Source: Octopus sinensis
Taxonomy: Eukaryota
Length of the DNA stretch: 64,000 nucleotides
Direction of reading: 5' to 3'
Assembly: GCF_006345805.1 (NCBI RefSeq)
Contig: NC_042998.1
Span: 154,628,001 to 154,692,000, forward strand
Of this stretch, positions 1 to 64,000 are shown piece after piece. Position 1 is the first letter of the stretch. Every line of letters starts with the position of its first letter. Made by a program: the position numbers and the translations under genes. The notes below the pieces were generated by a model. That model ran no database searches and was not told the DNA's origin. It saw nothing but the letters and a program-made list of their open reading frames with translations.

Positions 1-219
1 TGTATTCTCTGCTTGTTTAGAGTAAAGCACCAAAAGCTTGCTAGTAACCTCCTAGTTTTGAAATATAATTCATCAGTTTCAAACTAAAATCTTTAAGAAT
101 TAGAAATAAAATATTTATTGGAAATTATATTATGGTCTTATAAATGATTTATAATGAATTGCTGTCTTTATGAAAATGTCAAGAGAATTCCACTGTATAT
201 TTTTTGCTTCCTTTTGCAG

Positions 220-349
220 CAGTTGCAGTAGCCATCATGCCTAAAAGCCGGCAGATGACTATCGTATGCATAATTAACCTAGAGCCAAGCAGTTCTTCAA
301 CCACTATCAAGAATAGGGCATTCACTGACATTGAGAAAGCATGTCAACG
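220..349 (+). CDS. ASK1-type MAP3K (MAP3K5/MAP3K15-like), coding exon A
   Basis: Polypyrimidine tract plus CAG acceptor ending at 219 and GT donor at 350. Reads (AVAVAI)MPKSRQMTIVCIINLEPSSSSTTIKNRAFTDIEKACQ-R. Ends in phase 2 and splices in frame to the exon at 14785. The ATG at 237 may be the start, but the frame is open back to the acceptor. Confidence 0.8.
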
Positions 350-1234
350 GTAAATTTATGCTTTTTTTTTCTCTGTGTTTATGTACAATGTTCTGCACAA
401 GTTATTGTTGTCATTATATCACATCAGGTTAGCCATGACTGAACAGACTTGTGATAGATTGGTAGCCAATGGAGTAACAAAGTGAGTCACATCTGTTTTA
501 TACATTGCTTCTATCTAGCTAGTAATCATACTACACACTAAACATTCTGCTGGTGGCCACAACAGAGGCTGTCATGATGTATTCCATCAGAGCACAGCAG
601 TTGTTCTGCATTTAGTATTTGTGATTTGCATTCCAGCACAGCATCTAAGGCTAGCAAGATTGTTGATGATGTTGCTCTTTCTATGCACATATTATTTCTT
701 TTTTATGTTTTGTAATGGGTTGAATGGGAGAGTTAGTATTTTTAGGATGCTGTTGTACTGGTATTTTGGAATGTTTGGGTGTGTGAAGCTGATTTTTCAT
801 GAAGAGGCTGGAACTGTGAGGTTTGAAGTTTGTTGTGGCAACACTGCTCTTTGCATGTTCAGGTAGGCTTTCATTTTTAGTATTTTTTTGTTTCAAAGGT
901 TGTCTGTGGGTATGGTCTGTGTGAAGCTCATGTTAGTGTTGTGGTTACTTGTGAAGATGAGTGCACTAAATATGTGTGTGTTGTTTCATTTTCTTTAGTA
1001 AATCTCCATTGCATGCTGTGGATGTTGAGAAAGTTTATGTCTCTGCTAGTATGTTGCCTTATATGTGAAATATATTTATATTGTTGAGTGTGATGATTGG
1101 TTGTACTTGAATTTCTCTAGTGTTGCTTATTAGAAGAGAGAGTTAGCTTTCTGAATAGTAAGCCCCTATCTTGCACTTAAAATTAGGCTGTTTCCAGTTA
1201 GCTACATATGAAACACAAAAATAATATAAACTAA

Positions 1235-1420
1235 AGAGGAATGAAGCTAGTATGCTCCATTGAATGTGCATTGCTGGTATGGATGTAGGACACAGTGCTA
1301 AGGTATTAAGAGAAAAATTAGGTATAAGAAGAATCAGATGGTTTGGCCGTGTGATGTGCATGGATGAGGATAGCTGCATAAAGAAGTGCTGGTTGCTTAA
1401 AATGGATGTAATCGCTTGAG
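1235..1420 (+). mobile_element. Degraded RTE-clade LINE C-terminal remnant
   Basis: Similar to the 'LREKLGIR...RWFGHVMRMDEDSCIKKC' coding region of the other RTE copies (compare 2348-2620). Confidence 0.55.
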
Positions 1421-1685
1421 TGCAGTACTAGTGCATATTATTCTTTCCCCTTTCTTTGCACCACCTGTGCCTTCAGTTATGTCTCTCCTCTGCTGTACTT
1501 CATTTAATACTTCACATATCTTCTTTCACTCTCAGCAGCTTGCCATATATGTCCTCATGTTCTGTCATTATAGCTACCCTTATGTACCTCTATACCCTCT
1601 TGCTCATCATCTCCTTACATTCTGATCTATTCTTCCTGAGCTACCTCTATCTCTCTCCTTACCTGCTCTCCATATTGATATTTCC

Positions 1686-4280
1686 TATCAACAAACCAGT
1701 TCAAAGATGGCTTTTATTCAAACTTTATTTCTGCTCGCCATCATCATCATCATCATTTAGCGTCCGCTTTCCATGCTAGCATGGGTTGGATGGTTCAACT
1801 GGGGTCTGTGAAGCCAGAAGGCTGCATCAGGCCCAGTCTGATCTGGCAGTGTTTCTACGGCTGGATGCCCTTCCTAACGCCAACCACTCCGTGAGTGTAG
1901 TGGGTGCTTTTTACGTGCCACCCGCACAGGTGCCAGACGGAGCTGGCAAAGGGCCACGAACGGATGGTGCTTTTACGTGGCACCGGCACGGGGGCCAGGG
2001 GAGGCTGGCAACGGCCACGAATGGATGGTGCTACGTGCCACCGGCACAGGGGCCAGGCGAGGCTGGCAACGGACACGAACGGATGGTGCTTTTATGTGCC
2101 ACCGGCACGGAGGCCAGTCGGGGCGGCGCTGGCAACGGCCACGATCGGATGGTTCGCTTAACCACAGCTGCAATTTCCATTGATGTTGATCGACTTCGAT
2201 TTTGGTTCTGCTTTCTGATATCTGATTTGATTTGGTTTGATTTTGATTTTGATTTGATTTTGATTTTCACTTGTCTCAACGGATCTTCACAAGTGGAGTT
2301 TTGTGTCCCAAGAAGGAAAGGTATGTAGGCCACAGGTTATGTTCTCACTAGTCTTGCCAGGTCTTCTCACGCACAGCATAATTCCATAGGTCTCGGTCTC
2401 TAGTCATTTCCTTGGTGAGACCTAAAGTTCGAAGGTCGTGCTTCACTACCTCGTCCCATGTTTTCCTGGGTCTACCTCTTCCACAGGTTCCCTCAACTGT
2501 TAGAGTGTGGCACTTTCGCACACAACTATCTTCAGACATTCTCGTCACATGACCATACCAGCGCAAACTTCTCTCTTGCACACCACAACTGATGCTTCTT
2601 AGGTCCAACTTTTCTCTCAAAGTACTTACACTCTGTCGATTATGAGGAATATAGCATCAGTAGTACTTTTCCCTGGCACGAACCCAAACTGCATCTCATC
2701 TAAGCTAATTCTCTCTCTTATTAGTTGGGCTATAACCCTCTCCGTGATCTTCATTACCTGATCCAGCAGCTTGATACTCCTGTAGTTATTTGTATCTAGA
2801 GCGTCACCTTTACCTTTGTAGCAGTTGACTATTATGCTGCTACACCAGTCATTGGGTATGACTCCTTCGTGTATCACCTGGTTAACTATACGGGTGACTA
2901 GGCTATAGCCAACACTACCAGATATTTTGAGCATCTCTGCAGTGATTCCTGATGGGCCAGGGGCTTTCCCTGTTTTTATGCTTGTAATTGCCTTAACTAC
3001 TAAGGAACTGTCAACTCGGATTGCTGGTCCCTCTGTTGGGTCGACATTCGGCAGACTCTCTTTATCCCATTCATTTTCCTCATTCAGCAACCTTTCATAG
3101 TGGCGTCCCCAAACCTCTCTCTTTGCATCCTCATTTAGCGCAAGTGAGCCGTCATCCTTGCGAACACATTTCTCTCCTACCACGTCACGATTCTCTCTCA
3201 CACACTGTCTTGCAATATGAAATACCTCAAGTCTTTCATCCTCATGGCGCAGAACATTGGCAAAATTTTTCTTATCTGTTTCCCCTCTGGCTAAATACAC
3301 CTGCCTCCTAGCTTCCCTTCTGGCAGTCTTATACACATCCCTGCTACCACCGTTCTTCCAGTCCTTCCAAGCCTGTTTCTTTTGTCTAATAGCCCTGTCA
3401 ACAATATTGTTCCACCACCACGTTATTTTGGGTCTTGAGGGGACTTTGCACCAGCCACAGATCTGGTCAGTGGCTTTCAGCAGGTTGTCCCTTAGAAGCA
3501 TCCAGTTATCTTCTACCCCATGTGTAGTTATACCCCCTTCTATTTCATCGAAGGCTTCAAGTAACATGTCTCTAAATCTCTGTCCATTTGCAGGGTCTTT
3601 AAGCTTCCAGACCCTTCTTCTCCATGTTGGTCGTCCTCTTAGTCCTGATCCTAAAGTCACTAACTACCAGTCTATGTTGTGGGGTACATTCTTCGCCTGG
3701 GAAGGTTTTGGCATTTATAAGTAGCCATCTTTCCCTTTTTCTGGCAAGGATGTAGTCGATTTGGCTTGTATGCCGGCCCGATCGGTAGGTGACCAAGTGG
3801 CTTGTCGGTTTCCTGAAGTTAGTGTTGCCAACCATAAGACTATTCGCATCACAGAACTCCAGCAGCCTGGTTTCCTCCTCGTTGTGGGAACCATAACCGT
3901 AGTCTCCATGTACGCCATGGAAGCCCCCAGCATATTGTCAACATGCCCATTGAAGTCACCAGCCACAAAGAGAAGGTCCCTGTCATTCGTCAGTGAGGTG
4001 GTCTGCAGTAGGGTGTCATAGAAACGGTCTTTCTGTCCATCAGGTAGCCCTGGCTGAGGGGCATAGGCCGATATAATAGTTGCTAAACTATGATGGAGCC
4101 ATCTAATCCATTAATCATTAAGATGTGTTGTTTTATATTAAGTAAGGACAGTATCCATCTATCAATGTCATTTGACACTGCCATATTTTCGTACTCAATA
4201 CAAAATAAGATATCTATATTTTCATCTAATATTTGCTATTGTAGAAAGGAATTAATGATAGGATATTATAATTCATAACA
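1686..4280 (-). repeat. 3' LTR of the gypsy element, split into 1686-1740 and 4095-4280 by an RTE insertion
   Basis: The two pieces joined reproduce the 7997-8246 repeat. Begins TGTTATGAATT on the minus strand at 4280. Confidence 0.75.
1741..4094 (-). mobile_element. RTE-clade (BovB-like) LINE, 5'-truncated and internally deleted
   Basis: APE remnant (AGDFNGHV, SQIDYIL), then KAPGPSG, YKGKGDAL, NYRSIKLLDQVMK, QFGFVPGKSTTDAIF (2626-3660). C-terminal RWYGHV..GRGRPRKTW (2348-2620). 3' UTR with tandem repeats and a (GAT)n tail at 1741-1756. Confidence 0.92.
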
Positions 4281-7200
4281 GTCTTCTGTGCTGAGTGAAA
4301 AGTTAGTTACAGTGCATTCAAAACGTATAGCCTTTTAGATAAAAAGCATCTTAATAACTCGTCCTGATCTCCATTTTCTCCTCTCTTTGGCATTTTGTTA
4401 CCCGTATTATCTTCATTCAGGTATTCTTTGCAAGTTTTGCTACCCTTATTATTCTCTTCCAGCCATTCTTCACCAGTTGCTAATCTGTTCATGTTTCCAG
4501 GTACCAGACTGTGAGCTCCATTTCTTTGTTGATACATTGCTTCTAATGGTGTACTGTCAGAGTCGGTTCCTTGTTGATTTATTATTTTTGTATTTGGTTG
4601 TTCTATATCAAATTCTGTTTTTGTAGTTAACCCTGGTTATGTTTGTGTGTTATCTTTGCTTCCTTGATTGAAAGATTGTCCTGGAGTGAGAGTCTGTCAA
4701 CACTGTATCTATTTGTCAGTTTCCAAATTGTACATGTGCAAAGTGGGGGAAAATAGTCTCCAACAATTAAACATTTTCTATAAGTGGATCCCCCTTATTT
4801 CTGAGATGTCAGCGATGCAGTATTGTGCTTCTCATATTCTGGAGGAATTCAGGTAGAATGGTTCCCACTGTCGATGATCTTGAAAATTTAAACATTCACT
4901 CATGAGGGTTTGTGTTGGTAGCTGTACAGAGGAATGCTCTCATGGCTGATAGTATCATGAGAAGAACTGTCAACCATTGTTTTTTATCTAGTTGTAGTGA
5001 ACTAAGTGCTAGTTTTATGGTCTTCATGAGAGTACCGTTGGTCCTTTCACAATGGCCATTGCTTTGCAGTCAATATGGAGATGTTCTAGTTTTTATTGTC
5101 CCATTAGCGTGAAGGAAGTCCTGGAGCTTCTTATCAAATTGGGTTCCTCTGTCAGAGTGGATACAACTTGGTGATCCAAACAATGAAAAGATGCTGAGCA
5201 GGGGGGTAGTTACTGTTTCGGTACTTATGTCTTTGCATGGGTACCTTGAGTACTCATCAACTGTTACCAATAAGTAGCGGTATTGTGTGGTAGGGGACCA
5301 ACAACGTCAGTGGAGAGGCACTCCCAAGATCTTGATGCCTGTATTAATTGACCTATAAGGGGTTTGTGGAAGCAGGGTTTGAGCTTGTTGCATGTAGAGC
5401 AAGTGAGTGTCATTTCGCGGATTTTGTTGAAGAACTGCAGGTTTTGTGCTTTACAGTAGTGAAGTTGGCGGGTTACTCTTGAGTAGCCCAGTTGTTTGTG
5501 AAGAGTTATGAGTGTTGTAGTGTCTCTTGTTGCTGCACATCTTGATAGCGCATCTGCTGCTTTGTTTTGAGTTACTGGGCTATTGGAGATTGTATAATTT
5601 ATGTCTGAGAGGTCCAAACGCCAGCGTATAATTTTACATTTTTGATTTTTGATGTCCTTGCTTATTGAAGATCATCACTACTGAGCGTTGATCGGAGATG
5701 ATGTTGCAGTATGGGGAAACATGCATTAGGTGGTGCTATTTGTGGCAACATTCTATGATTGTGCAGGCTTCTCTCACGACGATGGATTGGTAAAGGGACC
5801 TTGAGTAGAAGGCCACTGGCCATCCTTCTTTTGATAGTGACCCTCATAAGGCTAGGTTGGAAGCATCTGTTTCAATAGTAATTGGTATTCCAGGTTGTGG
5901 ATCGGCAAATATGGCATTTACCAATGCAGTCTTTAGAGATGCGATTGCTGTTTTAGCTTCTTTTGGCAGTCCTGCTTTGTTGAAATTCTTTATGCTCTTA
6001 TGCTCTTGGTAAGTCTGGAGCACTTAGGTATCCACTTAGCACAATATGCAAAAATGCCTATTATTTAACTTTTCTCAATGTTCTTGGTTCTGGTATATCT
6101 AGTAGAGATTGATACCTTTTAGGGTCAGGTTTTATTGTTGAATTTCCAATAATATGTCCAAGGAAGCTGATTTGATTTTGAGAGAATTGACTCTTGCTCT
6201 TATTGATGGTCATGCCAGATATTTTGGTTGCCTGGATAAATCTGAGTTTATTGTCATGTTCATGATGATTTTTGCCAGCTATGATGATGTCATCTAGATA
6301 GGCAAAGGTTTTCTGAAGATTGTTTCTTTTTATGAATTCATCCATGACACGCTGGAAAATTGCTGCATACAACCAAATGGGAGGTGTTTAAAATCGTACA
6401 GTCTCCCCCCTGCTTTGAATGCAGTCAGTTTATAGTCTTTGAGTAGGAATTCCACATGGTGATATGCAGCTGTCTTTCTATGTTGCTGAAAATCTTGTTT
6501 GCTGCTACTTTATTTAGAAGATCATCGATCTGGCGGCAGATTGTATGCATCTAGTTGTATGTAGATATTTATAGTGTTCGAGTAGTTGATCACCAGTCTT
6601 TTCTTCCTTCCATTAGATGTCACAAAGCATTGAGCTCGCCAGGGGCTACAGTTTTCCTGAATTATTCCTCTGAAAGTAACCTGTCTATTTCATGCTTAAT
6701 AAACTCTGTGTCTTGAAGTTGTTGAAATTGGTTTGAGCTTAGAGGCTTTTATGCCAGGAAGTAGTTTGTACGTGGTGCATTTTAGGCTTGACATGCAGAA
6801 TGACATAGGTTTCAGTGTGCCCTTGAAGTTAATAGTAATTGTTGAGTGTTGACTGAGGATATCGATTCCAATGATGACTGGAGCTACAAGGTAGTTGACT
6901 GCAAGAAAATTAGCATTATATGCATTATTTCCCAGTTGTAGTTTGCTACTGAATTTGCCTTTAATTTCTAGTGCTGTATTGTTAGCCAAGTTAACTTTTT
7001 CTGGGCAAATATGATCTAACACATGTTATTCTCCCCCATACATTTATGGAAGTATCCACTCTCACCTCTCCTGACCCACTGACTATATCCTAGACTGTAA
7101 GAAGATTGAACTTCTATAAATGTCCTGTTAGAACCTGTGTTAAGAAGGGCTTGTGTATTGTTGTCCCATATTTTAATGGTTACCAGTTGTCCTGTACCAT

Positions 7201-7996
7201 TTGTTACTGCTAAAATGATGGATGATAAGGTCCCATCACTGTTTTCCTTTGAGTTGCTCTCAGGCTCTGTGATAGCTGCTGTTTTAGGAAAATTTTCTTT
7301 ATTTCTTGGTGGCTCTTTTGAGAGGCAGACTTTCTCCCAGTGGCCTTTCTTCTGAGACTTTTTACAAGTGGAGTTTCTCGCCGGGCATTGACTTTTTTTA
7401 TGGATGTATCCACAGCACCAAAAGCATGCTGATTTAGTAGCTGCAAGATGAGGAGATTGATACTAGCTGAGCCTTGTGATAGGTTGCGAGTGTTTTCAGT
7501 GGCCATCTCCATGGTTTGAGCAAGCTTTTAGTGTTTCTAAGCTGTCATCTGATGACTCGAGAAGTCTTTGTCTGATTGATGGTGATTGAAGCCCAGCCAC
7601 AAAGGCATCACCAATTAGAATTTCTTGATAACGGTCTGCCATTAGGGCTTCAATTTTACACTTCTTGGCCAGCACCTGAAGGCTTGACATAAATTCTTCT
7701 ATAAACTTGTTTACCTTTTGTTTTCAAGTTCACAGCTTATGGCACATCATTATGTTTGAACTTTTCTTTATGATCTTTGAGTCCAGGCATTCTATTGCTG
7801 CTTTGAAGGTTTCAGGTTCTTTGATGATGGGATAGGTCCTTGCTCTGCAGAGTACTAAGAGTACCTCCTGCTTAGATTCACCTGGAACTTTTGCTTTTGC
7901 TATGTAGATGTGTAGATCCGTTTCCTCAGTTGGGTCATCTGGTAGGGTCTTCTCGAACACTTTGGCATCCATTTAGAATAAAGTTTGAATAAAATT

Positions 7997-8246
7997 TGTC
8001 ATAAACCAGTTCAAAGAAAGCTTTTATTCTCACTTTATTTCTGCTCGCTATCTAATCTGTTAATCACTGCTGTCCAACGATTAAGACATATTGTTGTCTT
8101 GTAAAGTAAAGACAATATTCATCTATCAACGTCATTCAACACTATGTCACATTTTTGTACTCAATACAAAATAAGATACCTATATTTTTATCTATTATTT
8201 GCTATTGTAGAAAGGAATTAATGATAGGATATTATAATTCATGAGT
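7997..8246 (-). repeat. 5' LTR of the gypsy element
   Basis: Homologous to 1686-1740 plus 4095-4280 (e.g. aaaccagttcaaag..cttttatt..actttatttctgctcgc, gtactcaatacaaaataagata, gctattgtagaaaggaattaatgataggatattataattcat). Ends ...TGACA on the minus strand. Confidence 0.78.
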
Positions 8247-8639
8247 GCTCTACTTCTGTTTCTTACCATACTCTCCCCTCACACATGTTATTCTCCCCCA
8301 TACACTTATGGAAGTATCCACTCTCACCTCTCCTGACCCACTGACTATATCCTCTCTTAATCTCACCTTCCTGTACCTTGAGAGATCATTCTGGCACTCC
8401 ATTACTACCATCTTTATCCCTTTCCCAACTACTCTCACCCACTAATCTATTATCCTCTTTATAACAAGACACATAGGCTTGTCCCTCGGTCATACTTTAG
8501 CCTTTTAACACATAGTATAAAGTCCCCCCAATACTTCGCCCTACTTACTTTTGGAAGTGTTTTTTTTCTCCTCAATTTCTTTGTGTCTTGCAAGTCACTT
8601 GTGCCAATGGCATAAAAAAAGCATCCAGTCACATTATGA

Positions 8640-8778
8640 AGGACATTCAGTGATAGAAACAATGCCAAAGTTGACACAGGAGCTTCGCACAGCTCTGCAG
8701 CTTCCTGGATCCTGTCAAACCATCCAGCCCTTTCCAGTATGGAAAATGGATATCAAATGATGATGATGATGATGATGA
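8640..8778 (+). mobile_element. RTE/SINE 3' tail fragment
   Basis: gatcctgtcaaaccatcc...ggaaaatggat..aaat(gat)n, the reverse complement of the tail type at 1741. Confidence 0.65.
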
Positions 8779-8802
8779 ACAACACACACGCTTTATATAT
8801 AT

Positions 8803-10590
8803 CATCATCATCATCATTTAACGTCCGTTTTCCATGCTAGCATGGGTTGGACGGTTCGACCTGGGTCTGGAAAGCCAGGAGGCTGCACCAGGCTCCAGTT
8901 TGATCTGGCAATGTTTCTACAGCTGGATGCCCTTCCTAACGCCAACCACTCCATGAGTGTAGTGAGGGCTTTTTACATGCCACCGGCACAGGTGCCAGAC
9001 GAGGCTGGCAACGGCCACGATTGGTTAGTGCTTTTTACGGCACAGAAGCCAGTGAAGGTGGCGCTGGCATCAGCCACGTTCGGATGGTGCTTTTTACGTG
9101 CCACCTGCACAGGTATCACAACTATAATTTCCATTTGATTTTTGATGTTGATGTACTTGACTCAATAGGTCTCCTCAAGCACAGCAGGTCGCCCTATGCT
9201 CCAAGGTAAGCACAGCAGGCCGTCCTGCGATCCAAGGCACTTTGGACGGGCTGGGGCTTCTATGTGAAGCTGGTGCAGGAAACAGCCATGAACTCAAATT
9301 ATTTGTCGGGTCTTCGCAGTTACAGCATATCTCCAGATATTGCCTCTGTAAGACCCAACGTTTGAGGATCATGCTTGACCACCTCATCCTATGTCTTCCT
9401 AGGTCTACCTCTACCCTGGATTCCTTCAACTGTTTGGGAGTGGCACTTTTTAACACATCTCTCCTCATCCATCTGTAGTACATAACCATACCAGCACAGA
9501 TGTCTCTCTTGTACGCCACATCCAATGCTTCTCAGGGCACTTACACTGTCGTGTATGCACACTGACATTACACATCCAGCGGATCATGCTAGCTTCATTT
9601 TTTTCAAGCCTACATGAAGGATGGCAGTTTGCACACATGCGTCGTACAATCTACCTTGTCACCAGTAGGGGTAGGAACTTTCTGAACTTTACCCAGGCTA
9701 TTCTTATTCTAGTGGTACCACTCTGAGCATCCACCCCCACTACTAACTTGGTCACCTAGGTAGCGGAAACTATCAACTACTTCTAGTTTCTCCCCCAGGA
9801 GTGTAATGGAATCTGTTTTCTGAGTATCAGTAGTGTTATGGCCCCTGTGCATCTGCCGCACATGAAAGCTATCTTCTTGGTTAATTTTCCTTTGATGTTG
9901 CTGCGCCTCTTATGTGTCCATAGCTTACACTGGGTACATCTTATGGAGTTTCTACCTACACCTTTTCTACAAATCGAGCAGGGCCACCTGCCTGAAGGAG
10001 TGTGTGGTGTGTTTGCCTTCCTACTTACTAGAACTTTGGTCTTTGCTACATTGACTCTAAGGCCTTTTGATTCTAAACCTAGCTTCCACACCCGAAATTT
10101 CTTTTCTAGTTCCGGTAGTAATTTTGCTATGAAGGCCAAGCCATCAGCATAGAGGAGCTCCCAGGGGAAACCGGTCTTGAATTCCTCTGTTATTACATGG
10201 AGGACTATGATGAATAAAAGGGGACTGAGAGCTGAACCTTGGTGGACCCCTACTTCTACCCGGAATTCTTCACTATACTCATTGCCAATCTTAACCTTGC
10301 TGACGGTCTATCTGTATAGGGCCTGTACAGCCCTTATTAACCATTCGTCAATCTCCAGTTTCTGCATCGCCCACCAGATAAGGGATCGGGGGACCCTGTC
10401 AAAGGCTTTCTCCAAGTCCACGAAAGCTATGTAGAGGGGTTTATCTTTAGCTAGGTATTTCTCCTGCAATTGTTGAACCAGAAATATGGCATCAGTGGTG
10501 CTTCTATACGGCACAAAACCGAACTGCATCTCATCTAAGCAGACTCTCTCCCTAATGAGATGGCTATGAACCTCTCTGTGACCTTCATCA
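8803..10590 (-). mobile_element. Degraded RTE-clade LINE (RT to 3' tail)
   Basis: QFGFVPYRSTTDAIF, AFVDLEKAFDRVPR (10308-10529), LLYADGL, GLRVNVAKTKV and a CxxC..C zinc-ribbon insert (9783-10139). 3' tail and (GAT)n at ~8805-8820. Confidence 0.88.
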
Positions 10591-10668
10591 CCTAATGAGA
10601 TGGGCTATTAGGAGCTGATGTATATATATATATATATATGTAAATATATATTTCCTTTTAGACAGACA

Positions 10669-11486
10669 TACGAGGTGTGATCAATAAGTATCGGGCCTGT
10701 TACCATAGTAAAGAAGCTAAAGTATGTAGAGTGAAGCTGTTTGGCAAAGATTGACCTTGAACTCTGCTGTGCACACACACTAAGTTTTAACATTCTAGCT
10801 CACTTCTGTTTACAGCAGTGCTTGGAAGGACAGTGTGTAGTGTGTGATTGTCACATTGATCATGACAGAGAAAGTTGTCATTGCAGTACCTGCTCAATGG
10901 AGAGGTGTATGAGTCACACACAAGTGTATGAGTGGTTCAGATGTTTCCAAGATGGCTGAAAAAATGTCGTTAGTGACGAACATTCTGGGAGACATTGTAG
11001 ATATGCGTGCAGCTGTGAGGGGAAATCATCAAATCACCATCCGTGAGTTATAAGAGAATGTGCAGATTAGTTATTGTTCAGTTTAGTCTATTATCACTGA
11101 AGATTTGGATATGAGATGCGTGTCTGCCAAGTTTGTGCCAAAACTGCTTTCAGCTGACAAAGAAAACACTTGGGTTTCAGTTGCACAAGATCTTGATTGT
11201 GTTGAGAACAATGAAAACTTTTTGAAAGCTTTGTGTAGGCCTCTGAGCAGGTATCTTCAAGCTTTTGGCAAAATTTGATGCTGATTCTCTGTTCAAATAT
11301 CTCTGTCAGGGTCAGTGAGACAATCACATGCTACACATGTTCCTTCCAACCACTGCTGTAAACTGCAGAAGTAAGCTAGAAAGTTAAAACTTAGTGTGCG
11401 TGCATAATAGAGTTCAAGGTCAATCTGTGCCAAGTGGTTTCACTCTGCATGCTTTAGCTTCATTTCTATTGGTCAGACCATGCATA
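10669..11486. mobile_element. Mariner-derived non-autonomous element with long inverted arms
   Basis: TA-flanked ends (TA 10669-70, TA 11485-86). The + strand holds a broken transposase 5' part (VYEWFRCFQDG, SAKFVPKLL). The - strand arm encodes EQRISIKFCQKL. Arms ~10671-10870 and ~11300-11484 are inverted homologues. Confidence 0.8.
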
Positions 11487-12589
11487 TGATAAATGGAAAA
11501 ATTCAGATAAGCACTCTAACTTTTCTTCCCTCTCCTAATAGTCTTTTCTCCAATCTTTCATCATTATCCCAACATAAGTATTATTATTACTAACATGTTA
11601 AATTCTCACTTTGTTTCAGTTTTTCTTCTTTCCTCCCCGTTTAGACAATGTGTAGTATATTTTCTCTCTGTCTCTCTCTTTTTCCTTTCTCCATGAAACT
11701 TGAGGCTCGCTTATTTTCAATGTATCTGCCAATATCTACCCTCACTCACCCTTACTTGCAACACCATCTCTACTGGAAGTCTGTTTTTTCCCTCACTTCT
11801 GTTCAGTGTGAAGCCCCTACCTTCTCCCCTCTGAGATAATAAAGTATAAGTCATATCAAGACATATGTAATAATGTATTTATTCAAAATCCTTCACTGAT
11901 AGTAGTTTGAATGTTATCTGTTGTAGTAAGTGTATGAGAATGAATGAATAAATGAATGATGGCTTATCTAATGAAAGGGAGAAAGTTACCAATATATGTA
12001 AAAATTCCCCAAATGCTGGCAAAGCACAGCTCAACTTTTCTTCTCCATAAGTACAATAGTGATCATGGGGGTGGGATAGGCATACTGTTAACTGAGAAAT
12101 GGATAAAGTAATTGAGGTATACAAAAATGATTAAATTGAAACTGATTGTAGGTAGTTCAATGGCATCACAGGTAGGAATACTAGAAGAATGGATGGATTG
12201 CTTCTATGAGATCCTTCTGTAAACTATCTGGATAAAACTGCCTGTGACCTTATTATCATGGCTGGTGACAACAACAGTTATGTTGGTTAGCATGTCCATA
12301 GGATTATGGGTTCAGTTTGAGACATGAGGAAGGTGTAAGTCTCCTGGAGTTCCATGATGCAACTGATCTAACGATTTACAACATGCACTTTTGGATATCA
12401 GCCAGCCACCTCATCTCTACCAATGTAGCAAATACGGAACTCAAATAGATGACATTCTCATCAGGAAAGTACCACACAATATAGATTAGTGGGAAATGAC
12501 TTTAGTCAGTTAGGCAAGACAACTTGGAGAAGGGAGTTATGGAAACTAAAAAGATCCAGTAATTGGCAACAGATTTAGAAAAATTCCAC

Positions 12590-13205
12590 TTGATGCATAT
12601 GATTCTAAGGAAGAAGACTTAGATTCCTGCAGTATAGATGACAAGAGGGAATTTCTGTGAGATAACCTGCTTAGGGCTACAGATCAGGTATGTGGATGGA
12701 GCAAAGTTCTAGCTGAACCAGAAGTAACAAAAGGTAGAGTGATAAGGTTGGTACAGTGATAAAAGGCTAAGAGATAGGCTTGGAAAAGAAAACGTTAACT
12801 TGGTGTCAGGCATACTTGACTAAAGGTGAGGTAGAAAAGAAGAGATTTGCACATATCCTGCAATGTGAGAGGTGTGGAAGTGTTCAGGATTGTGAGACAA
12901 TGTGTAAGAGAACTGAGATGTCATTGGTGAGAAATGGAGAGTACAGGATCACCACCCAAGAAAGTAAATCAAGCTACACAAGAGTCATACCCAGACCATT
13001 ATCATTGCAAAACTACTACAAAGACAAAGGGGATTCTTTGGAGAGAAGCAACTATAGAGAGCTCAAACTACTAGATTAGGTCATCAAGGTCACAGTCATA
13101 TAACAATTGATTCATGACAGAGTAGACCTAGATGTGATGCGGTTTGGCTTTGTCCTTGAAAGCAGCTCCAAGGATGCGATCTTCCTAGTGAGGCAGCTGT
13201 AGAAG
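12590..13205 (+). mobile_element. Highly degraded RTE-clade LINE remnant
   Basis: KGDSLERSNYRELKLLD*VIKV ... MRFGFVL..SSKDAIFLVRQL. Confidence 0.75.
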
Positions 13206-13316
13206 GGGAATTTGCTTGGTGTTGGAGTATGGATATCTTATTTCATTTTATTCTCAAACTGTTTTTGTTGACACTAATTCTATTTTGTTTTAATAAATAA
13301 TTTATGAAGAACTAGC

Positions 13317-13546
13317 TTAACCCTTTTGATACCAACCTGGCTGAAACCACCTCTGGCTCTGAAGTACAAATGTCTTGTTTTCAAAGGTTCTGAATTAAAA
13401 TCTTCCACCAAACCTTAGCCACAATTTATGCTCCTAACATCAGCTTAATGATAACTATGTTATTTTACTAAATTTTTTGTTGTACTTAAATTTAATTGAA
13501 AGAAACACACAGCATCTCTATAGAAATATGGTAATGAAAGGGTTAA
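13317..13546. mobile_element. piggyBac-type MITE
   Basis: TTAA|CCCTTTTGATACCA ... TGGTAATGAAAGGG|TTAA: imperfect TIRs starting CCC with a TTAA target duplication (13317-20, 13543-46). Confidence 0.75.
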
Positions 13547-13799
13547 AAGCCACACTCCATGTGGACTTTTAAGCTGGTTCCTTTAGGGAGATAATTGGGA
13601 CCGCAGACCAAAACTAAAGAGGGAAATAATAAAGCATTTATTGGTGTCCTACCATCACAGGCTTATATCACAGAGTATCGCATTTGGAGATCACTATAAA
13701 GCAGCAGAATAAACAATATTCTTTGTTTTACTATTTGGTGTGAGTATGAAAAGATTGTTGTTATTTCCAACTCTGGAACAACCAGCATAGAGCTGACCA

Positions 13800-14115
13800 T
13801 GGGAAAAGCACTACTGCATGAGGTGAAATCCAACAATTTTCAGCGATTGTCCTTGACTCTTGTTAATTGACATTGCAAAACTAACTCTTAATGAAAATTG
13901 AAGTCTCTTGAATTTAAAGAACATGTCTGCTGTAATCAGTGGAATTCTTGATATAAACACATTTTCTTCTTTTCCTTGTCCAGTAGGATTGTTGCTTCCA
14001 AAAGATGTGGATGCATTTGCCTGACAATCAACCTTGTTCCATTGCACAGCTTTGGGAGATTCAAATTTCTCATTTGATGTCAGTTTGTGAGAAGGCATTC
14101 CAGGAGGATCCAAAG
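13800..14115 (-). mobile_element. Helitron PIF1-like helicase C-terminal fragment
   Basis: NVFISRIPLI...[28 protein letters not shown]. Confidence 0.85.
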
Positions 14116-14156
14116 AGTTAAGAAATTCAGTAGAAGATATTCATATAGAAGAGATG

Positions 14157-14195
<39 letters not shown>

Positions 14196-14204
14196 GTTTA
14201 TGTA

Positions 14205-14415
14205 CTGTGGCTTTGTGCCTGTCTTTGCCCCCCACCACTGCTTGGTAACTGGTATTGGTGTGTTTATGTTCATGCAACTTAGCGGCGTAGTAAAAGAGGT
14301 CAATAAAAAAATGGACCGGGCATAAAAAAGAAAGAACTGGTGTCGATTTGTTCAATTTAAATTCTTCAAGGCAGTGCCCCAACATGGTCATAGTCTGATG
14401 ACTGTAAAAGATAAA
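14205..14415 (+). mobile_element. SINE core and tail (5'-truncated)
   Basis: tggtgtgtttatgtt..caacttagcgg core followed by the tail ggcagtgccccaacatggtcatagtctgatgactg. The same family recurs at ~54925. Confidence 0.7.
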
Positions 14416-14784
14416 ATAACCACTAAATTCCTTTGTAAAACTTTAAGCTAAGGGAGGTAACCCTTGTTCAGCTGTCTGTAATGCTATGGCACTGAAACCT
14501 CTTGCACTCGCTTTACCTGCTAGAAATAGCAACCCAAATGCTTTGAAATCAGAATCTAATGCTGGATGTTCAAGAACCAAATAAAGAGTAGATTTTCAAT
14601 CCTGGGATCATCCTATGTCTATGTGGAGTAAATGTAGACTGAGATATATGGGTCCCAGAATGACAAACAGAATTTTGCCTTTATCAATATAGAAATATTT
14701 ACAAAAGTTCACGAATATTTGTAATATCTCATTTTAACGTTTAAAGTTATAAAATATTGATGTTAAAATTTAATTCATTTTCAG

Positions 14785-15004
14785 AATTAAAGCAAGTCTC
14801 ACTGTTGTACCCTTCAAAAATCTTGATTTTGGTGAAACATCTGCTTTGGAAAGTTTTTACAATGCTGATGTTGTGATTGTGGATATATCGACAGGAATAG
14901 TTCAAGCTCTTGGCTATCATGTTGGTGTCCGCCACAGTATGGGTATGAAACACAACATCATAATTTCTTGTGAGATAGATACTGAAGTAACACATCCATT
15001 CAAG
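14785..15004 (+). CDS. ASK1-type MAP3K (MAP3K5/MAP3K15-like), coding exon B (N-terminal regulatory region)
   Basis: ttttcag acceptor and GT donor at 15005; 220 nt, phase 2 to 0. Encodes IKASLTVVPFKNLDFGETSALESFYNADVVIVDISTGIVQALGYHVGVRHSMGMKHNII. The LDFGET..L..FYNADV and YH.GVR.S motifs are diagnostic of the ASK family. Confidence 0.93.
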
Positions 15005-15069
15005 GTATACATATTTTTGTCTTTTAAGAATAACGTTCATTTACTTTTGTAGTTTATGTTTTGATATTG

Positions 15070-15255
15070 TCATCATTGTCACCACCACCACTTTATGTCC
15101 ATTTTCCATGCTAGCATGGTTTGGATGGGTCTTCACTTCTAAGGTGGTTCTTACTTGGAGCTACTGTATACGTAAAAGGTTTGGAGACCATGTCTCATTT
15201 GTGTGCTCCATTTTGGCATGGTTTCTATGGCTAGATGCCCTACCTTATTCCAGCC
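15070..15255 (-). mobile_element. RTE-type 3' tail fragment
   Basis: ttttccatgctagcatggtttggatgg and tttggcatggtttctatggctagatgccctacc match the RTE tails at 1757-1880 and 8820-8940. Confidence 0.6.
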
Positions 15256-15993
15256 ACTGTATTTTATCATTGTTCTGGTATTAGGGAGGTTGCTTTGTCT
15301 CCTGCAAGATTGAAGAGTCATCCCTACTTTACTTTGTTCTAGATGTAACCAGGAATGTTGATACAAAAGAAAGTTATGACATCAAGAGAGTGACAGAAGA
15401 GAAAGTATGGAGGTAGAAACAGAGTGATAAAAGTAAGAGAGTTGTTGAAGTGGGAGAAATGGAAGAGAGACAATGATTATAGTTACACGTTTACTGGTAA
15501 GGGATTGAATTGAAACATGAGTGATTGGCTGAGGGAAGATAGTGTGACAAAGAACAAGACAGAGTAATGTAAGAGTAAAGAGAGTAATGAAAGTGTGAGT
15601 GATGAATGTTTACAATGAGCTAGAGATAGGAAAGTAATATTAGCAAAGGAAACTGATTGAGAGTGGTGAACATAGTTGATGTTTAAAGAGGGAGTGAGGG
15701 ATCGGTAGTACTAGAAATGGGTAATGGTGAGGGAGAGAGTGAATGGCATTCATAATGCATAACCTGGTGAGAAGTAGTACAGAAGGGTGATAGTAGGTAT
15801 TGGATACAGACAGGTACAAAATGTCATCTTTTGTTACACAGATAGTATAGTGAGCAAGAGAAAGGGTGAAAGATGTTAAAATAACAGAGAGAGGGAGGCA
15901 GTAGATGGAAACTTAGCAAGAACAAAATGAACGAGAGGCCCAAGAAGCCCAAATATAGATATATTATACATCCCAGATGCTTATATACTGCTA

Positions 15994-17830
15994 CTAGCAG
16001 AGATACCCGGCATTGCCCGGTTACATTCAATAGAAGAATTAGACTTTTCTGTTATATATATATTTATATATATGGATACACACGCACACACACACAAATA
16101 TATGTATATTAATATAAATACATGAAAGTACATGAAGTTTGTTAAAAAAAAGGGGATCATGTATATACCTCCTGGCTGTTGAGATTATAACACCTCGTTG
16201 TAAACAATGTTCCTTGTTTTTCCTTGTGGAGCATATACAAAAAGGTTTCTTTTGGTTCCTACTCTTGAGCAGCCAACATACAGTTGCCTATGCGAGAAGC
16301 AGGGCTCTTCCAAGAGAAGACCAGGTACAGAGAGGGTTTGACCCTGAGATTTGTTAATGGACATGGCAAAGCTGACACGAATGGGGAATTGCAGTCTTCT
16401 GAATGTAAATGGAATTTCTGCTCCTGATGGAGTAAGAGGAAATCTTGGAATAAAGACGTCATCACCTTTTCCACATCCAAAAAGAATGATCGCCTCGATA
16501 ACGTGTAATATCATTTTCTTTATCACCAGTTGTGTTCCATTGCAAAGTCTTGGTGGTTCCAGATTGCGGAGTAGCATTACAGGAGTTCCAACTTTAAGTG
16601 GTAATATGTGTGGAGGTAGTCAAGGAGGGCTCCAGTGAATTGAGAAATTCAGGAGGATAGTTCACAACTTCAATTATATCTGGAATTGTATCAACAGACT
16701 TGTAAGTGTGTATAGTGCCGGGAAGAGAATGCATTAGCTGTTGATTAATTTTGTTAACAGCGACGTTTTTTGGAGCTAATATTGCTCTTTCACACAGCCA
16801 ATTGTGATTTTGGTAGTTTTGTGTGAAGTTGGGAAAGACTTTGTTTTTGAGGTCATCTACAGAATTAACAACAGAGGAAAATGACCACACTTCCATTTGT
16901 CCTGCAGCATCGAGAGGCATCTTGCCTTCACCAAGTGTGAAAATGTCCTGTGCAAACTTTGTGGACATTTTGTCGCCATGTAGCTGAGCTCTCATGTTAG
17001 TGGTGAGACTAAAGATTGTAACATGATGACACAGGGTAGAGGACTTAAGGCATGCTTGAACTTCATCAGCTCTAGTGCCTTTCGGAATGACAGGAAGAGT
17101 TTGCCCGAAATCACCTGACAACAGAAGCGTTACATCTCCCATTGGAGCCTGACAGTCTCGGATGTCTTTCAGGGCTCTATCTAATGCTTCCAAAGCTCCC
17201 TTGTGAGCCATAGTGCACTCATCCCAGACAATTACATAACACATTTTAAGTACTTGTCCCTGATCTGAGCTTTTGTTGATGTTGCATGAAGGCATTTCGG
17301 ATGCTGCTAAATTGAGAGGGAGTTTAAAAGTTGAGTGTGCTGTCCTGCCACCGAGTAACAAAGTAGCTGCAATGCCAGAGGTGGCTACAGCTACTGCAAT
17401 GTCCTGATGCTGCCTAACTTCTGCAAGGAGAAGCTGTGTAATAAATGTTTTTCCTGTCCCTCCAGGAGCATCGAGGAAGAAGATTCGTCCCTCGCGTTGG
17501 CGTACACTGTTAAGAATAGTTCTGTAGGCCTGCAGCTGGTCCGGAAGTAATTTAGGCTCATTTTCAACAATGTACTTTGAAAGCATTTGAGTGTCGTAGG
17601 TTGTTTCACGAATGACAGCAGTGGGAAGGCTATTTGACCCTGACCGGAATGCTTGTGGCAGGCCATACGTCGACAATTCATTTCCACCCAGTTTAGCAAT
17701 TCTATCTTCAACGTCAATGAGTGTTTTGTAATAGATTTCATTGCTGATACCCTCCATGTCAGGATAGAGCAGTTGAGCTTGGCGCTGAAGGGGACAATGT
17801 TTTTGAGATTCCGGTTCGAATGTAAGGCAG
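15994..17830 (-). mobile_element. Helitron, 5'-truncated (helicase domain plus intact 3' end)
   Basis: [104 protein letters not shown] in two frames. 3' subterminal GC hairpin (accgggcaatgccgggt, ~16006-16022) followed by the CTAG|T terminus at 15997-15993. Confidence 0.93.
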
Positions 17831-17934
17831 GTTTGAAAGTGTTCCCAACAGTTATTAGTTGTAGTGGTAGAGTGTTTATGCCGAATATGTACGTATGCAT
17901 GTATATATATGTATGTATGCCTGTATATATGTAC

Positions 17935-18068
17935 AAAATCCACTGAGAAGGCTTTTGTTGGTCTGAAGCTACAGCAGAAGACACATGTCAAGTCACCACA
18001 CAGTGGGACTGAACCCAGGACCATGTGTTTGGAATGTAGTTTGTTACCACACAGCCACACCTGCCCCT
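17935..18068 (-). mobile_element. tRNA-derived SINE head
   Basis: Minus strand ggcaggtgtggctgtgtggtaa (A-box-like) ... gggttcagtccc (B-box-like). Homologous to ~40960-41075. Confidence 0.75.
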
Positions 18069-20615
18069 ATGTATGTGTGTGTGTGCGTATGTGTGTATGG
18101 GTAGATGTATTATGCATGTATATATGTGTATATATATGTGTACATATTACATGTACATCTATATACATACATCTACACATAAAATACAAAATACAAAGTT
18201 ATATCTTGATATCGCTAGTGATAACAATACTCAAAATATATAACAGACTGGAATTGTTAGCCCGTCTCTTGTAATTTCGATCAATTGGATCTTGTCCTCC
18301 CTCTTGTATAGAAATTCATTTTTGGACTTTCTTCTATCGAAGGCATTTTAACAAAAATGCTTCCGTAAAGACGGTGAAAATATTGTCAATTTCCCCAAAC
18401 AGGGACACAATTCAATTTTTAAACAATAACCAAAGCCCCTTCTCCGAAAAGGGGAGGGTTACGGTTTACAATTATTTAACAAATGCAACACAACAACGTT
18501 TCCCTGACAAGGAACCAACAAACCTTTTTAATTTATCCCCATTTATGTGAAACCACTTATTCAAGTTCAAGTCATTGATGCAATTCTATACGAATTGCTA
18601 ATACACGCACACACACACACACACACATAATAAGGGTGAAAAATTGAATATTAATTTGATTAATATGAATTGAAAACCAGTGGTGTAGCATATAAGACTA
18701 TAGTGGATCTTCCTCTAGCAAAAAGGATGACCACTATTAATGGCTCATCCCTGTTATATAATACTTTCACTTTAATAGTTTCACACTTGCAAAGAGAAAG
18801 TAGGAGAAAGTGTGGTGGTAATAGCAGGAGTAAACCACTTGAAATGAGAGAGGCAAATCGTAAAATATTGAGTTTTCTCGAATTTTTGCTTAATTGGGGG
18901 TCAAATTGAAAAAACTTTACATGCCATGACCCAATCAAATCTACTTCGAAAAATCATAGGTAAATTCCAATTGAAGAAATTCTATATTGTAGAATTGTAT
19001 TAAAAAGGAACATGGGAACAGGCAGAGAAAATCTGCCTTTTATCATAAGAAATTTTAATGCCCGTTCTCCCACAGTTTCACAGTTGGACAAAACTTCAAC
19101 TTGGTGTCACCATTTACTTTATAATTTCTCTCAGGTTCAGCTTCTCCAAATCAACATTTATGACTTTATCATATGTCTTCTTGGTCTCCATCTATGGATT
19201 CATCTATTTTGACTGCTTAGCATTTCTTTATCTAACTCATAACCTTGATATGTATCACACATTTACACCTACACAGGATTTTTTCTTGCATACTAATTCT
19301 TAGTTTTCTTATAGCCAGCTTTTCTTTCCACTGACTTGTGCTCCTTCATTTAGTGGAAAGAAAACATTAACATTACACAATCAGTAGAGCATGCTTATTA
19401 TTTCTTTTTAGTTTTCATATGGCCTACATCTCACTATCATGTTGCATTGTACACATCTCACTGTCATGATGCATTGTACTTTGGATACAAGTATCTTAAA
19501 ATCTGTTCTTTATGCTGAGAGAGAAACCTCTTATTAATATCTCCTTAAACTTCTTCCATCCTAGTCTTATTGTGGCTGCTAAGCTTTCAGAAAATCCATT
19601 TTCCCTGCTAGTTAGGTCACTTACCTATCAACAATTTCTAGGGAGCCTTTCAGTCATTTGAAAGAATCTATTTCACATGTTCTCTTCCTCCTGACTGTGT
19701 CAGTTGTTGTTTTGAATGCTGAAAGATGTTTGTGAAGATTCCTACTTTTCATTCTTTGAACAAGATGTCTCAATCAACTTCCGGTGCTCAAATTGCCATA
19801 TTTGCATCTATTTTTGCACTTGATCTAATATTTAAAATGTGGGAAAAATATGCTGTCCAGCTCCAAACACATGTAAAACTGCTTCATTTGTTGTTTATAA
19901 TCACTGAGTAATGAATGTGTTTTCTCAAGACAAAATGAAGCTACTGATTTCCCCCCTTAAAGACAGTATTTCTATATTTGTTTACATACATGTTAAACTA
20001 TGTAATTTTTTTCTATCCTATAGCATGTACACAAAATAGAGAAGTACTCAACTTTTTTGTAAAAATAGGCACTTTTGCCTAATTTAATATCTTTATCATA
20101 TTTTTCCTATCTTGAAATGGCTTTGAGGTCAATTCCTCCTAATCTTATAAATAAGTTAAATGATTATCATTATAAAGATGGAGCAAGCTTTACTTAGAGT
20201 GGTTGTCTGTTGTCAGCATATGACTAATTATTTGATGGATGCTTCTTGGTAGCTTGAAGAAAATTAAATCAAACAAATGTGTGTTTACACTTCCTGTGAT
20301 TTTTAGTAAATGAAAAAGATATCACTAAAGAACATTTTAATAATGTAAATTATTGTGATGCTAAAAATATTAAAACAAACAAGGACTGAACCAGTTAGTT
20401 ATACTCAAGTAGATGAATGCTTGGCTTGATAATAGTGCAAAACTTATCATGCCACCTTAAAAAATGTCACCAGACAGTGTACATTACATCCTCTGAACCT
20501 GGAAAAAAAGATGTGATAGTCATAGGTAAGTGAGCTGTGAAACAAAGAAATCTAAAGAACTTATGCAAACAGAATATACAATAAATAAACAATTGTTTAT
20601 TTTATTATATTATAG

Positions 20616-20797
20616 TTATGCTGGGGCAATTCCTACAAATACTTGCCTTATACTCTTGATAACAATGGTGCTTGTGTAGTTGCTGATCCTGCAAGAGGGC
20701 AACAAATAGATACTCAAGTTGTGAACACAGGTGATGCTGCTCCTTTACTGTGCAATGCAATACAAAGTGTCTTGCTTGAGGTAGAAAAAGATAACAA
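20616..20797 (+). CDS. ASK1-type MAP3K, coding exon C
   Basis: tatag acceptor and gtaagt donor at 20798; 182 nt, phase 0 to 2, in frame with exon B. Encodes LCWGNSYKYLPYTLDNNGACVVADP...PLLCNAIQSVLLEVEKDN, matching the ASK1 'GNYTFVPY...PLVDRFIQLL' segment. Confidence 0.85.
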
Positions 20798-20994
20798 GTA
20801 AGTGTCAATTTGTAATATTGTCATTCTTACATCTTGTAAAGCTTTCTTTTCATTTATCTTTTTGTTTTGAATATGTAATTATCCAATTTTTCTTTGATTT
20901 ATTTATATATCTTTTATTTTTATCAGCAATGTATCAGCATAGTCACATATTTAATGACTGGCACTACAACATTACAGTTAACTATTACACTGGT

Positions 20995-21330
20995 ATAGTA
21001 GATGCCTTTGGTAGAAGTAAATACAGAGGCATGAAATTGTTAGACCAGGTCATGAAAGTTATGGAGAGAGTTATGGCCCAATAATTTAGGAACAAAATTT
21101 GACAAGATGAGATACAGTTTGGTCTTGTGCCAGAAAGAAATACTATTGACACCTACTTTCTAATAAGTACAATGTAGAAATATTTTGATAAAAGAATACC
21201 ATTGTACTTGGTATTCGTTTAGGTAGCGAAAGCCTTCAACAAGGTCCAGTGCTCTGATCTGGTGGCTGCTGAGGAAGCTGGGGTAGAGGAATGACTTGTT
21301 GAATAGGTGTTGCTATGAAGGTAAGAGTTA
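20995..21330 (+). mobile_element. Degraded RTE RT fragment
   Basis: KYRGMKLLDQVMKVMERVMAQ ... IQFGLVPER. Confidence 0.75.
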
Positions 21331-22318
21331 GGTACAAGTCATTTCAGTATGAAATTAGTCCAATAAAACTTATCTACAGGAAGTCAATTGATGAAAAGTT
21401 GTTTAATGGAGAATTGTTCATTAAAAAGTTGTTTGATAAAAAGCCATACCATGGAAGGCAGAATACACTCAATCCCTAAAAACCTATACTTTATCACTAT
21501 CCAAGAATTATAAAACTACCAGTTACAAATCAACTAAATACAATGCATTAAGTATATGCTTACCAAGAAAACAGCTGGGAAAATACATTTATCAGGAGTA
21601 GAGTATGATAGTTAGTATTAACTCTACAATTCACAAACTGATTTGAGAACTTGTCCAAAATCACAGTAAGAAAAAGGGAAATTAAAACAAACATAAAAGT
21701 AGATAAAAATCTAGAAATCACAGTTTTGAGCCAAAAAATGTAGGTTCATCTAGGATTTTGGACAGCAGATGTTGAAATTGCATCATGAAACATCTACTCC
21801 GACTCCTTATAGATTTCTCAAGTTTTTTGGCAACACAGAGAGAGAGAGAGAGATGATAAGAAATGGAGCGATAATTACCAATGAGAAGTGGATCATTGGT
21901 GTTTTAAAGTCATTGTTTAATTTAATTTCGAGATTGTTTATACCTGTTTCTGTTTATTAAAATGGGGTAAATTTACATTTACTTCGTTACATTTAAGAAG
22001 CATCTTCAGAACGATTATGTGGAAAAGAAAGACAAAGAAAAGGAAAAAAAGAAAAGGGAAAGGAGAAAGGAGTTCATTAAAGCAATAATCTTACATTTTA
22101 GTGACTTGTATATTTCCATGTGTCAGTAGATTCCTTCATTCGAAAACATCAAATTAGGGTTAGGTACAAGGCCTTCGAGGATTCTCCAGATGAATATATG
22201 TTTATATAAATACATATATATATATATATATATATATGGGTGTGTGTGATTGTGTATAGAAGAATATATTAATAAAAATATATATATACAAGAAAAAAGC
22301 AACAAAAATGGATCAGTA

Positions 22319-22408
22319 TTTCGGTACAATTGTTTCGTACGAAGACCACCTTTATTAAGGCTGCAAATATTGCAGCAAATACACGTGACCCGTACTCATC
22401 AGCCGAAA
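22319..22408 (-). ncRNA. Mirror copy of the type I hammerhead ribozyme motif
   Basis: Exact reverse complement of 22674-22763 within the left arm of the foldback. Confidence 0.83.
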
Positions 22409-22673
22409 AAACATCTGAGTTCTCAAAACATCCAAGGGGGTGAGGCTACACTCATGAAACATCAGGGATAGTTCTATAAAAATCAGATTTAGATAATAAA
22501 TGGACTTCCAAAGTTCTTTAATGTTGCACAGTTTAAAGCCTGTTATTTGACTGTGCAACATTAAAGAACTTTGGAAGTCCGTTTATTATCTAAATCTGAT
22601 TTTTATAGTACTATCCCTGATGTTTCATGAGTGTAGCCTCACCCCCTTGGATGTTTTGAGAACTCAGATGTTT

Positions 22674-22763
22674 TTTCGGCTGATGAGTACGGGTCACGTG
22701 TATTTGCTGCAATATTTGCAGCCTTAATAAAGGTGGTCTTCGTACGAAACAATTGTACCGAAA
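22674..22763 (+). ncRNA. Type I hammerhead ribozyme motif (Penelope-type, palindromic stem III)
   Basis: tttcgg-CTGATGA-gtacg[49-nt loop with inner gctgcaa/ttgcagc hairpin]cgtac-GAAA-caattg-TA-ccgaaa. 6-bp stem I, intact core, 5-bp stem II, self-complementary acaattgt stem III, GUA cleavage triplet at 22755-22757. Confidence 0.85.
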
Positions 22764-22866
22764 TATTGATCCATTTTTGTTGCTTTTTTCTTGTTTATAA
22801 TCACCCCACATTATCTTATGGTTAATACCATATAGATTTCTGGTACATTTAAGTTAAGTACCTCAT

Positions 22867-24834
22867 TCATGTGAATTCAACAGAACTCACTTGAATCTTA
22901 ATTGCTTTTACTGTATATATATATGATTGATTGATTGATTGATTGATTGATTCTAGTTTCAGCTTATGAGCTGTGGCCATGCTGGGGCACCGCCATTTGG
23001 TGTTGCTACTTGGTTTCACTTCATGGAGGGGCTTTCTAGCAACTGCTATTTGGTGCATGAGAGAGTTCGATGCAGCTGCCCTCATCTGCCCCTCCTGTCG
23101 TGAAGTTGGTTCATCTGGGACACCTGACAGGAAGAGATCCAGCTTCATTTTAAAGACATCTGTATCCACCCCATGCAGGTCTCTCAGGTTCTTCGGGAGG
23201 ATATTGAAGAGCTGTGGGCCTCGGAAGCCCAGGCTATCACAGAATCTTGTCCTACATCTTGATGGCAGGTTTGGAGTCCTAGGCACCACACAGTGGCGCC
23301 CAGTTCTGGCATTTGCGTAACTCTTGATGCCAAAGTTCAGGACACTTCCCTCCAGGATCTTCCAGATGTATATTATGGCATATCTTTCCCGCCTACGCTC
23401 CAGGGAATATAATTTTAATCTCTTGAGTTTTTCCCAGTAGCTTACATTCTGCATAGAGGCTATCTTCTTCGTGTAGCTTCGTTGGATCGCCTCAAGTTCT
23501 GTGATCAACTTGACACTGGATGGTGACCATAGCTGAGAGCAATAGTCAAAGTGGCTTAGGACAAGTGTCTTCCAGAGGACCATCATGGTTTCTTGTTCTC
23601 TTGTTCTAAAGGTTCTAAGAATCCATCCAGCCAGCCGTCTACATTTCATTGTCAGTTTAGCAACATGTACATGAAAGGTCACGTCATCACTCATGTGAAT
23701 ACCCAGGTCACGCACTGATTGTGCCTCTGGGATTGCAATCCCTCCGGATCCAGTGTATTCATTGGGTATTGCATTCAGTTTTGCATGCTGATAGTATAAA
23801 GCTTGAAACTTTCCAGCATTGAACTGCATGCTATTCTTTTCAGCCCACTTGTATATTTCGTCCAGCTCACATTGCAGGTGTTTAGTGTCCTCAGGGTTCT
23901 GTATTGCCTGTGAAACTTTTGTATCATCTGCATAACTTGTGATCGTGGCTCTCTGCGTGGCTGAGGGCATGTCTGAGAGGGCCATTATGAACAGTAGTGG
24001 TCCCAGAACAGTGCCTTGCGGAACACCGCTCACTATTTGTGTGTTAATGGAGGTGGCCCCATTGGCTACTACCACCTGACTTCTATCCTTCAGAAAGTCA
24101 TGAAGCCATTCTCCCAGTTTTCCAACTATGTTGAGATCACGCAGTTTGTGACATATCATTCCATGATCGACTTTATCAAAGGCCTTTGCAAAGTCGAGAT
24201 ATATCACTTCCATATTTGAGTGGTTGAGCAGCCGTTTCAGCACCCAGTTATAGTGTTGTAGGAGCTGAGTTAAACAGCTTCTCCCTGGTTGGAAACCATG
24301 TTGGGTGTCGGGCAGCAAGTCATTCTCTTCAAGGAAGGTGATCAGCTTCCTTCTGACTATTCGTTCCATGACCTTGCTGATGTGTGAGGTCAGAGAGATA
24401 GGTCTATAGTTCTTGGCTTCCGCTCTGCTACCTCCTTTATGAATGGGGCATATTTTACCTTCCTTCAGTTTTCCTGGAAGTTTGCCAGCTGCAAGGAAGC
24501 TCTGAAAGAGGAACTGCAGTGGTCTTGCTAGGACTCTCTTACATGCTTTTAGGAGGATTGCCGGGAATCCATCAGGGCCAGTAGCTGAGTCTGTTTTCAT
24601 TTCATCTATAGCCTTGGTTACATCGTCTTCCTTTATATCGATGTAATCTATCGTCGCCGCCTCTGATTTTATATCTGCAGTGGTAAAAAAGTCAGTTGGA
24701 TTGGTGATTTGGAGATGCCCAAGGGGTGGAGTGAAAACACTCTTGAATTGCTCATTCAGTATTTCACTTACCCTCATTGGTTTTCCTGTAAGTGTGCCAT
24801 CCTTTTCGAGGAGTGGCCCTATTCTACAGTGCAC
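22867..24834 (-). CDS. LINE ORF2 reverse transcriptase domain (655-aa uninterrupted frame)
   Basis: All non-LTR RT motifs are present. The frame runs through the 3' tail, probably because a small indel near ~23030 removed the natural stop: the 28765-28893 copy has TGA there. Confidence 0.9.
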   Translation of the reverse strand: MHCRIGPLLEKDGTLTGKPMRVSEILNEQFKSVFTPPLGHLQITNPTDFFTTADIKSEAATIDYIDIKEDDVTKAIDEMKTDSATGPDGFPAILLKACKRVLARPLQFLFQSFLAAGKLPGKLKEGKICPIHKGGSRAEAKNYRPISLTSHISKVMERIVRRKLITFLEENDLLPDTQHGFQPGRSCLTQLLQHYNWVLKRLLNHSNMEVIYLDFAKAFDKVDHGMICHKLRDLNIVGKLGEWLHDFLKDRSQVVVANGATSINTQIVSGVPQGTVLGPLLFIMALSDMPSATQRATITSYADDTKVSQAIQNPEDTKHLQCELDEIYKWAEKNSMQFNAGKFQALYYQHAKLNAIPNEYTGSGGIAIPEAQSVRDLGIHMSDDVTFHVHVAKLTMKCRRLAGWILRTFRTREQETMMVLWKTLVLSHFDYCSQLWSPSSVKLITELEAIQRSYTKKIASMQNVSYWEKLKRLKLYSLERRRERYAIIYIWKILEGSVLNFGIKSYANARTGRHCVVPRTPNLPSRCRTRFCDSLGFRGPQLFNILPKNLRDLHGVDTDVFKMKLDLFLSGVPDEPTSRQEGQMRAAASNSLMHQIAVARKPLHEVKPSSNTKWRCPSMATAHKLKLESINQSINQSYIYTVKAIKIQVSSVEFT

Positions 24835-24880
24835 TGTAGCTGTTTCTTTGGCATACCTGTAGAAGCTCTGGGGTTAGATT

Positions 24881-26016
24881 TTATGTTTCTATAGCCCAGG
24901 CTTCTTTGTCTGCTCCTTCTTTTTCATGGGAGAGTTGCAGACATTTTTCGATTTCCAACAGTTTTATTTTTAGGCGGGACTTTTCACTGCTTTCAATCTG
25001 TTTGTTTAGGCGATTTGAAAATTTCGTACGCCGTCTCATTAAAATTTCCTCTCTCTGGGGATTTTGTTCTTGTGTACAGTGGCCTTTCTCTCTGGGACAC
25101 ATTTGTAGCATATGGCTTGCATTACAGACATGAATTGTTGAAGTTTCACGTCGATGTCTGGCGAGGAGAGACATTTAGGCCAGTTTTGTTTGAGGATCTC
25201 TTTCTCAATTTGTTTCCAGTTTGCCTTATGGTAGTTCAAGCTGGAAAGATTTTGAGGGTTTCTTGTAGGCTGCATGTCCGTGCTCTCTTTTGGCCCGTAC
25301 ATGGTCAGCTCTATCATGTTGTGATCCGAGAGTAGTGTCGGTGTCACTTTCACATTATGGATGAGATCCATGTCATTTGTGAAGCAGAGATCCAGTGTGT
25401 TACCTGCCCTGGTTGGTTGGAGTATTACCTGCTCCATGTACAGGGTGTTGATGAGGTTCAGGAGGGACCTCGCCTGTCCTCGTTCACATCTTGTCATTCC
25501 TGGGAGAGAAAGGCCCTCGGGCCATCTGACATTGGGCAGATTGAAGTCTCCCATAAGAAGCACACCTATGTGTTGTTCTAATGTGGTTAGAATTTCTTCT
25601 ATTTTTTAAAGGCAGTCTTCAAACTTGCCCACATGGCTTGGGGCATCTGGAGGGCGATATGTAGCACACACAACTACATCAAGTTGCCTAATATGTACAA
25701 TTAGTGTGTCACACACCGAGTTTGAGTATGACAAGAGGACCTGGGGTGTGAGGTCCTCACGGATGTACATAGCAACACCTCCATGACTCCTTTCTTTCCT
25801 GTCAGTCCGTAGTACAGCATACTGTGGTATGTGTAACTCCGCATCTGCTATGTCCGGTTTCAGGTGCGTTTCTGTAAGTGCTATGCATAAGGCTTGATTG
25901 CATGCAACAAAGTCTCTCAGGAACGGGATCTTTGTCCTGTTACTGAGTGTTTGCAGTCCTCTGATGTTCAGTAGGAGCATCGAGGTGAGGTGTACGTTGT
26001 TGCCGGCGGTGTCCAT
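24881..26016 (-). pseudogene. LINE ORF2 apurinic-like endonuclease and linker, broken into several frames
   Basis: Pieces 26016-25606, 25563-25039 and 25174-24881 carry APE motifs. Confidence 0.88.
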
Positions 26017-26092
26017 CCTGTGTCTGTTTGCTGTGGTGGTCTGGTATATAGTGGGTAGTCCCACCTGCGGGCTTGGGTTTGATGAAGCCAGG

Positions 26093-26872
26093 TCAGCTGC
26101 TGTACAATCTTTGTGCCATGCACAAAAAAGATTGTTGCTCAGCAGCTGCTCTTTCGACAACATCATGTTGGCGGTTTGTGGCGCGCACAACATCTGCGTA
26201 CCTCCGCTTTGGGGCAGGTGGTGCGTGGTCCATCCCTTTTCTTTGTGTTGATGGTTTGTCCATCTGCCTCGTGTCTCTGTGGCAGGGTCCCGATGTGCAA
26301 AGCGGCAGCCTGCACCTTCCTTTCCATGCCAGCAGGAACCTCTCAGGTAGAACATACACACCCGTGTGCGCTGTTTGGTTCCATCCTTTGCGGTTCCACT
26401 TCTATTCCTGGTTGTTTCACCTTTGGTCCTGCTTGAGCTTTTTCTTTTCCTTTAGCTCTTCCAGTCCTTCTTTTAGTTCTTCTTCCTCCCTCTACCTCTT
26501 CACCGGGTTCCCGTCTCCATGGCCCTTGCTGCCGGTTGGAGAACTTGCACCTGGGTTCACTTCCCGGGCAGGTTTCTCATTCAAAACCTCCCCGGACGTC
26601 CACCAGGTGGGGGTGACTTCTTTCATCGTCTCCATTCTTGCCATCTTTGCCCCGCTCGTTCTCAAAGATGGCATCAAGTGCGCCAATGTGCGACCGTACA
26701 GCGCATATGAGCGCACGAATTCCTGTCTCTTTTGCTCCATCTGAACCGCTGTCCTCTTGTAGCCTCTGCTCTTCAGCGCAGCCGCAATCACCTCGCTAGG
26801 GCTATCTCCGCCGGCGCACTCCCATGCTTGTACGAATAAATCCAGCTCGTCAGGTCTCCATGCTCTGGACAT
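26093..26872 (-). pseudogene. LINE ORF1: Myb/SANT-like domain, charged linker, C-x7-C-x8-C-x3-H zinc finger
   Basis: MSRAWRPDELDLFVQAW...IAAALKSRGYKRTAVQMEQKRQEFVRSY. In-frame TAG at 26494-26492, then a frameshift in an A-run. CMFYLRGSCWHGKEGAGCRFAH at 26358-26293. The probable C-terminus (PKRRYADVVR...SFLCMAQRLYSS*) lies in the 26093 frame. Confidence 0.75.
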
Positions 26873-26924
26873 GCTGGATAATCCGTCTATCCGTTTATCT
26901 ATCTAATTATGTTCGAGAGAAGAC

Positions 26925-28050
26925 AGGAAGATATTAAGGCTAATTAGAAGATAGAGTACTTGAAAAAGAAATATTAACAATATTAAAGTTTGCGGGTAAA
27001 AACGTTATTTAATCTTAAGGCTAATTAGGGGATAGAGTATCTGAAAATGTATTAGCAATATTAATATTATATTAGAGTGTGGGTAAAAACGTTGTTTAAT
27101 CTTAAGGCTAATTAGGAGATAGAGTATCTGAAAATATATTAGCAATATTAATATTATATTAGAGTGTGGGTAATATTAAACGTTATTTAATTTAATCTTA
27201 AGGCTAATTAGAAGACAGAGTATCTGAAAAATTATTAACAATATTAAGCAATATTAACCGTTATTTAATTTAATCTTAAGGCTAATTAGACGTTATTAAT
27301 ATTAAACGTTATTTAATTTAATCTTAAGGCTAATTAGAAGATAGAGTATCTGAAAATATATTAGCAATGTTAATATTATATTAGAGTGTGGGTAATATTA
27401 AACGTTATTTAATTTAATCTTAAGGCTAATTAACAATAATTATTAACAATATTAAACAATATTAAACGTTATTTAATTTAATCCTAAGGCTAATTTGACG
27501 GTATCAATATTAAACGTTATTTAATTTAATCTTAAGGCTAATTAGAAGATAGAGTATCTGAAAAATTATTATATCGAGAACAGATATTGAAAATGTAAAC
27601 AAACAAAGATTATATTAGAGTGTGGGTAATATTAAGCGTTATTTAATTTAATCTTAAGGCTAATTAGAAGATAGAGTATCTGAAAAATTATTAACAATAT
27701 TAAACAATATTAAACGTTATTTAATTTAATCTTAAGGCTAATTAACAATAATTATTAACAATATTAAACAATATTAAACGTTATTTAATTTAATCTTAAG
27801 GCTAATTAGACGTTATCAATATTAAACGTTATTTAATTTAATCTTAAGGCTAATTAGAAGATAGAGTATCTGAGAAATTATTATATCGAGAACAGATATT
27901 GAAAATGTAAACAAACAAAGATTAAAAATTATATTAGAGTGTGGGTAATATTAAACGTTATTTAATTTAATCTTAAGGCTAATTAGAAGATAGAGTATCT
28001 GGAAAATTATTATATCGAGAACAGACATTGAAAATGTAAACAAACAAAGT
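26925..28050. repeat. AT-rich tandem array of ~50-120-bp modular units
   Basis: About 14 copies of the core aaacgttatttaatttaatcttaaggctaatta, combined with modules gaagatagagtatctgaaaa, ttatattagagtgtgggtaatatt and cgagaacagatattgaaaatgtaaacaaacaaag. Confidence 0.92.
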
Positions 28051-28479
28051 GACGATCGCAACTTTAACTAAGATGTGGGCCTAAGTGAAGGATAAAATAG
28101 AATAATAAATAAAATATGAAATAGATGAAAGTGATACTTAATCCAAACAAGGTGGTCTGGGTTTTTTTTTTTTGGTTTACGGGATTTTTTTCAGGAGAGA
28201 TGCTTCTTTTTTCTTTCTTGCAGGAGATAACTTGATTCAGTTATTTTTGCACCATGTGCGTTTCGGCGAAAATGAAAATACTGTGTATATGTATATATTA
28301 TATATATATTTTAAAAATATTTTTAACCAAAGTGTTGTAGTGATCTCTATGACTTAGAGTTTTCGTTTTGCAACTACAGTGGTTATTTCGCCGATCTATG
28401 CAAACTTTTCACAGAGAAGAGGCAACGTCTCTCTCTGTTGAAAACGGAACCGGATATGTATATATATATGTATATATAT

Positions 28480-28518
<39 letters not shown>

Positions 28519-28584
28519 GTATATATATGTATGAAAAAACAAGTCAAAATAGAAAATGCTAAAATAATTTTATAAAGAACATTT

Positions 28585-28622
28585 CAGTACCGGTTTCGGT
28601 TATTTTGAGACCTTTTCAACTG
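28585..28622 (-). ncRNA. Minimal hammerhead motif with variant U3-A8 core
   Basis: cag-TTGAAAA-ggt(ctcaaaata)acc-GAAA-ccgg-TA-ctg. Confidence 0.6.
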
Positions 28623-28764
28623 TAACGATTAAATAATTAAATTTAGAAAAATTAGAAGAAAAGTTTTTTTAAAGGAATATTTGTATAGTTTTCAAATATA
28701 AGTGGCATTCTGCCTTTCTCTGACTCCCTTGTTTGCACTTGTGTGTTCGAGGTCGAACACACAT

Positions 28765-28893
28765 CGAACTCTCTCATGCACCAAATGGCAGTCGCTAAAA
28801 AGCTTTCGTGAAGTAAAACTGTGTAGCAACACCAAGTGGCGGTGCCCCAGCATGGCCACAGCTCAATGAGCTGAAACTAAAATCAATCAATCA
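28765..28893 (+). mobile_element. 3'-end fragment of the same CR1-clade LINE family
   Basis: tcgaactctctcatgcaccaaat...ggcggtgccccagcatggccacagctc..gagctgaaacta(aatc)n matches the reverse complement of 22924-23065. Confidence 0.88.
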
Positions 28894-28894
28894 T

Positions 28895-29099
28895 ATGTAT
28901 ATATATATATATATATATAATAACATATACATATATCTATATATATATATATATATATGGATATATATATATATATAATTTATGTATATATATATATAAT
29001 ATATATTTATGTATATATATATATATATTATGTATATATATATATTTATATTTATATTATGTATATATATATTTATGTATATATATATATATTTATGTA

Positions 29100-29132
<33 letters not shown>

Positions 29133-29462
29133 TTATGTATATATATATACGTATATATGTAATATATTTTATAGATATATATATATATATCTATATATTT
29201 ATTGTATATAGATATCTATATATATATTATAGTATATATATCTATTTATGTATATGTATATTTTATTTTATATATTATGTATATATATATATATATCTAT
29301 ATTTTGTATAGGTATATATATATATATATGGTATATATAGAGATATATATGTATAGATATATATAGTCTAATATATATACATATATATAATATATATATA
29401 GATATGTTATAATATATATATATATTTATATATTAGTATGTATATATATATATATATATTTA

Positions 29463-29498
<36 letters not shown>

Positions 29499-29687
29499 TA
29501 TGTATATATATATATATATATATATATTTATGTATATATATATATATATTACATATATATATATATATTTATGTATATATATAATATATATTACATATAT
29601 ATTATATATATTATGTATATATATATATATTATGTATATATATATATGTATATACGTATCTATATATATATATAGTATATACGTATC

Positions 29688-29720
<33 letters not shown>

Positions 29721-29745
29721 TATATACATATATATATATATAGGC
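28895..29745. repeat. Degenerate (TA)n microsatellite block
   Basis: About 850 bp of interrupted TA repeats. Confidence 0.97.
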
Positions 29746-29959
29746 AACATACACACATACATACATACACCTATTGCGTTCATGTTTGTGTGTGTTGCCC
29801 GTATATCAACAAAACACTTTCTTCTCGATGGAAAAAAAGCAATAAAAGTCTTAACAAAAACTTACTCGTTGCTAGAAGGGGACTTAACTCCTGTTTGCAA
29901 ACAATGGTGATATCTCCGACTTGAAAATTGTTAAAAGTTTGGGTTGAAAATTTATTTTT

Positions 29960-32290
29960 ATTGCTATTCGTTGGATAGGGTATATTTTAGCATGTTGGGA
30001 AGTTTACCACATGCAAGGAAACGCTGAAAGAGTATCAGCCGAGGGTCTGCAAGGGCCTTTTTATGTCTTTAAGAGAACAGCTGTGTGTCCATCTGGGCTT
30101 GTTGCTGAGTTTGATCTCATTTCATCAATGTCCAATATTACATCCTTCTGTTATGTTGATTTAATAAATGGTTGCCTCTTTTCCAAATAGATTCATTATA
30201 TTGAAAAGCTCCCTCGACTTGTTTATTTGCATATTTTCCAGTGGAGAAGTGAAAACACTTCAAAATTGTTTATTTAGTGCTTCACTTATCTTCCCCAGAT
30301 CTGCAGTTAGCGAGCCATTTTTACCAAATAGTGGCCCAATCTGATAGTGTTCTGAGGCAGACTCCTTTGCTGTCTAGAGGGCTTTAAGATTTCTTTTTAT
30401 ATTCTCGACTGCCCAGATTTCTCTTTCTTCTCTATGGAAGATTTTGAGTTTATTTTCTATCTCAAAGAGTTCCTCTGTTAGGTGGGATTTCACACTGTCA
30501 TTAAGGTGTTTGTTTAAATGATTTGAGAACTTTATTCTCTGCCACATGAGTATTCTCCTGTCTTGGGGAATGATGTTTTTGTGTCTATTGGTTCCCTTCC
30601 CTGGGACATATTTAATGCTTGCATTATTGATATGAATATATTGAGTTTCATATCTATGTCTTGCATAGAGAGGCTTTTACGCCAGTCCTGCTGGAGTATC
30701 TGTTTTTCAAATGACTTTCAGTCAGCCTTATAGAAATTTAGGCTGGATAGGGTTTGAGTGCCATCTGTGTGGAGTTTAGTTAATTCCAGGCCATACATTG
30801 TCAGTTCTATCATGTTATGGTCTGTGAATATTGTCGGTGATATATTTATGTTGTGGATAATTTCTACATTGTTTGTAAAACAGAGGTCCAGGATATTTAT
30901 GTGCCTGGTTGGAGAGAGTATGATCTGCTCCATGAATAACATTTTTGTAAGATCAAGTAGAGATTCTGCTTGATTTTCGTCTTTGTGCATCATTCTTGGG
31001 GTTATATTGCCATCAGTCCACCTGATGTTGGGTAAGTTGAAGTCACCCATCAGGAATATAATAGTACATTGATCCAATTGTGTTAGTGCTTACTTTATTG
31101 CACTGAGGCTTTCCTCAAATTTTCCATCATGATTTGAGCCATCAGGTGGGTGACACAGTATGTGAATATCACTATATGAAATTGTTTTAGATGTACTATG
31201 AGTGTGTCAAAAACTGAGTTTGAGTTTGATAACAGGGTTAATGGTGTAACATCTTTGCGGATATACATTGGAACTCCACCGTAACTTCTTTTTTTTTCTG
31301 TCAGTACGGAAGGTAGCATACATACATTGGTATGTGTATCTCCACATCACTTATGTCTGCAGATGTGTTTCTGTAAATGCAATGCCTATAGCTTGATTAC
31401 ATGCAGAAAGATTCTTCAGGTGCTGAATTTTGCATTTGCTGTTGTTAAGCAGTATGCCACTTATATTCATCAGTAGAAATGGCATTGGTGTTGGTATGTT
31501 GGGTGGTTTGGTGGCAGTGGTGGCCAACCAGGGTCCATCAATTATGGCGGTCTTGTGTGCAAGGGTGCATAGCTCAGCTTTGTTTGTAGCCACGACAACT
31601 GTTGCACTATTTCCTGTGCCACGCTTAAAAAAGTTCTGGCCTTCTTTTCTGCAGGTTTGTGCTGGAATATAGATTTTTCTAAGTGTGGTTGTTTCCTTCG
31701 TTGGGTGAGTGATGGCTTTTGATTCAGCATTGGGTGCACAAAGCAGCAGTTGGTCCCACTTTCTCCATGCCAGCAGAAACCTTTTTTGTGGAACTTGTAG
31801 ATAGACCTTTTTCTTTGAGAGGGTGTGGTTTGGGTTTTTATTTTAGAACCATTTTCACTTGGCTTTCGTCTGCTGTCTTCTTTTTCTAATTCTACATTGC
31901 TGCTTTGGGAGGTGTTGGGACTGTGGTTGTTTGCACTTTTCTCATTTCCTTCCTTGTTGAGCTTTTTAACTTTGGCATTGATGTTGTCACTGCTTTCTGT
32001 GTGCGGTTTCTCACAGGCAGTGTCATCATTATTTTGCCACTTTCGAAAATGATGTCCAGTTTTTCTAGGTGTGGCTGTATGAGCACATAAGATCAGATGA
32101 ACTCATTCTTCTTCTGCTCTATTTGTGCCACTGATCTGGAGAAACAATTGCTCTTCAGGTCAGCTGTAATTAAATTATTTGGCGAATCAGTTTCTGCAAT
32201 TTCCCTGGCACATAGGAACAATCCTATTTCTGTAGACTTCCAATTTCTTATCTTCCTTGTGGTGTATGGTTGTGGTGGTGCGTGCAGTTA
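29960..32290 (-). mobile_element. CR1-clade LINE (copy 2), older and lacking most of RT and the 3' end
   Basis: Myb-like RNWKSTEIGLFLCAREIAETDSPNNLITADLKSNCFSRSVAQIEQKKNEFI*SYVL (32248-32081). Finger YKFHKKGFCWHGESGTNCCFVH (31799-31734). APE (LMNISG, AFTETHL, MGDFNLP, NILDLCF, TDH) and RT start (DEMRSNSATSPDG) are all homologous to copy 1. Confidence 0.9.
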
Positions 32291-32559
32291 GTTTTTGAGT
32301 GCAAGTATGGAGAGAGCAGAGGTGTGATGCGAGAAAACATGAAGGACAGTGAGAAGTTGGGTAGGTGAGGGGGAAAGCAAGCTGGGGGAGGGAAGAGACC
32401 AAAGGAGGTGATGGAGAGATGTGAGGGGACAGACAGGAAAATTGAGCCAGAGAAGGGAGCAGAGAGGAGATTGAGAGGGAAGCAGAGATGAGGGAGGTAG
32501 TATTGCAGGGGAGAGGAGGAGAGGATGGGGATTGGGTTGTAGGTGTGGGTGGATAGTGA

Positions 32560-33230
32560 TAGGAGAGGGGAGTAAGTGGGAGTGAGAGAGAGGGAAAGAG
32601 AGAGACTAGAATATTTGTAAATAAGAGCAAAGTTGTGGAGATAAAAAGAGTGAGAGGAAGAAAGGATACATATTTGGAGAAAGTGAGAGAAAGGGGAGAG
32701 AGACTAGATACACATTGATTCTAATACAGATAGAAATAGAGAGAGAGAGAAAGGAGCATTTATTGTTAGTGTTTGAGTGAGAAAGTAAGTAAATATATTT
32801 GTGAATAAGAGTAAAGTTGTGGAGAGAAAAAGAATAAGAGGAAAAAAAAATATTTTGAGAAAGTGCGAGAGAGATTAGATACACATTTATTTTAGTACAG
32901 AGAGAAAGGGGGAGGAGGAGGATGTATCACTAGTTAGATGTAAAAGTCTTCAAGAAAGAGTAAAGGGATGAAGAGGAAAAAGAGGAAAAAAAGGATATAT
33001 ATTTGGAGAAAGCGAGAGAGAGAGACTAGATACACATTGATTCTAGTGCAGAGAGAGAGAGGAGTATATATATCGCTAGTGTTTGAGTGAGAGAGTAAGT
33101 CAGTAGATATATTTGGAGAAAGTGAGAGAGAGACTTGATACACATTGATTCTAGTATAAAGAGAGAGAGTGAGAAAAGTAAAGTGAGAAGTGTTAATATA
33201 TTTGTATATAAGAACAAAGTAATGGAGAGA
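32560..33230. repeat. Purine-rich tandem array (~110-190-bp units)
   Basis: gagagagactagatacacattgattcta... recurs at ~32695, 32870, 33020 and 33130; atatatttggagaaag recurs. Confidence 0.8.
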
Positions 33231-33957
33231 AAAGAAAGTGGAAGTTACAGGAGATGTATATATATTCCAGCCTGGTTTGGTTTGTTTTTGTTTTGTAAGC
33301 TCCTGAGAGAAAAATGAATTATTCGAATAGAGAGGAAACGCTTAGAAGAAATAGAAAGCCAGTATTTATCACACCTCGTTAGAAAGAAAAATATATAAAA
33401 AAAGAAGAGAAGGAAAGAAAAGAAAATGTTGTTGCACAGGTCAGAATCAAAAACAAAATACAGAAAGGGAGGGTCGATAACTTATAACTATTTTTTTTTG
33501 TTGGACCTTTCATTAATTTAATTATAATGCATGTATACTTATCTTATCTTGAGTTTTTCTTAAAGTTGTGGTGTATCTTAGGAATTTTCTTTACTTTCCC
33601 ATAAGCACATGGGGGATTTTTTTGATAGAAGAAACAGTGATGCTTTGACTTAATGTTTTTGTCAAAGATTCTTTCTGCTCAGTATATTTATGTAGGTGAT
33701 TTGAAATATATCGTAATTTTATAGATATACAGTATTTTAGTATACTTTCCTGATCAGTTTACTGTTTTCTTTGAAATATTTTTATGGGTTTTCCGAAGCA
33801 CAGAAAAACATGTGTGGACCACACAAAACTGGAAGTATGTATGTATGTATGCATGCATACATACATGTAGAAGGTTGAAAAGGAACACACGAGTTGATAT
33901 ATTTTGAAAAAAAAGTCAAGGTACAAAATGCTATAATAATTTTATAAAAAAACATCT

Positions 33958-33993
33958 CAGTACCGGTTTCAGTCATTGAGACTTTTTCAACTA
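33958..33993 (-). ncRNA. Minimal hammerhead motif with variant U3-A8 core (second copy)
   Basis: tag-TTGAAAA-agtc(tcaat)gact-GAAA-ccgg-TA-ctg, inside a ~200-bp repeat (33907-34110) homologous to 28535-28725. Confidence 0.62.
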
Positions 33994-34665
33994 TAAGTAT
34001 GGAAAACAATTAAATTTTGGAAAAATTAAAAGAAAAGTTTTTTAAAAGACTATTTGCATAGTATTCAAATACAAGTGGCATTTTTCTTGTTTTTGCCTGT
34101 CTCTGTCTCTCTTGTTTACTCTTGTGGGTTTGAGGTCATTGTGAATTCTTGGCAGGGAAGAAAAAAAAGAAGGAGATGGAGAAGAAGAATGCAGGAGTGC
34201 CATGATAGTAGTAGGATGTTAAATGGTCAAGTGACTTGTTGTGGATGGTTGTAGTGATTGAATTCGTGAGACATCTCTTTTGAATGTATTGTTTATAATA
34301 TTTGTGTAGGTGTTATTCTAAACAACAATAGTGGTAAAGTTAGAAAGGAATGTAGGTGGTATGATAGTATTAGGATGTTAAATGGTCAAGTGACCTAAAA
34401 ATGGCTCTTTATGGATTACAGCAGTGATTGAGACATTTTTAATGAATTCTTGAGTGTATCATTTGTAATATTTGCATGTGTGTTTGTGTTATTCTAAGGC
34501 TGTGGTGGATATGTTGTTTGTTGCAGATGTGTTCAAAAGGGGTCTGTATTTTGTAATAAAGAGAGTCTCTTTACTAATTCGTTGGATACAGGTTGTATCA
34601 TCCTTGAATTGGTAGAAGGGTAAAATTCTGAAGCTTGGATCTTGGATTTTTGGTATGGGCACAAA

Positions 34666-34694
34666 TGTACGTACGTACGTACGTACGTACGTGT

Positions 34695-34747
<53 letters not shown>

Positions 34748-34812
34748 ATGTATGTACGTACGTACGTATGTACGTACATACATACACGTCCGTCCGTACG
34801 GACGCATGCATG
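34666..34812. repeat. Compound microsatellite (GTAC)n-(GT)n-(GTAT)n-(GTAC)n
   Basis: Directly visible. Confidence 0.95.
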
Positions 34813-34829
34813 CACGAATGACAGAGTGT

Positions 34830-35520
34830 AAGAAATGTTGGACATAAGAGGCATCAAATATGGTGTGCGAGAGAGACAACTGCACTGGTATGGTCATGCG
34901 ATGCATAAGGACAAGGACAGTTGTGTAAAGAAGTGCTGATCACTAACTGTGGAAGGAACCTGTGGTAGAGGTAGACAAGGAAGACATGAAATGAGGTGGT
35001 GAAGAATGATCTTCAAACTTTGGGCCTCATGGAGGCAATGACTAGTGACTGAGACCATTGGCAATATGCTGTGCCTGACAAAACCCGTCAAGCCAAGTGA
35101 AATCATAGTCATGGCCAATGCTGGTGTCATGTAAGAAGCACCTTTTGAGTGTTGGGCCTCATGGAGGCAAGGTGGCCAATGCTTGTAGCACATGAAAAGC
35201 ACCTTTCGAGTGTTAGGCCTCATGGAGGTAATGACAAATGACTGAGACCTTTAGCATTATGCCGTGCTTTAGAAGAAGACCCATCAAGCCAAGTAAAATT
35301 GCAGTTGTGACAGACACTGGTGTCATGCAAATGGCACCCATGCAAGTGGCATGTAAAAGCACCCATTACATTTCCAGAGTGGTTGGCATTAGGAAGGGCA
35401 TCTAACTGCAGAAACCATGCCAAATTAAACTGGAGTCTGGTGCAGCCTTCCAGCTTGCCAGCCCTGGTCAAATCATCCAAATCATGCCAGCATTGACAAC
35501 AGATGTTAAATAATGTTGAT
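34830..35520 (+). mobile_element. RTE-clade LINE 3' portion
   Basis: LHWYGHAMHKDKDSCVKKC*SLTVEGTCGRGRQ... followed by the RTE 3' UTR (ggttggcattaggaagggcatc, ccatgccaaattaaactggagtctggtgcagcc). Confidence 0.8.
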
Positions 35521-36012
35521 GATGTGGGTGCTAGTATCACATAAGAGTGTCTATGCCAGTGCCATGTAAGAGTATCTGTGCTGGTGCTTCACAAAAATGT
35601 TTGTGTTGGAGTCACATTAAAAGCACCAAGTGCACTCTGTAAAGTGGTTTGCATTAGGAAGGGCATTCAGCCATAGAAACCATGCCAAAACAGACGAATG
35701 GAGCCTGGGCAGCTCTCCAGCTGGCCAGCTCTTGTCAGTGACCCATTCAGACAAAGTTTTTTGTCAGTGAACAGGTCACAGTTTTAAGTGGTGAAAATTT
35801 TGATACCATATTACAAGTAACTGTTCAAGTGAAGTTCACAGTCTTTTGTGTGTTTCTGAATGGTTAACTTATGCCTTCTATGCTGCAATCCCTCTTTTCT
35901 ATATTCTTCAATTTTACTACCTGACTATTTTGACTAAAAACAGGAGAATTATGTGTTTTGCCAAAGGGTACTTGATGGCTACTGACACTTTATTTTATTT
36001 TCTTTTTCGTAG

Positions 36013-36140
36013 GCCAGATGACAACTCCCATGCTTCATTATGTTGTTCGTTGTCAAAACACTCAAATGAGATATGGTAAACCAACAGAGAATGGTTATTA
36101 TGAGAAACTATCCACTGCCTTTCTTAAGCTAAGAGGATCA
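36013..36140 (+). CDS. PGM3: Phosphoacetylglucosamine mutase, internal exon
   Basis: tag acceptor and gtaagt donor; 128 nt, phase 1 to 0. (G)QMTTPMLHYVVRCQNTQMRYGKPTENGYYEKLSTAF matches PGM3 'G..TTPQLHY.V...N...YG..T..GYY.KLS.AF'. Confidence 0.95.
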
Positions 36141-36971
36141 GTAAGTATGAATCTTTATGTGTTTGACTGTTATCATTGGCTTGAACATTGTTATATTTGA
36201 ATTGAAAGACGTTTTGAGAAACCTGTAAAGGTTCCTTTCTTTAATAATTCAAGGGTTGATACATTGAAATAGTTTTCTTCTTGACATAAATCATCTAAAA
36301 AACTAAGGCAGGAAATGAATTATCGTCACCAAAAAGTGATATGAATTTTTTACCATCAATTTACTGTCATTTTGACAATTTGTTAACAATGTTCTCTCTA
36401 ATTTTTAGTAGTGTGAGTGTACAAAACTCTTACATTGTACAATTTGTTTTTCTGTGACAAAAGTATATGTGCACTAAATGTATAATATATAAAATTATTA
36501 TTACTATATCATTTTAGGCAATAAGCCTTGTGTGTGCAATTTAATTTATTTAGTCCGCTAGTGACAAAACTTGTGAGAGGGACAGTGCTTGGCATTCTGT
36601 TTCGAATTTGACTTACATTAGATATGTCAGCATATCAACATTCTTCAAAATTAACTCAATAATTTCTGATCTTTTGAAGATATTTTTTACTTAACTAATA
36701 ATTACGTATGCAGTGCAAATTCAGAAGACCAACTATCAAGTGTAAAAAGAATTTACTGCTGATTATAAATTAATTTCCTGCAGATTTAGTGGTTGTGAAG
36801 TGAATTAGCTGATTAGAACTGAAAACTAAAAGGAGCCCAAAACTAAAGTCAGATTTCATTAACATTTCAGAAAAAGACCTTTTCAAACATAATAGTATAG
36901 TCTTGACTATTTTCCTGTGATAAAATCTGATAGCAAAGACTACATTTTTGTTTTTGTTTTGCTTTAAACAG

Positions 36972-37127
36972 GGTCGCTCTTGTCCTGGACTGTATAAGCC
37001 TAAATTGGTGCTAGATGCTGCAAATGGTGTTGGTGCTGCTAAAGTAGAATTATTAAAGCGTCATTTAAATGATGCTTTGGACATAGAGCTGAGAAATGAT
37101 GGCAGTGATGGCATATTAAATTATCAA
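36972..37127 (+). CDS. PGM3: Phosphoacetylglucosamine mutase, internal exon
   Basis: cag/gtaag; 156 nt, phase 0 to 0. KLVLDAANGVGAAK...LRNDGSDGILNYQ. Confidence 0.95.
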
Positions 37128-38597
37128 GTAAGCTTTGTATCACTTCTTTTTATTTTTCATTTTACAAATGTAGATTAATATAGACAGTAAATAAATCTGA
37201 ACTTAGAATTAAACCTTTCTCATTAAGGATTATTTATTTTCCACATTTAAAAGCTTTCTAAAGGTTAACTATTGCACAGACTTGGATTTTAAGTCTATAT
37301 TTAACTATGAATATGTTACATGTACCTTATGTACCATTGTACCTTCATTACTGTCAAAATATTTGTCAAAATATATATTCCTAGAGGCACTCTACATGGA
37401 TTTTAAAAAAATGATGGGATGGTCATGGCTGGAATACTTTTGATTGTAGGTCTGCTTAATCAGGTCTAAACAACATTTTTTTTTCAAGTAGTCTACACTC
37501 TACATCTTGCAACAGACTCTCTCTCTCTCTTTCTATTTTATTTCAGCTTCTTATCTCTTTGCGATATTTTATTTTCATTTTTGACAAGTGCCTCTTGCTT
37601 ACACAAGATGAGCAGGTTTTTAAGGAATATTGAAAGTAATCTTTCCTGACAACTTTTCTAAGCTAATGGTGCATAATATACCAATCTAACTTTGTTTTTG
37701 TGGTTTCTCTGTGTTTCAACTGGACAAATATTCATTTAGCAAATGTATTTTATGGTTATAAAATATATTTGCTAAATGAGTAATTGTCCGATTTGATGCA
37801 GAGACAGTGGTGATAATAATGATTACTGTATTCCATTTCATTCTCTTGTGTCATTAAAAAAATGAATAAAGTAATATTTTACTATTCTAATTCCATATTT
37901 GGGAGCCATTCCACTTACACCTTACCAATAAAGAAATTATTCGGCATGTGAATAATTTCATTGTGAAACAATTACTGTGCCAAATTATTTCACATCTTCA
38001 TTCATACAAAAAAAAAAAAAAAAAAAAAAAAAACTGGTGTAGAAATGCCTCTGGCAGGAAATGAATTATAGTCACCAAAAAGTGATATGTATTTTTTACC
38101 ATCAATTATGTATTTTACAAAAGTTTGTGTGTGTCTTGTGAGCAAAATTTGATTTCTGACAACGCCCCACCAGCCATTGGAAATCCTTTTCTTGTCAGTT
38201 AAAATCCTTCAGGGGTGTTGCTATCAACATTGGTACAATGAAAAATAGTTCTGGGAATATTGTAGATGTGAGGAGATGTGTGTTGTGTACCAAATATAAG
38301 ATGTAGGGGCTCAGTCAGATTTCACACAATCAAAGAAAAAAACATTCTTCTGAGTGGTGAATAATGATGGCATGGATGGAAAATGTATATTGTTGATAGA
38401 AAAATGAATGAAGTAACTGGGGGCATCAGTGTGTAATGATAAGTAAAGTCAAAGGTAATTTTATCCCTGTTTAGGCACAATAATTGAGACTGACAGATGA
38501 GCAAAAGGACTGTTTTTATAAAAAACTAATTGCTCTGGATTGACCAATACCTTGTGAGTAAAATTTGGTAGATGGAAACTGTAGGAATTCCTTGTGT

Positions 38598-39881
38598 GTA
38601 TGTGTGTGTATTGACATAGCAATGAACAAAACTAGTGTGATGAACAAGAATACCCTGTGACATTTAGTTGCCTTTCACTTCTTAACAAGCTCAATAAAAT
38701 ACACGAAGTACTGAAGTTGACATAATCATCTAAAACTCTTGAAAGTGGTATTCCAGCTTGGCTATTGTCCAGGCACTGAAGTCAGTAAAATAAGACAAAT
38801 TAGTAATGACAGTGTCATCATCATCATCATTTAACGTCCACTTTCTATGCTGGCATGGATTGGATGGTTTGACAGGAGCCAGGTAGATGACTAAACCAGG
38901 CTACTGTGTCTGTTTTAGCATGGGTTTTATGGTTGGATGCCTTTCCTAACATCAACCACCCTGCAAAGTGAACTAGGTGCTTTTTATCTGGTACCAGCCC
39001 AGGTGAATTCAGTTTTGGCATGAGTTTTACAGATGGATGCCAACCAGTTCACAGTGTGAACTGGATGCTTTTTACATGGCACCAGCACTGGCAGTCACCA
39101 AGTAACTTGTAAGACAAAGAATTTTGAGAGAGCAAGAGCTTTGGAGGAGGTGATCTTGTGTCAGATGATGAAATATTAGAGTGTAGCAGATGATAGATGG
39201 TTTTATGTTTCATTTAAAATTAATTTTAACGTCAGCTTGTTGTAACCTAAGAAATTAATAAAACATGCTGATTTTATGAGTTATACTGAACAACTTAGTG
39301 TTACAAATTTAACCAAATCACTAATAATATAACATATGCACCAGAGAAGTTCTATTTCTTCTACCAACTTGAGATTCTTCTTCTTTTCTCACACATATGA
39401 TAAGCTTATAGAGAATCCAAGATAGAATGAAAGTTGTCAATAATTGCATATCAGCTAAGTTTACCTTAATTTAACTACTTTTCATTTAATATTTTGATAT
39501 TTTTATTACTAGTTTCATACATTTATAAACCCTGTTTTGATCTATCTAATGAAACTCATTATTTAAACTATTTTTCCGTTAACAGTGTGGTGCTGATTAT
39601 GTCAAGACTCAGCAGAAATTTCCTATAGGTATATATTATTTTAAAAAATTATTTTATGTTTTATTAGGTTGAGTCAATATAGTATTCATTGATTGCTCTG
39701 ACTGTCAATCATGTATGTGTGTGTATTGACATAGCAATGAACAAAACTAGTGTGGTGAACAAGAATACCCTGTGACATTTAGTTGCCTTTCACTTCTTAA
39801 CAAGCTCAATAAAATACACGAAGTACTGAAGTTGACATAATCATCTAAAACTCTTGAAAGTGGTATTCCAGCTTGGCTATT
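38598..39881. repeat. 169-bp direct repeat pair (38598-38766 and 39713-39881)
   Basis: Identical apart from one visible mismatch; flanks the 43-nt PGM3 exon. Confidence 0.9.
39586..39628 (+). CDS. PGM3: Phosphoacetylglucosamine mutase, 43-nt internal exon
   Basis: aacag/gtat; phase 0 to 1. CGADYVKTQQKFPI (PGM3 CGADFVK motif). Confidence 0.93.
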
Positions 39882-40838
39882 CAAAGTATGATGTTTGATA
39901 TTCAGGTGATATCCATCAAAGTATGATGTTTGATATTCAGGTGATATAGAGTCTGTGGAAACAAAACAAAAATAAGAGATTTTCAGTTTCTATTTGAAAT
40001 CAGATTTCTTAAAGGCAATGCTTTCTGGAATTAGGAATCATAATGCACTGAGCATCCTTTACTAACATATAGCAAAACAATTTATGAGAGGTTACTGGAA
40101 AATGTGATTTGATATGAGGACCAAATTTTCAAAGTCAATGGTGGTAGTTCATGTTTTAGACATACTTCTTTGAAACATGATTTACAAGTATAAAGTTTAA
40201 TTTTGTTTCAGGATAATAAATCTTCTGACTTTCTGATTATTTGAAGAGCTAAGTATAAGTGACTCATGATTCTGGTTGATGTAATATTTAAAGGTCATTT
40301 GTTGATATGCATTATAGTAAAAACTTGCCTTTCATGCCATCAGGACATATGATTTCAATAATACACTTTTCATACTTATTTCCAATTTCAGGATATTAAG
40401 TTTAAGGGGGCTGTGACCATTTATGCAATTGTTATATTGATAATAATGAATGGAAAATAGCATGAAGTGGATGAAATTAAATACTTACCTTTTTGATTGT
40501 TGTAATTTTATGAACATGAATTTGACTTGATGAGTAATATTGGAATTTGGAAGCTTATATTTTGTGTGTGTGTCTGTGTGTGGGCACATGCCCAACTTAT
40601 GCCAGCTTGCAGCCCATGCCAGCATAAAACATAGACATTGAAAGATGATTGTATATATGTATGTGTATGTCTATGTATATATAAGGGATTTAAAAAATAT
40701 CTTTAAATAGTGATACTTTATCAATATTAAAAATACTTGGTAAATGAAAGCAACTTATATATCATCTTTAGAAAAGAATAACTATGTATTTGTAGCTAAG
40801 GGGTAAAATAAGATGATTATCTGAAATATTCTTTAGGC

Positions 40839-40864
<26 letters not shown>

Positions 40865-40873
<9 letters not shown>

Positions 40874-41078
40874 TCATCATCCTCTCTCTCTTTCAGAGAG
40901 GCACAAGCACCTACACGCACATATACACACACGGCAGTAACTTCCGCCTACCGAATTCAATCACAAAGCTTCGGTCGGCTCGGGGCTATAGCAGAAGACA
41001 CCTACCCAAAGTGCCACGCAGTGGGACCAAACCCGAAACCATGTAGCTAAGAAGCAAGCTCCCTAACCACACAGCCAT
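40865..41078 (-). mobile_element. tRNA-derived SINE
   Basis: Minus strand ggctgtgtggttagggagc...gggtttggtcccactgcgtggcactttggg...(gat)n tail. Confidence 0.78.
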
Positions 41079-41109
41079 CATCATATATATATATGCTTAG
41101 CCATATTGA

Positions 41110-41340
41110 ATCAATGCAAAATAATAATAATCTTTCTACTGTAGGCACAAAGCCTGAAATTTTGTGGGGAGGGGATTAGTCAATTACATCAACTCCCAGT
41201 GTTTCACTGGTACTTAATTTATCACTCTGAAAGGATGAAAGCAAAGTTGACCTTGGCAGAATCTGAACTCAGAACGTAGCAACACCTGAAATACCATTAA
41301 GCATTTCATCCAGCGGGCTAATGATTCTGCCTGCTCGCTG
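41110..41340 (-). mobile_element. tRNA-derived SINE (second family, with conserved central core)
   Basis: Minus strand gcagaatcattagc..gctggatgaaatgc..ggtatt...gttctgagttcagattctgccaaggtcaactttgctttcatcc...ataaattaagtaccagt; (tta)n tail. Confidence 0.72.
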
Positions 41341-41439
41341 AGGAAATAGTCTGGGATAGGTTGAACTTTTGGTTGTTGCTGTTAGAAATAACAACACAGT
41401 ACCTAGGGAAAATGTGACACACCCAAAAGAATTTAAGAT

Positions 41440-41980
41440 ACAAGATGGAGAGCAAAAATTGAACAACTGGGAAGTGAAGGCAAAGCATGGGAAATACCTC
41501 AGAGGCATGGAAGGGAAAAAAACAAGACCAACACTTAGAGGTGACTAAGAAAAAGTAATCTGAAGGGATGCACTGAGGCATTGATTTGCAGCACTCAAGA
41601 ACAAGCTTTAAGAACCAAGTTTCAAATAGATAAGAATATCATATCACCCCCTTGTAGAATTTGTGACACCGAAAGTGAAATAATCTCACATATTGTGAGT
41701 GTAGTAAACTGGCTCAAAAGGAATACAAAAGGAGGCATATTATAGCTAGGTTCTTTGGAGACTGTGAGAAGTACTGAAAGGACATTGAAATGATATGAGC
41801 ATAAGCTAGAATGTGTGACCAAAAATAATGAGTATAAGATCTTGTAGGATTTTACAATCCAGTGTGATTCAGTGATCAGACATTGTATAGTTGATAAAAT
41901 GATGAAGGAAATGAAGATCATAGATATTGCCATACCTGGGGATGTATGAATGGATGATAAAGAACTGGAAAAGTAGAACA
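41440..41980 (+). mobile_element. R4/Dong-type LINE C-terminal remnant (restriction-like endonuclease)
   Basis: KHGKYL...TEALICSTQEQALRT...CRICDTESEIISHIVS..LAQKEYKRRH...KIL*DFTIQCD...IIDIAIPGD: CCHC finger and RLE motifs across frameshifts. Confidence 0.8.
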
Positions 41981-43420
41981 TGAATAGAACATGCTCAGGA
42001 AACTGCTTTAGGGTGAGGATTTTGAGACTGGTACCTGGATGTTAAGTATTGTAGAAGAAGACCCTGTAAGTGCAGACAACAAGTTATTGTCTGCTCTTAC
42101 AGAATTAGCCTGAGCAAATGAAATCAAGAGCTCTGAGAAGTGAAATGTACAACAAAAATAATGATAAAATTATATAAAGTTTAGGAAGATGGAAGAGAAT
42201 ATTTCATCATCCAAATTTTACTATGGTTGATATATTCTCTGTCTGTAATCTTCTTTGTACAAAAGTTTGATGTCATTGAGATGCTTTAGTTCATTGAGTA
42301 TTGAGATGCTTTAGTTCATTGTTGTTCAGTGTTGATATTGTCTACCAAGTAGTTCTTTTAATTGCATGAAAGACTAATACCAACTATCTAGAAGCTGAGC
42401 AGCTTCTTTGGTAACTTATACTCATCAGTTGTAAGTAACCAAATCACTGTAAGACTGCATTTGCCAGTCTAATCAAAACTGAAAAGCCTTTTAGCTCTGT
42501 CAAGAGCTTTCTAGCCAAGGGTGCAAACTGTTCCATATTTACAGCTCAGATTTTTCTTGTACAATGTAGTATACTGTTGAATCATTATATTAACATGATA
42601 ATATTACATCTTGTTAAATATGTCCCAAATTGATATTATGTCAACTTCTTTCAGTGTATTCCTTATGTATTTTTTTCCTTCAATAATCAAAATGAGGATG
42701 GAGAGTTCAGATTAGGGAGGCTGATGTATTTAATGTTTACTTTGGACATTTGTATGTCAGTGACTGCCAGAAAAACTTAGAGAAGCATAAATTCCAGAGT
42801 ACTGCATCACTAGGTACAAATGATTAAAGCAAAGTGTTTAAAGTGGGATTGGTTGTGGATGAGGTGAGGCAGTAAGAACAATGAGAGATGAATGTATTTG
42901 AAGGGTATGCAGCTAACTACTTCAGACAAGTTGATGCCAATACAGTAATAGTAGGAGTATAAAGAAAAAATAGCATATATGTGAGCCAGTACTTGTTGCA
43001 TGTTAATAAGTGAGTTTTTTTTCAATCTGCTAAATACCCTGTTTTGAATGTGCTCTAAAATGTTTGTATATGTAAAAGCAGAACTATCGTATATATGTGA
43101 GTAGCACAATAAAGGTGGGTCTTATTTTGAGATTCATATAGTCAGGACCAGAAAGAAGTACCTTCTGGCCTTGAAAAAGAAGCTTAGTCATTAGGATTCA
43201 GATTTGGTAATGTTACAGAAATGAAGTTCCAAAGAGTTGCAGTTTTGGAGAAAAAAGCATTGGGCAAAGTGTTAGTCCAGGATCTGGCTGATCACAAACA
43301 AGAGAAGTTGGTATGCTGAAATGTCAGAGTATATAGTTATCAAATTGTAATTGCTGTGGAAGAAACAAATAGCTTTGTTTTGATGCATTCTCTGAAATTT
43401 ATTTTCTTTTTCTTCTTTAG

Positions 43421-43501
43421 ATGTATCAGTTGAACCTGACTGCCGCTATGTATCATTTGATGGAGATGCTGATCGAATTGTTTATTACTTTATTGATAAA
43501 A
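43421..43501 (+). CDS. PGM3: Phosphoacetylglucosamine mutase, internal exon with metal-binding loop
   Basis: tttag/gtaag; 81 nt, phase 1 to 1. RYVSFDGDADRIVYY (DGDADR metal-binding motif). Confidence 0.96.
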
Positions 43502-43891
43502 GTAAGATATTCTTTTATTCTTTCACTGGTTTCAGTAAATGAACTCCAGCCATGCTGGGGCTCCAATTTCAAGGGTTTTTTTGGTGATTATATTGATCCT
43601 AGTAATTTGTTTGGTATTTATTTTATTGATTTTGTAAGACGCAGAATGCATATCGGGTATTGGCTTAAATATAAGTAATTAAAAGTTCTGATATGTTGAT
43701 ATAAAAATATATATGATAGACTTCTGCACAGTTTCTGTATGCAAATTTCACTCAATCACAAGGTATTGGCAGAAGAGATTTATCCACAGTACTATACAGC
43801 ATAGTGGGATCCATGCATATCATGTAATTTGCACACCTGTGTAATTTACACAAGCAATTTTCAGGATTAAAAAAATTGTTAAAAAAGCTTA

Positions 43892-43991
43892 NNNNNNNNN
43901 NNNNNNNNNNNNNNNNNNNNNNNNNNNNNNNNNNNNNNNNNNNNNNNNNNNNNNNNNNNNNNNNNNNNNNNNNNNNNNNNNNNNNNNNNNN
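43892..43991. other. Assembly gap (100 N)
   Basis: Run of exactly 100 N, typical of a scaffolding join of unknown size. Confidence 0.99.
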
Positions 43992-45987
43992 TACTGCATA
44001 GTATTTGACTGCTTAGGTATAAAAATCTATGTCTTAAAATCAATGGATGTATGTATGAATATATATGTATGATTTTGCATACTTTCATACATACATAGAT
44101 AGGTAAAAAAATCTAGGTATGAAAAAGTCATGTCGTATAAAATCTAGATATACAATTTAATGTAACGTATAGAAACGTATGCATAAAAATCTATATATGA
44201 AATAATTGTCAAAATCTATATAAAATAATTGTCAAATCTTTATATATCTATATGTATATGAATATCCAGGTACCAAATCTAGAAAATCTACGTAAGTCAA
44301 CGTATGTATGACAATTTCATACATATATTTTCATGCATCCACAAATTTTTTATACATCAAATTTCATAGTTAAATATCATATGTACATACATTCTCATAC
44401 ATTGATCCTTATACATTGTCATAACTAGATTTCATACATTAATTTTTCGTACGTTTTTCATAGATTTTTATAAATATATAGATTTTCATACGTAGCTATA
44501 TAAAATTATATATGTGTAAATATCTAGGTATAAAAATCCATGAAAGTACAAAATCATATCTATGTATAAAAATCTAAGCATGAAATATATTTATGTTTCA
44601 AAACCGATCTATAAAAATCGATATATGTAGGAAAACTATGTATGTAGGAAATCTACATAAGTATAAAAATCTATACACCAATGGAATGTATGTATAAAAA
44701 TTTATCTAGATTTTTAAATCTGAAAATCTATGTAAACCTAGTATTAACTCATTTATGCATGACAACTTTCATACATAAATTTTTCATGCATCCAGAAATT
44801 TTCCTATAGCGAATTTCATATTATGATACATATCTACATACAAGCATGAAAATTCATGTCGTATAAAAATCTAGATATACAATTTAATGTAAATCTATGT
44901 ATAAAAACGTATGCATATGATGTATACATTGTCTTAAAATCATTATGTATATATGAAAAAATCTATGTATGATTATCAAGGCATCAAAATCTAGATATGT
45001 AGAATATCTGTGTGAAAATCTACGTAAGTCAACGTATGTTATGACAATTTCATACATAGATTTTCATGCATCCTAAAATTTTATACATTCAAATTTCATA
45101 TTTAAATACATATATGTACATACATTCCTCATACATTGATCCTTATAACATTTCAAAACCCATCAGCCCTCTATTAGACAAAAAACTCACATTTTTCTTC
45201 AGACATGAGATGGTGGCATTATTCCTATGTACGACAGAAACTGCACTAGTTAAATATATAGATTTTCATGCATAGATAGGTATAAAAATTTATATATGTA
45301 TAAATATATAGGTATGAAAATCCAGAAAGTACAAAATCATCTATATATATATATATGTAGGTATAAAACTATTTATTATGTAGGTAAAACTGTATATGTG
45401 GGAAAATCTGTGTGAAAATCTACGTAAGTCAACGTATGTACGACAATTTTCATACATAGATTTCATGCATCTAGAAATTTTCATACATCGAATTTCATAT
45501 TATGATAAATTCGACATACAACCATTTTGATGACTAGATCTTTATACATGCATACATTCCATACATTGTCATATATTTGCATTCTTTCATACATAGGTAT
45601 CAAAATCTATGTATGAAAATCTCGGTATGAAATTCATGTCGTATAAAAATCTAGATATACAATTAATGTAAATCTATGTATAAAAACGTATGCATAAAAT
45701 GTATACATTGTCTTAAAATCTTGTCTATGTATATATGAAAAATCTATGTATGAATGTCAAGGCATCAAAATCTAGATACGTAAGAAAATCTGTGTGAAAA
45801 TCTACGTAAGTCAACGTATGTATGACAATTTCATACATATTTTCAATGCATCCATAAATTTTTATACATCAAATTTCATATTTAAATACATATAGTACAT
45901 ACATTCTCATACATTGATCCTTATACATTTTTCATAATTAGATTTCATACATTAATTTTCATACGTTTTCAGATCTTTTATATATAT

Positions 45988-46480
45988 TGTTACCGAACGG
46001 ACGGAATCACCCGTCGTCGTCTGTCCCGAACTGCTCACACATGTGTCCGCCACGGAACCCAAAGAGGCGGAGAGAGGAGATACAGATAGATACTGCCACA
46101 ACCTCAACAGAACGAGATACAGAGGCACATACCGAGATACAACCCAAAGAGGCAGGCACAACTGGCAACACTGGCTTATATTCAACCAATAGTTAATACA
46201 ACAATTACAATTGTTACAACATCAAGATACATCAAAGCATGTACGTGACTACTCAATACATAATACAACAGCATTTCAAGAGTACAACAGTTCTTTAAAG
46301 TCTCTTCCTAAACATCACAATCAAAAGTCCTTCTCCTCCTTCACAATGTCCTTTATCGACCACATCGACAGAGTCCTTGACTGTTCTTTTCAATGTCAAT
46401 ACAACCGTGACACATATCAATGCACACAACACATACCTCAATTCTGCCAGTGTCCCATTCCCTCAATACTGCTAATGCCT
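45988..46480 (-). mobile_element. Putative solo or partial LTR inserted in the satellite
   Basis: Sharp compositional boundaries; ends ...CGGTAACA on the minus strand at 45988; TATAAG box ~46175. No TSD or matching TG end found. Confidence 0.45.
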
Positions 46481-49400
46481 TCTATAAAAACTATATATGT
46501 AGGAAAACTGTATATGTAGTGTGAAAATCTACATAAGTATATAAATCTGTATATCAAATGAATGTATGTATAAAATTTATCTCTAGATTTTAAAATCTGA
46601 AAATCTATATAAACCTAGGTATAAAAGTCAATTTATGCATGACAATTTCATACATAGATTTTCATGCATCCAGAAATTTTATATGTATTTTATATGTATG
46701 AAAACTATATATGTAGGTATAAAAACTATATATGTAGGAAAATCTAAGTGTCAAAATCTATATGTATAAACATCTATCTAGATTTTAAAATTTGAAAATC
46801 TATGGAAATCTACGTCAATGAAACTTTCATCATAGATTTTCATTCATACAGAAATATTCATACATTGATTTTCCTATTTTCATAGCTAGATTCCATACCT
46901 GAATTTTCATGCGTTTGCATAGGTAGACTTTTATAACTATCAAAGTATAAAAATCTTTGAAAGTACAAAAATCAATGTATGAAAATCTATACATGAAAGA
47001 AAATCTATTTATATTTAAAAGCTATATATAAAAATCTACGTAATTCTGAAAATCTCCGTATAAAAATCTATGTATAAAAATCTAGGTATGAAAATTCGTC
47101 GTATAAAAATCTAGATATACAACTAATATTAATCTATGTATAAAAACGTATGCATACAAATGTATACAGTATATAAGAAAATAATTGTCTAAAATCTTGT
47201 CGATGTATATATGAAACTCTATGTATGAATATCAAGGTATCAAAATCTAGATATGTAGGAAAATCTACGTGTGAAAATCTACGAAAGATAAAGTTATGTC
47301 TGAAAATTTCATACATAGATTTTCATGCATCCATAAATTTTATACATCAAATTTCATATTTAAATACCTATATGTACATACATTCTCATACACCTTGATC
47401 CTTATAAATTGTCATAACTAGATTTCATACATTGATTTTCATACGTTTTCATAGATTTTATACATATATAGATTTTCATACTAGGTATAAAAATTCATAT
47501 GTGTATAAATATCTAGGTATGAAAATCCATGAAAGCACAAAATCATATTTATGTATAAAATCTAAGCATGAAAATCTTTTATCTTTCAAATCTATATATG
47601 TATGAAAACTATATATGTATAAAGCTATAAATGCAGAAAATCTAAGTGTGAAAATCTACATAAGTATAAAAATCTGTATATCAAATGAATGTATGTATAA
47701 AAATTTATCTAGATTTTAAAATCTGAATTTCTATGTAAACCTAGGTATAAAAGTCAATTTATGCATAACTTTCATACATAGATTTTCATGCATATATAAA
47801 TTTTCATACATCGATTTTCATATTTAGATACATATCTACATACAATCATTTTCATGCTAGATCTTATACATGCATAAAATTGCATATATTTGCATACTTC
47901 CTTCATTCATACATAGATAGGTATAAAAATTTATATTAGTATGAAAATCCTTGAAAGTACAAATCATATATATAGATATATGTAGGTATAAAACTATATA
48001 TGTAGGAAAATTGTATATGTAGGAAAATCAAAGTGTGAAAATCTACATACGTATAAAAATCTGTATATCAAATGAATTATGTAAAAAAATTTTTCTAGAT
48101 TTTTAAATCTGAAAATCTATGTAAACCTACGTATAAAAGTCAATTTATGCATGAAAACTTTCATACATAGATTTTCATGCATCCAGAAATTTTCATACAT
48201 CGATTTTCATATCTAAATACTACCATTTTCATGCCTAGATCTTTATACATGCATACATTTCCATACATTGTCATATATTTGCATACTTTCATACATACAT
48301 AGATAGGTGTAAAAATCTATTTATAATAATCTAGGTATGAAAATTCGTCGTATAAAAATCTAGATATACAACTAATATTAAATCTATGTATGCATAAAAT
48401 CTATACATGTATAAAAAATAATTGTCTTAAAATCTTGTCTATGTATACATGAAAATCTATCAAGGTATCAAAATCTAGATATGTAGGAAAATCTGCGTGT
48501 GAAAATCTACGAAAGTTAAAGTTATATTTGAAAATTTCATACATAGATTTTCATGCATCCATAAATTTTTTATACATCAATTTAAATACATATCCTTATT
48601 GTGATAACTAGATTTCATATATTGATTTTCATACGTTTTCATAGATTTTTATACATATATAGATTTTCATACATAGATAGGTATAAAAATTTGTGTATAA
48701 ATACCTAGGTATGAAAATCTATAAAAGTACAAAATTATATATATATATATGTATGAAAACTATATATGTATATATATGAAAACTATATATGTATGAAAAC
48801 TATATAAGTATAAAACTAAATATGCAGGAAAATCTAAGCGTGAAAATCTACATAAGTATAAAAATCTGTATATCAAATGAATGTATGTATAAAAATTTAT
48901 CTAGATTTTAAAATCTGAAAATCTAAGTAAACCTACGTATAAAAGTCAATTTATGCATGACATCTTTCATACATAGATTTTCATGCATCCAGAAATTTTC
49001 ATACATCGATTTTCATATTTAGATACATATGTATGAAATCTAGTTATGACAATGTATAAGGCTCAAGGTATAGGTATTTAAATATGAAATTTGATGTATA
49101 AAAATTTATGGATGCATGAGAATCTATGTATGAAAGATGTCATGCATAAATTGACTTTTATACGTAGGTTTACGTAGGTTTTCAGGACTAGATCTTTATA
49201 CATGCATACATTGTCATATATTTGCATACTTTCATACATACATAGATAGGTATAAAAATCTATGTATTATAATGAAAATTCATGTTGTATAAAAAATCTA
49301 GATATACAATTTAATGTACAATCTATGTATAAAAACGTATGCATAAAATCTATACATGTATATAAGAAAAAATTGTCTTAAAATGTTGTCTATGTATGAA

Positions 49401-50919
49401 TATCAAGTTATAAAAATCTAGATATGTAGGAAAATCTGCGTGTAAAAATCTACGTGTCAACGTATGCATAACAATTTCATACATAGATTTTCATGCATCC
49501 ATAAATTTTTATACATCAAATTTCATATTAAATACCTATATGTACATACATTCTCATACCTTGAGCCTTATACATTGTCATAACTAGATTTCATAGATAA
49601 ATTTTCATACGTTTTCATAGATTTTTATAAATATGTAGATTTTGATACATAGATAGGTATAAAAATTTATATATGTATATAAGGTATGAAAATCCATGAA
49701 AGTACAAAATCATATCTATGTATGAAAATCTATTTACGTTTCAAAACCCATATATAAAAATCGATATATGTATGAAAACTATACATGTAGGAAAACTGTA
49801 TATGTAGGAAAATCTCTGTGAAAATCTACATAAATATAAAAATCTGTGTATCAAATGTATAAAAAATCTATCTAGATTTTAAAATCTGAAAATCTATATA
49901 AACTTCAATTTATGCATGACGACTTTCATATACAGATTTTCATGCATCCCGAAATTTGCAGACATCGATTTTCATATTTAAATACATATCTACATACATT
50001 TTCATACATTGTCATAGCTAGATTTCATACCAGAATTTTCATACGTTTGCATCGGTAGATTTTTATAATTATCAAAGTACAAAAATGCATGAAAGTACCA
50101 AAATCTATATATGAAAATCATACATACATGAATGAATATTTATGTTTAAAATCTATATATAAAATCTACGTATTTCTGAAAGTCTACGTATGTACGTATA
50201 AAAATCTACGTATAAAACTGTATGTATGATAATTTTACTACATCGATTGCCATACAGTTTTATAGCTTCACCTTCATATATTTTCATAAATATATTCTAT
50301 AGATAAATTTCCGTTTTCATACACAAATTATACAACAAATATACATACATAGGCATAAAAATATAAGTATTAAAATCCATGAAAGTACAAAAATCTATGT
50401 ATGAACATCATACATACATGAATGAAAATGTATTTATATTTAAAAATCTATATATGTAAATATATACAAAAATTATGTATGTATGACAATTTTCATACAT
50501 AGATCTTCATCTGTGTATGTATAAATTTAATGTATAAAAATCTGTGTATAAAAGTTTTTAACATTTTCATACATCCATAGATTTCATACCTAAATAATCA
50601 TACATATTTGCATGCATATTTGCATACATACATCTATGTGCGCATGTATTCAAATTGAATAAGGAGTACATTTTGCAGCCTTATCTTTACTAAAATCCAG
50701 GAACTTAATTCTCCAACAAAATGCACAGCGAAGTTTTCGACAAACGCTCACGAGGACCCCATGAATATATATATATATATATATATATTAATATATGTTG
50801 CAATTAAGGACAACTACTTAATAAGGAAAACTTAACAAGAAATTGTCAGGTAGATAGCGTAAAAACCTCATAAGAGAAAAAATTTCGAAAAAAATTATTT
50901 CTTATTGAACATATTAATT

Positions 50920-51158
50920 TATATATAGAGGGCATAATTATACATACATGCCAGGAGGCATTATATATACCTGCCAAACGCTAAGAGGGACAATCAGTCA
51001 TTTCTACCAAAAATATTACTAATCCCACCGAATGCAATAATTGCATTCGGTGGGATTAGTAATATTTTTGGTAGAAATGACTGATTGTCCCTCTTAGCGT
51101 TTGGCAGGTATATATAATGCCTCCTGGCATGTATGTATAATTATGCCCTCTATATATA
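50920..51158. repeat. Perfect palindrome, ~119-bp arms, 1-nt spacer (centre 51039)
   Basis: gagggcataatt...ccgaatgcaat-A-attgcattcgg...aattatgccctc. Confidence 0.95.
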
Positions 51159-51159
51159 T

Positions 51160-51180
51160 ATTAATATATGTATATATATG

Positions 51181-51211
<31 letters not shown>

Positions 51212-51299
51212 GTATATATGTATATATATATGTATATATATATATAATATACGTATATATATATATATAATATATGTAATATATGTATATATATTTATG

Positions 51300-51333
<34 letters not shown>

Positions 51334-51365
51334 ATATATGTATATATATATTATAATATATGTAA

Positions 51366-51405
<40 letters not shown>

Positions 51406-51508
51406 TATATTTATATATGTATATATGTATATATGTTATATATATGTATATATATTTATATAATATATGTAATATATGTATATATATTTACGTATATATA
51501 TATATATG

Positions 51509-51563
<55 letters not shown>

Positions 51564-51620
51564 TATATATGTATAAATGTTTATATATATAGATGTTTAT
51601 GTATATATATACATATATAT
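51160..51620. repeat. Degenerate (TA)n/(TATG)n microsatellite
   Basis: Directly visible. Confidence 0.95.
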
Positions 51621-51624
51621 GGAA

Positions 51625-52510
51625 AAAATTTTGGCGGCAATAGTGTTCAACTGCAACGAGTCTCGACATACTGAAGGTGGAAAGGTCGAGAGAAGTAGAG
51701 TGGTAGGGTCGTGTTGTGCAGGCTTTGGTTCACATAACAATGCCGGACATGTATAGCATCCAAGATGAGCTCGTGTTCCCCGATGAGACACGCCTCGGAG
51801 TCGTGGTGTATGGAGACCCCCAGTGTGCTGCAAATGCAAACTTGGAGGCCACATTAAGTCTGTCTGTACGCTGACAGAACCACAATAGAGAACGAGAGCA
51901 CCGTAGTTTCTTGTTTCTATCTTTGTCTCTCTTTCTGAGGTGTGGTTTCTGCTTTCCTTTTTTTCACAGTGATTTTTGACCTCCCCTTCTCTTTCTCCTT
52001 TTCTTCGCCGCTTGTCGTTTCTGTTGCTCCTTTGGTTCCTGTCGATTCTGTAGTGTTTGCTTTAGGGTTTAGGTTTTTTACTTTTTCTGACGGTGCTGCT
52101 TACTGCGGCCTAGGTTGTCACTCCGCTCTCACGTCCTTTGTCCTGAACCTCATCTCAACCGTTCCGAATTTTCTGCCTTTAGACAATTCTTGATTCTTTT
52201 TCATCGACTCTATAAATGGTTTTCATCGTCGTAGTATACGTTATGTAAATTATCATTCTTTTATCTACTTCCTCTGTCCTCTGGTATTACTTTCACTTCA
52301 TTACCCTCCTTTATCAAACATGCTGCATATTTTTGTAGGTGGCTTTTTTCGGTGTTAATTTTTTTATTTTTTGCCCGCAACTTCTGCGAATTTCGCTGGG
52401 GCTTCTGTTTTCAGCGTCACTGCCGGTGATCTTTCTTCACCTGATAAAGGTATACAGCAGATAGGAGTATCCATTTTCGGATGTGGCTCATCAAGCCTTT
52501 CACTTGGCTT
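51625..52510 (-). mobile_element. Possible LINE (Tx1/L1-like) ORF1 remnant
   Basis: Interrupted minus-strand frames ...EAPAKFAEVAGK..., QELSKGRKFGTVEMRFRTK and a K/E/T-rich low-complexity segment resemble non-LTR ORF1s. No catalytic motif. Confidence 0.35.
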
Positions 52511-54924
52511 TTACAAAAAAATCTGCCTTAGCAAGCCTTTTGTATGTATTTTCAAATTGTTCCACAATAATTGTTTCATACATACGATTTTCATACATAC
52601 GTAGATTTTCTTACATAGATTTTTAAACATAAATAGATTTTTATTCATCTATATATGATTTTCATACCTAGATTTTTATACCTATTTATGCATCGTTGTT
52701 GTAAATGTTAAAATTTACGTATCGCTGTATTCTTAAAATTTAAGAAAATGTATGTATGAAAATGCATAAAAATCTATCAATAAAAACGTATAGAAATTTA
52801 TGTATCAAATCTAGTTATGAAATGTATAAAGATCATGGTATGAAAATGTATATAACTTTTCATGTATTCTATACATGCCAGAAAAATCATGTATTAAAAT
52901 TGTCATACATACATTTTTAAACGAAGATTTCCATACATACATCGACTTTTCAAACCTGGATTTTCATATTGTATACGTAGATTTTCAAACGTAGATTTCA
53001 TACATACATAGATTTAATATATAGATTTTTATACTTACGTAGATTTTCATAACTAGATTTTCCTCTACATCTAGATTTTTATACGTACATATTGATACAT
53101 ACATAAGAATGTCTACGAAAATATGTTTGAAAATATAATTGTGAAAATGTATGTATGTATAAAAATGCTTGAAAATCTATGTACATAAATTGTCATACAT
53201 AAAATTTTTTACATAACATTCATAGATTTATGTATGTATAAAAATCTATGAATGAAAATCTTTGTAGCAAAATTAATGTATAAAATGTAGATATGAAGTC
53301 TATGTATACATGCAGATTTTCATACATACGTTGAATTTTATACATACATCGATGAAAATCTAGGTATTAAAATGTACGTATGAATATTTAGGTATGCATG
53401 TATGTATTAAAATCAATGTATAAAAATCGATGTATGTAAATCTATGGTCATACATACATTGATTTTCATACATAGATTTTCAGACAAACAGATTTTTTAG
53501 ATGTATAATATTTATATATGACAGTCTATGCATACATACAGATTTTTATACATTGAATTTTATACATACATAGACGAAAATTTATGTATAAGAATGTATG
53601 TATAAAATTCGATGTTTGAAAATCGATGTATGAACATTGTTATATATACATTGATTTTTCATACACAGATTTATACATTTTTATATATACATTGATTTTC
53701 ATACGTACATAAATTCTGATACGTAGATTTTCATACATATATTTTCATACATACACTTTATACAACTATAGATTTTCATACATTTATCATGAAACATAAA
53801 TGGATTTTTATTTATTGATTTTCATACAGATTTTTATGCAGATTTTCATACAGATTCCTACCTAGATTTTCATACCTTTATATATTTTCATACATATATA
53901 GATTTTTAGGTTCATTCTTTTGGTGTCGAACGGTGACTGCAAGGCGGCGACCACCAAGCATCTTACCAAAATTCATATGCTTCGATTTTCATACATATTA
54001 CATTTTCATACATACATATATTTTCAGAGGTTCATAAATTCATTGAATTTCATACATACATTGGTTTTCGAGCATAGATTTTCATACGTAGAAGATTTAT
54101 GTATGAAAATCTAGATATATATAAAAATCTTTACCTGAAAACGTATGGAAATTAATGTATAAAAATCTTTATATGCATCCAAATCTATGTAGGAAATAGA
54201 AAGATTCTTATACATTCCTCTGTTTTCATTCATAGATTTTAATACCTAAATTTTAATACATGTAAAGATTTTATATATGTATGTTTGAAAATCAATGTCT
54301 TAAAAATTGTCATACATACCTAGATTTCAAACATACCTGGATTTTCTGTTATTTTTATACGTAGATTTTCATACGTTGAATTTTATACATAAATTTTCAT
54401 AATTACGTAGTCTTTTATTTCTAGATTTTCATACGTAGATTTTTAGACATTGATTTTCATGCATACATTGATTTTTATACATATATTTGTTTTTATGCGT
54501 ACAGATTTTAATAAATAGAATTTATTACTTTCATTGATAAAAATCTAGGTATGTATGAATATTTATGTATGAATATGTATGAATATGTATGTATGAATAT
54601 TTAGCTTTGAAATCTACGTTTGAAAATTGACATACATTGCTTTTCAGATTTTCACCTGTGTATGAAATTCAACGTATGGAAATCTATGTATGTATGAAAA
54701 TCAATGAGATTATGACAATTTTCATACAATTTTCAAGCATCCATAAATCTATCTATTTCTATATGGAAATCAATGAATTTATGACAATTTTTATACATAG
54801 ATTTTTCAAGCATCCCTAAATTTTCATACATCGATTTTTGTACATACATCTTTAAGAGTTACTTCCCTTGTATACTTATATATATATATATATATACACA
54901 CACGTTTGTATATCTGTTTAACCC

Positions 54925-55078
54925 CCGAATATCGCATCACAACCGACGCTGGTGTGTTCACGTCCCCGTAACTGATGGGTTCAATAAAACAAGCCGATAG
55001 ATTAAGTACTATGCCTACAAAGAATAGGTTTTGGTCGACTGGAGCACGGCCGCAGTGAAATAACGGAAAATAGTAAAA
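54925..55078 (+). mobile_element. SINE core and tail fragment
   Basis: gctggtgtgttcacgtccccgtaac...ccgatagattaagtacta..cctacaaagaata...gcacggccgcagt; same family as 14205-14415. Confidence 0.72.
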
Positions 55079-55171
55079 AATTGTATCTTCTGTAAGGGAG
55101 ATAACTAAAGAAAACATCGTTCGGCAAGATAGCTGAGACATCGGGGGATAAACATATATATATATATCTTT

Positions 55172-55221
<50 letters not shown>

Positions 55222-55399
55222 ATATATATAAAGATAAGGGAAGTAACTCTAAAAGAAATTTTTTTAGTAATCTCCCTTAAATTAAAATTAAAGAATAGGG
55301 TCTGTGATGGCCGCAGTGAAATAACTGAAGACGTTAAAAAATTGTATCTTCTGTTGATGACAAATTTAAGGGAGATAACTAAAAAATATCTTCTAGAGT

Positions 55400-58300
55400 C
55401 ACTTATATGCACACACGTGCACGTACACGCGACCGATCCTTTCAGTCGCCGGAAGTCTATATATAGACAATATAGCCGGAAGACTATATTGAGGCCTAGC
55501 AGTCGGCAGGTGGATGTCTCCGGGATCGTTCGGGAAGATAGCTGAGACGTCAGCCAAAGACGAACTCAGCCCGGCGGGTAGCCGCCGCCTTCACGCTGCC
55601 TTGCTTTCACCGTTCTATTTCGCGCCGCATTGTGCCAGCGGCAGGCTGCGCCATGCACCCGGTGCTCCGCCGCGCTACCGTGCCGGATATCGAAAGAACG
55701 AACCTAAGCTAACGGTATCCCCCACGTACGCGAGGACGTAGCCGCGAACGATGCCGGATCTCTGTCATCAAATACACGCGGTCAATACAGCGACGTGGTC
55801 CGTCCCGAATATTCCCAAAAGATAACAACTACGGCTAGTATAGGTAGAGCCCGACAGTGGCAGGGTTTGCGGAGTCGCCCCGAGCTTCGCTGCGCTACCA
55901 TGCCCGACCTATTAAGAACGAATCAAAGCTCGAGGTGTCGCCCACGTACCATGCCCGATATCGAAAGGTACATGCGGTCGATACAGTGACGTGGTCCATC
56001 CCGTAAATTCCCGATGCCGTCAGTCACCGGGCATGTACCGGGTAAATACAACGACGTGGTTCGACCCGTAAGTTAGAAAAATCAGACTATATTGAGGTCT
56101 AGGTGGATGTCTCCGGCATCGTGCGTCAAGATGCCTTACACGTCATCCTAAGACGCCGTCAGCCCGGCGGGTTACCACCTTCTTCACGCCATCTTGCTTT
56201 CACGTTTCGACTAATCGCTGCAGCGCCGCCAGCGGCAGGCCTGTTCTGGTCGCCCGTTATTCCGCCGCGTTACCGTGCCCGATATCGAAAGAACAAACCT
56301 AAGCTCGCGTGATCGCCCACGTACACTTGGATGTAGCCGCGATTGTTGCCGAAAGGCTGTCACGAGATAAAGGCGGTTGATACAGCGACGTGTTCCTTCG
56401 CGTAAATTCCCGAAAGATGGCAACGACGGCTTGTATATGTAGGGGCAGCCTGCGGCTGGCTTGCGCCAGTCACCCGTTGATCCGCCGCGCTACCGTGCCC
56501 GATATCGAAAGAACGAACCTAAGGTATTGGTATCGCCCACGCACACGTGGACGTACCCGCGAGAGATATCGGAAGGCTGTCACGAGATACATGCGGTTGA
56601 TACAGCGAAGTGGTCCGTCCCGTAAATTCCCGAAAATGACAACTGCGGCTAGTATAGGTAGGGGTCGCCATTCGCCCGGACCTACGCATCGTTACCGTGC
56701 CCGATCTAGTAAGACCGAATCGAAGCTCGCAGTATCACAAACGTACACGTGGACAGATCCCTTCAGTCGACGGGAGTCTATGGCGATATGCACCGGGTAA
56801 ATACAACGATGTGGTCCAACCCGTAAGTCAACGGAAACAGACCCGTGACCTTACGGGTCGGCCCACGGTGGATAGTCACGCTCCAGGTGACCGTCGCACC
56901 CCAAGGGTGTCCAGACTATATTCATTGCTAGCAGTCGGCAGGTGGATGTCTCCGGCATCGTTCGTCAAGATGCCCGACACGTCAGCCTAAGACGCCATCA
57001 GCCTGTCGGGTGGCCGCCGCCTTCACGGCATCTTGCTTTCACCTTTCAACTACGCGATTCGGCAGATGACAACTGCGGCTTTCTTTCCCTGTTCGACGAC
57101 GCGCCGCGGGCTCGCCAGCGGCAGGCCTTCGCCGGTCGCCCGTTGCTCCGCCGCGCTACCGTGCCAAATATCGAAAGCACGAACCGAAACTCGCGGTATC
57201 GCCCACGTGCGCGTGGACGTAGCCGCGACCGATGCCGGAACTCTGTCACGAGATAAAAGCGGTCGATACAGCGACGTGCTCCTTAGACTAAATTCCCGAA
57301 AGATGACAACTGCGGTTAGTATTTCTAAGAGCCGACGGCGGCAGGCCTGCACAAGTCGCTCGGAGCTTCGCCGCGTTACCGTCCCCGATATAGAAAGAAC
57401 GAATCGAAGGTAGCGCTGTTGCCCACGTACACGTGGACGTAGCTGTCAGTCGCCGGGAATCTGTGGCGATATGCACCTGGTAAATACAACGACGTGGACC
57501 GACCCGTAAGTTAACGGAAACAGATCCGTTAGCTGACGGGTCGGCCAACGCTGGATAGTCACGCTCTAGGTGACCGTCGCGCTCCAAGGGGGTCCAGACT
57601 ACATTGAGGCCTAGCATTCGACAGGTGGATGTCTCCGGGCTCGTTCGGCAAGATAGCTGAGACGTCAGCCTATGACGCCGTCAGTCCGGCGGGTGGCCGC
57701 CGCCTTCACGCCAATTTGCTTTCACCTTTCTTTCCCTGTTCGCAGCGGCAGGGCTGCGCCGGTCGCCCGTTGCTCCATCACGCAACCGTGCCCGATATCG
57801 GAAGAATGAACCTAAGCAAGCGGTATCGCCCACGTACGCTTGGACGTAGCCGCGACCGATGCCGGATCTCTGTCACGGAATACACGCGAGGTGCATAGCG
57901 CAACAGACTCAGGGCGACTGACGGGATCGGTTGCGGCTACGTCCACGTGTACGTGAGCGATACCGCTAGCTTCGATTCCTTCTTTCTATATCGGGCACGG
58001 TAGCACGGCGGAGCTCCGGGCGACTGGCGGAGGCCTGGCGTATGCCTGGCGCAGGCCTTGCGTAGGCCTGTCGCAAGCCTCTACCTATACTAGCCGAATA
58101 GTCGAACAGGGAAAACATGGCGCAAACCCACCTCTGGCGCCCCCTACCTATACTACCACCGCCTACACGCTGCCGTGCGTTCACCGATCGAATACGCGCA
58201 GGGGGTCCCAAGCGGCAGGCCTGCGCCGGTCGCCCCTTGCTCCGGCGCACTACCGTGCCCGATATCGAAAGATACAAGCGGTCGATACAGTGACGTGGTC

Positions 58301-58400
58301 CGTCCCGTAAATTCCCGAAAGATAACAAATGCGGCTCTTATAGGTAGGGGGTGACAGCGGCAGGCCTGCGCCAGTCGCCCGGAGCTCCGCCTCGTTAGCG
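55400..58400. repeat. GC- and CpG-rich tandem array with higher-order structure
   Basis: Subunit marker ccgtgcccgatatcgaaag every ~200-450 bp. Higher-order marker ggtggatgtctccgg at ~55510, 56103, 56941 and 57624. One inverted subunit at ~57915-58097. Confidence 0.88.
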
Positions 58401-58414
58401 TGCATGATCTAGTA

Positions 58415-58577
58415 TTTTATATATATATATATATTATATATATATATTTTATATATATATATTATATATATATATTTTATATATATAATTATATATATAT
58501 ATTTTATATATATTATATATATATATTTCATATATATATATATTATATATATATATTTTATATATATATTATATATA

Positions 58578-58620
<43 letters not shown>

Positions 58621-58954
58621 ATATATATATTATATATATATATATTATATATATATATTTTATATATATATATATTATATATATATATTTTATATATATA
58701 TATTTTATATATATATATATTATATATATATATTTTATATATATATTATATATATATATTTTATATATATATGTATTATATATATTTTATATATATATGT
58801 ATTATATATATATATTTTATATATATATGTATTATATATATATATTTTATATATATATGTAATATATATATATATTTTATATATATGTAATATATATATT
58901 TTATATATATATATATTATATATATATATATTTTATATATATATATATATATAT
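58415..58954. repeat. (TA)n-derived microsatellite with tatatatattttatatatatat periodicity
   Basis: Directly visible. Confidence 0.96.
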
Positions 58955-59289
58955 AAGGAAGTTATTTAGATGTTTTTTAGTTATCTCCCTTAAATTTGTC
59001 ATCAACAGGCAGCTTCTGGGGTCTATTGTATAAAAGAATTGTATCGTCTCTTGACGAGGGAGTTTACTAAAAAAAACATCTATATTTATATATATAGAAT
59101 TACATAAATGTGAAACAAGGTGGAAAAAAGAGTACTCAAATACCATATGCTTTGTTTTAAGCAGCAGAAATATATTCGTATGTGAATGTATTTATGATCA
59201 TTATTAGCATTTTCAAAGAAAGTTTAACTTTTCACTATTAGCATTTTGAAAGCAAGTTACCTTGGTTTCTAAGTGCTAAAAATTAAAAT

Positions 59290-62200
59290 TTACCTATACA
59301 TCGATTTTCATACATACAAAGATTTTCATACAAACATAGATAACTATACATAGATTTTTATAAATACAAACAAATATTTTCATTCAAAGGTTTTCATACA
59401 TAGATTTTTATATGAACATGGATATTCCTACAAAAATGTTTATACAGATTTTCAAACATACATAGATTTTTCGTACATACATACATTTTCATACGTACAT
59501 AGATTTTCATACATAGATTTGTATTTTCCTGCATGTATGTATGAAAAGCTATGTAGGAAAATGTATGAATATCTATCTATGAAAATATGTAAGAAATAAA
59601 TTCTACTTAGTAAAGTCTGTATGTGTAAAAGCAAATGCATGTATGAATCTGTGTATGTTTAAAAATCAATGTCTAAAATTCTACATTAAAATTCCACCTA
59701 TGAAAATCTATAAAATATATGTATGTATGAAAATCGAGGTATGTTTGAAATCTAGGTATGTATGAAATCCATTTTCATGCATAGATCTCTATACATACAT
59801 ACTTTTCCATAACTACGTACATATCTACATTTCCATATCTGCATACATTTTCATATATCTGCATAATTTCATACATACATACACACATAGATAATTATAA
59901 AAATCTATATATAAAAATACATATATGAAAATGTATGAAAATGTATTTACATGTATGAAAATCCCTGTATAAAAATCAATGTATGAAAATCTATATATGA
60001 ATATCTAGATATGTAATAAAATCTAGATGTGAAAATCTAAGTAATGAATGCATGTTTAAAAATCTACGTATCTGTGGAGAGCAAGATTTAGAGAAATCTA
60101 CGTATAGATTTTCATACCTCGATCCCTATAAATTTTCATAACAGGATTTCATAGATTTTCATAGATTGATTTTTAATTTATTCATACTTAAGTTTTTATA
60201 TGGAAATATATTTTCATCTATTTATGAAAATCTAAGCATGAAAATCTATGCTCTAAAACTATATAAATCCATATATAAAAATGTATGTATGAAAATATCT
60301 GAAAATTTTTAGATTTTCATGCTTTGATACCTATATTTACATACCTATATTTTACTACATTTTCTAGGTATAAAAATTTATATAAGTATAAAAATCTATT
60401 TCTTACATCAATGTATGTATATATGACAATTTTCATACAAAGATTTTCATGCATCCATAGAATACACACAGACATTTTCATACAAAATCAATGTACGAAA
60501 ATCATACATACATAAATGAAAATCTATGTTTAAAAATCTACGTTTGTATGAAAATCTATATGAATTTCTGACGATTTTTATACATAGATTTTCATGCATA
60601 GATTTTGATACTTTGATTTTTATCTATGTACGTAAATTTGTATGAATATTCCTATACATTCTTACATACATATATTTTTATTCCTAGAATGTATGTATGA
60701 ATATACATTTTCATACCTAGATTTTAATCCATACATAGATTCCATACCTTTTGATACATAGGTTTTTATACGTACGTAATCATACTGCATAGGTATTTTA
60801 CTGCTTAGGTATAAAAATCTATGTCTTAAAATCAATGGATGTATGTATGAATATATATGTATGATTTTGCATACTTTCATACATACATAGATAGGTAAAA
60901 AAATCTAGGTATGAAAATTCATGTCGTATAAAAATCTAGATATACAATTTAATGTAACGTATAGAAACGTATGCATAAAAATCTATATATGAAAATAATT
61001 GTCAAAATCTATATAAAATAATTGTCAAATCTTTATATATATATATGTATATATGAATATCCAGGTACCAAAATCTAGAAAATCTACGTAAGTCAACGTA
61101 TGTATGACAATTTCATACATATATTTTCATGCATCCACAAATTTTTATACATCAAATTTCATAGTTAAATACATATGTACATACATTCTCATACATTGAT
61201 CCTTATACATTGTCATAACTAGATTTCATACATTAATTTTCGTACGTTTTCATAGATTTTTATAAATATATAGATTTTCATACGTAGCTATATAAATTTA
61301 TATATGTGTAAATATCTAGGTATAAAAATCCATGAAAGTACAAAATCATATCTATGTATAAAAATCTAAGCATGAAAATATATTTATGTTTCAAAACCGA
61401 TCTATAAAAATCGATATATGTAGGAAAACTATGTATGTAGGAAAATCTACATAAGTATAAAAATCTATACACCAATGGAATGTATGTATAAAAATTTATC
61501 TAGATTTTAAAATCTGAAAATCTATGTAAACCTAGGTATTAAACTCAATTTATGCATGACAACTTTCATACATAAATTTTCATGCATCCAGAAATTTTCC
61601 TATATCGAATTTCATATTATGATACATATCTACATACAAGCATGAAAATTCATGTCGTATAAAAATCTAGATATACAATTTAATGTAAATCTATGTATAA
61701 AAACGTATGCATATGAATGTATACATTGTCTTAAAATCATTATGTATATATGAAAAATCTATGTATGATTATCAAGGCATCAAAATCTAGATATGTAGGA
61801 ATATCTGTGTGAAAATCTACGTAAGTCAACGTATGTATGACAATTTCATACATAGATTTTCATGCATCCATAAATTTTTATACATCAAATTTCATATTTA
61901 AATACATATATGTACATACATTCTCATACATTGATCCTTATACATTTCAAAACCCATCAGCCCTCTATTAGACAAAAAACTCACATTTTCTTCAGACATG
62001 AGATGGTGGCATTATTCCTATGTATGACAGAAACTGCACTAGTTAAATATATAGATTTTCATGCATAGATAGGTATAAAAATTTATATATGTATAAATAT
62101 ATAGGTATGAAAATCCATGAAAGTACAAAATCATATATATATATATATATGTAGGTATAAAAACTATTTATGTAGGAAAACTGTATATGTGGGAAAATCT

Positions 62201-64000
62201 GTGTGAAAATCTACGTAAGTCAACGTATGTACGACAATTTCATACATAGATTTTCATGCATCTAGAAATTTTCATACATCGAATTTCATATTATGATAAA
62301 TATCGACATACAACCATTTTGATGACTAGATCTTTATACATGCATACATTTCCATACATTGTCATATATTTGCATTCTTTCATACATAGGTATCAAAAAT
62401 CTATGTATGAAAATCTCGGTATGAAAATTCATGTCGTATAAAAATCTAGATATACAATTTAATGTAAATCTATGTATAAAAACGTATGCATATAAATGTA
62501 TACATTGTCTTAAAATCTTGTCTATGTATATATGAAAAATCTATGTATGAATGTCAAGGCATCAAAATCTAGATACGTAAGAAAATCTGTGTGAAAATCT
62601 ACGTAAGTCAACGTATGTATGACAATTTCATACATATTTTCATGCATCCATAAATTTTTATACATCAAATTTCATATTTAAATACATATATGTACATACA
62701 TTCTCATACATTGATCCTTATACATTTTCATAATTAGATTTCATACATTAATTTTCATACGTTTTCAGATCTTTTATATATATTGTTACCGAACGGACGG
62801 AATCACCCGTCGTCGTCTGTCCCGAACGGCTCACACATGTTCCGCCACGGAACCCAAAGAGGCGGAGAGAGGAGATACAGATAGATACTGCCACAACCTC
62901 AACAGAACAGAGATACAGAGGCACATACCGAGATACAACCCAAAGAGGCAAGGCAACAACTGGCAACACTGGCTTATATTCAACCAATAGTTAATACAAC
63001 AATTACAATTGTTACAACATCAAGATACATCAAAGCATGTACGTGACTACTCAATACATAATACAACAGCATTTCAAGAGTACAACAGTTCTTTAAAGTC
63101 TCTTCCTAAACATCACAATCAACAAGTCCTTCTCCTCCTTCACAATGTCCTTTATCGACCACATCGACAGAGTCCTTGACTGTTCTTTTCAATGTTCAAT
63201 ACACCGTGACACATATCAATGCACAAACACATACCTCAATTCTGCCAGTGTCCCATTCCTCTCAATACTGCTAATGCCTCTGTATAAAAACTATATATGT
63301 AGGAAAACTGTATATGTAGTGTGAAAATCTACATAAGTATATAAATCTGTATATCAAATGAATGTATGTATAAAAATTTATCTAGATTTTAAAATCTGAA
63401 AATCTATATAAACCTAGGTATAAAAGTCAATTTATGCATGACAACTTTCATACATAGATTTTCATGCATCCAGAAATTTTATATGTATTTTATATGTATG
63501 AAAACTATATATGTAGGTATAAAAACTATATATGTAGGAAAATCTAAGTGTCAAAATCTATATGTATAAAAATCTATCTAGATTTTAAAATTTGAAAATC
63601 TATGGAAATCTACGTCAATGGAAACTTTCATACATAGATTTTCATTCATACAGAAATATTCATACATTGATTTTCCTATTTTCATAGCTAGATTCCATAC
63701 CTGAATTTTCATGCGTTTGCATAGGTAGACTTTTATAACTATCAAAGTATAAAAATCTTTGAAAGTACAAAAATCAATGTATGAAAATCTATACATGAAA
63801 GAAAATCTATTTATATTTAAAAATCTATATATAAAAATCTACGTAATTCTGAAAATCTCCGTATAAAAATCTATGTATAAAAATCTAGGTATGAAAATTC
63901 GTCGTATAAAAATCTAGATATACAACTAATATTAAATCTATGTATAAAAACGTATGCATAAAAATGTATACATGTATATAAGAAAATAATTGTCTAAAAA
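59290..64000. repeat. Complex AT-rich satellite-like block; 60783-64000 duplicates 43992-47194
   Basis: Same motifs. Near-identical colinear copy including the LTR-like insert (62784-63279). Confidence 0.9.

What the first reader, a model, noticed from the sequence alone, without database searches (positions are those of the whole stretch)
22674..22763. Intact Penelope-type hammerhead ribozyme with an unusually long, structured stem II, in the sense orientation of the MAP3K transcript
Seen: complete core (CUGAUGA, GAAA, GUA), 6-bp stem I, 5-bp stem II closing a 49-nt loop with its own 7-bp hairpin, and a palindromic ACAAUUGU stem III too short to fold as a monomer. Established: Penelope-like elements carry type I hammerheads with palindromic stem III that can cleave as dimers. 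Inference: a potentially active self-cleaving RNA 1.9 kb downstream of MAP3K exon C, able to cut the pre-mRNA co-transcriptionally.
Basis: partly seen in the sequence, partly recalled or inferred. Interest (0 to 1): 0.72.

Follow-up and report, generated by a model that had tools for sequence, protein, structure and literature searches.

The report
Mirrored hammerhead motifs in retroelement foldback
The hammerhead ribozyme motif is real, but it is one of two mirror-image copies inside a 517-bp foldback that looks like a truncated Penelope-type retroelement insertion, and in a read-through host transcript (either strand) it should be locked in a long RNA hairpin, so it is probably an ordinary transposon relic and not a ribozyme that cuts the gene's RNA.

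Summary
The motif at 22674-22763 (+) is as described: 6-bp helix I, CUGAUGA, GAAA, palindromic ACAAUUGU helix III, and a GUA cut site after 22757. A relaxed hammerhead descriptor expects 0.017 chance hits per shuffled window. Rfam Hammerhead_1 aligns end to end but below threshold (22.6 vs 34 bits), because 53 nt are treated as an insertion in helix II.

The motif lies in the right arm of a 250-nt inverted repeat (22283-22532 / 22550-22799, 4 mismatches, 17-nt spacer). An identical hammerhead therefore sits on the minus strand at 22408-22319. The "49-nt loop" is really a 23-bp rod (z = -4.4).

Two 5'-truncated copies lying head to head, hammerheads 36 nt from the outer ends, an AT-rich target and no ORF all match published Penelope-like element (PLE) insertion structures.

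In a transcript of either strand the arms form a -446 kcal/mol hairpin, and forcing the ribozyme fold costs about 130 kcal/mol. No same-sense partner lies in cis for dimer cleavage. Whether the site is inside a MAP3K intron is plausible but not shown.

No parent element or other copy could be found with the collections available.

Verdict: a new member of a known kind, of low interest.

The parts
22283..22799 (.). Whole foldback element: two 250-nt arms in head-to-head inverted orientation around a 17-nt spacer.
   Evidence: the repeat finder pair I1 is 98% complementary. There are 4 mismatches in 250 nt. No other copy exists in the window.
22283..22532 (-). Left arm: a copy of the retroelement unit read on the minus strand, 5'-truncated end at the centre and 3' end at 22283-22289.
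22533..22549 (.). 17-nt non-palindromic spacer TTAAAGCCTGTTATTTG between the arms.
22550..22799 (+). Right arm: a copy of the unit read on the plus strand, 5'-truncated end at the centre and 3' end at about 22794-22799.
22674..22763 (+). Type I hammerhead motif, plus-strand copy. Predicted scissile bond between 22757 and 22758.
   Evidence: Direct reading. Rfam RF00163 at 22.6 bits over model positions 1-45. Descriptor against shuffles.
22674..22679 (+). Helix I, 5' strand UUUCGG. It pairs with 22758-22763 (CCGAAA).
22680..22686 (+). Core box C3-A9, CUGAUGA.
22687..22745 (+). Helix II domain, 59 nt: a 5-bp base GUACG/CGUAC with G10.1-C11.1, continuing as an imperfect 23-bp rod capped by the hairpin GCUGCAA-UAU-UUGCAGC.
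   Evidence: strand folding gives -20.3 kcal/mol, z=-4.36.
22746..22757 (+). Core G12 A13 A14 plus helix III. A15.1-CAAUUG-U16.1 is the palindrome ACAAUUGU (2 bp and a tetraloop as a monomer, 8 bp as a dimer), followed by A17.
   Evidence: The homodimer cofold gives a double hammerhead with an 8-bp helix III at -59.8 kcal/mol.
22758..22763 (+). Helix I, 3' strand CCGAAA. This would be the first nucleotides of the 3' cleavage product.
22764..22799 (+). U-rich 3' tail of the unit, 36 nt between the hammerhead and the outer end of the insertion.
   Evidence: The layout compares with PLE reverse-transcription start sites and the 'tail' in PMC11167929 and PMC8557442.
22319..22408 (-). Mirror hammerhead motif, identical in sequence. 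CUGAUGA is at 22402-22396, helix II at 22395-22337, GAAA at 22336-22333, and the predicted cut is after 22325.
22199..22282 (.). AT-rich, (TA)n/(TG)n microsatellite flank on the left side: the probable target-site context.

Best explanation
The locus is a dead-on-arrival insertion of a hammerhead-bearing Penelope-like retroelement, or of a non-autonomous derivative of one.

Structure: two copies of the same roughly 250-nt 3'-terminal segment lie head to head, with their 3' ends pointing outwards. Each copy carries an intact type I hammerhead 36 nt from its outer end.

Proposed origin (inferred): the element's endonuclease/RT nicked both strands of an AT-rich target. Each nick primed reverse transcription from the same internal site near the 3' end of the element RNA. 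The two short cDNAs were then joined at the centre. Alternatively, one short cDNA snapped back and primed its own complement, which would explain the identical inner end-points and the 17-nt loop.

The hammerhead is a passenger of the element. In its native tandem context it is thought to process element RNA as a dimer, with protein help.

At this locus it has no such context. Whichever strand is transcribed, the antisense arm emerges first and the sense arm zips onto it as it is made. The result is a hairpin of about 250 bp of double-stranded RNA that buries the ribozyme. The expected host-level consequence, if any, is a long dsRNA or palindrome (siRNA, editing, DNA instability), not self-cleavage.

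Shown here: the motif, the mirror copy, the arm identity, the energetics, and the absence of an ORF or other copies in the window. Inferred: the PLE parentage, the insertion mechanism and the lack of activity.
For: Motif and mirror copy:
- Complete hammerhead on both strands.
- 250-nt arms with 4 mismatches and a 17-nt spacer.

Agreement with published PLE hammerheads and insertions:
- The hammerhead features match those published for PLE and metazoan type I hammerheads: G10.1-C11.1, a palindromic minimal helix III and a large helix II.
- Cervera & de la Pena reported 'dual min-HHRs ~100-700 bp apart on opposite strands' and attributed the widespread single motifs to truncated PLEs. Here the two CUGAUGA boxes are 278 bp apart.
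- Craig et al. describe heavy 5' truncation, an adjacent inverted 5'-truncated copy, hammerheads near the 3' ends, a 30-40 bp tail, and a (TA)n target bias that hides target-site duplications.
- Frangieh et al. showed that a PLE protein nicks AND extends both strands of AT-rich DNA, starting RT at the same internal site a short distance 3' of the hammerhead.
- The left flank here is (TA)n/AT-rich.

Not part of a neighbour:
- No tRNA-like part.
- The foldback is not part of the neighbouring LINE, whose 3' end is at about 22914-22950.

Energetics:
- Hairpin -445.8 kcal/mol; the hammerhead-forced fold is about 130 kcal/mol worse.
- Unit alone, about 1e-4 hammerhead-competent.

Published activity and frequency:
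- PLE hammerheads have low activity, act as dimers, depend on protein in the PLE studied, and left no in vivo ends there.
- Intronic copies of PLE-derived hammerhead elements are common, about 43% of Xenopus retrozyme copies.
Against: - No RT or GIY-YIG ORF, and no other copy of the unit, exists in the 64-kb window.
- No relative was found in the metagenome, genome or viral contig scans or in the protein universe. PLE parentage therefore rests on architecture and on the literature, not on homology.
- A 59-nt helix II is far larger than the 6-8 bp described for PLE hammerheads.
- No clear target-site duplication is visible.
- Two independent priming events do not by themselves explain why both arms stop at the same inner position.
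- The activity statements come from thermodynamic predictions, not from an assay.
Confidence: 0.68

Rival explanations
1. One reading: a functional, self-cleaving intronic hammerhead that cuts the MAP3K (ASK-type) pre-mRNA co-transcriptionally, as a monomer or as an intermolecular dimer.
For: The core and helices are intact. The isolated 90-mer's hammerhead-compatible fold lies only 1 kcal/mol above its MFE. A homodimer is predicted to form a double hammerhead. The motif is on the same strand as the verified ASK exon, and the 20616-20798 ORF has strong splice signals. Conserved intronic hammerheads exist in amniotes (cited in PMC7229834).
Against: The antisense copy lies 265 nt upstream in the same transcript, giving a 250-bp hairpin and a penalty of about 130 kcal/mol for the ribozyme fold. 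No same-sense partner lies in cis. No tertiary loop contacts are present. PLE-type hammerheads cleave poorly even as dimers. There is no evidence of conservation, since the two copies are identical by recent duplication. The intronic position is unverified.
Confidence: 0.04
2. A hammerhead-bearing non-autonomous element that is not directly a truncated PLE (a non-LTR retrozyme monomer or a SINE-like element). The inverted duplication would have arisen later by a replication or repair template switch, not during retrotransposition.
For: There is no ORF and the unit is short. Animal retrozymes have units of 51-972 bp and many monomeric copies. Identical inner end-points with a short spacer are what a snap-back or template switch produces.
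Against: Retrozymes are defined by tandem direct repeats, and none is present here. They typically carry canonical hammerheads with loop 1-loop 2 contacts, which are absent here. There is no tRNA-like or pol III part. Retrozymes are themselves proposed to derive from PLE pLTRs, so this rival differs mainly in the timing of the inversion.
Confidence: 0.2
3. A foldback DNA transposon (MITE), or a host long-hairpin RNA locus (siRNA/miRNA source), in which the hammerhead-like motif is incidental.
For: The element is an almost perfect 517-bp palindrome in an AT-rich setting. Rfam miRNA-precursor models give sub-threshold hits to the hairpin.
Against: A complete hammerhead is expected by chance only 0.017 times per window. 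The miRNA hits are all below their gathering scores and merely reflect a long helix. No clean TA duplication or second copy is present.
Confidence: 0.06
4. A chance motif or an assembly artefact (an artificial palindrome).
For: Palindromic artefacts do occur in long-read assemblies. The Rfam score is below threshold.
Against: The shuffle expectation is 0.017. The helix II rod has z=-4.36. The arms differ at 4 positions and have different unique flanks on each side, inside a 64-kb contig.
Confidence: 0.02

Closest known systems
Hammerhead ribozymes of Penelope-like elements (Cervera & de la Pena 2014, PMC4209133; Lunse, Weinberg & Breaker 2016/17, cited in PMC6765202)
   Same: Type I topology; complete core; G10.1-C11.1; a minimal palindromic helix III implying dimeric action; a helix II larger than canonical; no loop-loop tertiary contacts; occurrence as paired motifs a few hundred bp apart on opposite strands, or as solo motifs from truncated elements.
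   Different: Helix II is a 59-nt, 23-bp rod instead of 6-8 bp. [quoted passage not shown] Helix I is a full 6 bp. No PLE ORF is nearby.
PLE insertion architecture: 5'-truncated copy plus adjacent inverted 5'-truncated copy, 30-40 bp tail, AT-rich/(TA)n targets (Craig et al. 2021, PMC8557442; Frangieh et al. 2024, PMC11167929)
   Same: Head-to-head inverted copies with 3' ends outwards; hammerhead a few tens of nt from the 3' end; AT-rich/(TA)n flank; no discernible target-site duplication.
   Different: Both copies are truncated to only 250 nt, at the same position. No full-length body or pLTR-ORF junction is present.
Animal non-LTR retrozymes (Cervera & de la Pena 2020, PMC7229834; bioRxiv 10.64898/2026.07.22.740005)
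   Same: A short non-coding unit with a type I hammerhead; related to PLE pLTRs; often intronic.
   Different: Retrozymes are tandem direct repeats with canonical hammerheads that have loop 1-loop 2 contacts, and they yield circRNAs. Here the copies are inverted and the hammerhead is of the minimal type.
Rfam RF00163 Hammerhead_1
   Same: Aligns end to end (model 1-45) to 22674-22763, with all core positions matching.
   Different: Scores 22.6 bits against the gathering score of 34, because of the 53-nt insertion in helix II and the weak helix III. Standard annotation pipelines would miss it.
Conserved intronic hammerheads of amniotes (HH9/HH10; de la Pena & Garcia-Robles 2010, cited in PMC7229834)
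   Same: A hammerhead possibly lying within an intron, in sense orientation.
   Different: Those are single-copy, ultraconserved, stable monomeric ribozymes. This one is a young transposon copy masked by its own antisense duplicate.

Membership tests
Hammerhead ribozyme, type I | Conserved core C3 U4 G5 A6 N7 G8 A9 / G12 A13 A14 / A15.1-U16.1 / H17, with helices I, II and III in type I order | tested here: met
   Direct reading; the descriptor hits only these two sites; the Rfam alignment covers all 45 model positions.
Hammerhead ribozyme, type I | Score at or above Rfam RF00163 gathering threshold (34 bits) | tested here: not met
   22.6 bits, E=0.0014 in a 131-nt search. No hit in the whole-window gathering search or the 1.2-kb E<=10 search. 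The shortfall is explained by the 53-nt insertion in helix II.
Hammerhead ribozyme, type I | Mg2+-dependent self-cleavage 3' of H17 | not testable with these tools
   Only thermodynamic predictions are available.
Hammerhead ribozyme, type I | Helices supported by covariation among family members | not testable with these tools
   Only two copies are available, and they are identical over the 90 nt. No relatives were found.
PLE-type hammerhead (Cervera & de la Pena 2014 criteria) | Palindromic positions 15.2-16.2 / loop 3 with a minimal helix III | tested here: met
   ACAAUUGU; criterion taken.
PLE-type hammerhead (Cervera & de la Pena 2014 criteria) | Conserved G10.1-C11.1 pair | tested here: met
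   CUGAUGA-G...C-GAAA.
PLE-type hammerhead (Cervera & de la Pena 2014 criteria) | [quoted passage not shown] | tested here: not met
   A9 is followed directly by the paired G10.1.
PLE-type hammerhead (Cervera & de la Pena 2014 criteria) | Larger-than-canonical helix II | tested here: met
   A 23-bp rod of 59 nt, well beyond the 6-8 bp described.
PLE-type hammerhead (Cervera & de la Pena 2014 criteria) | Location in the pseudo-LTR of an element encoding RT + GIY-YIG endonuclease | tested here: not met
   No such ORF is in the window. The only RT next door is a LINE (RVT_1 + Exo_endo_phos_2) whose 3' end is separate from the foldback. Parent copies elsewhere in the genome could not be searched.
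PLE insertion architecture | 5'-truncated copy with an adjacent inverted 5'-truncated copy (head to head) | tested here: met
   Arms 22283-22532(-) and 22550-22799(+), with the hammerheads nearer the outer ends; criterion taken.
PLE insertion architecture | AT-rich / (TA)n target, target-site duplication often indiscernible | tested here: met
   The left flank is (TA)n/AT-rich and no clear duplication is seen; criteria taken.
PLE insertion architecture | 30-40 bp 'tail' extension at one end | tested here: inconclusive
   36 nt follow the hammerhead in both arms. Without other copies, a tail cannot be told apart from the body.
Animal non-LTR retrozyme | Tandem direct repeats of the hammerhead-bearing unit | tested here: not met
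   The copies are inverted, and there is no direct repeat of the unit.
Foldback DNA transposon / MITE | Fixed termini flanked by a defined target-site duplication; multiple copies | tested here: inconclusive
   No clean duplication and no second copy in 64 kb. The genome-wide copy number is unknown.

The most novel reading that the evidence does not exclude
The unit may belong to a Penelope-like lineage whose hammerhead carries a 59-nt helix II and therefore escapes both the RNAmotif descriptors and the Rfam threshold. If so, PLE clades now described as lacking canonical hammerheads could in fact carry complete, long-helix-II ribozymes. One candidate is the Naiads, which target (TA)n and have 'HHR_half_core' elements whose two core halves lie 35-50 nt apart. 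A weaker variant of this reading is that the antisense arm works as a built-in mask, making the ribozyme conditional on hairpin unwinding or processing.
Probability: 0.08. Interest if true: 0.5.

Novelty: new member of a known kind. Interest (0 to 1): 0.2.

Why it matters
As it stands, this is one more transposon-borne hammerhead in an animal genome. Such motifs occur in the thousands per genome, and about four in ten copies of related elements lie in introns in the one genus examined.

Three modest points are useful:
- Standard annotation (Rfam gathering threshold) misses the motif entirely because of the long helix II, so censuses of PLE hammerheads probably undercount such variants.
- The locus is a clean natural example of the head-to-head product expected if a PLE enzyme primes reverse transcription on both strands, as shown in vitro in 2024.
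- A ribozyme motif must be judged in its transcript context. Here its own inverted duplicate should silence it and instead create a long dsRNA/palindrome, which is the feature more likely to matter to the host.

Tried and rejected
- Rfam at gathering threshold over the whole window gave 0 hits. Rfam at E<=10 over 1.2 kb gave only sub-threshold miRNA-precursor hits caused by the long hairpin, which I rejected as generic helix matches.
- blastn of the unit against the window found no other copy.
- Pattern scans for the hammerhead (CTGATGAGTACG N30-60 CGTACGAAAC) gave one hit in metagenome contigs and one in prokaryotic genome contigs. Both lack helices I and III and lie in GC-rich bacterial sequence. 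The same pattern and a helix II pattern gave none in viral contigs.
- Six-frame peptides of the unit against 5.8 billion predicted proteins, meant to catch spurious ORFs over other copies, found none.
- Exact look-up of the neighbouring LINE ORF to identify the source found nothing on record. Look-ups of the two ASK-exon relatives gave only anonymous short contigs. The source organism remains unidentified, beyond being an animal genome rich in transposons and (TA)n repeats.
- A literature search for the exact hammerhead strings found 0 papers. Lunse et al. (PMC5785218) is not held. The supplements of the two key PLE papers are not held.
They are not evidence of the same weight as database hits.
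- Variant-core (U3-A8) and very lax descriptors gave three more hits that look like chance and were not pursued.
- A tRNA-derived SINE origin was rejected because no tRNA-like sequence is present.
- Origin as part of the adjacent LINE was rejected because the shared LINE 3' end stops at about 22914.

Full report
**1. The observation**

The plus strand at 22674-22763 reads tttcgg-CTGATGA-gtacg-[49 nt]-cgtac-GAAA-CAATTG-T-A|ccgaaa.
- a 6-bp helix I (22674-22679 with 22758-22763);
- the CUGAUGA box (22680-22686);
- a 5-bp base of helix II with the canonical G10.1-C11.1 pair;
- GAAA (22746-22749);
- the self-complementary ACAAUUGU, which gives only 2 bp plus a tetraloop in a monomer;
- a GUA triplet that places the scissile bond after 22757.

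A deliberately relaxed descriptor finds this site and one other in both strands of the window. The settings were helix I >=5 bp, helix II >=4 bp, GU pairs allowed, helix II insert up to 70 nt and helix III 0-12 nt. Dinucleotide shuffles give 0.017 hits per window, and 5 of 300 shuffles had any hit. Variant-core and laxer scans add nothing credible.

Rfam's Hammerhead_1 model aligns to exactly these 90 nt over all 45 model positions. The score is only 22.6 bits against a gathering score of 34, because 53 nt are treated as an insertion in helix II. Accordingly the motif is invisible in the whole-window gathering search and in a 1.2-kb E<=10 search.

The "49-nt loop" is not a loop. The 59-nt helix II domain folds into a 23-bp imperfect rod of -20.3 kcal/mol, z=-4.36.

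**2.

The motif lies in the right arm of a 250-nt inverted repeat. The arms are 22283-22532 and 22550-22799, 98% complementary, with a 17-nt spacer. They differ at 4 positions, none of them within the hammerhead.

An identical hammerhead therefore lies on the minus strand at 22408-22319, with its cut after 22325. Each arm, read from the centre outwards, consists of 124 nt, then the 90-nt hammerhead, then a 36-nt U-rich tail. The two copies are thus head to head with their 3' ends pointing outwards.

Other facts about the unit:
- It has no other copy in the window.
- It has no tRNA-like part.
- It has no coding capacity.

The left flank is a (TA)n/(TG)n, AT-rich tract, and no clean target-site duplication is visible.

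The adjacent retroelement on the minus strand is a LINE (Exo_endo_phos_2 + RVT_1). Its 3' end, shared with another fragment at 28762-28919, stops at the (GATT)n/(TA)n tract at about 22914-22950, which is 115 bp from the foldback. The foldback is a separate insertion.

**3. What it most likely is**

The combination matches published descriptions of Penelope-like elements (PLEs).
- Metazoan PLE hammerheads are type I. They have a minimal palindromic helix III, a conserved G10.1-C11.1 and an enlarged helix II. Most occur as solo motifs, attributed to truncated elements, and pairs "~100-700 bp apart but in opposite strands" were also seen (PMC4209133). Here the two CUGAUGA boxes are 278 bp apart.
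- PLE insertions are heavily 5'-truncated and often carry an inverted 5'-truncated copy immediately adjacent. Their hammerhead lies near the 3' end, and they can have a 30-40-bp tail. In several clades they prefer (TA)n, which hides target duplications (PMC8557442).
- A purified PLE protein nicks and extends both strands of AT-rich DNA. It starts reverse transcription at the same internal RNA site a short distance 3' of the hammerhead (PMC11167929). That activity predicts exactly this kind of head-to-head product.

I therefore read the locus as a dead-on-arrival PLE (or PLE-derived non-autonomous) insertion. It is young, since the arms differ by only 1.6%.

The identical inner end-points and the 17-nt spacer suggest that a snap-back or template switch made the second arm. 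Two independent truncations look less likely. That step is inference.

Weak points of this reading:
- No RT/GIY-YIG ORF or second copy is available in the window.
- No relatives were recovered from any accessible collection.
- The nucleotide usually found between positions 9 and 10.1 is missing.
- Helix II is far longer than described for PLE hammerheads.

**4. How it would behave**

In isolation, the 90-mer's hammerhead-compatible fold (-24.5 kcal/mol) is close to the MFE (-25.5 kcal/mol). It makes up about 3% of the ensemble. Within the single 250-267-nt unit the competent fraction drops to about 1e-4, because the 3' part prefers another hairpin.

In a transcript spanning the whole element, on either strand, the antisense arm is made first. 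The complete 517-nt RNA is then a near-perfect hairpin of -445.8 kcal/mol, and forcing the hammerhead fold costs about 130 kcal/mol.

The helix is already nucleated at the loop when the ribozyme segment emerges. Zippering should therefore outrun any local folding. This is an inference from general RNA folding kinetics.

The dimer route that such hammerheads use needs two same-sense copies. A homodimer is indeed predicted to form a double hammerhead with an 8-bp helix III. At this locus, however, the only partner in cis is antisense.

Published PLE hammerheads cleave poorly even as dimers. The one PLE hammerhead studied with its protein was protein-assisted, dispensable for insertion, and left no RNA-seq ends at its cut site.

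The likely host-level consequence, if the region is transcribed, is a long dsRNA hairpin (siRNA or editing substrate) and a long DNA palindrome. Self-cleavage is not the likely outcome.

**5. Gene context**

- One ASK-type MAP3K exon is verified on the plus strand at 14784-15005. It hits DRHyd-ASK at 3.3e-13 and the start of MAP3K_TRAF_bd, and has relatives at up to 58% identity.
It has no Pfam hit and no homologue. It shows only weak similarity (p about 0.05) to the corresponding part of human ASK1 as I recalled it.
- I found no further ASK exons in the window, using a recalled human ASK1 or Pfam on + strand ORF pieces from 26.8 to 37.2 kb.
- From 37 kb onwards the + strand carries PGM3-like exons.

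"In sense within a MAP3K intron" is therefore plausible but not shown. Even if true it would be unremarkable, because about 43% of Xenopus retrozyme copies are intronic.

**6. Comparison, novelty and verdict**

The closest known things are PLE hammerheads and PLE inverted insertions. Animal retrozymes and amniote intronic hammerheads resemble the locus less, for lack of tandem repeats and for lack of conservation and monomer stability respectively.

Membership in "hammerhead type I" is met on sequence and structure but not on the Rfam threshold. Membership in "PLE hammerhead" is met on three of four motif criteria and on architecture, but the defining link to an RT + GIY-YIG element could not be tested.

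The long helix II is a variant worth noting, because it defeats standard detection. The most novel reading left open is that such long-helix-II hammerheads exist in PLE clades thought to lack them. Some Naiad elements, for example, have the two core halves 35-50 nt apart. I give this about 8%.

Overall this is a real motif, an ordinary kind of object, and probably inactive at this site.

Noticed in passing
window 22867-26872 (-), 3' end about 22914-22950: A nearly full-length non-LTR retrotransposon (LINE). It has an ORF2 with Exo_endo_phos_2 and RVT_1 domains, a possible ORF1 at 26492-26872, and a 3' end in a (GATT)n/(TA)n microsatellite. The long ORF reads through the microsatellite, so its annotated stop is not the true protein end.
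   Followed up: partly
window 29998-31405 (-) and 28762-28919 (+): A second, diverged copy of the same LINE family (65% identity over 1.4 kb). There is also an 85%-identical 3'-end fragment in the opposite orientation, abutting the 850-bp (AT)n array.
   Followed up: partly
window 16185-18060 (-): A PIF1-like helicase ORF (PF05970, 2.6e-58) split over two ORFs, which looks like a Helitron-type transposon remnant.
   Followed up: partly
window 37002-37124, 39586-39633, 43423-43497 (+): Exons of a phosphoacetylglucosamine mutase (PGM3/AGM1)-like gene on the same strand as the ASK exon. They were recognised with a human sequence recalled from memory. They raise the question of where the MAP3K transcription unit ends.
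   Followed up: partly
window 28893-29742, 51151-51620, 58413-58955: Three very long, imperfect (TA)n arrays of 0.5-0.85 kb. The window is unusually rich in TA and CA microsatellites, which are the preferred targets reported for some PLE clades.
   Followed up: no
window 26931-28012: A tandem array with a unit of about 87 nt. TRF reports 2.8 clean copies at 26994-27247, and blastn shows diverged copies out to about 28012. It lies directly upstream of the LINE.
   Followed up: no
window about 55400-58350: A GC-richer block of repeated units whose translations recur in several frames and on both strands (for example '...RYRARYRKNEPKL...', '...ATVPDIERTN...'). It looks like a satellite or a tandemly repeated element.
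   Followed up: no
window 45886-46520 and 62715-63320: Two stretches 16.8 kb apart share near-identical translated ORFs (for example LIQQLQLLQHQDTSKHVRDYSIHNTTAFQEYNSSLKSLPKHHNQ). This may be a dispersed or segmental repeat within the AT-rich 44-64 kb part of the window.
   Followed up: no
window about 43890-43990: A run of N (an assembly gap) shows up as X residues in the translation, just downstream of the third PGM3-like exon.
   Followed up: no
window 2626-3660 (-), 12771-13076 (+), 20785-21081 (+): Fragments of another LINE reverse-transcriptase family, sharing the motif '...YKGKGD..NYR.IKLLDQVMK..ERV.AQ'.
   Followed up: no

Follow-up and report, generated by a model that had tools for sequence, protein, structure and literature searches.

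A probable Myb/SANT-like domain precedes a CCCH zinc finger in ORF1 of an Octopus family of CR1-like LINEs

INTRODUCTION

A LINE in a 64,000-nucleotide stretch of the Octopus sinensis genome (contig NC_042998.1, positions 154,628,001 to 154,692,000; hereafter, the window) raises the question of whether ORF1 of a CR1-like element can be built from a Myb/SANT-like domain and a CCCH zinc finger. Of all LINE components, ORF1 proteins are the least understood. The ORF1s described for LINEs of the CR1/L2/Jockey lineage are assigned to types I to V: RRM with CCHC (type I), coiled coil, RRM, and CTD, or transposase_22 (type II), PHD (type III), esterase (type IV), and unclassified (type V) (Khazina & Weichenrieder 2009; Metcalfe & Casane 2014, PMC4120745). 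Neither a DNA-binding-type nor a CCCH module appears in this current Jockey-superfamily classification (RRM/CCHC, L1-like, PHD, esterase, and unclassified). The expansion of retrotransposons is a characteristic feature of octopus genomes, one that has been speculatively tied to neural LINE expression (PMC9115989), so that a lineage-specific innovation in ORF1 would also be of organismal interest.

We conclude that the region at this locus is probably the 5′ part of a decayed copy from an Octopus family of CR1-like (Jockey-superfamily) LINEs, in which ORF1 combines a Myb/SANT-like domain with a CCCH finger and may act in RNP formation and nucleic acid binding.

RESULTS

Organization of the LINE copy

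ORF1 of the copy under study (window copy 1) starts at an ATG at 26872-26870 on the minus strand, and its peptide opens with MSRAWRPDELDLF. The first open piece (26492-26872), which begins MSRAWRPDELDLFVQAWECAGGDSPSEVIAAALKSRGYKRTAVQMEQKRQEFV, has 126 codons and is closed by a TAG at 26494-26492. Along the minus strand, the N-terminal domain (residues 1-72, 26657-26872) is followed by a charged, low-complexity, A-rich, and poorly conserved linker (26383-26656) in which both the stop and the first change of frame fall, by the CCCH motif CMFYLRGSCWHGKEGAGCRFAH (C-x7-C-x8-C-x3-H, 26293-26358), and by a conserved C-terminal segment (25980-26269), which was located with tblastn of the intact ORF1 of the relative P0025 against the window and overlaps the start of ORF2. 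Downstream on the same strand, Pfam models identify an APE endonuclease (Exo_endo_phos_2, E = 2.4e−9; homologues P0001-P0013) in the N-terminal part of ORF2 (25039-26016, MDTAGNN... from 26016) and a reverse transcriptase (RVT_1, E = 2.9e−30) in an open piece of 655 amino acids (22867-24834), whose C-terminal part reads SLERRRERY..IIYIWKILEG and whose frame continues through the tail of the element.

This succession of an N-terminal APE and an RT in ORF2 is that of CR1-group LINEs. The best PDB matches of the RT piece are LINE-1 ORF2p (2e−19) and R2 (1e−15). Against a labelled panel of four mollusc sequences (PMC10294476, Data S2 and Table S7), which holds no Rex1, Crack, Daphne, or Jockey representatives, the RT is closest to CR1 (42% identity, 171 bits), followed by L2-2 (35%, 128 bits), Nimb (30%, 115 bits), and Tx1 (22%, 52 bits). 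CR1 is thus only the nearest label within this panel, as assigned by pairwise comparison and not by a tree.

The 3′ end carries a conserved motif GGCGGTGCCCCAGCATGGCC and a hairpin, CAGC-TCATAA-GCTG-AAAC (22953-22995), that leads into a tail of (ATCA)7, or (TGAT)7 on the plus strand (22924-22952), and then into (TA)n. In other subfamilies, the hairpin is kept via compensatory changes, and the tails are (TTTAAGGA)n or (GTAAAAGA)n. A conserved 3′ stem-loop followed by a short tandem-repeat tail, with no poly(A), is typical of CR1/L2-type LINEs. A (TA)n microsatellite adjoins 7 of the approximately 10 3′ ends that we examined. A solo 3′-end fragment of the same LINE family lies in the opposite orientation in the window (28762-28893, plus strand) and runs through an (ATCA)n tail into (TA)n. 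A tandem array of 87/48/32-bp units located immediately upstream of the element (26931-28049) was considered as its 5′ UTR or promoter monomers and was rejected, being absent from every other copy. A search of the entire window against Rfam gave no match.

Decay of the copy in the window

Window copy 1 is a decayed pseudogene of roughly 4 kb. Relative to the intact P0025, its ORF1 has at least three frame changes, instead of the two frameshifts given in a preliminary description of the locus, in addition to one in-frame stop. The N-terminal domain lies in frame −1, the CCCH finger in frame −2 (26382-26212), the segment RRYADVV..SFLCMAQ again in frame −1 (26269-26105), and KIVQQLTWLH in frame −3 (26111-25980). 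The finger is in a frame that continues into the APE (ORF 26361-25606), and in intact relatives it is part of ORF1. ORF2 is broken as well: a stop at 25605-25603 and a double stop near 25035 interrupt it, and its frame shifts near 25040 and 24880. The other elements of the preliminary description, namely an N-terminal peptide of Myb/SANT-like appearance, a stop at 26494, and a CCCH motif, in an ORF1 directly upstream of the APE-RT ORF2, are all present.

A conserved stop after the N-terminal domain, as would be found in a split ORF1a/ORF1b or with programmed read-through, was rejected. The stop in the A-rich linker is TAG in window copy 1, TAA in the O. sinensis copy L003, and TGA in the O. 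vulgaris copy L004, and the relatives P0025, P0030, and P0015 read through the linker without a stop. Because the different stop codons occupy non-homologous positions, we attribute them to decay and not to design.

Conservation of the ORF1 architecture across the family

The order of N-terminal domain, CCCH finger, APE, and RT is kept in six copies: two in the window, L003 from O. sinensis, L004 and L005 from O. vulgaris, and L002 from a metagenome contig. The preliminary description had left room for other genomic copies of this ORF2 that lack the domain; these six independent copies all retain it in the same order. L002 has an intact ORF1 of 371 amino acids that overlaps ORF2. Window copy 2 is diverged and 3′ truncated (29985-32260, minus strand), with the N-terminal domain at 32260-32081, a CCCH-like segment at 31802-31734, the APE at 31479-30613, and the start of the RT at 30349-29985. 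It has 65% nucleotide identity to window copy 1, and P0015 of O. vulgaris is the sequence nearest to it (67% over linker and finger). Between the two window copies, the degree of conservation in the N-terminal domain (46% amino acid identity) is similar to that in the APE (approximately 34 to 65% across segments) and at the start of the RT (44 to 62%), while the linker cannot be aligned.

The N-terminal 70 to 75 amino acids define a small protein family, with 18 matches among 1.84 billion representatives, and all named matches are Octopus hypothetical proteins. Three of the 18 span both the N-terminal domain and the finger. All database proteins of the family are labelled "hypothetical" or "uncharacterized," and none has a Pfam domain. 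One candidate, P0029 (1463 aa, repetitive, E = 2e−5), was regarded as a low-complexity false positive and excluded from the alignments.

These data bear on the possibility that the Myb-like ORF does not belong to the LINE and is instead an independent gene, or a piece of some other transposon such as the Myb-like gene of a Harbinger element, that happens to lie beside a 5′-truncated LINE. The stop and frame changes that divide the N-terminal ORF from the rest of window copy 1 would fit such an arrangement, as would the Octopus gene models in which the domain is annotated as a stand-alone small protein. However, each of six independent copies, representing at least two species, shows the identical juxtaposition and order, continuous ORFs join the domain to the finger in P0025, P0030, and P0015, one ORF1 overlaps ORF2, and the linker stops are at non-homologous positions. 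We regard a separate gene as effectively refuted: throughout the family, ORF1 of this APE-RT LINE genuinely includes both the N-terminal domain and the CCCH finger.

In functional members of the family, ORF1 probably encodes one continuous protein of about 230 to 370 amino acids and overlaps the APE-RT ORF2 in another frame. This protein consists of an N-terminal three-helix domain of approximately 70 amino acids with a Myb/SANT-like fold (trihelix, Myb_DNA-bind_4-type), a variable charged linker, one CCCH zinc finger, and a conserved C-terminal segment (..[KR]YADVV.., ..SFLxMAQxIVxQLTWL..).

Similarity of the N-terminal domain to Myb/SANT domains

The only recurrent Pfam match of the N-terminal domain is Myb_DNA-bind_4 (PF13837), found in 5 of the 18 family members (best E = 0.004) and in the same register every time. 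The scores are 17.4 bits for the window protein (E = 0.006) and 21.9 bits for the family consensus (E = 2.4e−4), both below the gathering cut-off of 27 bits. When the family consensus was shuffled or reversed, none of the 10 resulting sequences matched any Myb model. In an alignment of profiles (hhalign) with the DNA-binding domain of GT-1, IaaaLKsnGFsRT..QIErKK.EF.RSY pairs with ISSKMREKGFDRS..CTDKWRNLLKEF (P = 0.015). The residues conserved in the family alignment (A3) are W17 in helix 1, G37-[FY]38-x-R40-[TS]41, K48, F52, and Y56, which pair with GFDRS..K..L...F of GT-1, while I29 in helix 2 and K/R49 in helix 3 stand where classical Myb repeats have their second and third tryptophans.

The structure predicted with AF2 (mean pLDDT of 85) is a three-helix bundle (helices at 7-19, 26-35, and 42-71) in which helices 2 and 3 form a helix-turn-helix; helix 3 is long and extends to residue 83 in a longer model. 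The low-rmsd Foldseek matches of the three-helix model are RTBP1, the MYB domain of PHR1 (probability 0.98, TM 0.58/0.69, 2.4 Å), the MYB domain of RAD (0.59/0.67), GT-1 (0.62/0.54), and the SANT domain of DMAP1 (0.62/0.61). For the last four, rmsd values range from 2.4 to 3.2 Å, and the E-values of 0.3 to 1.8 are not significant; every Foldseek E-value is above 0.3. EF-hand proteins are also among the matches, with poor rmsd, and three-helix bundles are common folds.

Sequence searches of the PDB, whether started from the single protein or from a profile of the family, found no Myb protein, returning only a spurious ribosomal protein S8 (E of about 0.6 to 0.8), and a word-indexed homology search with the 126-aa piece of ORF1 gave no matches. 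Because a 17-sequence profile of the domain, used with the word-indexed tool, retrieved only family members, none of them annotated with PF13837, these searches yielded no bridge to annotated Myb proteins.

Could the domain instead be a generic three-helix module for oligomerization or RNP assembly, comparable to the coiled coil of L1 ORF1p, that resembles Myb/SANT domains by convergence and does not bind DNA? All similarity scores are below threshold, the canonical tryptophan triad is incomplete, and the very long predicted third helix could equally serve oligomerization. Moreover, SANT-type domains frequently bind proteins or histones instead of DNA. Against such a module, PF13837 is the sole Pfam family to recur, with a constant register; the G-[FY]-x-R-[ST] turn and, in helix 3, the K..[FL]...[YF] pattern fit the trihelix signature; shuffled controls are blank; and the compact structural matches that rank highest all come from Myb, SANT, or GARP domains. 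We consider the generic module unlikely. Conservation of the domain in window copy 2 and across the family, together with the blank controls, indicates that its resemblance to Myb is more than chance. A Myb/SANT-like domain of the trihelix type (PF13837) is the best-supported reading, with each line of evidence for it below formal significance. The Myb/SANT assignment of the preliminary description accordingly stands as far as the recurrent Pfam match and the predicted three-helix fold are concerned, but not at the level of family cut-offs or of significant Foldseek E-values.

The CCCH finger

P0025, P0030, and window copy 1 share the conserved finger residues CKFFxNGTCWHGxxGxGCRFxH, and the C-x7-C-x8-C-x3-H motif is also found in P0025, P0030, and L004. 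Its spacing of eight residues between the second and third cysteines is longer than in the canonical pattern (C-x7-8-C-x4-6-C-x3-H). All four ligands are present in four of seven copies; L003, P0015, and window copy 2 have F or Y in place of the first cysteine, P0015 lacks the second cysteine too, and each lost cysteine is one nucleotide away from TGY. The motif recognized in the preliminary description is thus present and recurs in relatives, but its Pfam scores remain below threshold: zf-CCCH (PF00642) reaches 13.6 to 14.6 bits against a cut-off of 20.5, and zf-CCCH, Torus, and zf-CCCH_PARP12 match with E-values of 0.025 to 0.07.

Comparison with described ORF1 types

In searches that admitted E-values of up to 10, neither the ORF1 pieces of the window nor the intact P0025, P0030, and P0015 had a Pfam match to RRM, CCHC, transposase_22, PHD, or esterase. 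In the scheme of PMC4120745, the octopus ORF1 would have to be placed in type V (unclassified) or given a new type. Like types I to V, it is a modular ORF1 upstream of an APE-RT ORF2 (overlapping it here), with a zinc-binding and a helical module and lineage-variable content; what sets it apart from types I to IV is that its modules are a CCCH finger and a three-helix domain of Myb/SANT-like character.

The architecture may already be catalogued, for example as an octopus CR1/L2 consensus in Repbase or Dfam whose domains have simply gone without annotation in publications. Repeats have been annotated in octopus genomes, LINEs of O. sinensis have been classified by their RT (PMC10294476), and consensus libraries probably include this family. 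On the other hand, a survey of ORF1s from 448 Jockey-superfamily elements makes no mention of Myb, SANT, or CCCH (PMC4120745), full-text literature searches for LINE ORF1s with Myb, SANT, Myb_DNA-bind, or CCCH returned nothing relevant, and the database proteins of the family carry no domain annotation. The suggestion that the architecture is undescribed holds within the literature searched, and we think it unlikely that the family has been catalogued elsewhere. We propose that this CR1-like LINE probably has a new type of ORF1, with "undescribed" used provisionally and judged against published surveys.

DISCUSSION

Our analysis shows the ORF1 architecture, how it is conserved, and which fold is predicted; RNA binding, DNA binding, and any part in target choice are inferred. 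On this view, ORF1p would be the RNP-forming, nucleic-acid-binding protein of the element, and its CCCH finger could fill the RNA-binding role that CCHC knuckles and RRMs have in other ORF1 types. The Myb/SANT-like domain may provide a second contact, with nucleic acid or chromatin, via the basic helix 3 (R40, K48, R/K49, and R54, with an invariant Y56). The most likely partner of this helix would be double-stranded DNA, either at the integration site or close to it. Target tethering and autoregulation, which the preliminary description raised, would be conceivable roles of such binding. A bolder version of this model would make ORF1p a dual binder, in which the CCCH finger holds RNA and the Myb/SANT-like domain recognizes double-stranded DNA of the insertion site, with (TA)n as the candidate sequence. 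Target choice would then be delegated to ORF1p instead of ORF2p, in a new ORF1 class convergent with the ZF-Myb module of R2. We consider this full version quite unlikely.

If correct, a family-wide ORF1 with Myb/SANT-like and CCCH modules would add evidence that ORF1s evolve by domain shuffling, and would make the octopus LINE a testable case of an ORF1p, not an ORF2p, that perhaps contacts target DNA or chromatin. Should the N-terminal domain prove to be a simple helix bundle for protein interaction, the finding would shrink to a minor annotation.

Several known systems offer points of comparison. In R2 and related LINEs with a restriction-like endonuclease (RLE), an N-terminal zinc finger and Myb domains bind target DNA and set the specificity of insertion (PMC11204384, PMC10499050). 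The octopus LINE and R2 are alike in that a protein of a non-LTR retrotransposon opens with a Myb-type three-helix domain plus zinc finger(s). In contrast, R2 has a single, RT-containing ORF, C2H2 fingers, a restriction-like endonuclease, and a 28S rDNA target, whereas the octopus LINE is APE-type and CR1-like, with a separate ORF1 and a CCCH finger, and so does not carry an R2-type ZF-Myb module. No sequence similarity to R2 was detected in the octopus ORF1 domains. With GT-1 of Arabidopsis and other trihelix proteins, the octopus domain has in common the helix 2 register, the G-[FY]-x-R-[ST] turn, and a basic helix 3 (predicted superposition with TMq of 0.62 and rmsd of 3.2 Å); it differs from them in scoring below the family threshold, in a shorter loop between helices 1 and 2, and in substitutions at the second and third aromatic positions.

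The second protein of PIF/Harbinger DNA transposons is Myb-like. We found no Harbinger transposase near the octopus LINE, and homology and profile searches detected no donor gene for the N-terminal domain outside the family, so that nothing in these results supports the capture from a Harbinger-type gene raised in the preliminary description. Among APE-type elements, the telomere-specific TRAS/SART LINEs of the R1 clade are said to have a Myb-like DNA-binding region that helps target choice; the Myb domain treated in PMC2868851 is that of human TRF1 and not TRAS1's own. The Myb-like region of TRAS/SART lies in ORF2, between EN and RT, and belongs to a different clade, whereas the domain of the octopus LINE is located in ORF1.

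Domain order of the element family

Copy 1, a decayed CR1-like LINE on the minus strand of the window, belongs to a genuine family of LINEs in Octopus. Its ORF1 opens with a 126-codon piece that starts MSRAWRPDELDLFVQAWECAGGDSPSEVIAAALKSRGYKRTAVQMEQKRQEFVRSYAL (ATG at 26872 to TAG at 26494-26492, minus strand), downstream of which lie a charged, A-rich linker and the CCCH motif CMFYLRGSCWHGKEGAGCRFAH (C-x7-C-x8-C-x3-H; 26358-26293, minus strand). Downstream of the ORF1 N-terminal domain (N-domain), the same strand encodes an APE endonuclease (Exo_endo_phos_2, E 2.4e-9) and a reverse transcriptase (RT) in an open piece of 655 aa (RVT_1, E 2.9e-30); at its 3′ end the element has a conserved motif and a hairpin, then an (ATCA)7 tail (22924-22952, minus strand). 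The ORF coordinates, the motif, and the Pfam matches bear out the preliminary description of an ORF1 with N-domain, linker, and CCCH finger upstream of an APE-RT ORF2. The copy is more decayed than that description had it: the stop at 26494 is present, but instead of two frameshifts there are at least three frame changes, because the intact ORF1 protein P0025, aligned to the window, spreads over frames -1, -2, -1, and -3. ORF2 is also broken: stops interrupt it at 25605-25603 and, as a pair, near 25035, and its frame changes twice.

The order of parts is family-wide and not peculiar to copy 1. Copy 2, at 32260-29985 on the same strand, has the parts in the same order at 65% nucleotide identity to copy 1 (46% amino acid identity in the N-domain and ~34-65% across segments of the APE), and also contains a CCCH-like motif and the start of an RT. 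The order of N-domain, CCCH, APE, and RT recurs in four copies outside the window: L002 on a metagenome contig, L003 in O. sinensis, and L004 and L005 in O. vulgaris. L005 further contains an ORF2 whose protein is 92-98% identical to that of the window, which makes O. vulgaris or a very close relative the most likely source of the window. In L002, the intact 371-aa ORF1 (P0025) comprises the N-domain, linker, CCCH finger, and a C-terminal segment, and overlaps ORF2, which lies in a different frame and has the APE at its start. Three copies have stops after the N-domain, with different codons and at positions that are not homologous; these are independent decay in the A-rich linker, and the idea that ORF1 is split there by design was rejected.

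Individual copies have further peculiarities. In L002 (905-1320), the ORF2 frame stays open over the ~290 nt that precede the ORF1 stop, with no ATG ahead of the APE, which hints at ORF2 translation by frameshifting or by non-AUG initiation or reinitiation; other subfamilies, the window copy included, have an ORF2 ATG (MDTAGNN at 26016). Within L002, the segment TADT..VTPVL(Q/L)LNARG occurs as a short tandem duplication. In L004 (6001-7984), the APE has been lost by internal deletion, and the RT directly follows the N-domain and a partial CCCH. Directly upstream of the copy 1 ATG is an AT-rich tandem array (26931-28049; periods of 87, 48, and 32 bp around CTTAAGGCTAATTAG). None of the other five copies has this array before ORF1, so it is probably local satellite DNA rather than the 5′ UTR of the element. 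In four copies (L002 1-74; L003 ~6950-7035; L004 ~5950-5995; window ~32260-32400, minus strand), ORF1 is directly preceded by a CT-rich (TCTCTC...) stretch, probably the family 5′ UTR; since copy 1 lacks this stretch, it may be 5′ truncated just above its ATG.

Fold and conservation of the N-domain

Both window N-domains served as queries in a full HMMER scan against 1.84 billion representative proteins, which returned 18 proteins with E ≤ 0.001, of which six reached E ≤ 1e-10. The alignment spans the first 70-75 residues in all but one, a repetitive false positive, and has the consensus W-x3-E[LI]-x5-AW-x2-A-x-G-x2-PN-x2-I-x-A-x-LK-x-NGF-x-RT-x-AQIERKK-x-EF-x-RSY-x-L-x-RPH-x3-LD-x-I, in which Y56 never varies and R40, E46, and K48 hardly do. 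The linker is unalignable across members, and three of them (P0025, P0030, and P0015) continue through the finger. Members with a named source are all from Octopus vulgaris or O. sinensis, are labeled "hypothetical" or "uncharacterized," and have no Pfam annotation. The N-domain is conserved to a degree comparable with the enzymatic domains, implying selection in active lineages.

The best Pfam match of the window protein is PF13837, Myb_DNA-bind_4 (17.4 bits, E 0.006; cut-off 27), which is also the only family matched repeatedly among members (5/18, best E 0.004) and the sole match of the majority-rule consensus (21.9 bits, E 2.4e-4, again below 27). None of 10 reversed or shuffled consensus controls gave a Myb match (best match to anything, E 0.23). 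In an hhalign comparison of the family profile with the GT-1 DNA-binding domain (PDB 2jmw), helix 2, the G-F-x-R turn, and helix 3 fall in the expected register, at a P-value of only 0.015. AlphaFold2, run on the family alignment, predicts three helices (7-19/20, 26-35, and 42-71, the third reaching 83 in a 126-residue model), with a mean pLDDT of 85 for the 73-residue domain and, in the longer model, values of ≥90 for a large part of residues 1-60.

PDB sequence searches returned no relevant match, and Foldseek against PDB gave the model no significant E-value. The compact, low-rmsd Foldseek matches are all Myb, SANT, or GARP domains, ARR1 among them: PHR1 MYB (probability 0.98, TM query/target 0.58/0.69, rmsd 2.4 Å), RAD MYB (0.92, 0.59/0.67, about 3 Å), GT-1 (0.85, query TM 0.62, 3.2 Å), RTBP1 (0.75, 0.53/0.34, 2.4 Å), and DMAP1 SANT (0.72, 0.62/0.61, 3.2 Å). 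EF-hand proteins are also listed, at rmsd of 5-14 Å. Taken from sequence profiles and models, a Myb/SANT-like fold is likely, and homology to the trihelix/Myb_DNA-bind_4 group is probable rather than proven. The initial Myb/SANT-like reading is supported by the recurrent PF13837 match and the predicted three-helix fold, but formal Myb_DNA-bind_4 membership misses the curated threshold.

CCCH finger

In P0025 and P0030, the finger reads CKFF-x-NGTCWHG-x2-G-x-GCRF-x-HP. Aromatics after Cys1, a glycine before Cys2, and a terminal C-x-F-x-H are traits of the CCCH type; the Cys2-Cys3 spacer, at 8 residues, is long. The proposed CCCH finger recurs as a motif in relatives; its matches to Pfam zf-CCCH, Torus, and zf-CCCH_PARP12 are all sub-threshold. 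All four ligands are kept in 4 of 7 copies. Cys1 is F or Y in L003, P0015, and copy 2, P0015 lacks Cys2 too, and each lost Cys is a single-nucleotide change from TGY. These losses may reflect decay or loss of the finger in one subfamily.

Clade and 3′ ends

ORF2 is a standard APE-RT LINE protein by Pfam and PDB matches. In a panel of four labeled sequences from the supplement of PMC10294476, the window RT is nearest to a CR1-labeled mollusc element (42% identity, 171 bits), followed by L2-2 (128 bits), Nimb (115), and Tx1 (52). "CR1-like, Jockey superfamily" is a reasonable label at the resolution of four sequences, looser than the strict CR1 clade. A fragment of a distantly related LINE RT lies at window 2665-3000 (minus strand; 31% amino acid identity to the RT piece over its residues 72-186).

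The 3′ ends compared (window 22924-22995, minus strand, and 28841-28893, plus strand; L003 10859 and 12583; L005 1099; and, at a further outside locus, L001 4333 and 5541) have a common motif, GGYGGTGCYCCAGCATGGCC, then a hairpin and AAAC; the tandem tail after these differs by subfamily, being (ATCA)n, (TTTAAGGA)n, or (GTAAAAGA)n, with no poly(A). Compensatory changes retain the hairpin (CAGC..GCTG, CAGTC..GACTG, GGCC..GGCT, and CAGCC..GGCTG). CR1/L2-type LINEs characteristically have a conserved 3′ hairpin and a short tandem-repeat tail instead of poly(A). Of about 10 3′ ends examined, 7 have a tail that directly adjoins a (TA)n microsatellite, which could reflect target preference, a composite tail, or merely a (TA)n-rich octopus genome.

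The 3′ motif also occurs, with 2-3 mismatches and hairpin-like sequence and no adjacent ORF2, at window 14373-14389 (plus strand) and 43548-43564 (minus strand); these may be SINEs or other LINE tails with a common recognition stem-loop. Very long (AT)n microsatellites occupy 28454-28532 (~40 units) and 28893-29742 (~435 units), the latter ~240 bp past the 3′-truncated end of copy 2 and abutting a solo 3′ fragment (28762-28893). Both strands of a GC-rich island at ~56000-58400 (GC 0.58 versus ~0.25-0.35 around it) encode repeated ORF peptides, RRATVPDIERTNR for example, suggestive of a GC-rich tandem repeat or satellite. No Rfam match was found anywhere in the window.

Interpretation and comparison with known systems

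In this family, a conserved ORF1 overlaps ORF2 and joins a three-helix domain of predicted Myb/SANT type to a CCCH-type motif and a conserved C-terminal segment. To this extent the original interpretation is partly supported, with Myb/SANT scores below threshold. We propose that the ORF1 protein would form an RNP in which the CCCH finger would be the RNA-binding part and the N-domain may contact DNA or chromatin through its basic helix 3; the (TA)n next to 7 of about 10 tails could be connected with such contact.

A survey of 448 Jockey-superfamily elements gives CCHC, RRM, and PHD as the main ORF1 domains, distinguishes esterase, transposase_22, and unclassified (type V) ORF1s besides, and nowhere in its text refers to Myb, SANT, or CCCH (PMC4120745). 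A 2026 CR1-group survey does not mention Myb/SANT or CCCH either, full-text literature searches on ORF1 or LINEs with Myb, Myb-like, Myb_DNA-bind, SANT, or CCCH yielded nothing relevant, and an octopus LINE paper covers RTE and Dong elements only. The suggestion of an undescribed ORF1 type is provisional and agrees with the published literature searched here, in which we found no description of the combination.

The nearest sequence and fold relatives of the N-domain are trihelix/Myb_DNA-bind_4 proteins such as GT-1, a group to which the Harbinger Myb-like protein belongs. No donor gene for the N-domain was detected, so the suggested capture from a Harbinger-type gene stays hypothetical. The nearest functional analogue is the N-terminal zinc finger-plus-Myb module of R2, which binds target DNA; it differs in that its fingers are C2H2 and in that the module shares an ORF with the RT, in an element of RLE type.
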